DNA from: Squalus acanthias
Lineage: Eukaryota
Direction: 5' to 3'
Length of the DNA stretch: 64,000 nucleotides
Assembly: GCA_030390025.1 (NCBI GenBank)
Contig: JASTWF010000033.1
Span: 1,986,001-2,050,000, forward strand
Of this stretch, positions 1-64,000 are shown one piece after another (position 1 is the first letter of the stretch; the number at the start of each line of letters is the position of its first letter). The position numbers were made by a program, and so were the translations under genes. The notes beneath the pieces were generated by a model. That model had not been told where the DNA came from. It did no database searches and saw only the letters and a program-made list of their open reading frames with translations.

Positions 1-82
1 ACTATTATATTGAAAAGATCTATTCCATTGTAAAGTGCTATTCCATTGTAAAGGACAATAATAAAATTATATAAATTTACCG

Positions 83-2480
83 CATAGACGGAGGCCATTC
101 GGACCGTCGGGCCCGTGCCAGCTCTCTGCAAGAGAACTTCAACTAGATCCACTCCCCTTCCCTGTCCCCGTAGCTCTGATAATTCTTACTTCACGTACTT
201 ATCCAATTCCCTTTTGAAAGCCACGATTGAATCTGCCTCCACCACTCTTTTCAGGCAGGGCATTCCAGATCATTACCACTCGTTGCATCATTTTTGTTTC
301 CAAATGTCGTCTTTGGTTCTTCTGCCAATCACCTTAAAGCTGTGTCCTGTGGTTCGCGACCCTTCCGCCAATGGGAACAGTTTCGCTCTCTCTACTCTGA
401 CTCTACACCTCATGATTTTGAACACATCTATCAAATCGTCTCTCAAACTTCACTGCTTTAAGGAGAACAACCCCAGCTTCTCCAGTCTATCTATATAACT
501 GAAGTCCCTCATACCTGGAACCATTCTTGTAAATCGTTTCAGAATCCTCACTGAGGTCTTCACATCCTTCCTAAAGTGCGGTCCCATGAATTGTACACAA
601 TGCTGCAGTTGAGACCGAAATAGCGTTTTTTAAAAGTTCATCATAACTTCCGTGCTTTTCTACTCGATGCCTCTATTTATGAAGCCCAGGATCCTGCTTT
701 GTCAACCTACCCTGCCACCTTCAACGATTTGTGCACATATACCCCCAGGTTGCTCTGTTCATGCAAACCCTTCAGAACTGTACCCTTTAGTTTATATTGC
801 CTCTTTTCATTCTTCCTACCGAAATGTATCATTCGCATATTTCTACGTTAAATTTCATCTGCCAGGTGTCCACCGATTCAGTCAGCCTGTCTGTATCTTC
901 TTGAAGTCTATCACTATCCTCCTCACTGTTCACTATACTTCTAAGTTTTGTGTTATCTGCAAATTTTGAAATTGTTCCCTGTATACTCAAGTCCAAGTCA
1001 TTAATATATGTCAAGTAAAGCAGTGATCCTGGTGCCGACCCCTGGGGAACACCACTGCATACTTTCCACCAGTCTGAAAAACAACCGCTCACCACTACTC
1101 TCTGTGTACTGTTACTTAGCCAATTTCGTACCATGCTGCCACTGTCCCTTTTATTCCATGGGCTTCAACTTTCTGGCAAACGTATTATCTGGTACTTTAT
1201 CAAACGCCTTCTGCAAGTCCATGTATCCCACATCAACCGCATTGCCCTCATCAACCCTCTCTGTTACCTCATTAAAAAACGAATCAAGTTAGTTAAACAC
1301 GATTTGCCTTTGACAAATCCGTGCAGGCTTTCCATAGTTAATCCAGAATTGTCCAAGTGACTGTTACTTATGTCCCGGATTATCGTTTCTAAAAGCTTCC
1401 CCACTATCGGGGTTAAACTGGCTGGTCTGTAGTTGCTGGGTTTATCCTTCCAGAATTTTTTGGAACAAGGGTGTAACATTTGCAATTCTCCTTTCCTCTG
1501 GCATCACCCCTGTATCTAAAGAGAATTGGAAGATTATGGCCAGTACCTCCTAAATTTCCACCATTACCTCCCTCAGTATCCTAGGATGCATGCCATCCCG
1601 TCCTGGTGACTTATCTACTTTAAGTACTACTAGCCATTCTACTACCTCCTCTTTACCTATTTTTATCCCATCCAGTATCTCATCTACCTCCTCATTCATT
1701 ATGACTTTGGCAGCATTCCTTCCTTGGTAAAGGCAGATGCAGAGTTTTAATTTTGTACCTCAGCCATGCCCTCTGCTTCCATGCATAGGTCTCCCTTTTG
1801 GTCCCTAAACGGTCCTACCCCTCCTCTTACTACCCGTTTATTATTTATATGCATATACAAGACTTTTGGATTGCATTTCATGTTAGCTGTCAGTCTATTC
1901 TCCTACTCTCTTTTCCCCTCTTATTTCCTTTTTCACTTCAACTCTGAACTTTCTATATTCAGCCTGGTTCTCACTTGTATTCCCAACCAGACATCTGTCA
2001 TACTCCCCCTTTTCCTCCTTCATCTTATTCTCCATCTCTTTCATCATCCAGGGCGCTCTGGCTTTTGTTGCCCTACCGTTCCCCCTTGTGAGAAAGTATC
2101 TCGGCAGTACCCAAACCATCTCCTCTTTAAAGGCAGCCCCTTGTTCAATTACAGTTTTGCCTGCCAATCTTTGATTCCAATTTACCCAGGCCACATCGGT
2201 TCTCAAACCACTTAAATTGGCCTTCCTCCAAATAACTATTTTTACTCTAGATTGCTCCCTGTCATTTTTTAATAGCTAATCTAAAAATTATGATTCTATG
2301 ATCCCTGTTCCCTAAATGTTCCCCTACAGAAATTGCTCCACTTCACCCACCTCATCCCCCAGAAGCAGATTTAGCAATCTCCCCTTCCTCGTTGGGCCGG
2401 AAACATACTAATCAAGAAAGTTCTCCTGAACACACTTCAGAAATTGGTTCCCCTCTCTGCCCTTTACACGATTTCTATCC
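83..2480 (-). mobile_element. Degenerate CR1 LINE (ORF2 RT region plus 3' UTR), frameshifted
   Basis: Minus-strand fragments SGVPQGS..YINDLD..ISKFADNTKL (829-1134), NYRPASLTPIVGKLLE..HGFVKGKSCLTNL (1264-1485) and APWM (1895-2206). A CR1-type 3' tail lies near 83-125. Boundaries are approximate. Confidence 0.9.
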
Positions 2481-2539
2481 CAGTATATATTAGGATATTT
2501 GAAGACCTCTTTTTATGTCCTCTATTTCTAATTGAAAAG

Positions 2540-2768
2540 TTACCGTGTACCTCTTTCTTCCCCATTCTCTATTTCCAAATAAACAGTCACCGTGTTCCGC
2601 TAAATTTCCAAGTCGTCTATTTCTATTTAAACAGTTGTTGTGTTCCCCATAATGGTCCTGTCCGATATATCTAACTAAACAATTACCGTGTCTTCCTTAC
2701 TCCCCCTATTCTCTGTTTCTAATTAAACAGTTACCGTGTTCCCCTTACCTCCCCTGTTCTCTGTTTCA
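2540..2768. repeat. Short degenerate tandem repeat (..taaacagttaccgtgttcccc..ttctctgtttc.., ~4-5 copies)
   Basis: The motif aaacagttaccgtgt / ttctctatttc recurs at ~45-50 bp spacing. Confidence 0.55.
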
Positions 2769-4385
2769 AAGAAACATAGAAACATAGAAGATAGGAGCAG
2801 GAGTAGGCCATTCGGCCCCTCGAACCTGCTCCGCCATTTAATGAGATCATGGCTGATCATCCAAACTCAGTACCCTGTCCCTGCTTTCTCCCCATATCTC
2901 TGGATTCCTTTAGCCTTAAGAAATATATCTAGCTCCTTTAATATATTTAATGAATTGACTTCTAATACCTTCTGTGGTAGAGAATTCCACAGGTTCACCA
3001 GTCTCTGGAGGAAGAAATTCCTCCTCATCTCAGTCCTCATCCTCATCCCTTATCCTTAGTCTGTGACCCCTGGTTCTGGACTCCCCCACCATCGGGAACA
3101 TCCTTCCTGCATCTAGTCTGCCTAGTCCTGTTAGAATTTTATAAGTTTCAATGAGATCCCCTCTCATTCTCTAAACTCTAGCGAATATAAGCCTAATCGA
3201 CCCAATCTCACCTCATATGTCATTCCTGCCATCCCAGGTATCAGTCTTCACTACACTCTCTCCATGGCAAGAACATCCTTCCTCAGATAAGGCGACCAAA
3301 ACTGCACACAATACTCAAGGTGTGATCTCACCAAGGCCTTATACAACTGCAGCAAGACATCCTTGTTCCTGTACTCGAATCGTCTCGCTATGAAGGCCAT
3401 CATACCATTTGCCTTCTGAACCGCATGCTGCACCTGCATGCTTACCTTCAGCGACTGGTGCACAAGGACTCCCAGGTCTCGTTGCACTTCCCCTTTTCCC
3501 AATCTATTGCCGTTCAGATAATAATATGCCTTCCTGTTTTTGCCACTGAAGTGGATAACCTCGCAATTATTCACATTATACTGCATTTGCCATGCATCGG
3601 CCCAATCACCCAACCAGTCCAAATCATACTGGAGTTTCTCTGCATCCTTCTCACAGCACACACACCCTCCCAGCTTTATGTCATCTACCAACGTGGAGAT
3701 ATTGCAGCCAGTTACCTCGTCCAGATCATTTATATATATTGTGAATAGCTGGGTTCCTAGCATCGATCCCTGCGGTACCCCACTAGTCACTGCCTGCCAC
3801 TCGGAAAAAGACCCGTTTATTCCAACTCTTTGCTTCCTGCCTGGCAACCAGTTTTCTATCCAAGGCAGTACCTTACCCCCAGTCCCATGTGCTTTAAATT
3901 TGCTTGCTAATCTCTTATGCCAGACCTTATCGAAAGCCTTCTGAAAGTCAAAATACACCACATCCACTGGTTCTCCCTTATCTATTCCACCAGTTACATC
4001 CTCAAAAAATTCCAGTAGATTAGTCAAGCATGATTTACCTTTTGTAAATCCATGTTGAATTTGTCCGATCCTGTCACTGTTTTCCAAGTGCTCTGCTATT
4101 ACATCTTTTATAATGGACTCTAGCATTTTTCCCACTACCGATGTCAGAATTACAGGTCTATGATTCCCCGTTTTCTCTCGACCACCTTTTTTAAATAGTG
4201 GGGTTACATTAGCAACCCTCCAATCCATGGGAACTGTTCCAGAGTCGATAGAATTTTGGAAGATGACCAGCAATGCATCTACTATTTCTTGGGCCACTTC
4301 CTCACATGCCCTCGGATGTAGATTATCAGGCCCTGGGGATTTATCGGCCTTCAAGCCCATCAATTTCCCTAACACCGTTTCCCTA
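2769..4385 (-). mobile_element. CR1 LINE 3' portion (RT domain plus agaaacat tail), cut off at the ERV-A LTR
   Basis: ORF 3251-4375 [32 protein letters not shown]. The tail (agaaacat)n is at 2769-2790. The sequence stops abruptly at the LTR end (4386). Confidence 0.93.
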
Positions 4386-5417
4386 TGTAAGTGTTTTTTG
4401 ATCCTAGCACAATTGCTAGATGGACGGTTCGAATCGCCCCCGCCTTACGATAGTTCTATATCCGGGAATTATTATTTAGAGTGTAAATGAAATAAGTCAC
4501 GGACAGGAATGCTCAGTGAAAAATCAAACTTATATTTATTTGGTCTAACATACACTGGCTAAAACGTGCACTACTAAACGAAATCACTGTCTCTGTGCAG
4601 AATAAAATCCAGGTTACAAACAATATACATACAGTACAAAACTGAGGACTATGACAAGCAGCAATTCCCTTGTTGCTACGGTGGACTCTAATTCCACCCC
4701 TAACAACGAATTACTCAGTCGCATAAGCCCCTTTGCCTGGCTGAACCAAACAAAGCTCCCACCCCGGAATAGCCCAAAAGCTTCACGTCTGAGAAACTCT
4801 GAGCCCTCTGGTTACCGGCTTGGGACACTCGAGACCATGCTTACCCCCACACACAGTCCGTCTCGATCGCTCCGCTTAGCTGCTTCTTCCTCTGGTACTT
4901 ATTGTTAGGTCGATCTTGTTGGGGCGAGAGCGAGACAGAGAGAGAGAGAGATGGTGGGAAAGGATCTATCTTTATTGGAGTCTTGCTACCCCTATCTTTC
5001 CCGCCAATCTTTAAAATCCTTTTGTTTCTAAGCACTCCAGTGCTTAATCAGTAATGGGACATCATCAGACCCATGTGTACTCCGTGTTTGTACTAATGGC
5101 CCTAAGTCTGAGACACAATTCGGTCTTTGTGTTGGGAAAAATTGGCTCCTCTCCGGCTGGCTAGGCCAGTGGGTTCATTGTTCTGCTTAATTTCTGAGAT
5201 GGAGGTGAGAAGTGCTTTTGCATATTCTGGATGACTGACAGTTCTTTCGTCACAGCCAACTGCCATGCATTCTCTGGAGTTTTAACAAACCACTTTTTCA
5301 CATATTTACACAGGTTGATCCCATCACAGGGAAAATATCCTCAGAAAAATCCCATAATATCCACAAAATATTCTCGATTGAGTCCATTCTTCAAACAGAT
5401 ACTTTGCGATCTCTTCA
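4386..5417 (-). repeat. ERV-A 3' LTR (TG...CA, 1032 bp)
   Basis: Minus strand begins TGAAGAGATCG at 5417 and ends ..CACTTACA at 4386. Homologous to 15637-16667 (about 10 differences in a 130-bp stretch I compared near the left end). Confidence 0.93.
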
Positions 5418-5428
5418 GTCCCCCGTTT
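5418..5428 (-). promoter_or_regulatory. Polypurine tract of ERV-A (AAACGGGGGAC abutting the 3' LTR TG)
   Basis: Purine-rich run on the minus strand directly before the 3' LTR. It is absent next to the 5' LTR. Confidence 0.75.
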
Positions 5429-5694
5429 GATGCTTGTCTTTCCACAAAGCATCACTTGGTGAGAGAGCAAATCCAAAGTCTCCCACAAGTGAAGCTATTT
5501 CCCTGATTTTACATTTTAACCCCTGAACTGCACCCCTTACTGCGTGTCATAGTTCCTTTCTACCGAGTCAAAACATCAGCGAAACGGCTTCAGAACACAT
5601 TCAAACGGCTGGGTTCCAATTCCCACCGACAAACTTCAATTCAAAATACAGAAAATTAATAAGATCCACAGGACGTTAACAAAAGGTCACCGCG

Positions 5695-7009
5695 CACATC
5701 ACACAGTACAGCATTGACAGGTGGTAACACATTACAAAAATACAACAGCGCACATCACAAAGTACAGCATTGACAGGTGGTAACACATTACAAAAATACA
5801 ACAGCGCACATCACACAGTACAGCATTGACAGGTGGTAACACATTACAAAAATACAACAGCACACATCACACAGTACAGCATTGACAGGTGGTAACACAT
5901 TACAAAAATACAACCGCGCACATCACACAGTACAGCACTGACAGGTTGTAACACATTACAAAAATACAACCGTGCACATCACACAGTACAGCATTGACAG
6001 GTGGTAACACGTTACAAAAATACAACCACGCACATCACACAGTACAGCATTGACAGGTGGTAACACATTACAAAAATACAACAGCAGACATCACACAGTA
6101 CAGCATTGACAGGTGGTAACACATTACAAAAATACAACAGCGCACGTCGCACAATACAGCATTGACAGATGGTAACACATTACAAAAATACAACTGCACA
6201 CATCACACAGTACAGCATTGACAGGTGGTAACACATTACAAAAATACAACAGCCAACATCACACAGTACAGCATTGACAGGTGGTAACACATTACAAAAA
6301 TACAACAGCGTACATCACACAGTACATGATGTGGAGATGCCGGCGTTGGACTGGGGTGGACAAAAATGAGAAGTCGCACAACACCAGGTTATAGTCCAAC
6401 AGATTTATTTAATTTTACAAGCTTTCGGAGCTGTTCGCTCCTTCCTCAGGTAGAGTAGCAGTAGAGTAGCGATATCGGGTTCATGTCACGATACAGAACG
6501 TGAATTGACATCATGGCCGGTCTTTCCAGGTGTTTTTTTTTAAAAAAGACTAACACAAGAACCAACACAAATTGACAGGATATGCAGCCAGCAGGTGTTT
6601 TGACACGTTGGACCCCCTGGGACACATCTCATTGTCTTGGCTGTGCTCTTAGTGTGTCTTTGATGTAGGGAAAGATTTGAATAGATTTTTTCTGTGTTTA
6701 TATTGTGAATTCTGGGAGATTCTCTCACTGCTACTCTACCTGAGGAAGGAGCGAACAGCTCCGAAAGCTTGTAAAATTCAATAAATCTGTTGGACTATAA
6801 CCTGGTGTTGTGCGACTTCTCATTTTTATCACACAGTACAGCATTGACAGGTGGTAACACATTACAATAATGCAACAGCGCACATCGCACAGTACAGCAT
6901 TGACAGGTGGTAACACATTACAATAATGCAACAGCGCACATCGCACAGTACAGCATTGACAGGTGGTAACACATTACAAAAATGCAACATCCCACATCAC
7001 ACAGTACAG
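5695..7009. repeat. 56-bp tandem repeat in the ERV-A 3' UTR (~11 + ~3 copies, split by an insertion)
   Basis: Unit cacatcacacagtacagcattgacaggtggtaacacattacaaaaatacaacagcg. Period 56 (5695 to 5751). Confidence 0.95.
6327..6827. mobile_element. 501-bp non-autonomous Penelope-like insertion with 100-bp inverted repeats containing minimal hammerhead-ribozyme cores
   Basis: Inverted arms 6362-6461 and 6728-6827 (1 mismatch). Each has CTGAGGA-A-GGAGC-gaaca-GCTCC-GAAA-GCTTG. A 13-bp duplication atcacacagtaca flanks it (6314-6326 and 6828-6840). Confidence 0.7.
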
Positions 7010-7120
7010 AGTGTAAAACTATAACCAGAATACAATACACTTGCTTACAGAACCTTGGTACATTACAAGTTTTTGCAGGGAGAAACCATCATCAACATAA
7101 ATCAATGACACCTTTCCGGA

Positions 7121-8394
7121 TCAATCTAACACCCCTTGCCACCGCGCTCGGAGCATCTGGCTCCATCGCCTGCAGCTGGTGTACAACAAGTAGCTTACAA
7201 TCAACAATTGTATGATAACTAATGCATGGGAACAGATGCGGATCCAGGGAGGAATCTCGATACTCAGACCGATGTCCCACCATGGTGGCGAGACAATCCC
7301 CTTGATCTCCTCACCCACTTCTACTGTCTTTTGCTCCAAAGTGTAAAAATATTTCTGGGAGAGTTCAACGGTCTTTATTAACTCAGTGAGATGTTCTGGC
7401 AGAAAAGGAATCGTTCCAGGTCCCTATTCTCTGCCTCCCGGATCCCACACTGTCCACAACATTCAGATTATAAAGCTGTTCTTTCTCTACATTTCCATAG
7501 TCCAGTTCATAAAATATCCTGAAACATCGCTTTTAACAGAGCTTCATAAAGCTTCTCCGTCTTCCTTGGACACCACACAGGACTTCAGTCAGGTTCAGGG
7601 TCACGGATGCCACGGCGTAGAGCACGTTCTGAAACAACACTTTGTCAGTCGGGATTAACACCAACCCATTCCCTGGACCCCTGGTGGTGGTGGGACACCC
7701 ATCTACAGCCGACTGTACCGTCGGGGCTCTGGGCGGGGGCTTCCTGGTGTATGAGATGAGCTCTGTGGCGTTGATGGTATTCGGGGGTTTTGGGATCACA
7801 CAGGAGTCCACACTCCGATCCCAACCGATCCCACCCCCGGTGTCCTGCTAAATGCCATCGACACACCCGCTGGGCAGATCTTTTCCGACCCCCACATACA
7901 CACATAAAGCGCTTCCTCGGATTCCCACCACTTTTCCCAACACACATTCACTCCTCCCTGAGAACCCGTGATCGTCCGGTACGTGTCATTACTTAGTCTT
8001 TCCCAGTCAGCTGTCTGGTCCCCTGTATCCACGCTCAGTTTCCTGAGCCACCACCACCTTCCCAGTGGAATGTGCCCCTACAGCTAAGGCACACCCATTT
8101 ACCCTCTGTTACCCTAACCCGGGAGGTAGTAACCCCTATTCTCCGGCATGGGATGGATGCTTCACCATGGATGAACTTGTCATGGCTGGAATACCGGGTG
8201 GAATTCGACCCCAGCCATCCAGGCCATCTTCCCTCGTGGAGATAGACGCTCGCCCCATCCTTTGAGCCACCTCCAGTGGTCACGGTCGGTCCGTCTCCGC
8301 CGGTGCAGCCGAAGATAACCGATTCCTCGGTGTCGCCCCTGTGACTCGCGCTGGCTTCAATCCTGACGCTCAGGACTACCATGGCTGACTTCAT
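7121..8394 (-). pseudogene. env: ERV-A env (signal peptide, Ig-like domain, Pro/Thr-rich linker, degenerate furin site, large internal deletion, TM anchor), frameshifted
   Basis: ATG at 8394 (MKSAMVVLSV..) follows a splice acceptor ttttcag at 8413. VRVTEGKWVCLSC..W..EEALYVC; GLVLIPTDKVLFQNV; GRQRIGTWND; TM WIRICSHALVIIQLLIVSYLLY. Collinear with the ERV-B env. Confidence 0.85.
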
Positions 8395-8619
8395 CTTGTT
8401 CTTAGGCGTTCCCTGAAAAGACACAGAATGCAACGTTGTCCTTGGGTGATGCCTCACCTTTCCAGACGCAGCTACACACGATTACATTTGGTATCCACAA
8501 CATACATGTAAATCCAAACTATACAGACAAGCTAAGGCAACAGACAGGAGAGAAAGAGGTTATGTACAGCGCCACCCGTCTCCGGGTGGCCACACTAGGT
8601 CTACTCGACCCTGGGCCTC

Positions 8620-9936
8620 TTACGACTCCGGCTTCCTTCGTTCAACGGTGTGTAAGGAGACGTCCACGGCACCCTCGGCACTCCTGGCACTCCTCTTCAC
8701 TCCTGCCCCCACAGGCGGCACGACCGGTCCCTCTGTGGGCTCCTCACAGTCCCAGATTATGGGCTGGAGACCCACACCTGTAGCGCAGCACACCACTCCC
8801 TGCTGTTTCCTCCTCTTATCAGCTCTTTCCCCAGGGTTGAAAAGCTTGCACTGATTGATATGGAACCACTTAGTGCGTCGAGGCATTTTAATCGCATATA
8901 CCATCGGACTTGCAATATCCACGATACTGTACTGTCCCATGTATAGCGGTTCAAAAGTCCCTACCCTGGAGAAGTTTCTAACCATTACTTGATCTCCGAC
9001 CTTCCACTCGTGGTGCCTCTGAGGCTCAAGCAATAAGCGATTTCTACGATGTTGCTTCCCCATGTTACTGGCAGCCTGCCAATGGACCTGTCTGAGATGC
9101 TCAAACAAATTCTTAACAAACCTGTCCCGGTTCATCTCTCTCAACTGACTTTCCGTGAGAACCGGTGCCAGTACATGGCTGGGCGTTCTCATGACCCTGC
9201 CAGTCACGAGCTCATGCGGGGAATGCCCTGTGCTTCTAGACGGGCTGGCTCGGACCCCCATCAGAACTAACGGCAAGACCTCTGCCCATTTTCTAGGCGA
9301 GTCTCCTGTCTCCCACCATAACCTTTCCTTGATGGTCCTATTCATCCGCTCCACAATCCCCGATGACTGCGGGTTGTGTGCGACGTGCCATTTACCCTCT
9401 ACACCAGTCTGCACCTGACATCTTCAGAGTCGCCTGCATGGCTGCCCCTGTGAAGTGACTCCCCTGATCGGACTCCACATACCGTGTCAGCCCCCTCCTC
9501 GAGAACACTTCTCTCACTAGAATCTTTGCGGTCCACAAAGCTGTGGCTGTTCGGCATGGGAAGGCTTCTACCCATTTAGTGAACACATCCACCAGGAGCA
9601 GGCAGTACTTGTAACCCCTCTGTCTGGTGGGCAGCGGTCCGAAATAATCGACCTGTATGGACTGCCATGGTCCCTCCACTCTCCTAGTGTGTCCCATGGA
9701 TACCTTCCTTTTTTGGGGGTCAAGGTTGTTTGCAGCACACACCAAGCAATCCGCGCAGAAGTCGCGGACGTCCTCCCTCAGTTGCAGCCACCACCTGCCT
9801 GTTCCACCCGTTCCCAGAAGGTCTCCGGCCCGGGCTGCCCCGCTCCTGGACCCTCGTGGGCCAAATGAAGGAATTCTCTCCGGTGCTGCTGCGGAACTGC
9901 CCACTGTTCCCCTCTGAAAACCATCCCTTCCTTTAG
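8620..9936 (-). pseudogene. pol: ERV-A integrase (zinc-binding CxxC, DDE core, GPY/F-like C-terminus), frameshifted
   Basis: WW..DFCADCLVC; WQSIQVDYFGPLP; VESDQGSHF; NPQSSGIVERMNRTIKE; EPLYMGQYSIV. Confidence 0.95.
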
Positions 9937-11351
9937 AGTCATAGAGTTATACAGCACAGAAAGAGGCCCTTCGGCCCATCGTGTCCGCGCCGGCCATCAA
10001 GCCCTGTCTATTCTAATCCCATTTTACAGCACTTGGTCCGTAGCCTTGTATGCTATGGCGTTTCAAGTGCTCATCTAAATGCTTCTTTAATGTTGTGAAG
10101 GTTCCTGCCTGTACCCCCCTTTCAGGCAGTGAGTTCCAGATTCCAGCCACCCTCTGGGTGAAAAAGTTTATCCTCAAAGCCCCTCTAAACCTCCTGCCCC
10201 TTCCCTTGAAACTATGCCCCCTGGTTATTGACCCCTCTACTAAGGGAAAACGTTCCTTTCTATCTACCCTATCTATGCCCCTCATAATTGTGTACACCTC
10301 AATCAGGTCCCCGCTCAGCCTTCTCTGCTCTAATGAAAACAACCCCAGCCTGTCCAGTCTCTCTTCATAGCTGAAGTGCTCCAGCCCAGGTAACATTCTG
10401 GTGAATCTCCTCTGCAGCCTCTCCAATGAACTCACATCCTTCCTATAGTGTGGCGACCAGAACTGCACACAGTATTCCAGCTGTGGCCTAACTACCGTTT
10501 TGTACAGCTCCATCATAACCTCCCTGCTCTTATATTCTATGCCTCGGCTAATGAAGGCAAGTTTCCCATATGCCTTTTTAACCACCTTATCATCCTGTCC
10601 TGCTGCCTTCCGGGATCTATGTGCATGCTCACCAAGGTACCTCTGATCCTCTGTCCTTCCTCGGGTCCTACCATTCATTGTGTATTCCCTTGCCTTGTTA
10701 GTCTTCCCAAAATGCATCACCTCACACTTTTCAGGGTTAAATTCCATTTGCCACTGTTCTGCTCATCTAACAAACCCCTCTATATCGTCCTGTAGCCGGA
10801 GGCTTCCGTCCTCACTATTTACCATCCCACCAATTTTCGTGTCATCTGCAAACTTACTGATCATACCTCCTACATTCATATCTAAATCATTAATGTACAC
10901 TACAAACAGCAAAGGAACCAGCATTGGACACAGGCTTCCAGTCACAAAAACAACCTTCGAACATCACCCTGTGCCTCCTGCCACTAAGCCAATTTTGGAT
11001 CAAAGGTGCCAAGTTGCACTGGATCCCATGGGCTTTTACCTTCTTGACCAGTCTCCCATGCGGGACTTTGTCAAAAGCCTTACTGAAGTCCATGTAGACT
11101 ACATCAACTGCACTACCCTCATCCATACACCTAGTCACCCCCTCTAAAAATTCAATCAAATTGGTCAGACATGATCTCCCCCTGACAAAGCCATGATGAT
11201 TATCCTTGATTAATCCTTGACTCTCCAAGTGGAGACTATTTCTGTCCCTCAGAATTTTTTCCAATAATTTCCCTACCACTGATGTTATGCTCACTGGCCT
11301 GTAAGTCCCTGGTTTATCCCTACTACCCTTCTTGAATAATGGTACTACGTA
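9937..11351 (-). mobile_element. 5'-truncated CR1 inserted into ERV-A pol between RNase H and integrase, 5-bp TSD
   Basis: RT/C-terminal CR1 ORFs at 10013-11294. TTTAG is duplicated at 9932-9936 and 11352-11356. Removing the insert restores pol (..AGISLKEGMVFRG..). Confidence 0.92.
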
Positions 11352-13905
11352 TTTAGCGAGATACCTGCCACTCCGTATGGACGCTCTACCTTATCTCCCT
11401 TAGCCAGCGTCTCCAGAACAGACTTTAGGACGGGATCCCGTGCCTGGACAATCTTTAGGTCCGGGGCCAATGCTACCCCTGCACTCCCTTAGGCCCCACC
11501 TCTGTCTCTAATCGCTACTACCTGACTCGACCCATATGGATCCCAAAACGTGCCCGTTCGAGCACCCTCTTTGGTCATCACGTTGGCCTGCTGATTGCCC
11601 TCCGCACGGGGTTCCGCCTTTGAATGGGCCTTAACTTTGTGGATATAGAAATCCTCCTGGGTTCCTATACTTGTTATGATCTGTTGCAACAATGGCTTTG
11701 TTGCTCGGGGTTTCCCGTCTGCAGATGTGAACCCGCGACAAGACCAAATGGCTAAATATTCTGCACTCGAATTGCAAGTGAACATGCTGTCCGAGCAAAT
11801 AGTATAGGGCGTAGGGTACACTTCGGGGTGAGTAACCACATACACCACCGCCGACAGTTCAGCGTGCTGGGCGCTCATGGTGCTCAGGAGTTTAATGGCC
11901 TTGGCAATGCCTGCCTTTGGGTCAAAAATCCCGCATCCAGTGAGTCGCTCCCCTGCCACCACTGTACTGGACCCGTCTACATGGATCCCAGCCCGAAACC
12001 CTATGTCTACGTCCCATACCCCTTCAACAGAACATTTGTGGGCCACCCCTGGGTAGATCAAATTTGCGGGGAGCTTAGGCTCACAGAGGCCTTTCACACT
12101 CAAATTCGTCTGAGAGAGCAATAAAGTCCAGCGAGCAATGCGTGCACTGCTCACCGTGACGTCCTTTATCCTCCCTTCCAGAAGCATCTGAGTGGGCGTA
12201 TGATGGGTTACGAGAGTTAACGGGGACGCCCCCGTGAAGATTTGTGATCTCCTCACTGCCCAATGTGTGGCAAGCAGGTGCCTCTCACAATTGGAGTACC
12301 CCCTCTCTACATCTGTGAGGATTCTTGATGAGTATACCACAGGCCTCAGCTTGCCATGCCACTCCTGGAGCAGCACTGTGCTGAAACTGTCCCCGGTGGC
12401 AGCTACCTCCAAAATGAACTCCTTTCCCCCATCAATCGCTCCTAAAGCTGGTGCGGAATGCAGATCTCTCTACAGACGACTAAAAGCTGCCATGCAGTCC
12501 TTATCCCACTCCCTTGTGAAGGAGCCGGAGTAGAGGAGCTGCCGTAGCGGCATAGTACTCTATGAAATCCCTGCAATGCCCTGTGAGTCCCAGGAAGGAT
12601 CTTACCTCCGTAACCGTGGTCAGGGCAGGTAGCTCCTGTACCGCCTTCCTTTTCGCCTCATCGATGGCCCTCTCCCCAGCACGTATGGTCAGCCTGAGGA
12701 ATTTTACGTCCTGCTGGCCGATCTGTGCTTTCTTGGGATTAACCTTGAACCCAGCTTCTTTTAACAGACTCAGCAGCTCAGCCAGCAGGGGGCCATGCTC
12801 CTCCCCCTCGTTCGAGAACAAAAGCAGGTCGTCCACGTACTGTACAAGCTGCTGCGGTCTGCTGAACCCTTTTAAACAGTTGGCCATATATTGGTGGAAA
12901 ATCGAAGGACTGTTATGAAACCCTTGGGGGAGGCAGGTCCATGTGTACTGCTGACCCTTGAAAGTGAATGCGAATTTATACTGGTCCTCCCTTTTGAGAG
13001 GGATAGACCAGAATCTGTTCGAAATGTTCAGCACCGTGAATGTTTTTGCGGATGCCGGGATACTCCCGATCAGGTCGGCTGCGGCTGCGATGGTGGGGAC
13101 ACAGGCTGGGGTGTTCTTTAAGAACCCGATAGTCCACAGTGGCTCTCCACGAATTGTCCAGTTTCCTAACCGGCCAAATCGGAGAGTTCACATGGGTCGC
13201 TATGGGTCTCAACACACCCTGCTCAACCAGTGATCCCAATGCCATCTCTAAATCCGCCTCTGCCTCTCTGGGGAAGTTGTACTGTTTCTGTGGTCGGGCC
13301 ATGGGGTCTCCTTCTACTCTGACCTCCACCCCTATTACCCTCCCACAGTCGTGCTTGTGTGTAGCGAATGCCGTGAGGTTGGCTCGCACATCCGCTCTGT
13401 ACTCCGCCGGGGTAGAAGTGACCAAAGGTTCAAGGTCATAACTACCCTTGGGCTTCACCGTACACACGGTTCCCTTGCCTTGCTTCCCTAGTATAACTAC
13501 CACCTCCTTCTCCTTTCCCATGCACACTGCGCCCCAAAGACAGTGATTCCGGAAATCCACCAATATCTTGTGGGCCAGTATCAAGTCTGCCCCCAAAATG
13601 CCTATTCCCTCCCGCTCCCACCGCATCAGCACACATTTCCACTCCATACAGAGTGTACCCAGATCGATGGCTAGCGGGATGGAGAAAGGCCCAGCCTGTT
13701 CGTTCCCGGTGAACCCTACTAAGTTATATGGGACCCCACTCGACAGAGGTGCTGTAGTTGGGTTATCCGCATAGACAATGGTGCTTGAAGCTCCAGTGTC
13801 CAGCAGATAGGTCCCTTGCACCTTCTCCACCCCCAGCTTCACGCACGGTCTCTTCCAAGCATCATAACTTAGTGGGCACAGGTAAACGGGCTGAGAAGCC
13901 CCTAG
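11352..13905 (-). pseudogene. pol: ERV-A pol: aspartic protease, RT, degenerate RNase H (tether) and a second catalytic-type RNase H, frameshifted
   Basis: YLLDTGASSTIV; NSPIWPVRK..WRATVDYR; LPQGFHNSP..QYVDDLLLF; tether LEVAAT..RPVVYSSR..ERHLLA..THHTP; RH IHVDGSS..SAQHAEL..CSDS..KVKAH..GNQQAN. Confidence 0.95.
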
Positions 13906-13908
13906 TCA
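13902..13908 (-). promoter_or_regulatory. Putative gag-pol stop-codon readthrough signal UGA-CUAG
   Basis: Minus strand ..GAC CCA TGA CTA GGG GCT.. The gag stop is followed in the same frame by 21 sense codons leading into the protease ORF (13842). Confidence 0.75.
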
Positions 13909-15587
13909 TGGGTCGGGATTGTTCGGGGTGGATGGGAGTTCGCTGCCCACTGCTGCATCCACCCTACCCTGCCCTACCGGAAAGACTGCGCGGAGAGCAG
14001 CAACTAATACCGCGAACGGATCAGTGCTGCTTCCTGCCACAGCTGCGGCTTTCTGCACTGGCGCTGGAGGATCCACTTTTCCGCTCCTTTTGTCAGAGAC
14101 TGGGCAGTCTTTCCTCCAGTGCCCTTTACTCCCGCACCCATAACAAACCTGCTTCTTCTCTGAGCTACTCCCTTCCTGGCGCCACTCTCTTCTAACGTTG
14201 CCTCCACTAGGCTTTAACTCGTGTACTCTGCCCTTTGGTTTGTCATCCTCACCCCTACCATTCTTAAAAGAGAGAGTTAACTGCCGGATCACACTCTCTT
14301 CTGTGGTCTGGGGATCCCTGGAATCGAACCACCCCTCTGCTTTGGCCTTGATCCTGGGCAGGCTGTTCGCCACCAGGGTCCTCAGCCAATGAGGCCTAGG
14401 ATCCCCCTCCAGCTGCACACGGTCGGGCACCCCCACATAGGCAATCCGGTCGACGGTCCAAAGCCTGTCCGCGAAAGCCTGCGGTGCCTCCCCAGCTGAT
14501 TGCAGTGTCCTTTCCACTCGGGAGAAGGGACTTTCATCACTGAGGCCCATAGCCTTTAGGATGTCATCCTTTATCCACTCTAACGTACCCTGCCCCCTCT
14601 TGCTACCCGCTGAGAGCGACTGGTACAACCTACTATCCAGGGAAAATAATAGTAATTTGTCTGTCTCAGCTTGGTTACAATTGTTGATCCCCCCCCACCT
14701 GCTCCACATCCGTAAAATGGAGAGATGGGTCCCCTTTGCTGGTCAGTTTGGTCAGGTTAGAGACCATTGCCCGCAGCTGGGGGGTCGTATACGGGACCAC
14801 GAAGTCACTCTGCAGTGGTCCTTGCTCTTGACCGTCTACGGGCGCACCGTATTTCTGCTGCCGGACAGGGCACATGGGTCCTGGTCCCGGCACTTCGGGC
14901 GGTGGTCGAGCGTCCTCCTCTACCTCACAGTCCTCCTTATCTCCCTCCTGCTCTTCCTCATCTACCCGGGCCATTCCCGGAGCTACAAAGCAGACCATCC
15001 CTTTGGCCTTAGATACAGCATCGGTCAAATTCCGGATCTGCTCCTGGCCAGGACCATGATTACCCGTATCAAACCCTCTAGTGCTGGGGACTCTGTATGC
15101 CACCTGAATATCCTTCAACTGCTCTCCCAGCACCTTTACCTCACTCGACAAGCGAGCGTTCTCCTCCCTAACCACCCTCTCGTTCCCCTTTGCCTCAGTT
15201 ACCTGGCATCGCAGGAACTCCTTATGGTTACGGAAGGTTTCCTCCAGGCTTATTCTTCTCTGCTTCTCATCCCTTACCTCCGTGCATAACCAGCTCCCTA
15301 CTACAGCCCTTGCGTCTGTCTGTGCCATTGGACTCCCTGAGCTCTGCCTCTAACGTAGCAACCTGCTTATCTAGCAGTTCGACTTGTCTTTGTAGACAGA
15401 TGAGCCATATCGCCTTTTCAATGCTGCGCCTATGCTCCTTGCCCTCCGTCCATTCTGCCGCTGTGTCCACCGGACGCTCAGACTGGAACAAGCCTAGCAC
15501 CCACTTCTTAGTGACGTTAACCTTCTTAAACACATATGAAGAAATCCTTTCCTCCATTTGGGATCTTTTGCCAGAAGCACTGTCCAT
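13906..15587 (-). pseudogene. gag: ERV-A gag (N-terminal coiled coil, capsid-like region, single CCHC zinc knuckle), frameshifted
   Basis: First ATG after the PBS at 15587 (MDSASGKRSQMEE..). Heptad-rich LQRQVELLDKQVATLEAEL; QSAGEAPQAFADRL; CYGCGSKGHWRKDC. Confidence 0.9.
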
Positions 15588-15613
15588 GACTGATTTACTC
15601 TCCTTTAACCCAG

Positions 15614-15631
15614 GTCCTGCCGCGGTAGCCA
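15614..15631 (-). promoter_or_regulatory. Primer binding site complementary to tRNA-Arg(TCG)
   Basis: Minus strand TGGCTACCGCGGCAGGAC, 5 nt after the 5' LTR. The plus strand gtcctgccgcggtagcca matches the vertebrate tRNA-Arg-TCG 3' end GTCCTGCCGCGGTCG+CCA (recalled) at 17/18. Confidence 0.8.
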
Positions 15632-15636
15632 AGAGA

Positions 15637-16667
15637 TTTAAGTGGTTTTTGATCCTAGCCCAGTTGCTAGATGGACGATTCGAATCGCCCCCGCCTTACG
15701 AAAGTTCTATACCCGGGAATTATTATTCAGAGTGTAAATCAAATAAGTCATGGACAGGAATGCTTCAGCGAAAAATCAAACTTATATTTATTTGGTCTAA
15801 CATACACTGGCTAAAATGTGCACTACTAAACGAAATCACTGTCTCTGTGGAGAATAAAATCCAGGTTAAAAACAACAAACATACAGTACAAACTGGGGAC
15901 TATAAAATCCAGTATTTCCCGTGTTGCTATGGTGGACTCTAATTCCACCCCTAGCAACGAATTACCCAGTCGCATAAGGCCCTTCGCCTGTCTGAAACAA
16001 TGGAAGCCCCCACCCTCGGAATAGCCCAAAAACTTCACTTCTGAGAAAAACTCTGAGCCCTCTGGTTACCGGCTTGGGACACTCTAGACCATGCTTACCC
16101 CCACACGCAGTCCATCTCGATCGCTCCACTTAGCTGCTTCTTCCTATGGTCTTAATGTTAGATCGATCTTGGTGCAGCGAGAGCGATAGAGAGAGAGAGA
16201 ATGGTGGGAAAGTATCTATCTTTATAGGAGTCTTGCTACACCTATCTTTCCCGCCAATCTTTAAAATCCTTTTGTTTCGAAACACTCCGGTGCTGAATCA
16301 TTGATGGGTCATCCTCAAACCCATGTGTACTCCGTGATTGGAACAATGGTCCTAAGTCTGGGATATATTTCGGTCTTTCTGTTGGGCAAAACTGGCTCTT
16401 CTCCGGCTGGCTAGGCCAGTGGGTTCATTGTTCTGCTTCTCTTCTCAGATGGAGGTGAGAAGTGATTTTGAATATTCAGGATGACTGACAGTTATTGTGT
16501 CACACCCAACTGCCATGTGTTCTCTGGAGTTTTAACAAACCAGTTTTTCACATACTAAGACAGGGTGATCCCATCACAGGGAAAATACCCTCAGAAAAAT
16601 CCCATAAAGTCCACAAAATATTCTCGACTGAGTCCATTCTTCAAACAGAGACTTTGCGATCTCTTCA
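15637..16667 (-). repeat. ERV-A 5' LTR (1031 bp), TATAAA at 16221-16226 and AATAAA at 15787-15792 on minus
   Basis: Direct repeat of 4386-5417. Begins TGAAGAG; the terminal CA is mutated to AA; followed by the PBS. Confidence 0.93.
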
Positions 16668-17736
16668 GATATTATGTGAATTTGGGAGGGGCTGAGGATA
16701 TTAGGAGTGGTGGGGAGGAGCTGAGGATAATAGGTGGGGTGGGGAGGAGCTGAGGATATTAGGTGCGGTGGGGAGGAGCTGAGTATATTAGGTGGGGTGG
16801 GGAGGAGCTGAGGATATGAGGAGGTGTGGGGGAGAAGCTGAGGATATTAGGTGGGGTGGGGAGGAGCTGAGGATATTAGGTGTGGTGGGGAGGAGCTGAG
16901 GATAATAGGTGGGGTGGGGAAGAGCTGAGGATATTAGGTGGGGTGGGGAGGAGCTGAGGATATTAGGTGGGGAGGAGCTGAGAATATTAGGTGGGATGGG
17001 GAGGAGCTGAGGATATTAGGTGGGGTGGGGAGGAGCTGAGGATATTAGGTGAGGTCGGGAGGAGCTGAGGATATTAGTTGGGGTGGGGAGGAGCTGAGGA
17101 TATTAGGTGGGGTGGGGAGGAGCTGAGAATATTAGTTGGGGTGGAGAGGAGATGAGTATATTAGGTGAGGTGGTGAGGAGCTGAGGATATGAGGTGGGGT
17201 GGGGAGGAGCTGAGGATATTAGGTGTGGTGGGGAGGAGCTGAGGATATTAGGAGGGGTGAGGAGGAGCTGAGGATATTAGGTGGGGTGGGGAGTAGCTGA
17301 GGATATTAGGTGGGGTGGGGAGGAGCTGAGGATATTAGCTGGGTTGGGGAGGAGCTGAGAATATCAGGTGGGGTGGGGAGGAGCTGAGGATATTAGGTGG
17401 GGTGGGGAGGAGCTGAGGATATTAGCTGGGGTGGGGAGGAGCTGAGGATATTAGTTGGGGTGGGGTGGAGCTGAGGATATTAGTTGGGGTGGGGAGGAGC
17501 TGAGGATATTAGGTGGGGTGGGGAGGAGCTGTGGATATTGGTTGGGGTGGGGAGGAGCTGAGGATATTAGGTGGGGTGGAGAGGAGCTGAGGATATTAGG
17601 TGGGGTGGGAAGGAGCTGAGGATATTAGATGGGGTGGGGAGGTGCTAAGGATATTAGATGGGGTGTGGAGGAGCTCAGGATATTAGATGGGGTGGGGAGG
17701 AGCTGAGGATATTAGATGGGGTGTGGAGGAGCTGAG
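16668..17736. repeat. 29-bp G-rich minisatellite, block 1
   Basis: Unit gaggagctgaggatattaggtggggtggg, period 29. Confidence 0.97.
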
Positions 17737-20700
17737 TAAAATAAATAGGAAGATAGTGCAGTAGTCCCCTGGGTCCATCTCCCTCTCCGACATATTTTCC
17801 GTTTTGGATACTGATGGGGGAGATGGTTTCTCAGGGGAATGCATCAAGAGCCAAGTCAGTGGCTCTACGAGTGGCTCAGCTGCACAGGAGGGGAGGAAAA
17901 AGAGTGGGAGAGCAATAGTGATAGGGGATTCTATCGTAAGGGAAACAGATAGACGTTTCTGTGGCCGCAGACGTGACTCCAGAATGCTATGTTGCCTCCC
18001 TGGTCCCAGGGTCAAGGATGTCACTGAACGGCTGCAGGGCATTCTGAAGGGGGAGGGCGAACAGTCAGAGGTCGTGGTTCATATTGGTACCAACGACATG
18101 GGTAGAAAGAGGGATGAGGCCCTGCAGCAAGAATTTAGGGAGCTAGGGAACAGATTTAATAGCAGGACCTCAAAGTTTGTAATCTATAGATTACTCCCGG
18201 TGCCATGTGCTAGTGGGTACAGGAATAGGAGGATAGAGCAGATGAATGCGTGGCTAAAGAGTTGGTGCAGGAGGGAGGGCTTTAGTTTCCTGGATTACTG
18301 GGTCTACTTCAGGGGAAGGTGGGACCTGTACAAGTCGGACGGGTTGCACCTGAACCGGAACGGGACCAACATTCTTGCGGGGAGGTTTGCTAGTACTGTT
18401 GGGGTGCGGGGGGGGGGGCGGGGTAGGGGGGGTGGGTGTTAAACTAACTCGGCAGGGGGATGGGATGCGGAGTGGAGCTATAGTAGGGGGTGATGCACAG
18501 CCAAATATAGAGGAAAAAACAAGTCAGCCTGGAATGCAGAGCAAATATGTAACGACACAAGGGAGTATGGCAAGGCTGGATGGCATTTATTTGAACGCAA
18601 GGAGTCTTCCGAGTAAGGCAGATGAATTGAAGGTGTTGATGAACACATGGGAGTATGATATTGTTGCTATAACAGATACATGGTTGAGGGAGGGGCAGGA
18701 CTGGCAGTCAATATTCCGGGGTATAGAATCTTCAGGCGAGACAGAGGCGGGTGTAAAAGAGGAGGGGGTGTCTCAATATTAATCAAGGAGTTAATTACTG
18801 CTGTAAGGAGGGATGATATCTTAGCAGGTCCCTCTAATGAGGCCATATGGGTAGAACGTAAAAACAAAAAGGGACAAGCACATTGCTGGGAGTGTACTAT
18901 AGGGCCCCAGACAGTCAGGGGGAGATAGAGGAACAGATATGTGGGCAAATCTCAGAGAAGTGTAGAAATAATAGGCTAATAATAGTAGGGGATTTCAGCT
19001 TCCCCAATATTAACTTGCATAGTCAGAGTGTGAAAGGCTTAGAGGGTGCGGAATTCTTAAAGTGCATCCAGGAGAGCTTTTTGAGCCAGCATGTAGAAAG
19101 TCCTACAAGAGAGGCGGCGGTACTGGACCAAATTCTAGGGAATGTAGCCGGGCAAGTGGTAGAAGTGTTAGTAGGAGAGCATTTTGGTGAGAGTGACCAT
19201 AATTCGGTGAGATTTAAGGTAGTCATGGAAAAGGACAAAGATGGACCGGAAATAAATGTTCTAAATTGGGGGAAGGCCGATTTTAATATGATAAGGCAGG
19301 ATCTCGGCAAAGTTGACTGGGATCAGCTACTTGTAGGAAAATCCACATCAGAGCAGTGGGAGTCTTTCAGAAAGGAAATAGAGAGAGTACAACGCCAACA
19401 TGTTCCATAAAAGTCAAGGGTGGGACCAACAAGCCCAGGGAACCCTGGATGTCACGGGATATACGAGAATGGATTAGGAAAAAAAGGGAGGCTTTTGGCA
19501 GATACAAAGGACTGAAAATAGTGGAAGCCCTAGAGGAGTGTAGAAAGTGCAGGGGGGTGCCTAAAAAAGAAATTAGGAGAGCGAAGAGGGGGCATGAAAT
19601 AACACCAGCGGGCAAAATAAAGGAAAATCACAAGGTGTTTAATAAATATATTAAGGGCAAGAGGATAACCAGGGAAAGAGTATGGCCCAGTAGGTACCAA
19701 AGTGGCAATCTGTGTGTAGAGCCAGAAGATGTAGGTGGGGTTTTAAATGAATATTGTGAATCTGTGTTCACTATGGAGTAGGATGATGTAGGCATAGAAA
19801 TCAGAAACGGGGATTGTGATATACTTGAACAAATTAGTATTGAGAGGGAGGAGGTACTAGCGGTTTTAGCGGGCTTAAAAGTCGATAATTCCCCATTCCC
19901 AGACGAGATGTATCCCAGGCTGCTCTGTGAGGCAAGGGAGGAGATTGCAGGGGCTCTGACACAAATTTTCAGAACATCTCTGGCCACAGGGGAGGTGCCA
20001 GTGGACTGGAGAACAGCTAACGTAGTACCATTATTCAAGGAGGGTAGCAGTGATAAACCAGGGAATTATAGGCCAGTGAGCCTAACATCAGTGGTAGGGA
20101 AATTATTGGAAAAAATTATGAGGGACAGAATCAGCCTCCACTTGGAGAGGCTAGGATTAATCAAAGATAGTCAGCATGGCTTTGTCTGGGGGAGATCATG
20201 TCTGACCAATTTGATTGAATTTTTCGAGGTGGCGACTAGTTGTGTGGATGAGGGGAGTGCAGTTGATGTGATCTACATGGACTTCAGTAAGGCATTTGAC
20301 AAAGTCCCGCAAGGGAGACTGGTCAAGAAGGTAAGAGCCCACAGGATCCAGGGCAACTTGGCACATTGGATCCAAAATTGGCTGAGTGGCAGGAGGCAGA
20401 GGGTGGTGGTCGAAGGTTGTTTTTGTGACTGGAAGCCTGTGTCCAGTGGTGTACCGCAGGGATCGCTGCTGGGTACTTTACTATTTGTAGTGTGCATTAA
20501 TGATTTCGATATGAATGTAGGAGGTAGGATCAGTAAGTTCGCAGATGACACGAAAATTGGTGGGGTGGTAAATAGCGAGGAGGGAAGCCTCAGGCTACAG
20601 GACGATATAGACGGGTTGGTCAGATGGGCAGAACAGTGGCAACTGGAAATTAATCCTGAAAAGTGTGAGTTGATGCATTTTGGGAGGACGAACAAGGCAA

Positions 20701-21424
20701 GGGAATACACAATGAATGGTAGGATCAGTGGGACCTTGATGGGCATGTACATAGATCCCTGAATGCAGCAGGGCAGTTTGACAGGTGGTTAAAAAAGCAT
20801 ATGGGATAATTGCCTTCATTAGCCGAGGCAAAGAATATAAGAGCAGCGAGGTTATGATGGAGCTGTACAAAATACTAGTTAGGCCATAGCTGGAATACGG
20901 TGTGCAGTTATGGACGCCACACTATAGGAAGGATGTGATTGCATTGGAGTGGGTGCAGATGAGATTCTCCACGATGTTACCTGGGCTGCAGCGCTTCAGC
21001 TATGAAGAGAGACTGGACAGGTTGGGGTTGTTTTCTATAGAGCAGAGAAGGCTGAGGGGGGACCTGATTGAGGTGAACAAAATTATGAGGGGCATAGATA
21101 CGGTAGATAGAAACGAACATTTCCCCTTAGTAGAGGGGTCAATAACAAGGTGGCATAGATTCAAGGTAAGGGGCAGGAAGTTTAGAGGGGATTTGAAGAA
21201 AAATTTTACACCCAGAGGGTGGTTGAAATCTGGAACTCACTGCCTGAAAGGGTGGTAGAGGCAGGAACCCTCACAACATTCAAGAATCATTTAGATGAGC
21301 ACTTCAAACGCCAAAGCATACAAGGCTACGGAACAAGAGCTGGAAAATGGGATTAGGATAGACAGGGCTTGATGGCCGGCGTGGACACGACGGGCTGAAG
21401 GCCTGTTTCTGTGCTGTATACCTA
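17737..21424 (+). mobile_element. Near full-length CR1 LINE (ORF1 SGNH/GDSL esterase domain, ORF2 endonuclease plus RT), frameshifted, inserted in the minisatellite
   Basis: ORF1 AIVIGDSIVR..VVVHIGTND..DGLHLN. ORF2 YLNARSL..VAITDTWL, GDFSFP, SDHN, YMDFSKAFDKV, FADDTK. Confidence 0.95.
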
Positions 21425-22374
21425 TATTAGTTGGGGTGGGGAGGGAGCTAAGGACATTAGGAGGTTTGGTGAAGAGCTGAGTATATTTGGTGAGCTGGGG
21501 AGAAGCTGAGGATATTATGTGGGTTGGGAAGGAGCTGTGGATATCAGGTGGGGTGGGGTGGAGCTGAGTATGTAAGTTGGGGTGGGGTTGAGCTGAGGAT
21601 ATTAGGTGTGGTGGGGAGGAGCTCAGGATATTGGATGAATTCTGGAGGAGCTGTGGATTACAGGTGAGGGTCGGCAGAAATTTTTGATGTTAGGTTGGGT
21701 GGGGAGGTGCTGAGGATATTACATGGGGTGGGGAGGAGCTGAGGATATTAGGTGGGGTGGGGAGGAGCTGAGGATATTAGGTGGGGTGGGGAGGATCTGA
21801 GTATATTAGGTGGGATGGGGAGGAGCGGAGGATATTAGGTGGGGTGGGGAGGAGCTGAGGATATTAGTTGGGGTGGGGAGAAGCTGAGGATATTAGTTGG
21901 GGTGGGGAGGAGCTGAGGATATTAGGTGGGGTGGGAAGGTTCTGAGGATATTAGGTGGGGAGGAAAGGAGCTGAGAATATTAGGTGGGGTGGTGAGGAGC
22001 TGAGGATATTAGTGGGGTGGGGGGAGCTGAGGATATTAGGTGGGGTGGGGAGGAGCTGAGGATATTAAGTGGGGTGGGGAGGAGCTGAGGATATTAGGTG
22101 GGCTGGTGCGGAGCTGAGGATATTAGTTGGTGTGGGAAGAGCTGAGGATATGAGGAGGGGTGGAAAGGAGCTGAGGATATTAGGTGGGGTGGGGAGGAGC
22201 TGAGGATATTAGGTGGGTTGGGGAGTTGCTGAGGATATTAGGTGGGTTGGAGCGGAGCGGAGGATATTAGCTGGGTTGGGAAGAGATGAGGATATTAGGT
22301 GGGGTGGGGAGGAGCTGAGGATATTAGGTGGGGTGTTGAGACCTGAGGATATTAGGTGGGGTGGGGAGGAGCTG
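21425..22374. repeat. 29-bp G-rich minisatellite, block 2
   Basis: Same unit as 16668-17736. Confidence 0.97.
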
Positions 22375-25300
22375 TTGTCGGGAGCGACGAGACCGGAGGT
22401 GCTGTGAGGTGCTGTGAGTATTTGAACTCACTTTCGCGGGCTTTTCTTCACAGACTGTTGTCGGGAGCGACGAGACCGGAGGTGCTGTGAGTATTTGAAC
22501 TCACTTTCGCGGGCTTTTCTTCACAGGCTGTTGTCGGGAGCGACGAGACCGGAGGTGCTGTGAGGTGCCGTGAGTATTTGAACTCACTTTCGCGGGCTTT
22601 TCTTCACAGACTGTTGTCGGGAGCGACGAGACCGGAGGTGCTGTGAGGTGCTTGAGTATTTGAACTCACTTTCGCGGGCTTTTCTTCACAGGCTGTTGTC
22701 GGGAGCGACGAGACCGGAGGTGCTGTGAGGTGATGTGAGTATTTGAACTCACTTTCGCGGGCTTTTCTTCACAGGCTGTTGTCGGGAGCGACGAGACCGG
22801 AGGGGCTGTGAGGTGCTGTGAGAATTTGAACTCACTTTCGCGGGCTTTTCTTCACAGGCTGTTGTCGGGAGCGACGAGACCGGAGGCGCTGTGAGGTGCT
22901 GTGAGTATTTTAACTCACTTTCGCGGGCTTTTCTTCACAGGCTGTTGTCGGGAGCGACGAGACCGGAGGTGCTGTGAGGTTCTGTGAGTATTTGAACTCA
23001 CTTTCGCGGGCTTTTCTTCACAGGCTGTTGTCGGGAGCGACGAGACCGGAGGTGCTGTGAGGTGCTGTGAGTATTTGAACTCACTTTCGCGGGCTTTTCT
23101 TCACAGGCTGTTGTCGGGAGCGACGAGACCGGAGGCGCTGTGAGGTGCTGTGAGTATTTGAACTCACTTTCGCGGGCTTTTCTTCACAGACTGTTGTCGG
23201 GAGCGACGAGACCGGAGGCGCTGTGAGGTGCTGTGAGTATTTGAACTCACTTTCGCGGGCTTTTCTTCACAGGCTGTTGTCGGGAGCGACGAGACCGGAG
23301 GCGCTGTGAGGTGCTGTGAGTATTTGAACTCACTTTCGCGGGCTTTTCTTCACAGGCTGTTGTCGGGAGCGACGAGACCGGAGGCGCTGTGAGGTGCTGT
23401 GAGTATTTGAACTCACTTTCGCGGGCTTTTCTTCACAGACTGTTGTCGGGAGCGACGAGACCGGAGTAGCTGTGAGGTGCTGTGAGTATTTGAACTCACT
23501 TTTGCGGGCTTTTCTTCACAGGCTGTTGTCGGGAGCGACGAGACCGGAGGTGCTGTGAGGTGCTGTGAGTATTTGAACTCACTTTCGCGGGCTTTTCTTC
23601 ACAGGCTGTTGTCGGGAGCGACGAGACCGGAGGCGCTGTGAGGTGCTGTGAGTATTTGAACTCACTTTCGCGGGCTTTTCTTCACAGACTGTTGTCGGGA
23701 CCGACGATACCGGAGGTGCTGTGAGGTGCTGTGAGTATTTGAACTCACTTTCGCGGGCTTTTCTTCACAGGCCGTTGTCGGGAGCGACGAGACCGGAGGC
23801 GCTGTGAGGTGCTGTGAGTATTTGAACTCACTTTCTCGGGCTTTTCTTCACAGACTGTTGTCGGGAGCGACGAGACCGGAGGTGCTGTGAGGTGCTGTGA
23901 GTATTTGAACTCACTTTCGCGGGCTTTTCTTCACAGGCTGTTGAGGGGAGCGACGAGACCGGAGGTGCTGTGATGTGCTGTGAGTATTTGAACTCACTTT
24001 CGCGGGCTTTTCTTCACAGGCTGTTGTCGGGACCGACGAGACCGGAGGTGCTGTGAGGCCCTGTGAGTATTTGAACTCACTTTCGTGGGCTTTTCTTCAC
24101 AGGCTGTTGTCGGGAGCGACGAGACCGGAGGTGCTGTGAGTATTTGAACTCACATTCGCGGGCTTTTCTTCACAGGCTGTTGTCGGGAGCGACGAGACCG
24201 GAGGCGCTGTGAGGTGCTGTGAGTATTTGAACTCACTTTCGCGGGCTTTTCTTCACAGGCTGTTGTCGGGAGCGACGAGACCGGAGGTGCTGTGAGGTGC
24301 TGTGAGTATTTGAACTCACTTTCGCGGGCTTTTCTTCACAGGCTGTTGTCGGGAGTGACGAGACCGGAGGTGCTGTGAGGTGCTGTGAGTATTTGAACTC
24401 ACTTTCGCGGGCTTTTCTTCACAGGCTGTTGTCGGGAGCGACGAGACAGGAGGCGCTGTGAGGTGCTGTGAGTATTTGAACTCACTTTCGCGGGCTTTTC
24501 TTCACAGGCTGTTGTCGGGACCGACGAGACCGGAGGTGCTGTGAGGCGCTGTGAGTATTTGAACTCACTTTCGCGGGCTTTTCTTCACAGGCTGTTGTCG
24601 GGAGCGACGAGACCGGAGGCGCTGTGAGGTGCTGTGAGTATTTGAACTCACTTTCGCGGGCTTTTCTTCACAGACTGTTGTCGGGAGCGACGAGACCGGA
24701 GGTGCTGTGAGGTGCTGTGAGTATTTGAACTCAATTTCGCGGGCTTTTCTTCACAGGCTGTTGTCGGGAGCGACGAGACCGGAGGTGCTGTGAGGCGCTG
24801 TGAGTATTTGAACTCACTTTCGCGGGCTTTTCTTCACAGGCTGTTGTCGGGAGCGACGAGACCGGAGGTGCTGTGAGGTGCTGTGAGTATTTGAACTCAC
24901 TTTCGCGGGCTTTTCTTCACAGGCTGTTGTCGGGAGCGACGAGACCGGAGGCGCTGTGAGGTGCTGTGAGTATTTGAACTCACTTTCGCGGGCTTTTCTT
25001 CACAGGCTGCTGTCGGGAGCGACGAGACCGGAGGTGCTGTGAGGCGCTCTGAGTATTTGAACTCACTTTCGCGGGCTTTTCTTCACAGGCTGTTGTCGGG
25101 AGCGACGAGACCGGAGGTGCTGTGAGTATTTGAACTCACTTTCGCGGGCTTTTCTTCACAGGCTGTTGTCGGGAGCGACGAGACCGGAGGTGCTGTGAGG
25201 TGATGTGAGTATTTGAACTCACTTTCGCGGGCTTTTCTTCACAGGCTGTTGTCGGGAGCGACGAGACCGGAGGTGCTGCGAGGTGCTGTGAGAATTTGAA

Positions 25301-28300
25301 CTCACTTTCGCGGGCTTTTCTTCACAGGCTGTTGTCGGGAGCGACGAGACCGGAGGCGCTGTGAGGTGCTGTGAGTATTTTAACTCACTTTCGCGGGCTT
25401 TTCTTCACAGGCTGTTGTCGGGAGCGACGAGACCGGAGGCGCTGTGAGGTGCTGTGAGTATTTGAACTCACTTTCGCGGGCTTTTCTTCACAGGCTGTTG
25501 TCGGGAGCGACGAGACCGGAGGTGCTGTGAGGTGCTGTGAGTATTTGAACTCACTTTCGCGGGCTTTTCTTCACAGGCTGTTGTCGGGAGCGACGAGACC
25601 GGAGGCGCTGTGAGGTGCTGTGAGTATTTGAACTCACTTTCGCGGGCTTTTCTTCACAGACTGTTGTCGGGAGCGACGAGACCGGAGGAGCTGTGAGGTG
25701 CTGTGAGTATTTGAACTCACTTTCGCGGGCTTTTCTTCACAGGCTGTTGTCGGGAGCGACGAGACCGGAGGTGCTGTGAGGTGCTGTGAGTATTTGAACT
25801 CACTTTCGCGGGCTTTTCTTCACAGGCTGTTGTCGGGAGCGACGAGACCGGAGGCGCTGTGAGGTGCTGTGAGTATTTGAACTCACTTTCGCGGGCTTTT
25901 CTTCACAGGCTGTTGTCGGGAGCGACGAGACCGGAGGCGCTGTGAGGTGCTGTGAGTATTTGAACTCACTTTCGCGGGCTTTTCTTCACAGACTGTTGTC
26001 GGGAGCGACGAGACCGGAGGAGCTGTGAGGTGCTGTGAGTATTTGAACTCACTTTCGCGGGCTTTTCTTCACAGGCTGTTGTCGGGAGCGACGAGACCGG
26101 AGGTGCTGTGAGGTGCTGTGAGTATTTGAACTCACTTTCGCGGGCTTTTCTTCACAGGCTGTTGTCGGGAGCGACGAGACCGGAGGCGCTGTGAGGTGCT
26201 GTGAGTATTTGAACTCACTTTCGCGGGCTTTTCTTCACAGACTGTTGTCGGGACCGACGAGACCGGAGGTGCTGTGAGGTGCTGTGAGTATTTGAACTCA
26301 CTTTCGCGGGCTTTTCTTCACAGGCCGTTGTCGGGAGCGACGAGACCGGAGGCGCTGTGAGGTGCTGTGAGTATTTGAACTCACTTTCTCGGGCTTTTCT
26401 TCACAGACTGTTGTCGGGAGCGACGAGACCGGAGGTGCTGTGAGGTGCTGTGAGTATTTGAACTCACTTTTGCGGGCTTTTCTTCACAGACTGTTGTCGG
26501 GACTGACGAGACCGGAGGCGCTGTGAGGTGCTGTGAGTATTTGAACTCACTTTCGCGGGCTTTTCTTCACAGGCTGTTGAGGGGAGCGACGAGACCGGAG
26601 GTGCTGTGATGTGCTGTGAGTATTTGAACTCACTTTCGCGGGCTTTTCTTCACAGGCTGTTGTCGGGACCGACGAGACCGGAGGTGCTGTGAGGCCCTGT
26701 GAGTATTTGAACTCACTTTCGTGGGCTTTTCTTCACAGGCTGTTGTCGGGAGCGACGAGACCGGAGGTGCTGTGAGTATTTGAACTCACATTCGCGGGCT
26801 TTTCTTCACAGGCTGTTGTCGGGAGCGACGAGACCGGAGGCGCTGTGAGGTGCTGTGAGTATTTGAACTCACTTTCGCGGGCTTTTCTTCACAGGCTGTT
26901 GTCGGGAGCGACGAGACCGGAGGTGCTGTGAGGTGCTGTGAGTATTTGAACTCACTTTCGCGGGCTTTTCTTCACAGGCTGTTGTCGGGAGCGACGAGAC
27001 CGGAGGTGCTGTGAGGTGCTGTGAGTATTTGAACTCACTTTCGCGGGCTTTTCTTCACAGGCTGTTGTCGGGAGCGACGAGACAGGAGGCGCTGTGAGGT
27101 GCTGTGAGTATTTGAACTCACTTTCGCGGGCTTTTCTTCACAGGCTGTTGTCGGGACCGACGAGACCGGAGGTGCTGTGAGGCGCTGTGAGTATTTGAAC
27201 TCACTTTCGCGGGCTTTTCTTCACAGGCTGTTGTCGGGAGCGACGAGACCGGAGGCGCTGTGAGGTGCTGTGAGTATTTGAACTCACTTTCGCGGGCTTT
27301 TCTTCACAGACTGTTGTCGGGAGCGACGAGACCGGAGGTGCTGTGAGGTGCTGTGAGTATTTGAACTCACTTTCGCGGGCTTTTCTTCACAGGCTGTTGT
27401 CGGGAGCGACGAGACAGGAGGCGCTGTGAGGTGCTGTGAGTATTTGAAATCACTTTCGCGGGCTTTTCTTCACAGACTGTTGTCGGGACCGACGAGACCG
27501 GAGGTGCTGTGCGTATTTGAACTCACTTTCGCGGGCTTTTCTTCACAGGCTGTTGTCGGGAGCGACGAGACCGGAGGCGCTGTGAGGTGCTGTGAGTATT
27601 TGAACTCACTTTCGCGGGCTTTTCTTCACAGGCTGCTGTCGGGAGCGACGAGACCGGAGGTGCTGTGAGGCGCTCTGAGTATTTGAACTCACTTTCGCGG
27701 GCTTTTCTTCACAGGCTGTTGTCGGGAGCGACGAGACCGGAGGTGCTGTGAGTATTTGAACTCACATTCGCGGGCTTTTCTTCACAGGCTGTTGTCGGGA
27801 GCGACGAGACCGGAGGCGCTGTGAGGTGCTGTGAGTATTTGAACTCACTTTCGCGGGCTTTTCTTCACAGACTGTTGTCGGGACCGACGAGACCGGAGGC
27901 GCTGTGAGGTGCTGTGAGTATTTGAACTCACTTTCGCGGGCTTTTCTTCACAGACTGTTGTCGGGAGCGACGAGACCGAAGGTGCTGTGAGGTGCTGTGA
28001 GTATTTGAACTCACTTTCGCGGGCTTTTCTTCACAGGCTGTTGTCGGGAGCGACGAGACCGGAGGCGCTGTGAGGTGCTGTGAGTATTTGAAATCACTTT
28101 CGCGGGCTTTTCTTCACAGACTGTTGTCGGGACCGACGAGACCGGAGGTGCTGTGAGGTGCTGTGAGTATTTGAACTCACTTTCGCGGGCTTTTCTTCAC
28201 AGGCTGTTGTCGGGAGCGACGAGACCGGAGGCGCTGTGAGGTGCTGTGAGTATTTGAACTCACTTTCGCGGGCTTTTCTTCACAGACTGTTGTCGGGACC

Positions 28301-31300
28301 GACGAGACCGGAGGCGCTGTGAGGTGCTGTGAGTATTTGAACTCACTTTCGCGGGCTTTTCTTCACAGACTGTTGTCGGGACCGACGATACCGGAGGTGC
28401 TGTGAGGTGCTGTGAGTATTTGAACTCACTTTCGCGGGCTTTTCTTCACAGGCCGTTGTCGGGAGCGACGAGACCGGAGGCGCTGTGCGGTGCTGTGAGT
28501 ATTTGAACTCACTTTCGCGGGCTTTTCTTCACAGACTGTTGTCGGGAGCGACGAGACCGGAGGTGCTGTGAGGTGCTGTGAGTATTTGAACTCACTTTCG
28601 CGGGCATTTCTTCACAGGCTGTTGAGGGGAGCGACGAGACCGGAGGTGCTGTGATGTGCTGTGAGTATTTGAACTCACTTTCGCGGGCATTTCTTCACAG
28701 GCTGTTGAGGGGAGCGACGAGACCGGAGGTGCTGTGATGTGCTGTGAGTATTTGAACTCACTTTCGCGGGCATTTCTTCACAGGCTGTTGAGGGGAGCGA
28801 CGAGACCGGAGGTGCTGTGATGTGCTGTGAGTATTTGAACTCACTTTCGCGGGCTTTTCTTCACAGGCTGTTGTCGGGACCGACGAGACCGGAGGTGCTG
28901 TGAGGCCCTGTGAGTATTTGAACTCACTTTCGTGGGCTTTTCTTCACAGGCTGTTGTCGGGAGCGACGAGACCGGAGGTGCTGTGAGTATTTGAACTCAC
29001 ATTCGCGGGCTTTTCTTCACAGGCTGTTGTCGGGAGCGACGAGACCGGAGGCGCTCTGAGGTGCTGTGAGTATTTGAACTCACTTTCGCGGGCTTTTCTT
29101 CACAGACTGTTGTCGGGAGCGACGAGACCGGAGGCGCTGTGAGGTGCTGTGAGTATTTGAACTCACTTTCGCGGGCTTTTCTTCACAGACTGTTGTCGGG
29201 AGCGACGAGACCGGAGGCGCTGTGAGGTGCTGTGAGTATTTGAACTCACTTTCGCGGGCTTTTCTTCACAGGCTGTTGTCGGGAGCGACGAGACCGAAGG
29301 TGCTGTGAGGTGCTGTGAGTATTTGAACTCACTTTCGCGGGCTTTTCTTCACAGGCTGTTGTCGGGAGCGACGAGACCGGAGGCGCTGTGAGGTGCTGTG
29401 AGTATTTGAACTCACTTTCGCGGGCTTTTCTTCACAGGCTGTTGTCGGGAGCGACGAGACCGGAGGCGCTGTGAGGTGCTGTGAGTATTTGAACTCACTT
29501 TCGCGGGCTTTTCTTCACAGGCTGTTGTCGGGAGCGACGAGACCGGAGGCGCTGTGAGGTGCTGTGAGTATTTGAACTCACTTTCGCGGGCTTTTCTTCA
29601 CAGACTGTTGTCGGGAGCGACGAGACCGGAGGTGCTGTGAGGTGCTGTGAGTATTTGAACTCACTTTCGCGGGCTTTTCTTCACAGACTGTTGTCGGGAG
29701 CGACGAGACCGGAGGCGCTGTGAGGTGCTGTGAGTATTTGAACTCACTTTCGCGGGCTTTTCTTCACAGACTGTTGTCGGGAGCGACGAGACCGAAGGTG
29801 CTGTGAGGTGCTGTGAGTATTTGAACTCACTTTCGCGGGCTTTTCTTCACAGACTGTTGTCGGGAGCGACGAGACCGGAGGTGCTGTGAGGTGCTGTGAG
29901 TATTTGAACTCACTTTCGCGGGCTTTTCTTCACATACTGTTGTCGGGAGCGACGAGACCGGAGGCGCTGTGAGGTGCTGTGAGTATTTGAAATCACTTTC
30001 GCGGGCTTTTCTTCACAGACTGTTGTCGGGACCGATGAGACCGGAGGTGCTGTGAGGTGCTGTGAGTATTTGAACTCACTTTCGCGGGCTTTTCTTCACA
30101 GGCTGTTGTCGGGAGCGACGAGACCGGAGGCGCTGTGAGGTGCTGTGAGTATTTGAACTCACTTTCGCGGGCTTTTCTTCACAGACTGTTGTCGGGAGCG
30201 ACGAGACCGGAGGTGCTGTGAGTATTTGAACTCACATTCGCGGGCTTTTCTTCACAGGCTGTTGTCGGGAGCGACGAGACCGGAGGCGCTGTGAGGTGCT
30301 GTGAGTATTTGAACTCACTTTCGCGGGCTTTTCTTCACAGGCTGTTGTCGGGAGCGACGAGACCGGAGGCGCTGTGAGGTGCTGTGAGTATTTGAACTCA
30401 CTTTCGCGGGCTTTTCTTCACAGACTGTTGTCGGGAGCGACGAGACCGAAGGTGCTGTGAGGTGCTGTGAGTATTTGAACTCACTTTCGCGGGCTTTTCT
30501 TCACAGACTGTTGTCGGGAGCGACGAGACCGAGGTGCTGTGAGGTGCTGTGAGTATTTGAACTCACTTTCGCGGGCTTTTCTTCACAGGCTGTTGTCGGG
30601 AGCGACGAGACCGGAGGCGCTGTGAGGTGCTGTGAGTATTTGAACTCACTTTCGCGGGCTTTTCTTCACAGACTGTTGTCGGGAGCGACGAGACCGGAGG
30701 TGCTGTGAGGTGCTGTGAGTATTTGAACTCACTTTCGCGGGCTTTTCTTCACAGGCTGTTGTCGGGAGCGACGAGACCGGAGGTGCTGTGAGGTGCTGTG
30801 AGTATTTGAACTCACTTTCGCGGGCTTTTCTTCACAGGCTGTTGTCGGGAGCGACGAGACCGGAGGCGCTGTGAGGTGCTGTGTGTATTTGAACTCACTT
30901 TCGCGGGCTTTTCTTCAGAGACTGTTGTCGGGAGCGACGAGACCGGAGGAGCTGTGAGGTGCTGTGAGTATTTGAACTCACTTTCGCGGGCTTTTCTTCA
31001 CAGACTGTTGTCGGGAGCGACGAGACCGGAGGTGCTGTGAGGTGCTGTGAGTATTTGAACTCACTTTCGCGGGCTTTTCTTCACAGGCTGTAGTCGGGAG
31101 CGACGAGACCGGAGGTGCTGTGAGTATTTGAACTCACTTTCGCGGGCTTTTCTTCACAGGCTGTTGTCGGGAGCGACGAGACCGGAGGCGCTGTGAGGTG
31201 CTGTGAGTATTTGAACTCACTTTCGCGGGCTTTTCTTCACAGACTGTTGTCGGGAGCGACGAGACCGGAGGCGCTGTGAGGTGCTGTGAGTATTTGAACT

Positions 31301-32944
31301 CACTTTCGCGGGCTTTTCTTCACAGGCTGTTGTCGGGAGCGACGAGACCGGAGGTGCTGTGAGGTGCTGTGAGTATTTGAACTCACTTTCGCGGGCTTTT
31401 CTTCACAGACTGTTGTCGGGAGCGACGAGACCGAGGTGCTGTGAGGTGCTGTGAGTATTTGAACTCACTTTCGCGGGCTTTTCTTCACAGGCTGTTGTCG
31501 GGAGCGACGAGACCGGAGGCGCTGTGAGGTGCTGTGAGTATTTGAACTCACTTTCGCGGGCTTTTCTTCACAGGCTGTTGTCGGGAGCGACGAGACCGGA
31601 GGTGCTGTGAGGTGCTGTGAGTATTTGAACTCACTTTCGCGGGCTTTTCTTCACAGACTGTTGTCGGGAGCGACGAGACCGGAGGTGCTGTGAGGTGCTG
31701 TGAGTATTTGAACTCACTTTCGCGGGCTTTTCTTCACAGGCTGTTGTCGGGAGCGACGAGACCGGAGGCGCTGTGAGGTGCTGTGAGTATTTGAACTCAC
31801 TTTCGCGGGCTTTTCTTCACAGACTGTTGTCGGGACCGACGAGACCGGAGGTGCTGTGAGGTGCTGTGTGTATTTGAACTCACATTCGCGGGCTTTTCTT
31901 CACAGGCTGTTGTCGGGACCGACGAGACCGGAGGTGCTGTGAGGTGCTGTGAGTATTTGAACTCACTTTCGCGGGCTTTTCTTCACAGACTGTTGTCGGG
32001 AGCGACGAGACCGGAGGTGCTGTGAGTATTTGAACTCACATTCGCGGGCTTTTCTTCACAGAATGTTGTCGGGAGCGACGAGACCGGAGGTGCTGTGAGG
32101 TGCTGTGTGTATTTGAACTCACTTTCGCGAGCTTTTCTTCACAGACTGTTGTCGGGACCGACGAGACCGGAGGCGCTGTGAGGTGCTGTGAGTATTTGAA
32201 CTCACTTTCGCGGGCTTTTCTTCACAGACTGTTGTCGGGACCGACGAGACCGGCGGTGCTGTGAGGTGCTGTGAGTATTTGAACTCACTTTCGCGGGCTT
32301 TTCTTCACAGGCTGTTGTCGGGAATTTCTTCACAGAATGTTGTCGGGAGCGACGAGACCGGAGGTGCTGTGAGGTGCTGTGAGTATTTGAACTCACTTTC
32401 GCGGGCTTTTCTTCACAGACTGTTGTCGGGACCGACGAGACCGGAGGTGCTGTGAGGTGCTGTGAGTATTTGAACTCACTTTCGCGGGCTTTTCTTCACA
32501 GGCTGTTGTCGGGAGCGACGAGACCGGAGGTGCTGTGAGGTGCTGTGAGTATTTGAACTCACTTTCGCGGGCTTTTCTTCACAGACTGTTGTCGGGACCG
32601 ACGAGACCGGAGGAGCTGTGAGGTGCTGTGAGTATTTGAACTCACTTTCGCGGGCTTTTCTTCACAGACTGTTGTCGGGAGCGACGAGACCGGAGGTGCT
32701 GTGAGGTGCTGTGAGTATTTGAACTCACTTTCGCGGGCTTTTCTTCACAGACTGTTGTCGGGACCGACGAGACCGGAGGCGCTGTGAGGTGCTGTGAGTA
32801 TTTGAACTCACTTTCGCGGGTTTTTCTTCACAGACTGTTGTCGGGACCGACGAGACCGGAGGTGCTGTGAGGTGCTGTGAGTATTTGAACTCACTTTCGC
32901 GGTCTTTTCTTCACAGACTGTTGTCGGGAGCGACGAGACCGGAA
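22372..32944 (+). repeat. 83-bp CpG-rich tandem array (~10.6 kb, roughly 125-130 units, some 73-bp variants)
   Basis: Unit ctgttgtcgggagcgacgagaccggaggtgctgtgaggtgctgtgagtatttgaactcactttcgcgggcttttcttcacagg. Period 83 (22528 to 22611). Very homogeneous. Confidence 0.98.
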
Positions 32945-32988
32945 GCGGACCAGGTGGGAAGCACCCAGGTGAACGGCATTTAAGGAGG

Positions 32989-35900
32989 GTGGAAATAGAG
33001 GTTAATAATTATGATCTAATTGGGATTACGGAAACATGGTTGCAGGGTGAGCAGGGCTGGGAGCTTAACATACAGGGGTATTCAGTATTTAGGAAGGATC
33101 GACAAAAAAGAAAGGGAGGAGGGGTAGCATTGCTGGTAAAAGAGGGGATAAATGCAATTGAAAGGAAGGATATTAACTCAGTTAATACAGAATCTATATG
33201 GGTGGAGCTAAGAAATAGCGAGGGGCGAAAAACATTAATAGGAGTGGTATATAGGCCTCCAAATAGTAAAATAGAGGTTGGGGAGGGCATCACGAGGGAA
33301 ATTAGAGAAGCGTGCAAGAAGAGCACAGCTGTCATCATAGGTGACTTTAACTTACATATAGATTGGATTAGCCTAATCAGTAAAAATAATGAGGAGGAGG
33401 AATTCCTTGAGTGTTTAAGGGATGGTTATCTGGATCAATATGTCGAGGAACCAACTCGGGAACAGGCTATATTGGACTGGGTACTGTGCAATGAGAAGGG
33501 ACTAATTAGTAATCTTGTTGTACGGGGACCCTTGGGTCAGAGCGATCATAACATGATCGATTTCTCACTCGAAATGGAGAGCGAAGAAATTGACTCAGAG
33601 ACTAAGGTCCTGAATTTAAACAAGGGGAATTATAGAAACATAGAAACATAGAAAATAGGTACAGGAGTAGACCATTCGGTCCTTCGAGCCTGCACCGCCA
33701 TTCAATGCGTTCATGGCTGAACATGCTACCTCAGTACCCCATTCCTGCTTTCTCGCCATCCCCCTTGATCCCCCTAGTTGTGAGTGTTATATCTAACTCC
33801 CTTTTGAATATATTTAGCGAACTGGCCTCAACAACCTTCTGTGGAAGAGAATTCCATAGATTCACCACTCTCTGGGTGAAGAAGTTCCTCCTCAGCTCAG
33901 TCTTAAATGGCTTCCCCTTAATCCTTAGACTGTGACCCCTGGTTGTAGTTTTCCCTAACATTGGGAACATTCTGCCCGCATCTAATTTGTCTAAACCAGT
34001 CAGGATTTTAAATGTCTCTATAAGATCCCCCCTCATTCTTCTGAACTCCAGAGGATACAAGTTCAGTTGACCCAATCTTTCTTGATATGTCAGTCCGGCC
34101 ATCCCAGGAATCAATCTAGTGAACCTTCGCTGCACTCCCTCAATAGCAAGAATGTCCTTCCTTAAGTTAGGAGACCAAAACTGCGCACAATACTCCAGGT
34201 GTGGCCTCACCAAGGCCCTGTACAACTGCAGCATCACCTCCCTACTCCTGTACTCAAATCCCCTTGCTATGAAGGCCATCATTCCGTTTGCTTTCTTGAC
34301 TGCCTGCTGCACTTGCATTTCCACCTTCAGTGACTGATGTACCATGACGCCCAGGTCACGTTGCACCTCCCCTTTCCCTAATCTGCGACCATTCAGGTAA
34401 TAGTCCGCCTCTCTATTTTTACCACCAAAGTGGATAACCTCACATTTATCCACATTGTACTTCATCTGCCATACATTTGCCCATTCACCCAACCTGTCCA
34501 AGTCACTCTGTAGCCTCCTAGCATCCTCCTCATTGTTCACACTGCCTCCCAATTTAGTGTCATTATGATGCCATTAGACGGGAACTGAGTAGGTCTGATT
34601 GGACAACGTTCCTGGGAGGACTGGAGGTAGATAAACAATGGCAAGCATTTAAAGATAGAATGACAAAATTGCAAAAATTGTTTATACCAATCTGGCATAA
34701 AAGGAAATCTAAAAAGGTGACTCAACCGTGGATAACAGGGGAAATTAGAGACAGCATAAAATCCAAAGATAGGGCGTATAAAATAGCCAAAAAAAGCGCC
34801 AGAGCGGAAGATTGGGAACAGTTTAAGATAGAGCAAAGGAGGACAAAGGGCTTAATCAAGAGGGGCAAAATAGCTTACGAAAGCAAGCTGGCGGAAAATA
34901 TAAAAACTAACTCCAAAAGCTTTTATAAGTATATCAAGAGGAAAAGACTGGTGAAAACCAAAGTTGGTCCATTGCAGTCAGATACGGGGGAATATATAAC
35001 GGGAAATGAGGAAATGGCAGACCAACTAAATGCATACTTTGGGTCAGTCTTTACGAAGGAAGACACAAAAAACCTCCCTGGGATATCGGGAAAAATAGGG
35101 ACATTGGCAAAGGAGGAACTGACGCAAATCAATATCTCTAAGGATATGGTGTTAAGGAAGCTAAAGGGATTGAAGGCGGACAAATCCCCAGGGCCTGATA
35201 ACATGCATCCTAGGGTACTGAAGGAGGTGGCCCTAGAGATAGCGGATGCACTAAGTATGATTTTTCAGAATTCATTAGACTCGGGAACAGTGCCCATGGA
35301 TTGGAGGGTAGCTAACGTTACCCCACTATTCAAAAAGGGGGGTAGGGAAAAAGCAGGTAATTACAGACCTGTAAGCCTTACATCAGTTGTGGGCAAAATG
35401 CTGGAGTCCATCATTAAGGATGAAATAGCGGAGCACTTAGCAAATGGGGACAGGATAGGACAGAGTCAACATGGATTTACAAAGGGTAAATCGTGCTTGA
35501 CTAATCTATTGGAATTTTTTGAGGGAGTAACTGGTAAAATAGATGGGGGAGAGCCAGTAGATGTGGTGTACCTGGACTTCCAAAAGGCCTTCGACAAGGT
35601 CCCACATAAAAGATTAGCATGGAAAATTGAAGCTCATGGGATAAAGGGGAACGTATTGACGTGGATAGAGAACTGGCTGTCAGATAGAAAACAGAGAGTT
35701 GGAATAAACGGCTCATTTTCTGAATGGCAGGCAGTAACAAGTAGGGTACCGCAGGGATCTGTCCTGGGTCCCCAGCTGTTCACAATTTACATTAATGACC
35801 TGGATCAGGGAGTCGGATGCAGCATTTCCAAATTTGCAGACGACACTAAACTAGGAGGCGGGGTGGGCTCAGAGGAGGAGACCAGGAAGCTCCAGAGCGA

Positions 35901-36770
35901 TTTGGATAGACTGGGTGATTGGGCGGTTAAATGGCAGATGCACTATAATGTGGACAAGTGCGAAGTTATCCACCTTGGGTGCAGGAACGGGAGGGCAAAT
36001 TATTATTTAAATGGCAATAAATTGGGAGAGGGGGAAGTACAGAGAGACCTGGGTGTTCTTGTACACCAGTCACTGAAGGCGAGCATGCAGGTGCAACAGG
36101 CGGTCAAGAAGGCAAACGGTATGCTGGCCTTCATAGCAAAAGGGTTGGAATACAGGAACAGGGATACCTTGCTGCAGCTGTACAGGGCACTGGTGAGACC
36201 ACACCTCGAGTACTGTGTACAGTTTTGGTCGCCTCATCTGAGGAAAGATGTTCTTGCCATGGAGGGGGTACAGCGGCGATTCACCCGGCTGATACCAGGA
36301 ATGGCGGGATTGACCTATGAGGAGAGACTATGTAGTTTAGGGTTGTACACACTGGAGTTTAGAAGATTGAGAGGGGACCTCATAGAAGTGTATAAAATTC
36401 TGACAGGTCTAGACAGACTAGATGCAGAAGGAATGTTTCCCTTGGCGGGTGAGAACAGAACTAGAGGACATAATTTAAGGATAAGGGCTAAACCATTTAG
36501 GACAGAAATGAGGGGGAATTTCTTCACTCAGAGGGTGGTGAACCTGTGGAACTCATTGCCACAGAGGGCAGTGTACGCCAGCTCATTAAATATATTTAAG
36601 AGGGAATTAGATATATTTCTACAGGCAAAAGGGGTTAAGGGTTACGGAGAGAAGGCGGGGACGGGATACTGAATTGGAGGATCAGCCATGATCTCATTAA
36701 ATGGCGGAGCAGGCTCGAAGGGCCGGATGGCCTACTCCTGCTCCTATCTTCTATGTATCTATGTATCTAT
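32989..36770 (+). mobile_element. Young CR1 LINE ORF2 (endonuclease plus RT) with (tatgtatc)n tail; ORF1 absent; interrupted by an antisense CR1
   Basis: YDLIGITETWL..GDFN..SDHN (32989-33633) continues in frame at 34567 (DAIRRELSRSDW..) into the 34660-36672 RT ORF. Joined, this is about 916 stop-free codons. Confidence 0.95.
33634..34561 (-). mobile_element. 5'-truncated CR1 (different subfamily) nested antisense in CR1 ORF2, 5-bp TSD ATTAT
   Basis: ORF 33731-34552 is an RT C-terminus; agaaacat tail at 33634. ATTAT at 33629-33633 and 34562-34566. Confidence 0.92.
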
Positions 36771-38388
36771 GATATTAGGTGGGGTGGGGAGGAGCTGAGG
36801 ATATTAGGTGCAGTGTTGAGAGCTGAGGATATTAGGTGCGGTGGGGAGGAGCTGAGGATATTAGGTGGGGTGGGGAGGAGCTGAGGATATTAGGTGCAGT
36901 GTTGAGAGCTGAGGATATTAGGTGGGGTGGGGCAGCTGAGGATATTAGTTTGGGTGTGGAGGAGCTGAGGATGTTAGGTGTGGAGTGGAGGTGCTGAGGA
37001 TATTAGGTGGGGTGGGAAGGAACTGAGGATATTAGGTGTGGTGTGGTAGAGCTCAGGACACTAGGTGGGGTGGGGAGGAGCTGAGAATATTATGTGGGGT
37101 GGGGAGGAGCTGAGGATATTAGGTGGGGAGTGGAGGAGCTGAGGATATTAGGTGGAGTGGGGAGGAGCTGATGATATTATGTGGGGTGGGGAGGAGCTGT
37201 GAATATTAGGTGGGGTGGGGAGGAACTGAGGATATTAGTTGTGGTGCGGTGGAGCTGAGGATATTAGTTGGTGTGGGAGGAGCTGAGGATATTAGGAGGG
37301 GTGGAGAGGAGCTGAGGATATTAGGTGGGGTGGGGAGGAGCTGAGGATATAAAGTGGGGTGGGGAGGTGCTGAGTTTATTAGGATGCGTGTTGTGAGCTG
37401 AGGATATTAGGTGGGGTTGGAAGGAGCTGAGGATATTTGGTGGGGTGGGGAGGATCTTAGGATATTAGGTGGGGTGGGAAGGAGCTGAGGATATTAGGAG
37501 GGGTGGAGAGGAGCTGAGGATATTAGCTGGGGTGTGGAGGAGCTGAGGATATTAGGTGGGGTGGGGAGGAGCTGAGGATATTTGGTGGGGTGGGGAGGAT
37601 CTGAGGATATTAGGTGGTGTGGGGAGGAGCTGAGGATATTAGGTGGGGTGGGGAGGAGCTGAGGATATTAGGTGGGGTGGGGAGGAGCTGAGGATATTAG
37701 GTGGTGTGGGGAGGAGCTGAGGATATTAGGTGGGGTGGGGAGGAGCTGAGGATATTGGGTGGGGTGGGGAGGAGCTGAGGATATTAGGTGGGACGGGGAC
37801 GAGCTGAAGATATTAGGTGGGGTGGGGAGAAGCTGAGGATATTAGGTGGGGTGGGAGAAGCTGAGGATATTAGGTGGGGTGGGGTGGGGGAGAGCTGAGG
37901 ATATCAGATGGGTTGAGGAGGAGCTGAGGATGTTAGGTGGGGTGTGGAGGAGCTGAGGATGTTAGGTGGAGTGGGGAGGAGCTGAGGATATTAGGTGGGG
38001 TGGAGAGGAGCTGAGGTTATTAGATGGGGTGGGGAGGAGCTGAGGATATTTGGTGGGGTGGGGAGGAGCTGAGGATAGTAGGTAGTGTGGGGAGGAGCTG
38101 AGGATATTAGGTGGTGTGTGGAGGAGCTGAGGATATTAGTTGGGGTGTGGAGGAGCTGAGGATATTAGGTGGGGTGGGGAGGAGCTGAGGATATTAGATG
38201 GGGTGGGGAGGTGCTGAGGATATTAAGAGTGGTGGGGAGGAGCTGAGGATATTAGGTAGGGTGGGGAGGAGCTGAGGGTCTTAGATGTGGTGGGGAGGTG
38301 CTGTGGATATTAGGTGGGGTGGGGAGGAACTGAGGATATTAGGTGGGGTGGGGAGGTGCTGAGGATATTAGACGGGGTGGGTAGGAGT
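36771..38388. repeat. 29-bp G-rich minisatellite, block 3
   Basis: Same unit as blocks 1 and 2. Confidence 0.97.
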
Positions 38389-38739
38389 TTACGATGTTCG
38401 ATGCATATATCGAAAGTCACAAAGGGAGACTGAAGCAAACAGGAGAGCAGTTCTGTTATTTGAATAAAAAATATCTTCACCAACTTCTTCGAAAAGCAGT
38501 GGTGCAATGTGAGAAGCCAAGAGTTTACTTTGCAATAAATCCTCAGATTTTCTGATAAAATTCCAAACCCACACACAGTTTTAGATGGCTGCCTTTATTA
38601 ATTATTATTGTTTTTTTATTCAATGCACTGATGCTTTGCTTCAAATATTGAAAAGACATTTCTCTACATGACAACTCACAATAGACATTAGAAAACATAC
38701 AGACTGCGCAGTTAAGTGACAAGTGACCATTAACAGAGA

Positions 38740-41616
38740 TGGACGCGAGGTGATGCACTTTGGTAGGAAAATATAACATCATGAGGGTAGTGCGGTTGAT
38801 GTTGTGTATATGGACTTTCAAAAGGCGTTTGACAAAGTACCACATGACATAACTGTTCATAAAATTGTAGTCCATGCGATTAATAGGACAGGGCAGCATG
38901 GATACCAAAATGGTTAAGGGTCAGAAAGCAGAGAGTAGTGGTGGCCGGTTGTTTTTCAGTCTGGAGGGAATTATACAGAGGGATTCCCCAGGGGTCGCTA
39001 TTAGGACCAGTGCTCTCTTTCATATATTTTAATGACCTAGAGTTGGGTATAGAGGGCATCAAAACTCTGAAATGTCGCACACAATGAGGAGGATCGTAAC
39101 AGACTTCAGGAGGACGTAGACTGACTGGTCAACAAGAGAACATAAGCAATTGGAGCAGGAGTAGGCCATTCGGCCCTTCAAGCCTACTCCACCATTCAAT
39201 ACGCTCCTGGCTGACCTTCGGTTTAAAAGTCATTCATGCAACACCTTCTAACTGACCCTCATTCCTGCATATAAAGTTATCTCCTTAGTCAGGTTACTGG
39301 CATATTTTCCATTAGCAGAATAAAATATAATTGGAGCCGAAATCAAGAAACTAAATGCCAAGAACATTTGGCTGGGTCTTTACCCTTATAAACTGTTCCT
39401 CAGGCTGGAGGGATTGAGAGCTTCAGAGACGTCCCTGACATGATCCTACACTTCTCTGATGGCGTTTCTTTCGGAATCCAATCCCTTTGTTTACAGCATA
39501 ACCCGAACTCTGATTCAATCAGGCAGACACTGGGCAGATTCTATTGAACACAGCGAATTGTGAAGTGAAAAATGAGAAGAGGCAATGTGATCTCAATGGT
39601 GTAACTATAAAGGGAGTGCAGGAACAGAGGGACCTAGGCATGTATGTACACTAATCTTTGAATGCGGCCGGTAATTTGAGAAGTATGTTAATAAAGCATA
39701 CGGGATCCTTCGCTTTATTAAAAAGCAGTAGAGTACAAAAGCAATGAAGTTATGCGAAAACATTATAAAGCACTGATTAGGCTTCAGCTGGAGCATTGTG
39801 TCCAATTCTGGACACCACACTTTAGGAAAATGTCAAGGCCTTATAGCGTGTGCAGAATAGATTTACTAGAATGGTACCAGGGACAAGGGACTTCAGTTAT
39901 GTGGAGAGACTGGAGAAGCTGGGGTTGTTCTGATTAGAGCAGAGAAGGTTAAGAGGAGATTTGATAGAGGTGTTCTAAAGACTACATAGATTTAATAGAG
40001 TAATTAATGAGCAACTGTTTCCAGTGGCAGTGTGGTCGGTAACCAGAGGACATAGATTTAAAGTGATTGGCAAAAGAACCCGAGAAAACATGCGGGAGCT
40101 TTTGTTTTACACAGCGAGTTGTTGTGATCTGGAATGCGCTGCCTGAAAGGAAGCAGATTCAATAGTAACTTTCAAGGGGGATTTAGAAAAAATACTTGAG
40201 ATAAAATAAAATACTGTGGAAAGAGCAGAGGAGTGGAATTAATTGGACAGCTCTACCAAAGAGCCGGCACAGGTACGGTGGGCCGAATGGCCTCCTTCTG
40301 TGCTGTATCATTCCATGAATTTATAATCACCGATACCTTAGAAAATAAGAAACTGAACGTGGCAGAAGAGAAGAGGGCTCTCGGGATAAAGATGAACAAA
40401 TAATTAAAAGCAGTATCACTGGACAGCAAAGCAATTAAAATGTTAACAATGAATTGGGGTTTATTTCTAAGGCAATAGAATTCAAACGAAGTGAAGTTGG
40501 CCAGTGGTGGGAAGTGGTGTTTCGCAAGGATCGGTGCTGGCAACACTTTTGTTCACCATTTACTTCAACAATTAGGACTCAGGAATCGGAAGTGCAATTT
40601 CAAACATTGTGGATGCCACGCAAATGGGGGTTTATACTTAATATAGAGGAGGACTGCGACAAAATACAGGAGGACGTTAATAAAGTTGCAGAATGGGTGT
40701 GTAACTGGCAAATTAACCTCAATATAGAGAAATGCGAGGTAGTGCATTTTAATAGAAAGAATACGGAGGTCACAGACTCCTTGGAGAATAAGTTCTAAAC
40801 GGGGTTGAGGGACAGAGCGATGTGAGGATACAGTTACATAAATCACTAAAAGTTGCAATGCAGGTTGATAAGGCCATAAAAACAAAGAAAGCACTGGGGT
40901 TCATTCTAGAGGGGTAGAATTGTAAAGAATATAAGTTATGTTAAACTTGTATGGAACCTTGGTTAGACCACACTTGGTGTACTGTGAACATGGTCTCCAT
41001 CTTATAAAAAGGACATAGAGGGACTGGCGAAAGTACAAACAGTATTTACTAGAATGATACCAGAACTGAGAGGTTATACCTGTCAGGAAAGACTGAACAG
41101 GCTGGGGCTCCTTTCTTTAGGAAAGTGAAGACTGAGGGATGATCAGATAGAGTTCTTTGAGATTATGAAAGGGTTTCATAGGGTAGATTAGAGAAGGTGT
41201 TTCGACTTTCAGGAGAGACTAGAACTCGGGGCCATAGATTTAAGATAGTCATTAATAAATCTAATAGGGAATTCAGCAGAAACCTTTTTACCAAATGAGT
41301 GGTCAGAATGTGGAACTCGCTACCACAAGGAGTAGTTGATGCGAATAGCACAGACACATTTAAAGGGGGAATGGAATAGAATGATATTTTTACTGGGTTA
41401 GATGAAGGAGGGTGGGTGGAGGGTCGTGTGGAGCATGGACACCAACATGAACATTTTGAGTCGAATGACCAGTCTCTGTCCTGTAAATACTTTGTAAATT
41501 GTATTAAACATGTATAGGACACCGGGTCACGTCACACTTAGAGAACTGAGCGTAGTTATGGTCTCCATAATATAAAAAAGACATAGAAGAACTGGAGAAA
41601 GTGCAAAAAATACTTA
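38740..41616 (+). mobile_element. Several old, heavily decayed CR1 RT/3' fragments
   Basis: Remnants such as tatggactttcaaaaggcgtttgacaaagt (DFQKAFDK), LEHCVQFWTPHFRK, KCEVVHF and CR1-type 3' UTRs. Confidence 0.75.
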
Positions 41617-43470
41617 CAACAACAACAACTTGTATTTATATAGCGCCTTTAACATAGTAAAATGACCCAAGCGATTCACGGGAGCGATATTGAACAACAC
41701 CTGACCCTGAGCCACATAATGAGATATCTGGAAAGATGACCAAAAGCTTAGTCAAAGAGGTAAGTTTTAAGCAGCATCTTAACGGCTCATTTTCTGAATG
41801 GCAGGCAGTAACAAGTGGGGTACCACAGGGATCTGTCCTGGGTCCCCAGCTGTTCACAATTTACATTAATGACCTGGATCAGGCAGTCGGATGCAGCATT
41901 TCCAAATTTGCAGACGACACTAAACTAGGAGGGGGGGTGGGCTCAGAGGAGGAGACCAGGAAGCTCCAGAGCGATTTGGACAGACTGGGTGATTGGGCGG
42001 ATAAATGGCAGATGCACTATAATGTGGACAAGTGCGAAGTTATCCACCTTGGGTGCAGGAACGGGAGGGCAAATTATTATTTAAATGGCAATAAATTGGG
42101 AGAGGGGGAAGTACAGAGAGACCTGGGTGTTCTTGTACACCAGTCACTGAAGGCGAGCATGCAGGTGCAACAGGCGATCAAGAAGGCAAACGGTATGCTG
42201 GCCTTCATAGCAAAAGGGTTGGAATACAGGAACAGGGATACCTTGCTGCAGCTGTACAGGGCACTGGTGAGACCACACCTCGAGTACTGTGTACAGTTTT
42301 GGTCGCCTCATCTGAGGAAAGATGTTCTTGCCATGGAGGGGGTGCAGCGGCGATTCACCAGGCTGATACCAGGAATGGCGGGATTGACCTATGAGGAGAG
42401 ACTATGTAGTTTAGGGATGTACACACTGGAGTTTAGAAGATTGAGAGGGGACCTCATAGAAGTGTATAAAATTCTGACAGGTCTAGACAGACTAGATGCA
42501 GAAGGAATGTTTCCCTTGGCGGGTGAGAACAGAACTAGAGGACATAATTTAAGGATAAGGGCTAAACCATTTAGGACAGAAATGAGGGGGAATTTCTTCA
42601 CTCAGAGGGTGGTGAACCTGTGGAACTCATTGCCACAGAGGGCAGTGTACGCCAGCTCATTAAATATATTTAAGAGGGAATTAGATATATTTCTACAGGC
42701 AAAAGGGGTTAAGGGTTACGGAGAGAAGGCGGGGACGGGATACTGAATTGGAGGATCAGCCATGATCTCATTAAATGGCGGAGCAGGCTCGAAGGGCCGG
42801 ATGGCCTACTCCTGCTCCTATCTTCTATATTTGTATCTATGTATCTATGTTAAAGGAGGAGGGAGATTTAGAGAAGCAGAGAGGTTCAGGGAGGGGATTC
42901 CTGAGCTTAGGGCCCAGGCAGCTGAAAGCACAGCCGCCAATGGTGGAGCGGTTACAATCGGGGATGTGAAAGAGGCCAGAATTAGAGGAACACAGAGATC
43001 TTGGGAGTGTTGTAGGGCTGGTGGAGCTTGCAGAGGTAGGGAGGGCGAGGTCATGGAAGGATTTCAAAGCAAGGATGATCATTTTAAAATGGAGGCATTG
43101 CCGGAACGGGAGTCACTGTAGGTCAGCGAGCACAGGGGTGGTGGTTTACCGGGATTTGGTGTGGGTTAGGTTAGGGGCAGCACAGCTTTGGATGAGCTCA
43201 AGTTATGGAGGGTGGGTTTTGGTAAGCCAGCCAGGAGAGAGTTGGTGTTATCAAGTCTAGAGCTAGCAAAGGCATGGATGATGGTTTGAGCAGCAGATGA
43301 GCTGAGGCAGGGGCGAAGTTCGGCGATGTTACCGAGGTGGAAGTAAGCCGTCCTGGTGATGGAGTGAATATCCGGTCGGAAGATCATCCCGTGGTCAAAT
43401 ACGACACCAAGGTTGCAAACAGGAAACTGGTGCTAAGGAGAGGGATGGAGTCGGTGTTTAGGTAACGGAG
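41617..43470 (-). mobile_element. L2-clade LINE 3' fragment (interrupted by a young CR1)
   Basis: TAYFHLGNIAELRPCLS..IHAFASSRLDNTNSLLAGLP and STIGGCAFSCLGPKLRNPLP are typical of the L2 RT C-terminus. A (ttg)n tail is at 41617-41630 on minus. Confidence 0.82.
41781..42850 (+). mobile_element. 5'-truncated young CR1, near-identical to 35707-36770
   Basis: Open [29 protein letters not shown] differing by only a few residues from the 34660-36672 ORF; same tail. Confidence 0.95.
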
Positions 43471-43790
43471 TTTGTGAAGTGGGCCTATAGCTTCGTTCTC
43501 ACAAATAATTAGGTGGATGGCACCAGAACTGAAAGATTGCAGCTATCGGGAAAGATTGAACAGGTTGGGCCTTTCTGCTGTAGAAGAGAGGGGACTTTGC
43601 TGAGGCCTGATAGAGATCTTGAAAATTATGAATGGGTTGGACAGGGTAGATGTGGAGATAATGTTCACACTAGTGGGAGAATGCAACACTTGGGGTCATA
43701 AATACAAGATATTTACTAATAAATTCAATTGGGAAATAAGGAGCAATTTCTGTACTCAGAGTGGCTAGAATGTAGACCTCACTACATTCG

Positions 43791-45273
43791 ATGGAATCTG
43801 GAACTGTACCCATGGATTGGAGGGTAGGTAATGTTACCCCAATATTCAAAAAGGGTGGTAGAGAGAAAGCGGGGAATTACAGACCGGTAAGCCTGACATC
43901 GGTATTAGGGAAAATGCTAGAGTCCATTATAAAGGATGTAATAGCTGAGCACTTGAAAAACAGTGACAGGATCGGAAAATTTCAACATGGATTTACAAAA
44001 GGTAAATCGTGCTTGACTAATCTACTGGAATTTTTTGAGGATGTAACTGGGAAAATAGATAGGGGAGAACCAGTAGAGGTGGTGTATTTGGACTTTCAAA
44101 AGGCTTTTGATTAGGTCCCGCATAAGAGATTAGCGTGTAAAGTTAAGGCACATGGGATTGGGGGCAAGGTATTGACTTGGATCGAGAACTGGTTGGCGGA
44201 CAGAAAGCAGAGAGTAGGAATAAATGGGTCTTTTTCTGAGTGGCAAGCAGTGACTAGTGGGGTACCGTAGGGATCGGTCCTTGGACCCCAGCTATTCATA
44301 ATATACATTAATGGTCTCGATAAGGGAAGTAAATGTAATATGTCCAAGTTTGCAGATGACACAAAGCTGGGTGGGAGTGTGTGCTGCGAGGAGGATACCG
44401 AGAAACTCCAGGATGATTTGGACAGGTTGGGTGAGTGGGCAGAAGCGTGGCAGATGCAATATAACGTGGATAAGTGCGAGGTTATCCACTTTGGTGTCAA
44501 AAACAGAAAGGTAGACTGTTATCTGAATGGCAATAGATTGGGAGAAGGGGAAGTGCAACGAGACCTGGGTGTCCTTGTGCACCAGTCGCTGAAAGTAAGC
44601 ATGCAGGTGCAGCAGGCAGTGAAGGAGGCAAATGGTATGTTGGCCTTCATAGCGAAAGGGTTTGAGTATAGGAACAGGGATGTCCTGCTGCAGTTGTACA
44701 GGGCCTTGGTGAGACCACACCTTGAGTACTGTGTCAAGTTTTGGTCGCCTTATCTGAGGAAGGATGTGCTTGCCATGGAAGGAGTTTAGCGAAGATTCAC
44801 AAGGCTGATACCTGGGATGGCAGGAATGACATATGACGAGATATTGTGTCGATTGGGCTTATACTCGCTGGAGTATAGAAGAATGAGAGGGGATCTCATC
44901 GAAACATATAAAATTCTGACAGGTCTGGACAAACTAGATGCAGGAAGAATGTTCCCGATGGTCGGAGAGTCCAGAACCAGGGGTCATAACCTAAGGATAA
45001 CGGGTAAGCCATTTAGGACAGAAATGAGGAGGAATTTCTTCACCCAGAGAGTGGTGAAACTGTGGAATTCTCTACCACAGAAGGTAGTTGAGGCCAAGTC
45101 ATTAAATATATTCAAGAATGAGTTAGATATATTTCTTAAAGCTAAAGGTATCAAGGGATATGGGGAGAAGGCAGGTACAGGGTACTGAGTTTGGATGATC
45201 AGCCATGATCTCATCGAATGGCGGAGCAGGCTCGAGAGGCCGAATGGCCTACTCCTGCTCCTATCTTCTATGT
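43791..45273 (+). mobile_element. 5'-truncated CR1 (RT region with stops)
   Basis: VPMDWRVGNVTPIFKKG..YLDFQKAFD, FADDTKLGG, GEKAGTGY and a CR1 tail. Confidence 0.93.
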
Positions 45274-45744
45274 TACTACCACAGGAAGTGCTTGAGGAAA
45301 ATAGTTTAGATTATTTCAGAATGAAACTAAACCGGTAAATGCAAGAAAGGGGAATAGAAAGATATTCTGAGAGACTGAGATGAGGTAGATGCAATGAGAG
45401 GAGACTGATATGGAGGATAAACACCAGCAGAGACTGACTGTGCCGAATGGCCTGTTTGTGTGCTGTATATTCTATGTAATATAATCCTCTGAACTGCAGT
45501 TCAGCTCCGCTCTGTCTGCCTACCTATTGACCAGGCTCTTACTCTGGAAGCAGCGAATGAATTGCTGCCCTCAATCGCTGAAGGGACACTTTACAGAAGA
45601 GCTCAGAGTGAAAGCAGCAAACTAGTGGTCCTGTCCCGAAAGACAATGTGGGAAATGTCAGTCAGAAACAGTGCCGAGTCCTAAATACAGTGCTCGCCCC
45701 GCCGCTGGCTGTATCTTCAGATCTCCAGCGATTGCTGGTGTAAT

Positions 45745-46730
45745 TCAGTGGGTGGCGGTCTGGGGCTGAATATTACATTCCTGGGCTGGAAACACTGGGA
45801 GCCGCCTCTGGGCTGTGCTCACTTGTTTCTGATTATTAATGAATTGAATAATTGAGGTAAGCGGATATTTCACCGCCCTCTTCACCTGCTCTCTGAACTT
45901 GGACTGGGTCACCCCATAAATAAATGTGTTTGTGCAGCAACTTAAATCCCGCAGCATAATTCCGACTCGTCCAAAAATATATAAAGAACCAGTGTAAAGA
46001 ACGGGATTTGTTCCTGTAATGGTATAATATAAGAATTCTATAACATTCACCAGCCACAGCAGTATGAAGCTGCCGGATATGGTGAAGAGTAAAATCATAG
46101 ACTTCCTTCTGCTCTCCATCTCTGGGTCTCTGCCATTCTCTCCCTTGCTCTCACCCCTCAGTCCCTTACGGACCCGACTGGCCACTAAAATGTGTCTGAC
46201 TGTCAGAGCGTTGAGCAACAGAATTAAAGCGAATGGGAGCAATGGGGTTAAAACCGTGTTAAACCAGTCAAATCCCACCCACCCGGGCTCAGTATAATAG
46301 TTTGGGATTGTGTCACAGAACCACGGCACATTGTCGATTATGAACCCGGGTTGAAATGTAAAGTAGAATGGAACGTTTTTTACACAGTGCAGAATGCCGG
46401 TTGTTCCCAGAACCACAGCTGCTGTTTTCTTGGTGCAATATTTAGTTTTCAGCTTCTGGCAACAAATGGCCACAAATCGATCAAAGGTGAAAGTGACGGT
46501 GAACCAGACAGAACAGTGTGTGGCTGCACGGGCCAGGACAGCGATAACACTACACACAGGGGTGATGGACAGGAAAGACCATGGGAAATAATAATAACTG
46601 ATCATCCTCAGTATGATCTCAGTGACAATGGTCAGGAGATCCGCCGCTGCCATGGCCACCAGGTAGCGAGTGGTGCAGGTGGAGAGCCCGCACTTTCCCC
46701 GGGACAGGATCACAATCGCCAGAAAATTCA
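45745..46730 (-). CDS. Exon 2 (TM1 C-half to TM7 and tail) of a rhodopsin-class GPCR, GPR139/GPR142-like (cartilaginous-fish expanded family)
   Basis: Open 328-codon frame with YLVAMAAADLL (TM2), TFDRFVAIC (DRF), LLPFALILLLN (TM5), SGSFILLW (TM6) and SCCTNTFIY (TM7). Phase-1 acceptor tgttttacag|TG AAT at 46731. Confidence 0.9.
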
Positions 46731-46804
46731 CTGTAAAACACAGAAGGGAAAAGAGACTGGAAATTACTGATCACACATTCTCCGTGTCTGAGCCCAGACA
46801 GTAA

Positions 46805-47110
46805 GGGCTGGATTTTAACACCCCAAAAACCGGCGGATTGGGGTCAGGTAATAGGTGAAAATTGAACAATATCCACCCGACCCCAACCCGCCTCCAACCC
46901 GCCCGCTTCCGAGTTTAACGGAGACGGGACAGAGAGCGGGCAGCGAACCGCTCCCAGGAGGCGTGTTGGCAAGTTAAATATTTTAATGAGGCGGGCAGGC
47001 TCTGATTTACTCTGTTTTACAGGTTTAACTACGGCTGGCCGGGCTTCCTGTGCCTCGGGAATTATTTCGCCCCCCACCCCCCAAACTCTATCCATCGCCC
47101 GAAACCCCCC
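46805..47110. mobile_element. Possible non-autonomous DNA-transposon (MITE-like) fragment
   Basis: GC/CpG-rich island beginning gggctggatttt, resembling the ends of common shark non-autonomous elements. No partner TIR seen. Confidence 0.35.
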
Positions 47111-47131
47111 ATGGATAGAAACCTGGGGTCA

Positions 47132-48332
47132 AGTGGATGTGGTGTATTTGGAATTTCAAAAGGCTTTCGATAAGGTCCCGCATAAGAGTTTAGCGTGTAA
47201 AGTTAAGGCACGTGGGATAGGGGGCAAGGTATTGACTTGGATAGAGAACTGGTTGGGGGACAGAAAGCAGAGACTAGGAATTAATGGGTCTTTTTCCGAG
47301 TGGCAGGCAGTGACTAGTGGGGTGCCGCAGGGATCGGTCCTTGGATCCCAGCTTTTCACAATATACATTAATGATCTGGATAAGGGAACTAAATGTAATA
47401 TCTCCAAGTTTGCAGATGACACAAAGCTGGATGGGCGTGTGTGCTCCGAGGAGGATACCGAGAACTCCAGGATGATTTGGACAGGTTGGGTGAGTGGGCA
47501 GAAGTGTGGCAGATGCAATATAACATGGTTAAATGCGAGGTTATCCACTTTGGTGTCAAAAACAGAAAGGCAGACTATTATCTGAATTGCAATAGATTGG
47601 GAGAAGGGGAAGTGCAACGAGGCCTGGGTGTCCTTGTGCACCATTCGCTGAAAGTAAGCATGCAGGTGCAGCAGGCGGTGAAGAAGGCAGATGGTATGTT
47701 GGCCTTCATAGCGAAAGGGTTTGAGTATAGGAACAGGGATGTCCTGCTGCAGTTGTACAGGGCCTTGGTGAGACAACACCTTGAGTACTGTGTGCAGTTT
47801 GGTCGCCTTATCTGAGGAAGGATGTTCTTGCCATGGAAGGAGTTCAGCGAAGATTCACAAGGCTGATATCTTGGATGGCAGGAATGACATATAAGGAGAG
47901 ATTGGGTCGATTGGGCTTGTACACGCTGGAGTATAGAAGAATGAGAGGGGATCTCATCGAAACATATAAAATTCTGACAGGTCTGGTCAAACTAGATGCA
48001 GGAAGAATGTTCCCGATGGTCGGAGAGTCAAGAACCATGGGTCATAATCTAAGGATAAGGGGTAAGCCATTTAGGACAGAAATGAGGAAGAATTTCTTCA
48101 CCCAGAGAGGGGTGAACCTGTGGAATTCTTTACCACAGAAGGTAGTTCAGGACAAGTCATTAAATATATTCAAGAAGGAGATAGATATATTTCTTAAAGC
48201 TAAAGGTATCAAGGGATATGGGGAGAAGGCAGGTACAGGGTACTGAGTTTGGATCATCAGCCATGATCTCATCGAATGGCGGAGCAGGCTCGAGGGGCCG
48301 AATGGCCTACTCCTGCTCCTATCTTCTATGTT
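47132..48332 (+). mobile_element. 5'-truncated CR1, same subfamily as 43791-45273
   Basis: [31 protein letters not shown]. The tail runs into the gap. Confidence 0.93.
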
Positions 48333-48532
48333 NNNNNNNNNNNNNNNNNNNNNNNNNNNNNNNNNNNNNNNNNNNNNNNNNNNNNNNNNNNNNNNNNNNN
48401 NNNNNNNNNNNNNNNNNNNNNNNNNNNNNNNNNNNNNNNNNNNNNNNNNNNNNNNNNNNNNNNNNNNNNNNNNNNNNNNNNNNNNNNNNNNNNNNNNNNN
48501 NNNNNNNNNNNNNNNNNNNNNNNNNNNNNNNN
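48333..48532. other. Assembly gap (200 N)
   Basis: Run of N of round length, typical of a scaffolding gap of unknown size. Confidence 0.99.
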
Positions 48533-49316
48533 TATTAGTTTGAGGGGCTGTATTAGTTTGAGGGTCTGTATTAGTTTGAGGGACTGTATTAGTTTGAGGA
48601 GCTGTATTAGTTTGAGGTCTGTATTAGTTTGAGGGTCTGTATTAGTTTGAGGACTGTATTAGTTTGAGGGTCTGTATTAGTTTGAGGGGCTGTATTAGTT
48701 TGAGGGTCTGTATTAGTTTGAGGAGCTGTATTAGTTTGAGGGTCCATATTAGTTTGAGGGGCTGTATTAGTTTGAGGTGCTGTATTAGTTTGAGGGTCTT
48801 TATTAGTTTGAGGTGCTGTATTAGTTTGAGGGTCTGTATTAGTTTGAGGAGCTGTATTAGTTTGAGGTGCTGTATTAGTTTGAGGGTCTGTATTAGTTTG
48901 AGGAGCTGTATTAGTTTGAGGTACTGTATTAGCTTGAGGTACTGTATTAGTTTGAGGGTCTGTATTAGTTTGAGGTGCTGTATTAGTTTGAGGTACTGTA
49001 TTAGCTTGAGGTGCTGTATTAGTTTGATGGTCTGTATTAGTTTGAATTACTTTATTAGTTTGAGGTACTGTATTAGTTTGAGGGTCTGTATTACTTTGAG
49101 GGTCTGTATTATTTTATGGGGCTTTATTAGTTTGAGGGTCTGTATTAATTTGAGGGGCTGTATTAGTTTGAGGTGCTGTATTAGTTTGAGGGTCTGTATT
49201 AGTTTGAGGGTCTGTATTAGTTTGAGGTACTGTATTAGTTTCAGGTACTGTATTAGTTTGATGTACTGTATTAGTTTGAGGTACTGTATTAGATTGAGGG
49301 GCTGTATTAGTTTGAG
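48533..49316. repeat. 18-bp minisatellite (tattagtttgaggggctg and variants)
   Basis: Period 18, roughly 43 copies. Confidence 0.97.
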
Positions 49317-49743
49317 GATGCATCGACACAAATTCACCACTTTCATTGTTTAACTAAATGGCCACAGTTAAGGCGGACAGCCCCATCCCAGAGCGCAGCA
49401 GAGCAGCCCTGAGAGGACATTCTAACTTTTGGAATTGAATTACTGAATGGCCACAGCAGAGCGAAGGACATCACCGAAACAATATGAGGTCTAGAGATGG
49501 GCCTGGTGGTGTTTGAAACAACAACCCCATTGCTGGGAGAATACAGTTAGCAATTGTCATTAGTTAATTCATGTGATCAGAATTTCCGGTCTTTGGGGTT
49601 TTCAATTTCAATCTCAGCACTAAATATATTCCATCACAGCAGGGAATTAACTCGGCTGTCGTCATCTGTTTGTTCAAATGTTTTTTTAAATAATATTTTC
49701 AGCAATGTTGCAACCTCAATCTCCCCGTGGAGATCCCGCAGGG

Positions 49744-49749
49744 TATAAA
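49744..49749 (+). promoter_or_regulatory. Candidate TATA box for the GPR139-like exon 1
   Basis: TATAAA about 90 bp upstream of the ATG at 49836. Confidence 0.45.
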
Positions 49750-49835
49750 TGAAAGGCTCTGGGAATGTCCCGCCTCAGAGTTTAATTCAGAGAGATTGCC
49801 TGCAGCACGAAGGGACACATCGCTTCACACAGAAA

Positions 49836-49902
49836 ATGCATCTGCCATTTGACGGTATCCTGAAAATATACAATGTGATCATTGCCGTCATTGGTGTTCC
49901 TG
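49836..49902 (+). CDS. Exon 1 of a GPR139-like GPCR (MHLPFDGILKIYNVIIAVIGVP + G), phase-1 donor
   Basis: ATG..ATTGGTGTTCCTG|gtaagt. The IIAVIGVP(V/G)N TM1 motif is split as in the GPR139 family, and the phase matches the exon-2 acceptor (G|TG AAT). Confidence 0.78.
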
Positions 49903-50356
49903 GTAAGTGATTATAACCATTGAAGTTGTGTAAATCTGTGTGTGAGCTGGTCTCTGGTTTTGCTCTGTGACTGATAATGTTACATCCTGATCCAGTGGTC
50001 ACCGTTATACAGGCACCCGATCAGTGATAGCATTTCGTTTAGACAAATGTCCTGAATTATTTCTGAGGTTTTATTCCATTGCCTCAACTGAAAGTAAAAC
50101 TCTGTTTGTAACTCACGGGCTCGCTGTGTTATGTAGTTATTGACTTTCGTGTAATATTGTGTACTGTTGAATCAGACCTCAGTGTAAGGAACTCTCTGAG
50201 AGAAGGTATTGGTGGAAGGGTCTCTCACTGCAGAACTACTGAGTGTGGGTCACTAACCGGAGTGGAACACCTGACCCCAGTGGCCATGTATTACTGGGAG
50301 AATCTGTCACTGTAGAATTGCACTGAGTGTAGGTCACTAACCGGAGTGGAAACACC

Positions 50357-51843
50357 TATAGACTCTGGGACAGCTCCCATGGATTGGAGGGTAGCTAATG
50401 TAACCCCACTATTATAAAAAGGTGGTAGAGAGAAAATGGGAATTATAGACCGGTAAGCCTGACATCGCTACTGGGGAATATGCTAGAGTCCATTATAAAA
50501 GATGTAATAGCAGAGCACTTGGAAAACAGTGACAGGATCGACAAAGTCAACATGGATTTACAAAAGTTAAATCATGTTTGACTAATCTACTGGAATTTTT
50601 TGAGGATGTAACTGGTAGAATAGATTAGGGAGAACCAGTGGATGTAGTGTATTTGAATTTCAGAAGGCTTTCGATAAGGTCCCGCATAAGAGATTAGCGT
50701 GCAAAGTTAAAGCACACGGGATTGGGGTAAGGTACTGTCTTGGATAGAAAACTGATTGGCAGACAGGAAGCAGAGAGTTGAAATAAACAGGTCTTTTTCC
50801 GAGTGGCAGGCAGTGACTAGTGGGGTACCGCAGGGATCGGTGCTAGAACCCCAGTTATTCACAATATATATTAATGATCTAGACGAGGGAAATAGATGTA
50901 ATATCTCTAAGTTTGAAGATGACACACAACTGGGGGGGCGTGTGTGCTGTGAGGAGGATGCAGAGAATCTCCAGTATGATTTGGACAGGTTGGGTGATTG
51001 GGCAGATGCACGGCAGATGCAGTATAATGTGGATAAATGCGAAGTTATCAACTTTGGTGGCAAAAACAGGAAGGCAGATTATTATCTGAATGGCAATAGA
51101 TTGGGAAAAGGCGAAGTGCAACGAGACCTGGGTGTCCTTGTGCACAACTCGCTGAAGGTAAGCATGCAGGTGCAGCAGGCGGTTAAGAAGGCAAATGGTA
51201 TGTTGGCCTTCATAGCGAGAGGATTCGAGTACAGGAGCAAGGATGTCTTGCTGCAGTTGTACAGGGCCTTGGTGAGACCACACATTGAATATTGTGTGCA
51301 GTTTTGGTCGCCTTATCAAAGGAAGGATGTTCTTGCCATGGAGAGAGTGCAGCGAAGATTCACCAGACTGATACCTGGGATGGCAGGAATGACGTATGAA
51401 GAGAGATTGGGTCGATTGAGCTTGTATTCGCTAGAATTTAGAAGAATGAGAGGGGATCTCATTGAAACTTATAAAATTCTAACAGGACTAGACAGACTAG
51501 ATGCAGGAAGGATGTTCCCGATGGTGGGGGAGTCCAGAACCAGGGGTCACAATCTGAGGATAAGGGGTAAGCCATTTAGGTTTGAGATGAGGAGGAATTT
51601 CTTCACCCAGAGAGTGGTGAACCTGTGGAATTCTCTACCACAGAAGACAGTTGAGTCCAATTCATTAAATATATTCAAGAAGGAGTTAGTTATATTTCTT
51701 AAGGCTAAGGTGATCAAGGGATATGGGGAGAAGGCAGGGACAGGGTACTGAATTTGGATGATCAGCCATGATCGCATTGAATGGCGGAGCAGGCTCGAGG
51801 GGCCGAATGGCCTACTCCTGCTCCTATTTTCTATGTTTCTATC
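50357..51843 (+). mobile_element. 5'-truncated CR1 (RT region), followed by a second CR1 tail fragment to ~51962
   Basis: ORF 50756-51751 with [14 protein letters not shown] and GEKAGTGY; ctatgttt tail. Confidence 0.93.
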
Positions 51844-52216
51844 CCAGTGGCAGGAAACGGCTATTGAGGTCGATGATCAGCCATGATTTTATTGAATGGC
51901 GGAGCTGGTTCGAGGGGCCGAATGGGCTACTCCTGCTCCTATTTCTTATGTTCTTATGTTCATATATAAGTTGAAATGCATTGATAATGCTTTGTTTCCT
52001 ACTGAAGTGACCAACAGAAACAGATGTTAACTAATTACTGACAGGTAAACCGCAGGACAGCAGTGTTACAGTATTCAAATCCTCTCTATATTGACTTATT
52101 CTTACTCTAAGTAGAGTTATTGTAAATACTTTAATTGTTTTGGTGCTGATTAATCACCTTCCCCCAACACCGCCCTGAGAATCTGTGGTTCATGAGCACT
52201 GAATTTCATTATGTTA

Positions 52217-53732
52217 CATAGAAGCATCGAAGATAGGAGCAGGAGTAGGTCATTCGGCCCCTCGAGCCTGCGCTGCCATTTAATGAGATCATGGCTGATC
52301 ATCCAAATTCAGTACACTGTCCCTGCTTTCTCCCCATATCGCTTGATCCCTTTAGCCTTAAGAAATATATCTATCTCCTTCTTGAATATATTTGAAGAAT
52401 TAGTCCCAATTGCCTTATGTGGTAGAGAATTCCACAGGTTCACCACTCTCTGGGTGAAGAAATTCCTCCTCATCTCAGTTCTAAATGGCTTACCCCTTAT
52501 CCTTAGACTGTGACCCCTGGTTCTGGACTCCCCGCCATCGGGAACATCCTTCCTGCATCTAGACTGTCTAGTCCTGTAAGAATTTTATAAGTTTCAATGA
52601 GATCCCCTCTCATTCTTCTAAACTCTAGCGAATATATGCCTAATCGACCCAATTTCTCTTCATACTTCATTCCTGCCATCCCAGGTATCAGTCTGGTAAA
52701 TCTTCGCTGCACTCCCTACATGGCAAGAACATCCTTCCTCAGATAAGGCGACCAAAACTGCACACAATACTCAAGGTGTGACTCACCAACTTGTACAACT
52801 GCAGCAAGACATCCGTGCTACTGTACTCGAATGCTCTCGCTATGAAGGCCAACATACCATTTGCCTTCTTATCCGCCTGCTGCACCTGCATGCTTACCTT
52901 CAGCGACTGGTGCACAAGGACTCCCAGATAACGTTGCACTTCCCCTTTTCCCAATCTATTGCCGTTCAGATAATAATCTGTCTTCCTGTTTTTGCAACCA
53001 AAGTGGATAACCTCGCATTTATCCACGTTATACAGCATCTGCCATGCATCTGCCTAATCACCGAAACTGTCCAAATCATACTGGAGTTTCTCTGCATCCT
53101 CCTCACAGCACACACGCCCACCCAGCTTTGTGTCTTCTGCAAACTTAGAGATATTACATCTAGTTCCCTCGTCTAGATCATTAATATATATTGTGAATAG
53201 CTGGGGTCCTAGCACCGATCCCTGTGGTACCCCACTAGTCTCTGCCTGCCACTCGGCAAAAGACCCGTTTATTCCAACTCTTTGCTTCCTGTCTGTCAAC
53301 CAGTTCTCTATCCAAATCAGTACCTTACCCCCAATCCCATGTGCTTTAACTTTGCACGCTAATCTCTTATGCGGGACCTTATCGAAAGCCTTCTGAAAGT
53401 CCAAATACACCACATCCACTATTTCTCCCTTATCTATTCTACCAGTTACATCCTCAAAAAATTCCAGTAGATTAGTCAGGCATGATTTCCCTTTTGGAAA
53501 TCCATGTTGACTTTGTCCGATCCTGTCACTGTTTTCCAAGTGCTCTGCTATTATATCTTTTATAATGGACTCTAGCATTTTGCCCACTACCGATGTCAGT
53601 CTTACCGGTCTATAGTTCCCCGTTTTTTCTCTACCAACTTTTTTAAATAGTGGGGTTACATTAGCTACGCTCCAATCCATGGGAACTGTTGCAGAACCTA
53701 TAGAATTTTGAAAGATGACCAGCAATGCATCT
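52217..53732 (-). mobile_element. CR1 (RT region), same subfamily as 50357-51843, tail-to-tail orientation
   Basis: Minus ORFs 53054-53743, 52739-53038 and 52503-52712 with CR1 RT motifs. Confidence 0.93.
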
Positions 53733-56700
53733 ACTGAGTGCAAGTCAGCAGAGAGTGCTGAGTTTGGGTAAGTGTGAGTAGTTCTTTAATTGTTAGTTCT
53801 CTTTAAATCATTCTTGATAAGAGTACTTAAGCAGTTTAAGTGAAGGGGAAAAGTTAAATATTTGGGATTCTGTTGGTTTAAGAAGAGTAAAACAAGGTTA
53901 CACTGCAGTAGGAGTAAATTGGCACAGCAGGCAGTGGAAACAAGTTTTCTAATCAATCAGCAGGGGTGACTCATTTGGCTGTAAACAAACAAACAGTAGA
54001 AAAAGACCAGTGCTAGTGAGAGCAAGCACTGAGTGCAAGTCAGCAGAGAGTGCTGAGTTTGGGTAAGTGTGAGTTCGGGTGAGTGGGGTGAAGGGTGCTC
54101 TTTTCAAACTTTAACTCTGGGTTGTAGTTAATAAGGTCTTTCTGGTGCAGAGTGACTGTTGGTAAACCATTTAACTGGTGTAATTTAGAGGGATTGATTT
54201 AATTCAAATCCAATTAATTAGAGGGGTACTAGCAGCTATAATCGGGCAGTGGGTGTCCATAACTAAGAATAAAAAAAGTAATTAATTACATAGAATGGAG
54301 CAGGTGATGTGTTACTGTTGCAAGATGTGGGAGCCGGTGGACCCCATTGAGGCTCACAGTGATTACATCTGTGACAAGTGTCTGCTGCTACAGGAACTCC
54401 AGCTCCGTGTTGATGAGCTGGAGTCTGAGCTTCAGACACGGCGACACATTAGGGAGGGGGAGAAGTACCTGGACTTTGTGTTTCAGGAGGTGGTCACACC
54501 TATGAAGTTAATTAATTCAATGTAGCCCATGGTCAGGGACAGGACGGTGTGACTACGAGTGAGGCAGGTACGGGGATCCAGGAGGTAGTGTTGGAGGAGC
54601 CGCAGCCCTTGCTCTTGTCCAACAGGTTCGAGGTTCTTACTCCCTGTGGGGACGGGAGCAGGGACTGCAGGGAGGATGAGCTACCTGGCCACAGCACCGT
54701 GGAACGGGGGGCCATTCAAGAGAGGGGAGTAAATAGAAATGTTGTAGTGGTAGGGGATAGTATTATTAGGGGGATAGATAGAGTTCTCTGCAGCCGAGAG
54801 CAAGAGTCCCGTAGGCTGTGTTGCCTGCCCGGTGCCAGGGTTAAGGACATCTCCTCTGGGCTGGAAAGAAACTTGCAGTGGGAGGGGGTGGATCCAGTTG
54901 TCGTGGTCCATGTTGGTACAAACGACGTAGATAGGACAAGGAAGCCGGTTCTTTTAAAGGAGTATGAGCAGCTAGGGTTCAAATTAAAAAACAGAACCTC
55001 AAAGGTAATAATCTCTGGATTATTACCTGAGCTACGAGCGAATTTGGCTAGGACAAATAAAATTAGAGATTTAAATGAGTGGCTCAAAGACTGGTGTGGG
55101 AGAAATGGGTTTTGCTTCCTGGGACACTGGCACCAGTACTGGGGCAGGAGGGAGCTGTTCCGTTGGGATGGGCTTCACTTGGCCAGTGCTGGGACTAGAG
55201 TCCTGGCGGATCATATGACTAGGGCTGCAGAGAGGGCTTTAAACTAACTAGTGGGGGGAGGTTCCTAGAGAGCAAATAATAAACCAGAGTGTGTCAGGAA
55301 GGGGCAGAAGGTATGGAGTAAAAGGTAAAGTAATAAAAAGGGCAAAAGCAGGAACTAAGTGTCACAAAACATATTTGAAAGTTCTCTATCTGAATGCACG
55401 TAGCATTCGTAACAAAATAGACGAGTTAATGGCACAAATAACTGCATATGGGTATGATCTTGTGGCCATTACAGAAACATGGCTGCAGGGTGACAATGCC
55501 TGGGAATTAAACATGCCAGTTTATTTAACGATCAGGAAGGACAGGCAGGAAGGAAGGGGAGGTGGGGTGGCTGTGTTAATAAAGGAAGTAATCACTGTAA
55601 TACAGAGAAATGATATTGGGTCAAAAGATCAGGATAATGAAACAGTTTGGGTGGAGATAAGGAATAATAAGGGGAAAAAACACGAGTGGGCGTAGTCTAT
55701 AGGCCATCCGAATAGTTGCAACTCTGTTGGACGGAGTATCAATCAGGAAATAGTTGAGGCTTGTAATAAGGGAACATCTATAATTATGGGGGATTTTAAC
55801 TTTCATATTAATTGGACAAATCAAATTGGGCAGGGCTGCCTTGAGGATGAGTTCATTGAGTGTATTAGGGATGGGTTTCTTGAGCAGTATGTAACTGAAC
55901 TGACCAGGTGGCAAGCAACCTTAGATCTGGTCCTGAGTAACGAGACAGGATTAATTAAAAATGTCGTAGTAAAGGATCCCCTTGGAATGAGTGACCATAA
56001 CATTGTTGAATTCCATATTCAATTAGAGGGTGAGAAGGTCGGATCTCAAACAAGCGAGCTAAGCTTGAATAAAGGAGACTATGAAGGTATGCGAGCGGAA
56101 TTGAGTAGAGTGGATTGGGAAAATAGATTAAAGGGTAAGACGATACATGATCAGTGGTGTACATTTAAGGAGTTATTTTACAACTTCCAAAAAATATATA
56201 TTCCACTGAGAAGAAAAGGGTGTAAAAGAAAAGACAGTCATCCGTGGCTTAGTAAAGAAATTAAGGATAGTATTCGACTAAAAACAAGGGCTTATAAGGT
56301 AGCCAAATCTAGTGGGAGGATAGAGGATTGGGAAAAACTTTAAAAGACAGCAAACAATAACAAAAAGATTGATTAAGAAAGGGAAGATAGATTATGAAAG
56401 TAAATTAGCAAAACATATAAAAACAGATAGTAAGAGTTTTATTAGTTATATAAAATGAAAAAGGGTGGCTAAAGTAAATGTTGGTCTCTTAGAGGATGAG
56501 ACCGCAAAATTAATGGTGGGAAATATGGAGATGGCAAATACACTGAATGAATATTTTGTATCAGTCTTTACAGTAGAGGACACTAAGAATATCCCAACAC
56601 TGGACAAACAGGGGGCTATAGCGGGGGAGGAGCTAAACACGATCAAAATCACTAAAGAAGTGGTACTCGGTAAAATAATGGCACTCAAGGCGGATAAATC

Positions 56701-58280
56701 ACCTGGACCTGATGGCTTACATCGTGCGGGTCTTGAGGGAAGTGGCGGTAGGGATTGTGGATGCATTGGTAATAATTTTCCAAAACTCCCTGGACTCAGT
56801 AAAGATCCCGGCAGACTGGAAAACTGCTAATGTAACACCCTTATTTAAAAAGGGCAGTAGACAGAAGGCTGGAAACTATAGACCGGTTCGCCTAACATCT
56901 GTGGTAGGTAAAATTTTGGAGTCCATTATTAAGGAGACAGTAACGGGACATTTGGATAATCATAATTTAATAGGACAAAGTCAGCGTGGTTTTATGAAGG
57001 GGAAGTCATGTTTGACAAGTTTGCTGGAGTTCTTTGAGGAAGTAACACACAGGGTGGATAAAGGGGAACCAGTGGATGTGGTGTATTTAGACTTCCAAAA
57101 GGCATTTGACAAGGTGCCACACAAAAGATTATTGCTTAAGATAAAAAATCACTGGATTGGGGGTAATATTCTGGCATGGATAGAGGATTGGCTATCTAAC
57201 AGAAGGCAGAGAGTTGGGATAAATGGTTCATTCTCGGACTGGCAACCAGTAGCCAGTGGTGTTCCGCAGGGGTCGGTTCTGGGTCCCCAACTCTTTACAA
57301 TCTATATTAACGATTTGGAGGAGGTGACCGAGTGTAACATATCAAAGTTTGCAGATGATACCAAGATGGGAGGGAAAGTAGTGAGTGAGGAGGACATAAA
57401 CAATCTGCAAGGGGACATAGACAGGCTAAGTAAGTGGGCAGAGATTTGGCAGATGGAATACAATACTGGAAAGCGTGAGGTTATGCACTTTGGCAGGAAA
57501 AATAGTAGAGCAAGTTATTATCTAAATGGCAAGAAACTGGAAAGTACTGAAGTACAAAGGGATCTGGGGGTCCTGGTGCACGAAACTCAAAAGGTTCATA
57601 TGCAGGTGCAGCAAGTGATTAAGAAGGCCAATGGAATGTTGGCTTTCATTGCTAAGGGGATAGAATATAAAAATAGGGAGGTATTGCTTCAGTTGTACAA
57701 GGTATTGGTGAGACCGCACCTGGAATACTGCATACAGTTTTGGTGTCCATGCTTAAGAAAAGACATACTTGCTCTCGAGTCAGTACAAAGAAGGTTCACT
57801 CGGTTAATCCCGGGGATGAGGGGATGGACATATGAAGAGAGGTTGGGGAGATTGGGACTCTACTCATTGGAGACCAGAAGAATGAGAGGCGATCTTATGG
57901 AAACAAATAAGATTGTGAAGGGGTTGGATCGGGTGGATGCGGGGAGGATGTTCCCGATTATGGGTGAAACTAGAACTAGGTGGCATAGTCTTAGAATAAG
58001 GGGCTGCTCTTTCAAAACTGAGATGAGAAGGAACTACTTCACTCAGAGGGTGGTAGGTCCATGGAATATGCTGCCCCCAAAAGCTGTAGAAGCTACATCA
58101 TTACATAAATTTAAAACAGAAATAGACAGTTTCCTAGAAGTAAAGGGAATTAATGGTTACGGGGAGCGGGCAGGAATTTGGACATGAGTCTCGGTTCGGA
58201 TCGGTCATGGCCCTCTGGTTAGCGTAGCGGGCCCAGGGGCCGTGTAGCCTGATCCTGCTCCTATTTCGTGTGTCCAATTC
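53733..58280 (+). mobile_element. Full-length CR1 LINE: repeated 5' UTR, ORF1 (zinc finger/leucine zipper plus SGNH esterase), ORF2 (APE plus RT), frameshifted
   Basis: 5' UTR motif actgagtgcaagtcagcagagagtgctgagtttgggtaagtgtgagt at ~53733 and ~54029. CYCCKMW..ICDKC..LQLRVDELESEL; VVVGDSIIR..HVGTND..DGLHL; YLNARSIRNK; RT ORF 56712-58187. Confidence 0.96.
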
Positions 58281-60066
58281 TGTTAGGTTCAGGAGATGGT
58301 TCTGTGATAGTAGATTTGTAAGGGGGCGCGTCTCAGACGCTGCTGGTGCGAGGTTAGGCCTTCGTTGCCTAATACTATTGCTTGCTCTGGTCTCCGGCCA
58401 GCCTTTTTGCAATAAGCACCTGTGAGTGGTTCGACCCACTCGCCCTTATGGTTCTAACACTGGACTTAGGTGCAAGGAGCAGTAATGCAGAGAAAACTCA
58501 AATAGACCCTGTTGAATAGTACGAAATGGAAATCATTATTGCATGGCGTCTTAAATCATGAAGTGCATGTCATAGGCGCAAATCAACGAGAGTACAAGTA
58601 TACATACATTCATAAAGCTTGGTCTATGGAAATGAAGAACACACGGCACATCGTAAAAAGGGGAACATATTATACCTTAACCTTATTAAAAACCACCCTC
58701 CCTTAACAATACCGACACTACGCCTAGATTTGTAGGATCGGAAAACATGCTCACCACTCGTGTTACTTCGGAGATTTTTAAAGTGAGGCACTCAGCTCGT
58801 TTCGCTTCAGCGCCTGACTGTCACGTGTTTGGAAGGGTCTCTGCACCCCACTTGTTTACTTTCGCTGCTGCGAAAAGCAGGCCAGACTCTCTGTTGTCAT
58901 GAAGAACTAGGCAGAACTCGGAACGTTTATAAAATTCAAAGAAGAGGCTTCCTGTGCTCGAAACAGGTTGCAGTCGGTAGAACTCAAAGAAGAGTTCTTT
59001 ATTTATATTTTCAGGCACGGTCGGGGTTTACTGACCGTGGCAGCACGTGGATTCTTCTCGTCTTCTTCTCGTCTCGTCTCTTCGGGCCTCCGGGTCCAGA
59101 CACCGTTTACTGACACTCGGGATGGTGTACCCTGTTACTTGCCCTTGTCGGGGCGGCTCGTGCCGATTGAGCTCCACCCAACATTCGAATAACCAACCAG
59201 TACGGCTAAGAGTCAAGAGTCAACAAAGCCCAGAGAAACAAAAAGTCCAGCCCTAAGGAAGAGCTTCAGCAAGGGTCCGCCGAGAGATAAGAGCCAGCCG
59301 GGACAATAAGAGTTCAGCAGTCAGCAGCGAGATAAGAGACCGATGGACATTTGTTCTCTATAGTTATAGTGATGTGTCCACTTATCTCCCGCTCAAATCT
59401 TAATGTTTGTCCTTTGTGTAATATTGGCGTACAAAACTCCCAGCATGGGGCGATTCTTTTCTTTAACGGGTTTCGGTAGCACCTGAAACTGGCCAACTAT
59501 CAGTTAATGTCTTCCCCATTGTTGAATCAGCCAGGATGTGTATGAATCGTCTCCCTGACTGGTTTTGGCACCTCCCCGAATATTGACTTAATCACCCGTC
59601 AATGTCTCTCTCATTGTAGTGCTGTGGGGGTATTTGTGTATTGATGTGTCTGGATGGGCCATCAATTGCCCAGTACAATGGTCCTTACTGTGCATAGGAA
59701 AACGATTCCATCACTTATATCTTTGCTATTGTTCCAAATGCAAACGGGTTGCATCCTGTCTTTATCAGTGTTTACCGAGTATGATCCAATCTTATTCTGA
59801 ATGTTTATTCGACGCCATCTTTTCTGCCCACTGTATTTCTGGAAGCTTCTGCCACGATGCGCGGCGGCCATTTTACAGGCTTCTGTGTCCTTTATTATCA
59901 GGACAGCATTTCGTGTAATAAAACTGATCAAACGAATCTGCTTCTCTCTTGTTATTTTGAATCGCGATAATTGCTAAACTTTACAGTCCATCCTGTTGAT
60001 GCGAATAACTCCACTTATCGTATCAATTAAAAATGGTGGTGAGCAAAATTATCCCGATTCTCCACA
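58281..60066 (-). repeat. Probable ERV-B 3' LTR (internal boundary uncertain)
   Basis: Non-coding block ending in CA at 58281, with TATAA (59364-59368) and AATAAA (58998-59003) on minus and a candidate TG start at 60066. No second copy in the window and no clean PPT. Confidence 0.45.
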
Positions 60067-60379
60067 TCCAAACACTCCCGGTACTTAAACTATCTATGGC
60101 CTCCATGCAGTTCTCATTTCCCAGAGAAATTACATTGTCTAAACTTGGACAAATTGTAGGCAGCATTGCCTTTAAACTTACACTGCGTATACGCCTTCCA
60201 GGTGCAAAAGACCGATGCCTCTCGCACTACCTGTATATGCATGTTTTATTATAAAAGGAAAAATAATCAAACCAACTGTTTTAAAAATACAAAAGTTCCA
60301 AACTTAGTTACACATACTCATAACTAACAACAACTACAAAAACACACATGGTAAAATGGAACGGCGTCATTCTGGCCGT

Positions 60380-62340
60380 TTACGCGGTACTTTCCTCGTT
60401 CACGCGCACGTAACGTTCTCTCCACTCCTCTGTGTTCTCCTGCCTCGTGAGGCGTTTGCCTCTTTTGCAGTGTACGACCAATAGGTACACTACAATCACA
60501 ACTTGACACACTACCAAAATGTGGGAGGCTATCTTTATCCATGACGGCACTTCAATATTAGTGAACAGATCACAGCACGGTGGGATTACTATGTCCAGTA
60601 TCTCTGTCCCTATCTCTACAGTCTTTTGTTCCAGGGTGTAAAAATGTTTCTGTGATACAATGACGGCTTTTAAAATCTTGGTGAGGTGTTCAGGGAGAGG
60701 GGGAATGGTGTATCCGAAATGCGCAATGAATCGCTGCAAGTCTGTGAAATTCTCTTCTACAGTGAGGTGAACAGTAGATGGTTCAGGGATTGGGACAATT
60801 CGCTGTTGTGTCACTTGAACTTCAGCCCTGGGTTTAAAACAGAAACTACTGTCACTCACCGGACTCCGGATGTGGTGTCCATGCTGGTAGTGTTGCGCTG
60901 CAGTGGTTACGCAATACGTTCCATCCCTATGTATGCCACCTGTGGGGGCACATGATCTTGTGTCATTGCTTCCATGGTGCAATTCATGGGCTTCGCGCCA
61001 GCCGTTCTGAACCCGCATTGTGGTGTTAAAAAGGCATTCAAGTGCTGGGGACACAGGATGATGTGTGCTCCCCGGCCACGACAACCCGAAAGGTCGGTAC
61101 CTGTCATCGTTTGCTCCCAGCGGATTACGTAAGGTGGGACCGCTGCGTAGCGAATGTGGGCTCCCCCCTGAATGCCACCAATGTTCTCCACCCGATACAC
61201 CGGGGCGGGCTTTGCTGTGTCGCCCAACACCGGCATCCGTACTACTATCCCCATGATAGTATGATTTGACTGTCCGCAGTACACGGGGACTGGGTATGCC
61301 TCTGAGGCTAGCCTGAGCTGGCACGGGCTTAATGCGTTCTGAAAAGGAGTGGAGCGCCTGCAGGTGTTTGTTACTTATCCAGGACGGGACCAAACCTTGT
61401 TTTAAATCCTCCAAATTACTGTGGCCCTCGCCCAGTAACCACACCCCGTATAGTACGCACACCTCGTTCTGCGCAGCTTGATCGGATGCATTCCGATCTT
61501 CCCTGATCAGGGCATTTAACGTTCTCGCATGCTTCTCCAGCTCTGCTATAATCTCTTTTATGTGTAGTGTCATGGCCTGGTCCTCATGTAACTCAGACCC
61601 TACTACCTTGTTCTCGTTTGTGAGGATGCTTTTTAACTGTGTTTTTAAACCGTTGATCTGGGTCTGCAGCTCCACATTGTCTAGAGCGTTGACCACAGAT
61701 GTTCCCGTATTAAAAGGAGTGAACACATCGTTCACAACATCCCTGCTTTGTCTCCCCACCTGACCCAAAACTTCGTGTGGTGTGGTGTTAGGAAAAATAT
61801 GGATATACCCTTGGGGCAAACGTACTTCGATCCCCACATACAAACATATATTCCCTCATCCGGTTCCCACCATTTGTCCCAACAGACTTTCAATTGTCCG
61901 TTAGTCCCTGTAATTGTCCGATGGGTATTGTTACCCAATCGCTCCCACTCGACCGAGGAATTTCTCATAGCCTTGCTTAACTTCCGTAACCACCACCATC
62001 GGCTCAATGGGACCTTCCCATTGCTCGTCAAACAAATCCTTTTGCCGACGGTAACACTGATTCTGGGTGCAATGATCCTCACCCTGGGACACAGTAAATA
62101 AGTCTCTTTGTAGGCAAATCCGGATGCGCTGGAGTATTCCGTCGAATTCGTTCCCAGCCATCCCGGCCACCTTCCCTTGTGGAAATAAGTGGCGGTTTCC
62201 TCAGCCTTTCGCTCCCCGGTCCCATCCATCGTGATGGGGCCCGTGTCCCCGGAGCAACCGAACACAACGACATCCTTGGTGAGGCCCCGATAGGCCAATC
62301 CATATCCGATCGTTGCGAGCACTATCAGAATCCTTTCCAT
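60380..62340 (-). pseudogene. env: ERV-B env (signal peptide, Ig-like domain, RQSR furin site, fusion peptide/HR1, Cys-rich core, HR2, TM), frameshifted
   Basis: MERILIVLATIGYGLA after a splice acceptor (tctgatcacag, 62353); RISVTVGKRICL..WWW..DEGIYVC; RQSR|DVVNDVFTPFNTGTSVVNALD; LQTQINGLKTQLKSIL; TM IASHILVVCQVVIVVYLLVV. Confidence 0.88.
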
Positions 62341-62892
62341 CTTTCCTGGTTCCTGTGATCAGATAAAATGATGTAGCCAGCCTCCCAAGAGTCTCTGGCT
62401 TTTGTGAAGCGTGAGCGGGTCCCTTGACCTCGTCTCACGTACAAAGACACGTATGCTGGATAGACCTTAACTATTCCTATCACTAACTCCCATCATTTTA
62501 CCATTTACTTTTAAAATTAAACTACAATCTTACCAAACTTAAAACATTATAAACTTAAACTTATCCTAAACGTAACTGTACAGCGCCGCCCGTTCCCAGG
62601 GCGGCCTACCTAAATTCTGTGAAGGCTGCCACGAGCTTTTCCCAGTGGCGGGGGGGCACTGACCCCTTCCATTGATCTGCCGCAGCCTGTCGTCACTGCG
62701 CTGGGACTGGGATCTCCCTGGAGTGCCTTGAACTTACGCCTGGGGGTGTACGAGGGATTTGACCACAACTTCCTGGGCTGGGGTGTCCGACTCGACCTAC
62801 GGAGGGCTACCTTGGGCAAGATTCCCAGGACCGACGGACCGGGAACCGAGACTTCCACCGTCACGGCCTGTGGTCCCACCACAGCCGCCGGC

Positions 62893-63530
62893 TCTGTCTC
62901 CCCTGGCCCCGCCCCCTGGGCTCGGGACCTGCAGTTTCTGACTCCACCCTACTTGTCTCTCCAGTATGTTGAACTCCACTCACAGTCCCTGTCTCCCCTG
63001 GCCCCGCCCCCTGGGCTCCGCCCCCCTGGCCCCGCCCCCCTGGCCCCGCCCCCTGGGCTCGGGAGCTGCAGTTTCTGACTCCACCCTACTTGTCTGTCCA
63101 GTATGTGGATCTCCACTCACAATCCCTATCTCCCCTGGCCCCGCCCCCCTGGCCCCGCCCCCTGGCCCCGCCCCCTGGGCTCGGGACCTGCAGTTTCTGA
63201 CTCCACCCTACTTGTCTCTCCAGTATGTTGAACTCCACTCGCAGTCCCTATCTCCCCTGGCTCCGCCCCCTGGCCCCGCCCCCCTGGGCTCGGGAGCTGC
63301 GGTTTCTGACTCCACCCTACTTGTCTCTCCAGTATGTGTAACTCCACTCACAATCCCTGTCTCCCCTGGCCCCGCCCCCTGGCTCCGCCCCCCCTGGCCC
63401 CGCCCCCTGGCCCCGCCCCCTGGCTCCGCCCCCTGGCCCCGCCCCCTGGGCTCGGGACCTGTGGTTTCCGACTCCACCCTACTTGTCTCTCCAGTATGTT
63501 GAACTCCACTCACAGTCCCTATCTCCCCTG
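62893..63530. repeat. Compound tandem repeat in the ERV-B integrase tail (~5 units, each with variable GGGGCGGGGC subrepeats)
   Basis: Core gggctcgggacctgcagtttctgactccaccctacttgtctctccagtatgttgaactccactcacagtccct repeated, separated by 1-5 tggccccgccccc units. Confidence 0.92.
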
Positions 63531-64000
63531 AGCTTGGGTCGAGGGCGGAACCTCCGTCCTCTGTCCCCACCACCTCTCCGACCGGGTCACTACCTTGGTC
63601 GAGCTCTCCGAGCTCTTCCTCATCTGAATCCCAACACCAAGAAAAGATCCTACACTTTTCCAGAATGTCCTCTCCCCTCAAGCAGGCTGCTTTACCGGCC
63701 TGTGTGCCCTGCGGTTCTACCTGGGGCTGAGAGTCCCCACTCGCAGGTTTGGCCCCTGTGATTGGCCCCTGTGCACCCGGCTTGTACAGCTTGCACTGGT
63801 TAATGTGGAACCATTTCGTGCGCCGGGGTACCTTCACGGCATACACCATGGGACTCGCCTTATCTACAATACTGTGGGGTCCCATATACAGTGGTTCCAA
63901 ACTCCCTACTCTGGCATAGTTCCTAACCATGACCTGATCTCCGACTTCCCACTCCTGCTTCTTACGGGGTTCCAGCAACAGTCGATTGCCCTGATGCTGT
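63208..64000 (-). pseudogene. pol: ERV-B integrase C-terminus (GPY/F-like) with repetitive extension
   Basis: WEVGDQVMVRNYARVGSLEPLYMGPHSIV..KWFHINQCKLY. Confidence 0.9.

Follow-up and report, generated by a model that had tools for sequence, protein, structure and literature searches.

Several described systems stand close to the provirus reported here. Relatives of the snakehead retrovirus (SnRV) make up a clade denoted Huo, which Xu et al. (2018, PMC6001957) report from every major vertebrate lineage, and an SnRV-like clade is described in a further study as well (PMC4977317). Lineage I of the elephant shark elements known as CmiERV clusters with SnRV (Han, 2015, PMC4422223), so this type of Pol is already known from cartilaginous fish. 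Lokiretroviruses (Loki) were found in none of six chondrichthyan genomes (Wang and Han, PMC7947760). The same paper reports no significant similarity between the Env proteins of Loki and canonical retroviruses, and an independent acquisition of env by the two groups is favored (PMC9040795). The foamy virus Env is F-like by structure (PMC11468914), and gamma-type Envs with Ig-like domains for receptor binding have been described (10.1101/2024.03.17.585361). In the literature searched, which was covered in part, no description of a chondrichthyan Loki was found, nor one of the SnRV-clade Env as F-like or Ig-bearing.

The DNA analyzed, hereafter the window, is a stretch of 64,000 nucleotides from Squalus acanthias (GCA_030390025.1, contig JASTWF010000033.1, positions 1,986,001 to 2,050,000). 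Coordinates refer to this stretch, and features lie on its minus strand unless stated otherwise. The provirus shows the order LTR, PBS, gag, PR, RT, tether plus RNase H, IN, env, LTR; LTR alignment, Pfam matches, and a PBS-like 18-mer recovered the anatomy given in an earlier first-pass annotation, which had regarded the element as a complete lokiretrovirus-like provirus. Its Pol is of the canonical clade, and it is not a lokiretrovirus. With high probability, it is a simple retrovirus now dead in the germ line, with an RT belonging to a basal, SnRV-like grade of the canonical retroviruses and an ancestor that likely carried a fusion protein of the paramyxovirus F type together with a probable Ig-like attachment head.

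The 5' LTR (16667-15637, 1031 bp) begins with TG, the 3' LTR (5417-4386, 1032 bp) abuts a LINE, and the U5 ends are imperfect. A PBS-like 18-mer (15631-15614) is tentatively read as tRNA-Arg-type, which is probably also the type of the SnRV PBS; the window itself contains no tRNA genes. A short polypurine-tract-like run is located at 5418-5430. Over 1027 aligned sites, the two LTRs of about 1.03 kb each are 90.6% identical (42 transitions, 55 transversions; K2P 0.10). As they are 10% apart, any plausible rate puts the insertion at an age of tens of millions of years or more. At the two rates cited by Han (2015, PMC4422223), the distance of 0.10 corresponds to approximately 23 or 230 million years, so that the age is best given simply as old. 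Comparison of both flanks revealed no target-site duplication, for which the recombination of two insertions could be one explanation. The four longest non-LINE contig pieces from one read run diverge by approximately 3-5% from the internal region of the provirus, half of the LTR-LTR distance, which is compatible with, though not decisive for, one old insertion with a damaged end.

Every gene of the provirus is broken. It is long-dead and partly deleted, unable to make an enzyme or an envelope, and bears no sign of function. The epithet "complete" therefore has to be dropped, given the broken genes, the absent target-site duplication, and an env that is short by about 1 kb, and the statement that nearly all cis signals are readable was not borne out. 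Both inserts named in the first-pass annotation are real. A LINE fragment (9937-11351) interrupts pol as a secondary insertion with a 5-bp duplication, and read depth over it jumps more than 20-fold in 4/4 runs. Between env and the 3' LTR lies a 56-bp tandem array (5692-7009, no strand assigned) of 11.3 + 3.2 copies, split by a palindromic insert of 501 bp (6327-6827). Reads of four runs cover 30, 30, 30, and 29 of 30 bins, so the provirus family is present in those runs. The LINE dominated the joint tables, and these reads neither span the env deletion nor contradict it. No close relatives were found in viral and metagenome contigs.

The gag region (13906-15587) is distributed over three frames and encodes a coiled-coil-like N-terminal part, a capsid-like middle, and one CCHC knuckle at about 14148-14101 (Pfam zf-CCHC, E=2e-5). 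The N-terminus has the look of a coiled coil by eye, as is also the case for the SnRV Gag; Pfam gives no match to it. Some members of Loki have a coiled-coil gene of smc-like type. The protease (13582-13905; Pfam RVP weak, E=0.011) follows in frame past a single gag stop codon, a readthrough layout as in SnRV. The reverse transcriptase (12490-13270; Pfam RVT_1, E=5e-29) is broken and shows the LPQG and QYVDD motifs, with one catalytic acid not preserved. It is followed by the tether, a degenerate RNase H of Ty3/gypsy type (12110-12466; Pfam RT_RNaseH, E=9e-19), and by a second RNase H with catalytic motifs (11561-11986; Pfam RNase_H, E=3e-14), both of which share one open frame (11492-12469). 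The tether lacks the TDAS/ExLA/TDH acids that Ty3/gypsy rows retain, while the second domain keeps VDGS/HAEL/SDS; this agrees with the earlier reading of one inactive and one intact RNase H. The broken integrase (8830-9936; Pfam rve, E=9e-13) comprises a zinc-binding part, a core, and an SH3-like tail. Aligned to a natural Pol relative of 1145 aa, the pol gene falls into 6 pieces with 3 internal stops, in addition to the LINE. A tether plus a second RNase H is thus present, as in Loki. Since this arrangement is common to all retroviruses, it is not diagnostic of that group.

The RT sequence itself separates the window from Loki. The Loki reference was the alignment of PMC7947760, with 23 rows examined of the 24 described. 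All 23 rows carry xPFG, whereas the window RT reads LPQGFHNSP plus QYVDD; its motifs fit 0/23 Loki rows, and it tracks the SnRV row block by block. Tree rows were obtained by a profile search with the 1145-aa Pol relative, of which the best 150 of 137,507 matches were taken, and anchors were labeled via the same alignment or by database name (SnRV, P0028; Loki-Lro, P0015; three more Loki types; WEHV1). Two careful maximum-likelihood RT trees were computed, one of 35 rows (34 chosen from 151 proteins plus the unbroken window RT core) and one of 41 rows that includes five foamy and five class II RTs, besides a quick tree of 66 rows; Odin, ERV-L/S, FLERV, and CmiERV rows were outside their scope. 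In all three trees, the window RT is situated inside the canonical-retrovirus clade, with support of 100/98 in the careful ones. This clade encompasses foamy, class I, and class II viruses, SnRV, and the window (100/98), and the Loki RTs form a separate clade in both careful trees (100/99). The nearest rows are two unnamed relatives, then "NYNRIN-like" proteins from bullfrog, Xenopus, and coelacanth. Window and SnRV lie in one basal polytomy together with frog and coelacanth ERVs, and SnRV is the sister of the window in no RT tree. The RT cores of the two are 41% identical; among the matches listed, SnRV is the top-scoring named virus.

The AU test rejected a union of the window with Loki (p=0.018), as well as that of the local 8-row group with Loki (p=0.026). 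The tether tree unites the window with rows from SnRV, frog, turtle, and coelacanth (88/98) and keeps it apart from the Loki clades. The trees of IN and of RNase H, with no resolution at their base, also leave it outside the 100/99 Loki clades. In terms of BLAST scores, Loki is a closer match to tether and IN than SnRV is. Metaviridae and Odin do not fit, as the RT is set apart from 8-28 Ty3/gypsy-type rows and an env is present, nor does class I (gamma/epsilon), outside which the RT falls. RT and IN trees with Retroviridae, Loki, Odin, and Ty3/gypsy had been proposed as the check on a lokiretrovirus identity, and this identity is contradicted by the RT within the basal SnRV-like grade, a largely refuting outcome, by the AU tests, and by the positions of tether, IN, and RNase H outside Loki.

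The env remnant (7124-8413) is spread over several frames and consists of an N-terminal arm, an F2-like part, and a cleavage site that is directly followed by a membrane-proximal helix and anchor. The distance from cleavage site to anchor is approximately 200 nt, compared with approximately 1210 nt in a related env and 352 aa in SnRV; hence about 1 kb is missing near 7420, comprising the fusion peptide, HR1, and F1 core. The related env (60380-62340) belongs to a second provirus fragment in the same window, keeps the F1 core, lacks the F2-like part, and was used as evidence on the Env family. The nearest named env relatives come from sawshark (83% over a fragment) and skate (57%), which supports an elasmobranch host. 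Drawn from the natural homologues P0176, P0177, and P0178 and the second env, the family plan includes a signal peptide, an arm of approximately 220 residues, an F2-like part starting with CP..GPGNGLVL, an R-x-x-R site, a long F1-like part, and an anchor. A splice-acceptor-like site at 8413, just ahead of env, is in line with the earlier proposal of a spliced env. The claim that the Env is not of gamma type is upheld: no CKS17-type motif (L.N...LD) occurs in three frames, the sole C-x6-CC match contains a stop, and the related env has an F1-like core in place of a gamma-type TM, the TM core of the focal copy being deleted. The step from there to Loki does not follow, because the Env of SnRV is F-like in layout and lacks the motif as well, and the foamy Env is F-like, too (PMC11468914).

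Several lines of evidence suggest that the envelope is of the F type, all of them below curated cut-offs. The Env of Loki resembles Pfam PF00523 (Fusion_gly) and has an RxKR-type site. With a limit of E=10, a 155-aa piece of the related env (60910-61374) matches Fusion_gly and no other Pfam family (E=0.047, profile positions 250-354), a trimmed version giving E=0.063. Six motifs, compared by eye, follow the Loki Env in order, i.e. GP.SGIVL, G.S.VNA, DL..G.IP, the strand run IP..IY.L...N.G, two cysteines before LCG, and WLV/YCV. When aligned to the SnRV Env, the CP..GP..G motif of the window falls approximately 100 residues ahead of the cleavage site, a result that 5/1000 shuffles equaled for each of two queries. 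In this comparison, 2/6 env pieces from the window and its homologues beat shuffles, both of them F2, and the other four did not; in a separate one, 0/2 F1 pieces did. An hhalign comparison of Env gave E=0.069. Fusion_gly matched neither the env pieces of the focal provirus nor the skate gene model nor the SnRV Env in Pfam, PDB sequence searches with Env pieces returned no fusion protein, a foamy Env profile gave no significant match to the env pieces, and Atlas features yielded nothing for the F2 piece. Judged from motifs and profiles, the envelope likely belongs to a paramyxovirus-F-like family shared with lokiretroviruses; to this extent, the earlier view of an F-like Env related to that of Loki is supported by the motif match by eye and the weak Fusion_gly match of the related env. 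As the SnRV Env seems to share the F-like plan, an F-type Env is probably not a hallmark of lokiretroviruses.

The N-terminal arm of Env probably carries an Ig-like domain (7850-8110), as suggested by natural homologues and a predicted fold whose alignment included the window piece. Pfam Ig_3 matches the homologue P0176 (45-66% identical) with E=0.0027, and Atlas leads for the homologue are borderline (0.88-0.90), several of them being Ig families. A three-sequence model (pLDDT 60) displays a seven-strand sandwich whose listed Foldseek PDB matches contain, by title, antibodies or nanobodies (best E=8e-4); its TM-scores are low (0.3-0.4) and its best VIA Z of 7.0 is middling. The single-sequence fold of a 326-aa Env homologue reached a pLDDT of 32. 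The N-terminus of the SnRV Env gives weak Ig matches as well (perlecan Ig, E=0.078; V-set, E=0.12). Taken together, the F-type and Ig-like assignments are probable and not proven.

Gene order, dual RNase H, RT placement, breaks, and secondary insertions are observed at the locus, while the working of the ancestor is derived from knowledge of the family. Its genomic RNA would be transcribed from the 5' LTR, and Gag-Pol would arise when ribosomes read through the one in-frame stop of gag. Reverse transcription would be primed on a host tRNA, presumably of the Arg type, with RNA removal by the second RNase H and the first acting as a tether. The env RNA would be spliced at the acceptor-like site (8413), and cleavage of its product at the R-x-x-R site would yield two subunits, one combining Ig and F2 and the other an F1-like fusion subunit. 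Once cleaved, such a protein may have acted as a subclass-Ib fusogen whose attachment module sits at the N-terminus, following the modularity described for F-like proteins (PMC11468914). Integration was followed by decay, loss of approximately 1 kb of env, and uptake of the LINE, the palindromic element, and the tandem array.

The history of env can also be read differently: an SnRV-grade gag-pol could have captured its env from a lokiretrovirus instead of inheriting an F-type env. Env swaps do occur in this clade: CmiERV lineage I unites this type of Pol with an env of gamma type (PMC4422223), and a gamma-type Env is likewise reported for class III ERVs related to SnRV (10.1101/2021.11.23.469661). 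By eye, the F1 core looks nearer to Loki than to the SnRV Env. However, the SnRV Env has the F2 motif and an Ig-like N-terminus, too, suggesting common descent within the SnRV grade, and the Env family is spread over sharks and skates; we regard such a capture as improbable. It departs from an SnRV-grade retrovirus with an inherited F-type env solely in the history of env.

A basal spuma-like retrovirus, related to the foamy viruses, is still less probable. A sister relation to foamy viruses was not rejected by the AU test (p=0.075), but the five foamy RTs form a long clade of their own without the window. Foamy viruses are not known to have a CCHC knuckle or an in-frame gag-pol, whereas the window provirus has both, and the foamy loci examined show a separate pol frame. 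The F-like foamy Env (PMC11468914) would suit this relation, but its profile finds no significant match here. The idea of a true lokiretrovirus, the first from cartilaginous fish, is the least credible of all, since the Env resemblance by eye, the tether and IN scores, and the host gap of 0/6 genomes (PMC7947760) are opposed by RT motif and RT trees, the AU tests, the tether, IN, and RNase H trees, and the examined Loki Envs, which begin at the PGP motif directly after the signal peptide, without the arm of approximately 220 residues.

For the favored SnRV-grade retrovirus, a broader and more tentative scenario, to which we give somewhat less than an even chance, is that an F-type Env was ancestral to canonical retroviruses and Loki alike. 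The SnRV grade, including the shark lineage and SnRV, would have inherited and retained it, a V-type Ig domain being captured in addition as a receptor-binding head, and the gamma-type Env would be a later replacement. If true, an ancestral F-type Env would overturn the model of an independent acquisition of env by both groups (PMC9040795). A shark lokiretrovirus would have closed the host gap (0/6 genomes, PMC7947760), but the provirus is not one. Its combination of a canonical-clade Pol with an F-type Env resembling that of Loki, an Env plan also hinted at in SnRV, makes the origin of env testable with natural sequences.

Among the known systems, foamy Env and other subclass Ib fusogens resemble the window Env in joining an F-like core to an added receptor-binding module (PMC11468914). 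In foamy Env, this module is placed between the subunits, whereas that of the window is N-terminal and Ig-like, and there is no significant sequence match. Lokiretroviruses (PMC7947760; PMC9040795) share the gag-pol-env plan, tether plus RNase H, the motif order of the F-like Env, and a NYNRIN/CGIN1-like neighborhood of IN; they differ by an RT in another clade and an Env without the N-terminal Ig arm. CmiERV lineage I, compared by eye and outside the trees, is similar in its chondrichthyan host and in the motifs of RT and tether; its env is of gamma type (CKS17-like plus CX6CC), and its PBS differs (PMC4422223). In SnRV, too, a single stop closes gag and pol continues in the same frame, and there is agreement in RT motifs, basal canonical position, and the coiled-coil-like N-terminus of Gag. 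Its Env is alike in the Ig-like N-terminus, the CP..GP..G motif, the R-x-x-R site, and a long TM subunit. Compared with SnRV, the Env of the window lineage is shorter, the RT core is only 41% identical, and the two are not sisters in trees; the env start adjoins the acceptor and does not lie in a leader upstream of gag, and neither accessory ORFs nor an insert between RNase H and IN are seen in the window provirus.

The only splice-donor-like motif detected in the interval 15300-16667 of the window lies at position 16099, within the 5' LTR of the minus-strand focal provirus, and a matching site is present in the 3' LTR. This placement inside the LTR follows from the position of gag, which begins only about 45 nt beyond the LTR end. 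At the other end of the element, the 56-bp array between env and the 3' LTR is interrupted by a 501-bp element (6327-6827) with inverted ends of 108 bp (97% identical), which resembles a Penelope-type palindrome. Outside the provirus, an array of about 130 copies of an 83-bp unit (22313-33000; identity 96-99%) is flanked by a 29-bp minisatellite (21424-22374), whose unit recurs at 16684-17736, directly adjoining the focal 5' LTR. An assembly gap of 200 N occupies 48333-48532.

A related second provirus fragment, also on the minus strand, was observed at 58900-64000 and is truncated by the window end. It comprises an integrase (IN) tail (64000-63780; 75% DNA identity to the first provirus), a GC-rich repeat block (62870-63570), an env that has a signal peptide and a start of its own and lacks the F2-like part preceding the cleavage site, and, in last position, a probable LTR.

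The frog and coelacanth database proteins P0002, P0003, P0005, and P0011 carry the annotation 'NYNRIN-like' or 'Gypsy integrase-like'. They are in fact Pol proteins from the same basal retroviral grade as the focal provirus, and some of them cluster with lokiretroviral IN in the IN tree (93/85). In the sawshark gene model P0178, a fragment of the focal env family is joined to a cadherin-related gene, a fusion that is probably a gene-model artefact.

No CKS17-type motif was seen in the Env of snakehead retrovirus (SnRV; L001:6131-9535), a named retrovirus of this grade. Its N-terminus seems to be Ig-like and its layout F-like, features for which no description was found in the literature searched; 352 aa separate its cleavage site from the anchor.

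Follow-up and report, generated by a model that had tools for sequence, protein, structure and literature searches.

How a retrovirus makes its enzymes when a stop codon separates gag from the protease is the question raised by an endogenous element within a 64,000-nucleotide stretch of a Squalus acanthias contig (the window). In this element, the gag frame ends in TGA and the protease follows in the same frame. As judged from sequence, the TGA is probably the programmed end of gag, with Gag-Pro-Pol produced by stop-codon readthrough, in a lineage of cartilaginous fish viruses related to snakehead retrovirus (SnRV).

Organization of the element and its gag-pro junction

The element is a defective SnRV-related endogenous retrovirus (ERV) of cartilaginous fish, and contains the following features.

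15636..16668, minus strand: 5′ LTR of the provirus (89.9% identity to 4385-5418 over 1038 columns; K2P 0.10)
15612..15631, minus strand: primer-binding-site-like stretch just inside the LTR end, presumably of tRNA-Arg type (13 of 20 letters agree with the best-matching site within the first 600 nt of SnRV, L001)
13906..15600, minus strand: gag in three frames, with breaks near 15320 and 14690 (tblastn with P0001 and P0004)
14101..14148, minus strand: nucleocapsid CCHC zinc knuckle, 65 codons 5′ of the stop (PF00098, E 2.4e-5)
13906..13908, minus strand: gag stop codon TGA, protease in frame (no alternative letter reaches 4% in any of the four runs)
13902..13905, minus strand: CTAG 3′ context, type II UGA-CUA motif (invariant in contigs at least 80% alike; CTG-A in one more divergent contig)
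13888..13901, minus strand: 5-bp hairpin, +8 to +21, probably incidental (-6.6 kcal/mol)
13792..13800, minus strand: protease active-site DTG, the 36th codon past the stop
12504..13450, minus strand: reverse transcriptase (RT), frame break near 13100 (PF00078, E 4.9e-29)
11489..12469, minus strand: tether and RNase H, a dual RNase H (PF17917, PF00075)
10013..11390, minus strand: CR1-type LINE fragment between RNase H and integrase (ORF translations; matches the LINE at 20020-21207 in inverted orientation at about 90%)
8620..9946, minus strand: integrase in two frames (PF00665, PF17921)
7121..8481, minus strand: fragmented env-like region without a Pfam family (47-58% identity to the ERV-B env region)
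4385..5418, minus strand: 3′ LTR, paired with the 5′ LTR

With frame breaks in gag and pol and a LINE inserted in pol, this copy cannot make an intact Gag-Pol today. The K2P distance of 0.10 translates into tens to more than 200 million years, because the shark rate is uncertain (2.2e-10 is assumed in PMC4422223). The env has no match in Pfam or PDB. ERV-B lies inside the window with its integrase end and env only, and the ESM Atlas neighbours of its env ORF belong to Gypsy/Baculo_F/Fusion_gly clusters (0.93-0.96), a weak likeness with a recognition value of 1826, below the 2300 mark.

On the minus strand, the gag frame (14742-13906) has the C-terminus NNPDP and closes with TGA at 13908-13906, which is joined by CTAG and by a protease in the same frame, exactly as the earlier note had quoted. 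The post-stop frame (13905-12976) begins LGASQPVYLCPLSY and runs on to LLDTGAS. The zinc knuckle upstream of the stop is matched in Pfam at E 2.4e-5, and the aspartyl-protease matches downstream are weak and sub-threshold (E 0.011 and 0.023). The absence of a slippery heptamer, also claimed before, holds for the pattern X XXY YYZ throughout 13600-14200. There is no AUG between the gag stop and the protease active site, the earliest in-frame ATG being codon 87. Given the base composition, CTAG would follow a given TGA by chance with p of about 0.004, and TGA-CTAG accounts for 2 of the 113 TGA triplets on the minus strand of the element, the gag stop included.

The stop codon is inherited

The TGA might be a mutation of an ancestrally open gag-pol frame, arising in the window copy or in one master copy that later multiplied. 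In favour of this are the age and damage of the copy (LTR distance 0.10), strong CpG decay, with variation at 13 of 18 CpG positions, and the annotation of about ten lokiretrovirus consensus sequences with a single open gag-pol frame. We compared 497 contigs from four runs (four organisms, four studies), placed at 80% identity or more, with variants listed from 4% upward. Another letter reaches at least 4% of depth at 33 positions, none of them within 13888-13913, and the TGA has no alternative letter in the contigs of any of the four runs. The sense codon (CGA or TGG) envisaged earlier for other copies is thus absent at that threshold. Private changes of the window copy, including four decayed CpG sites, are visible at 59-100% of depth, and therefore a CGA-to-TGA change would have shown. 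Among the 28 pieces listed, nine bridge the stop with at least 31 letters per side (X1, one; X8, two; X12, six; X3, none). A more divergent X12 contig keeps TGA in register and continues with CTG-A, and one X8 contig lacks 44 nt that include the stop. The run contigs speak for inheritance of the stop and not for selection, because neutral non-CpG sites also rarely vary (20 of 193).

More distant proteins end at the same place. Four of five Gag relatives (40-51% identity, two clusters) terminate 64-68 residues past the knuckle, as seen in protein sequences in which the stop codon itself is not visible, and the fifth (P0003) ends 7 residues past it; the knuckle-to-stop distance is 65 in the window element and 68 in SnRV. 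In a search of 1.84 billion proteins with the junction read as X, no close relative aligns across both sides. A search for longer Gag relatives returned one Gag-only protein, which is weak evidence. The coelacanth gene model P0088 has gag-like and pol parts within a single protein, presumably a gene-model artefact. The stop, invariant in the runs, in register in the divergent contig and matched by the Gag relatives and SnRV, largely refutes a mutational origin, which we consider extremely unlikely, and supports TGA as the inherited state of the family.

Relationship to SnRV and to lokiretroviruses

The window RT is 41% identical to that of SnRV, the best value among 35 viral references, and groups with SnRV, not with gamma-, epsilon-, delta- or foamy viruses. 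In the RT tree, the window sequence, P0084 and frog, coelacanth and further Pol sequences form one clade (support 95/93), to which L033 is sister with moderate support (87/73) and a long branch. Outside RT the resemblance fades: tblastn of Gag and Env against SnRV gave no match beyond the knuckle, the env query being the first 472 codons without the TM part. Scans of viral contigs with the junction protein and of metagenome contigs found no DNA of relatives, and a viral contig scan with the RT alignment found SnRV only.

In SnRV, too, one stop past the knuckle is all that divides gag from an in-frame pro-pol. Its arrangement is gag-TAG-pol with 31 codons to DTG, compared with 35 in the window element, and its stop context is UAG-GGC instead of UGA-CUA-G. 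The SnRV-related chicken Ovex1 has an amber codon where the window element has UGA (PMC2717909). In elephant shark, the SnRV-like CmiERV lineage I reads gag-TGA-CAT-G with the protease in frame (PMC4422223 supplement, by eye).

A lokiretrovirus identity was dropped in view of the RT motifs and of the RT tree, whose rows include no lokiretrovirus, ERV-L or ERV-S sequences. The window element carries PQGF..SP as does SnRV, whereas a presumed lokiretrovirus row has PFG..NSP (by eye). The dual RNase H is shared with lokiretroviruses (PMC7947760) and is not diagnostic for them, because it is common to all retroviruses. An F-like Env is possibly also shared, although this likeness is weak and PF00523 has no match in the window. 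No lokiretrovirus is reported from cartilaginous fish in PMC7947760.

Lokiretroviruses branch as sister to the remaining retroviruses. In their published consensus sequences, TGA-CTA stands at the end of six of seven separately annotated gag genes, counts that rest on 8 of the 24 junctions in the supplement of PMC7947760, the main text of which mentions neither the motif at the gag end nor readthrough terms. In the same partial set, three junctions keep TGA-C and are without the AG of CTAG.

Splicing and selenocysteine as alternative explanations

The CTAG-G could act as a 3′ splice acceptor, in which case TGA would be a plain terminator and Pol would come from spliced RNA as in foamy viruses. 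It matches YAG/G, with a C-rich stretch upstream, and P0088 fuses the sequences of both sides. However, the AG is absent from the divergent X12 contig, the elephant-shark ERV and the three lokiretrovirus junctions, all of which keep TGA-C. Splicing would work without a shared frame for gag and pol, and none of 16 foamy-like references has a knuckle-bearing gag in frame upstream of pol. Together with the lack of an ATG ahead of the protease active site, these observations make a splice acceptor very improbable.

A UGA with an adjacent hairpin also looks like a selenocysteine-redefinition element. Yet a search of 4300-16800 with E values up to 1 gave no SECIS match, and the close relative SnRV has UAG at the same place, so that decoding as selenocysteine is scarcely credible. 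Rfam holds nothing relevant for the same interval, its one match being a bacterial sRNA at chance level.

RNA structure around the stop

The earlier note correctly placed a hairpin 4 nt 3′ of the stop, where 13901-13897 pairs with 13892-13888 (pair probability 0.82-1.0). A role in recoding found no support, and the hairpin at +8 is probably incidental. Hairpins of 5 bp occur 3.9 times per kb in gag-pol, so this one is not clearly beyond chance; its pairing is lost in the divergent X12 contig, a relative that retains TGA-CT, and changes to its 3′ arm appear in loose ends from X1 and from X3. The first 30-100 nt past the stop fold no better than shuffles (z -0.7 to +0.4), and a separate calculation gave z 0.15. 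This z test is weak, because the known pseudoknot of MoMLV (L021) escaped it (z +0.4 to -0.6).

Readthrough could nevertheless depend on 3′ RNA structure, either the hairpin or a longer fold. The hairpin is invariant in close copies, the 150 and 200 nt downstream reach z -2.1 and -2.4, and gammaretroviruses, VEEV and CTFV require structures for readthrough, according to passages of PMC13517186. A simple scan of the junction gave no H-type pseudoknot candidate, and an extended stem of the alphavirus kind, spanning +11 to about +87, was rejected, with a probability below 0.1 and frequent variants in its distal arm. A structure beginning at +8 would sit within the mRNA channel of the ribosome. 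The known stimulators in Table 1 of PMC13517186 begin at +12 to +16. We therefore regard structure-dependent readthrough as rather improbable.

A type II readthrough context

We infer readthrough, its level and its independence from structure from the junction itself. On unspliced RNA, most ribosomes would terminate at UGA and release Gag, and a few percent would decode UGA with a near-cognate tRNA and continue into in-frame Gag-Pro-Pol. The near-cognate tRNAs for UGA are those for Trp, Arg or Cys. The cue would be a context of weak termination, UGA-CU(A)(G) of Beier-Grimm type II, without any conserved structure next to it. The type II feature, UGA then CUA with a downstream coding region in frame, is present, and because the stop sits in the known leaky context UGA-CUAG, the enzymes were probably made by readthrough. 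Close copies keep CUAG, but CUG-A replaces it in the divergent X12 contig and CAU-G in the elephant-shark element, so only UGA-C(U) is common to all.

This context is experimentally tested in vertebrate genes, as had been claimed before: UGA-CUA alone gives 1.5% readthrough, and four confirmed UGA-CUAG genes lack a conserved structure (PMC4132726). Readthrough in the same UGA-CUA context has been measured in the non-retroviral AQP4, OPRL1, OPRK1 and MAPK10. The type II alphaviruses (Sindbis, chikungunya, Getah) and PSIV also share the stop and its 3′ context with the window element; their readthrough is measured, whereas that of the window element is predicted. Type II signals need structure only conditionally.

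The signal had been described as different from the textbook retroviral one. This stands against the reference retroviruses, since all 12 of the 35 with an in-frame gag stop have UAG-G at the gag end. In MoMLV (type III), the gag stop is suppressed in frame to make Gag-Pol, parallel to the route proposed here, but its signal consists of UAG-G, an 8-nt purine-rich spacer and an H-type pseudoknot from +12, and no such pseudoknot accompanies the UGA of the window element. The contrast with retroviruses at large is overstated: PMC13517186 (section 4.1.2) already gives a UGA at the gag-pol junction of SSSV (UGAAGA), ZFERV (UGACGA) and toad RMEV (UGAAGU), as does PMC8278194 for XtERV-S (TGA). Readthrough is presumed for these four; they belong to other lineages, and none of the three hexamers is UGACUA. 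Moreover, the fission-yeast Ty3/gypsy elements Tj1, Tcry1 and Tosmo1-3 read gag-TGA-CT(A/G)-pol in the available part of bioRxiv 2022.12.06.519325; like Candida Tca2, they are fungal LTR retrotransposons without env, of a lineage unrelated to the window element.

Implications for retroviral Pol expression

Readthrough as a mechanism is not new here, because in-frame gag-stop-pol is known for the SnRV group and UGA junctions for fish and frog retroviruses. We found no printed report of a retrovirus with a type II UGA-CUA signal in the open-access literature, a search that reached neither Repbase notes nor the primary papers on SnRV, SSSV and ZFERV. Readthrough terms are absent from the main texts of PMC9040795, PMC10435555, PMC8672886 and PMC12690878, and PMC12440569 has an unrelated match only. 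In sections 2.1 and 4.1.2 and Tables 1-2 of the 2026 review PMC13517186, the type II entries are alphaviruses, coltiviruses and a triatovirus, with no retrovirus among them, and readthrough is described as untested for fish retroviruses.

One might go further and view structure-free UGA-CU(A) readthrough as a common, perhaps ancestral, route to Pol in early-branching retroviruses of aquatic vertebrates, including the SnRV-related shark lineage and lokiretroviruses, with the gammaretroviral UAG-pseudoknot and -1 frameshifting as later replacements. We hold this to be unlikely; convergence is the plainer reading, because fungal retrotransposons and alphaviruses share the UGA-CUA motif. The lokiretrovirus TGA-CTA motif makes the Pol expression of the earliest retroviruses testable through junction types on the RT tree. 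With the window element, the type II UGA-CUA class gains a probable retroviral member, whose Gag:Gag-Pol ratio would be fixed by a host-type leaky stop without an RNA fold.

The gag/pro junction of ERV-A

The gag gene of ERV-A, the defective minus-strand provirus, terminates with TGA (13908-13906, minus strand), followed by CTAG and then by a frame open to the protease. The gag-TGA-CTAG arrangement with an in-frame protease described in the earlier note is borne out, as the protease DTG is codon 36 of this same frame, whose earliest ATG (codon 87) lies beyond the protease active site. The reported lack of a slippery heptamer also holds within 300 nt of the junction. The chance of CTAG following a given TGA is about 0.004.

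Retroviral features of the window

4385-16668, minus strand, ERV-A provirus, 12.3 kb, bounded by LTRs and carrying the gag/pro junction
15636-16668 and 4385-5418, minus strand, ERV-A LTRs, mutual identity 89.9%, K2P 0.10
7121-8481, minus strand, env-like gene of ERV-A, mutual identity with the ERV-B env-like gene 47-58%
60380-62358, minus strand, env-like gene of ERV-B (the second ERV, at the window end), mutual identity with the ERV-A env-like gene 47-58%
63208-64000, minus strand, integrase end of ERV-B, 76% identity to ERV-A, related but distinct family

The gene order of ERV-A, read from Pfam domains up to the integrase, is gag (one CCHC knuckle), protease, RT, tether plus RNase H, integrase and then an env-like region. 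This copy is dead: gag is spread over three frames, the pol frame is broken several times, and RNase H and integrase are separated by an inserted CR1-type LINE. No target-site duplication is evident around the provirus, whose 5' LTR is directly adjoined by a 29-nt tandem array (16670-17760) and whose 3' LTR adjoins a LINE. A 56-nt tandem array (5561-7100), split at about 6330-6830 by another element having its own direct repeat, is located between env and the 3' LTR.

Inheritance of the gag stop

Contigs from four of the 24 listed sequencing runs (X1, X3, X8 and X12; four organisms, four studies) were aligned to 13780-14010 at 80% likeness, none having a word content above 0.40. Across the 497 aligned contigs, alternative letters reach 4% of depth at 33 positions, all of them outside 13888-13913. 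Private changes of the window copy are detectable: at four decayed CpG sites, 59-100% of the covering depth has an alternative letter. The first base of the stop is among 18 CpG-type sites and shows none in the aligned contigs. The stop is bridged with at least 31 letters on each side by nine of the 28 listed pieces, unevenly, as X3 has shorter overlaps only and X1 depends on one contig. A 44-nt gap removes the stop in one X8 contig. Particularly, in a divergent loose end of one X12 contig a TGA stands at precisely the gag stop position with CTG-A behind it, and the 8 letters of a loose end in X3 are consistent with this sequence. In addition, the spacing from knuckle to Gag end is 65 residues in ERV-A and 64-68 in all but one of five Gag relatives (two clusters, 40-51% identity), the exception being cut short. 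Protein searches found no close relatives matching both sides of the junction.

A mutation acquired after insertion, the alternative raised in the earlier note, would leave sense codons at this position in other copies. None appeared at 4% of depth or more in the aligned contigs, and the divergent X12 contig and the Gag ends agree with a family state. These comparisons indicate that the gag TGA of ERV-A is inherited. Because variation of any kind is seen at only 20 of the 193 non-CpG positions, the contig alignment shows inheritance, not selection.

Readthrough and RNA structure

Judged from sequence, programmed UGA readthrough, with or without a structure, is very probable at this junction. 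Most ribosomes would stop at UGA and release Gag, and a few percent would insert an amino acid there, yielding Gag-Pro-Pol. In mammalian cells, UGA-CUA by itself gives 1.5% readthrough, and no structure is conserved in the four genes confirmed for UGA-CUAG (PMC4132726). A 2026 review puts UGACUAG at 1.3% or more in mammalian cells and treats structure as conditional for the type II class, which has the UGA-CUA context (PMC13517186). The main alternative to readthrough, a splice acceptor at CTAG-G, is disfavored by several relatives that retain TGA-C and lack the AG of CTAG.

The hairpin 3' of the stop, proposed earlier as part of the signal, does fold, but a role for it is not supported. It begins at +8, whereas tested stimulators begin at +12 to +16 (PMC13517186); it is a common 5-bp stem type, occurring 3.9 times per kb, and past the stop the first 100 nt fold no better than shuffles. 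The divergent X12 contig cannot make this stem, which is probably incidental. Structure farther downstream may stimulate readthrough, given a folding z of -2.4 over 200 nt past the stop and a folding test that also missed the known MoMLV pseudoknot control. A hairpin over the protease active-site codons (13760-13805, minus strand) causes the z of about -2.1 to -2.4 across 150-200 nt post-stop.

ERV-B, env-like genes and repeats

The gag-pol junction of ERV-B falls beyond the window. Between its integrase and env, G+C-rich repeats (62600-63500, minus strand) lengthen the pol frame with glycine-rich repeats. Neither env-like gene matches any Pfam family or PDB chain; in the ESM Atlas their neighbors, weakly matched, belong to the F-type fusion proteins (gypsy, baculovirus F, paramyxovirus F). 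If true, the combination of an F-like env with an SnRV-related pol would be unusual.

An 83-nt-unit tandem array starts at 22313 (138 copies, mostly 96-99% identical). Among 75 matches to the LINE protein near ERV-A, the highest-identity named ones are from rays, sawfish and bamboo shark (62-67%); birds, turtles and coelacanth match at 41-53%. This pattern makes a cartilaginous fish the probable host of the provirus. One CR1-type LINE protein, 58% identical to that of the window, bears a bacterial label on a 1.6-kb contig (P0143), which is probably contamination.

Family placement and comparison with other junctions

The best match of the ERV-A RT is a Pol protein at 78%, and frog and coelacanth Pol proteins match at 50-52%. 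In an RT tree of 47 rows, none from lokiretroviruses or ERV-L, ERV-A and these relatives form a clade (95/93) with L033 as sister (87/73), separate from gamma-, epsilon-, delta-like and foamy references. We take this 10,688-nt record (L033/L001) to be snakehead retrovirus (SnRV), from its UAG-GGC junction, as given for SnRV in PMC13517186, and its length. Its knuckle-to-stop distance is 68 residues, compared with 65 in ERV-A, and its stop-to-DTG distance is 31. Since the SnRV record has an in-frame gag stop, this is the expected layout for the SnRV-related group; it is likewise presumed for Ovex1 (PMC2717909).

The earlier view that the signal differs from the textbook retroviral one stands in part. 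Of 35 reference loci retrieved by RT motif, 12 place a knuckle-bearing gag in the pol frame, all with UAG-G; the other 23 comprise foamy or delta-like records, partial ones and frame-shifted ones. On the other hand, UGA at the gag-pol junction has been published for SSSV, ZFERV and a toad ERV (PMC13517186) and for XtERV-S (PMC8278194). TGA-CT junctions are reported in fission-yeast gypsy elements (bioRxiv 2022.12.06.519325). An SnRV-like elephant-shark ERV has, by eye, an in-frame TGA-CAT-G (PMC4422223 supplement), unlike the TGA-CTA-G of ERV-A.

Eight junctions were read by eye from author-made lokiretrovirus consensus sequences (PMC7947760 supplement, pages to 300 of 318): seven separately annotated gag or smc-gag genes and Cne. 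In six of the seven, gag ends with TGA directly followed by CTA, the next base being G in Ofa, Pyo and Sau and A in Bsp, Dcl and Lro; in the seventh, Tfu, the stop-position codon contains an ambiguous base and is followed by CTA-A. Cne, with no gag annotated, shows TGA-CTA-G by motif search. Six of these junctions are in frame with the annotated pol by eye, but Bsp is not, and the CUAGGC context of OPRL1 and Getah virus recurs in three. Against generality, a single gag-pol gene is named in 10 lokiretrovirus headers (7 among those listed). A word search of the PMC7947760 main text found no mention of readthrough or of stop codons, and no description of UGA-CUA in a retrovirus was found in the open-access literature.

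In-frame stop readthrough is already known for the SnRV-related group, and what appears to be new is the UGA-CUAG variant. Its TGA-CTA parallel in lokiretroviruses merits a systematic survey.

Follow-up and report, generated by a model that had tools for sequence, protein, structure and literature searches.

The window analysed here is a stretch of 64,000 nucleotides from Squalus acanthias (assembly GCA_030390025.1, contig JASTWF010000033.1, positions 1,986,001 to 2,050,000), and its minus strand carries the broken env gene of a fossil shark-type retrovirus, hereafter provirus B. The reading that we favour, with good confidence, is that the product of this gene in unbroken relatives is predicted to be a class I fusogen with the fold of the fusion (F) proteins and of foamy Env, that the virus likely belonged to a deep retroviral branch other than the lokiretroviruses, and that its Env was likely inherited and not derived from a paramyxovirus.

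The env gene of provirus B runs on the minus strand from a start codon at 62340 to a stop at 60380. The initial annotation covered 60380–61760; all ten motifs that it quoted were located within that span on the minus strand, but the gene begins outside it. The N-terminal piece (61792–62340) contains the start codon and a hydrophobic signal-like stretch, followed by an Ig-like module, and is 73% identical to residues 3–175 of P0002, a relative from a ray. The module itself (approximately 62070–61825, residues 80–183) was assigned by an Atlas feature search, in which Ig families scored 0.90–0.92 and which serves as a lead only; Pfam returned zero matches on this N-terminal piece, and a weak V-set match occurs in one pair of relatives. 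Downstream, a break at 61770–61800 combines a frame change with the loss, near 61790, of approximately 130 codons relative to P0002 (residues 176–313), and the part lost corresponds to an F2-like strand and a helix in the relatives.

After the break, the cleavage-site position is occupied by the reported RQSR (61742–61753), which is present but departs from R-X-K/R-R; a canonical site is found in nine of the ten relatives caught by the pattern, out of 43 proteins. The small-residue peptide described behind this motif lies at 61679–61741 and is a putative fusion peptide, with a mean hydropathy of 0.3 and a predicted continuity with the first helix, its position in provirus B being set by the cleavage site of the relatives. 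The long HR1/HRA-like heptad helices (61430–61678) are 64% identical to the sawshark protein P0001, whose model has helices at residues 35–75 and 84–146, and the heptad stretches themselves fall at 61669–61622 and 61561–61505. The first part of the Cys-rich beta region (60925–61347; 68% identity to P0001) is enclosed by the two frame shifts, is read in another frame, and contains the motifs DLSGC (61095), ILCP (61059), PQCG (61023), and MNCT (60987). The second part, together with a linker (60700–60922; 62% identity to P0001 residues 305–418), returns to the first frame and contains YCVTT (60916) and FCFKP (60844). The HR2/HRB-like helix (60596–60697) was mapped by tblastn from helix 380–413 of the P0001 model, and the transmembrane segment (60476–60532; mean hydropathy 2.6) is followed by a short basic tail reaching the stop.

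Thus the heptad region, the second helix, and the transmembrane segment are where the initial annotation had seen them. The Cys-rich beta region, put at roughly 250 residues, retains all its motifs, but the stretch between the helices measures approximately 235 residues, approximately 170 of them predicted as beta, and approximately 400 codons separate the cleavage site from the transmembrane segment. By hydropathy and the model of a relative, a signal-like start, two heptad helices, and a single C-terminal transmembrane segment are present. Because the three in-frame pieces match one unbroken sawshark protein at 62–68% identity, and keep eight of the nine cysteine columns that a 35-row alignment shows to be conserved there, the resemblance goes beyond chance.

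As assembled, the env copy of provirus B is dead, with two frame shifts, approximately 130 missing codons, and a non-canonical cleavage motif. The initial annotation had recognized the copy as broken and had counted two frame shifts, near 61290 and 60915; the second falls at approximately 60922, the first at approximately 61350, and the damage is greater than it had seen. The two shifts cancel each other, and therefore a frame of 491 codons (61855–60380) remains open; it has no signal peptide, and its middle does not stay in register with any relative. No fusogen would come from this copy, since the strand and helix preceding the cleavage site are missing and the head is out of register. Elsewhere in the sequence data, contigs matching 59000–62600 at at least 85% number 4138, 4989, 1644, and 386 in four public runs, and, relative to the B copy, contigs from other copies are of a different length at the first break in all four runs and at the second in three of four. 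This points to a very abundant family, in which the breaks of the B copy are not general.

A profile search yielded 39 Env relatives; those with a named source come from sharks, rays, and frogs. Two alignments of 35 rows were built from these matches. Identity within the Env family across sharks and frogs is 18–30%. Long stop-free Env frames (P0021, P0042/P0032, P0010, and P0026) occur in two distant frogs and the bamboo shark, the frames of the two frogs being 53% identical over 484 residues; such frames may be young insertions or co-opted genes. The public gene models P0007, P0008, P0014, and P0002 either join env pieces of the family to sequence of Niban-like, cadherin-like, or pol type or omit the head, and are probably annotation artefacts.

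The fold was modelled with AlphaFold2 on two relatives, the unbroken sawshark P0001 and the full-length bamboo shark P0010, rather than on the B copy. The P0001 model (pLDDT 65.6, pTM 0.35) has helices over residues 35–146, strands over residues 179–346, and a further helix at residues 380–413. Searched with Foldseek against the PDB, all 33 listed rows are pneumo- or paramyxovirus F or foamy Env, the best among the listed matches being hMPV F (E 5.5e-6) and, for foamy Env, 8rm1 (E 1.7e-5), with low TM-scores by query (0.13–0.31). A wide VIA search with the same model gave coiled coils only (residues 80–149, best Z 6.8), barely covering the beta part. P0010 shares 27% identity with P0001 across 402 residues, and its model has a pLDDT of 59.8, falling below 50 in the first 179 residues. 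Its 41 listed Foldseek rows are all F, led by hPIV3 F (E 1.4e-9), and in a second look with VIA 50 of 50 rows are F, with Z from 10.2 to 11.2 over model residues 189–600; against hMPV F (7tl0_A), 279 residues are aligned at Z 11.2 and an rmsd of 5.6. The VIA alignment of P0010 to F begins at model residue 189, within the part that is missing from provirus B. The suggestion of a fusogen of the Mononegavirales F type finds its counterpart in these models, which match F of hMPV, RSV, hPIV3, measles virus, and henipaviruses as well as foamy Env; the structure search proposed as a check puts F and foamy Env first, and gamma- or betaretroviral TM is absent among the listed matches. These models accordingly predict that the Env of the unbroken relatives is a class I fusogen with the F/foamy-Env fold.

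By sequence, the link to F is fainter. The Pfam family Fusion_gly (PF00523) matches the middle piece of the window at E 0.043 and 12.6 bits, under the gathering cut-off of 29.8, and gave no match in 32 relatives; Atlas features of P0001 fall in Fusion_gly and Baculo_F clusters at 0.92. No fusion protein came up when the PDB was searched by sequence with P0001, with an Env alignment, and with two frames of the window. CX6CC, CX7CC, and ISD-like motifs are absent from all four window pieces and all seven relatives searched, and the gamma-type arrangement of ISD plus CX6CC in a short TM ectodomain is not what is found here.

Within the window, provirus B is represented by an integrase tail, env, and a probable LTR. 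The C-terminal tail of the integrase (63769–64000, minus strand; Pfam SH3_Tf2-1 E 0.001, MLVIN_C E 0.03) precedes env, and the other pol parts lie beyond the window. Among 377 sequences compared, this tail is 76% identical to that of provirus A, a sister element in the same window, and 37–46% identical to the next best. A probable 3' LTR (58730–60075, minus strand) is suggested by a purine run followed by TG at approximately 60075 and by a step in contig depth at 60089–60330; its ends are deduced from these signs, the partner LTR lying outside the window. A nested G+C-rich tandem repeat with units of approximately 110–140 bases lies between integrase and env at 62900–63530. The surrounding sequence is vertebrate DNA rich in CR1-type LINE pieces and satellites, including an 83-base satellite at approximately 22300–33600 (approximately 138 units, 96–99% alike); an assembly gap of 200 N occupies 48333–48532, and no tRNA genes were found within the 64-kb window.

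Provirus A (4385–16668, minus strand) is bounded by LTRs at 16668–15636 and 5418–4385, which are 89.8% alike (K2P 0.10). It contains gag with a CCHC zinc knuckle, a separate protease behind the gag stop, RT, tether, RNase H, a NYNRIN-like integrase, and a broken env that is devoid of HR1 and the Cys-rich head. The order LTR-gag-pro-RT-tether-RNase H-IN-env-LTR, together with an RT inside the retroviral clade, places it in Retroviridae in the wide sense. Provirus A serves as a proxy for provirus B because the integrase tails are 76% identical and the env pieces 40–58% identical; the lineage of provirus B, whose RT lies beyond the window, is thus read through 75 integrase residues and the env similarity. 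Several further features accompany provirus A. A CR1-type LINE piece (10013–11390) splits it between RNase H and integrase, and a 56-base tandem repeat lies in its 3' region (5673–6326 and 6828–7009). Coiled-coil-rich frames with no Pfam match occur at the start of gag, before the capsid part (14675–15695, minus strand), and recall the smc-like frame of some lokiretroviruses. Behind the 5' LTR, a TGG-initiated candidate primer-binding site (15631–15614, minus strand) may resemble an arginine tRNA end and matches the best L001 site in 12 of 18 bases. Both proviruses carry an Ig-like module in the N-terminal part of Env, at 62070–61825 in provirus B and at 8100–7850 in provirus A (both minus strand).

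The RT of provirus A is 77% identical to the Pol relative P0044, which has no match in viral_contigs, and approximately 50% identical to frog and coelacanth Pol. In a tree of 38 rows (270 columns, LG+G4 with no mixture model), it joins shark-type, frog, and coelacanth Pol (94/91), and this group stands inside the canonical-retrovirus clade (100/99), from which the group with the lokiretroviral motif is excluded. The tree is built without references for class II, ERV-L, or fish foamy-like elements, represents the lokiretroviruses by database proteins with the published RT motif rather than by the published consensus sequences, and omits rows of larger sets, among them the long-branch loci L014 and L015; trees of 69 rows (without foamy viruses) and 57 rows give the same placement. 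A union of provirus A with class I is rejected by the AU test (p 0.007). Of 15 loci, L001 is the nearest to provirus A in RT, protease, RNase H, and the first integrase piece. L001 measures 10,688 bases and has a short frame overlapping the end of env and a long Env tail, as described for the snakehead retrovirus (SnRV), whose genome length and layout are given in the available sections of PMC12193657. A union of provirus A with L001 is not rejected by the AU test (p 0.24), and the two never form one clade in the 69-, 57-, and 38-row trees. On these sequence comparisons, the virus likely came from a deep branch, at the base of the canonical retroviruses, with members in sharks, rays, frogs, and coelacanth (an SnRV-like grade in the loose sense of PMC4977317), and not from the lokiretroviruses.

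The Env comparisons extend to the same reference viruses. With hhalign, the Env profile matches the L001 Env at a probability of 89% (E 2e-6) over 286 columns, with the cleavage site and cysteines in register, and with the other alignment at 83% (E 1e-5), which makes the Env homologous to that of the SnRV clade; two control Envs reach 0.8% and 1.5%. By HMMER alone the L001 Env is weak (E 0.004–0.13). Foamy Env is matched by the Env profile at 60% (E 9e-5), and in an HMMER search of 170 frames, eight of 13 foamy Env frames have E below 0.01, while gamma-type Envs are at 0.3 or worse. The Env of the genome of SnRV length and layout (L001:6131-9532) appears to be F-type. Its residues approximately 38–95 look Ig-like by eye and share a Y-x-C-M-W motif with the Env of the proviruses here; pairwise comparisons with its N-terminus give E 0.025–0.09, that with the N-terminal piece of provirus B by BLAST giving E 0.025.

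The match to foamy Env raises the alternative that the element is a member of the shark/frog foamy-like clade (CmiFLERV, XtrFLERV) and that its env is the one missing from that clade, with the same mechanism of fusion. This clade is known from pol only, as far as the available part of PMC5512871 goes, and unites shark and Xenopus elements in the manner of the Pol and Env relatives found here; a union of provirus A with the foamy viruses is not rejected by the AU test (p 0.23), and foamy Envs are the best HMMER matches among the reference viruses. Nevertheless, the RT of provirus A is 31–32% identical to mammalian foamy RT against 40% to L001, and no tree recovers a foamy grouping. The Pfam family Foamy_virus_ENV (PF03408) matches neither the window pieces nor the relatives, with 1682 bits in the positive control L028. 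Mammalian foamy viruses are not known to have either a separate protease behind the gag stop or a CCHC knuckle in gag, and provirus A has both. Foamy-like membership is therefore considered unlikely.

That the element is a lokiretrovirus, which would be the first from a cartilaginous fish, was the reading initially favoured and is now regarded as distinctly improbable. According to the available sections of Wang and Han (PMC7947760), the lokiretroviral Env resembles PF00523, and its motif order, likened by eye, is the same as here; provirus A has a tether, an RNase H, and a NYNRIN-like integrase, the integrase of lokiretroviruses being sister to CGIN1/NYNRIN, and the RT of provirus B itself lies outside the window. 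The reading was dropped on the RT motif, the tree placement, and the AU test. In the portion of the supplement compared, CPFG occurs 19 times in the lokiretroviral RTs and LPQG never, whereas provirus A has LPQG; the tree places provirus A elsewhere, and its union with the lokiretroviruses is rejected at p 0.006. Moreover, the available sections report lokiretroviruses in none of six chondrichthyan genomes surveyed, yet Env relatives were found here from three of those species. The three full-length lokiretroviral Envs compared are also without the long N-terminal part.

Less credible still is a recent capture of env from a paramyxo- or pneumovirus, even though the best PDB matches are F of these viruses and the weak PF00523 match points the same way. 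F entries are numerous in the PDB, identity to F is 7–16%, and the family is already 18–30% diverse in sharks and frogs. In BFVD, the F-type model is matched by a fish filovirus glycoprotein (top, E 7e-12), baculovirus F, insect-virus glycoproteins, paramyxovirus F, and foamy Env, and also by the Env of walleye epsilonretroviruses (E 3e-8 and 2e-5), the filovirus, baculovirus, insect-virus, and walleye proteins scoring on a par with F or almost so; the identifiers of the walleye Envs and the fish filovirus glycoprotein are Q9WHI8, A4GTG3, and A0A2P1GML9. That the matches spread this broadly at such low identity speaks against a special tie to paramyxo- or pneumoviruses. The initial annotation spoke of the fossil of a retrovirus with an RNA-virus-type fusogen, and the retroviral integrase tail in front of env agrees with it; the term should not mean that the gene was taken from an RNA virus, because the same fold is present in foamy, lokiretroviral, and errantiviral Env and in baculovirus F. 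The Env was likely inherited from early retroviruses instead of being taken from a paramyxovirus.

Finally, a Ty3/gypsy errantivirus-like element, or a working host gene in the 491-codon frame, can practically be set aside: Ty3/gypsy elements widely carry an env of the F type (PMC13524379, available part), Ty3 is the top PDB sequence match of P0044, level with MLV-type RT, and the frame is open, but the dual RNase H of provirus A (a tether plus an RNase H, against the single RNase H and metaviral RT of Metaviridae) and its tree position inside the retroviruses largely refute the former, and against the latter the frame has neither a signal peptide nor a middle in register, and other copies differ at both breaks.

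For the fusogen of F type favoured here, a mode of action can be outlined by analogy with F and with foamy Env (PMC11468914, available part). A precursor with a signal peptide would assemble into a trimer, in which the beta domains would use strands from both sides of the furin-type site. Cleavage at this multibasic site would free the weakly hydrophobic helical peptide. Upon triggering, HR1 would spring into a long coiled coil and the peptide would enter the cell membrane; HR2 would then pack back to form a six-helix bundle, and the viral and cell membranes would fuse. Attachment is probably provided by the Ig-like N-terminal module. Since the putative attachment module and the fusogen share one chain, receptor binding is our guess for the trigger, low pH being the alternative.

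The four scenarios for the origin of retroviral Env are left open in the available sections of Wang and Han (PMC7947760). An F-type ancestor is favoured by another deep branch whose Env is of the F type and is tied in sequence to the Envs of L001 and the foamy viruses, and in fold to that of walleye epsilonretroviruses. We tentatively propose, in the knowledge that this is slightly more apt to be wrong than right, that the F-type fusogen is ancestral in retroviruses, that the lokiretroviruses, the shark-frog-coelacanth branch, SnRV, the foamy viruses, and the walleye epsilonretroviruses keep it with their own attachment modules (in the family of provirus B an Ig-like one within the same chain), and that the gamma/beta-type Env of orthoretroviruses is a later replacement. 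The earliest retroviruses may, on this hint, have entered cells by an F-type Env, and the question of origin becomes testable by comparing the phylogeny of Env with that of RT. Surveys for gamma-, beta-, or foamy-type env alone would overlook this very abundant family of ERVs in cartilaginous fish; one such Env survey (bioRxiv 2021.11.23.469661) screens, in its available part, for gamma- and beta-type Env only.

An F-type fusogen in retroviruses is in itself already known, from lokiretroviruses, foamy viruses, and the Ty3/gypsy relatives. In the literature searched, with most subscription journals outside its scope, no F-type Env is described for SnRV, shark SnRV-like ERVs, or the shark-frog branch; this scope takes in the available parts of PMC12440569, PMC10699275, PMC12583693, PMC11521997, PMC13709493, PMC10435555, bioRxiv 2020.12.18.423569, and bioRxiv 2024.03.17.585361. 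The passages available on SnRV (PMC12193657, PMC4977317) likewise contain nothing on an F-type fold, and they report SnRV-like ERVs from elephant shark, coelacanth, and amphibians.

Compared with the paramyxo- and pneumovirus F proteins (PF00523; hMPV, RSV, hPIV3, measles, and Nipah), the shark-type Env has the same predicted fold and order of elements at the low identity given above. F relies on a separate attachment protein. In errantiviruses, whose Env has the same fold as baculovirus F (PF12259; PMC13524379, available part), the F-type Env is carried by an invertebrate Ty3/gypsy Pol, whereas the Pol here is retroviral and in a vertebrate. Foamy Env has the F fold (PDB 8rm0 and 8rm1; PMC11468914, available part) and shares with the family of provirus B a weakly hydrophobic helical fusion peptide, a profile match over the Cys-rich region, and the third rank among the listed structural matches. 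However, the same source describes in foamy Env a membrane-bound leader and an insertion, immediately ahead of the cleavage site, that forms the receptor-binding domain; in contrast, the extra module of the B family is N-terminal, with no large insert before that site.

In the case of the lokiretroviruses, the Env resembles that of the B family in having a signal peptide, a cleavage site of RXKR type (canonical in most relatives matched, though not in provirus B itself), a fusion peptide, a coiled coil, a Cys-rich region, a transmembrane segment, and a weak likeness to PF00523, and the Pol resembles that of provirus A in its tether and RNase H, so that a PF00523-like Env and a dual RNase H are common to both. 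In contrast, with provirus A as proxy, the RT falls outside the lokiretroviral clade, which is sister to all other retroviruses, and the Env of the B family has approximately 230 extra N-terminal residues with the Ig-like module, whereas lokiretroviral Envs start directly at the F2-like strand. SnRV, as represented by L001, is the nearest reference virus in RT, protease, and RNase H, and its Env aligns with that of the family of provirus B over the 286 columns; it differs in an Env that is much longer, with 1133 residues from stop to stop and a long tail.
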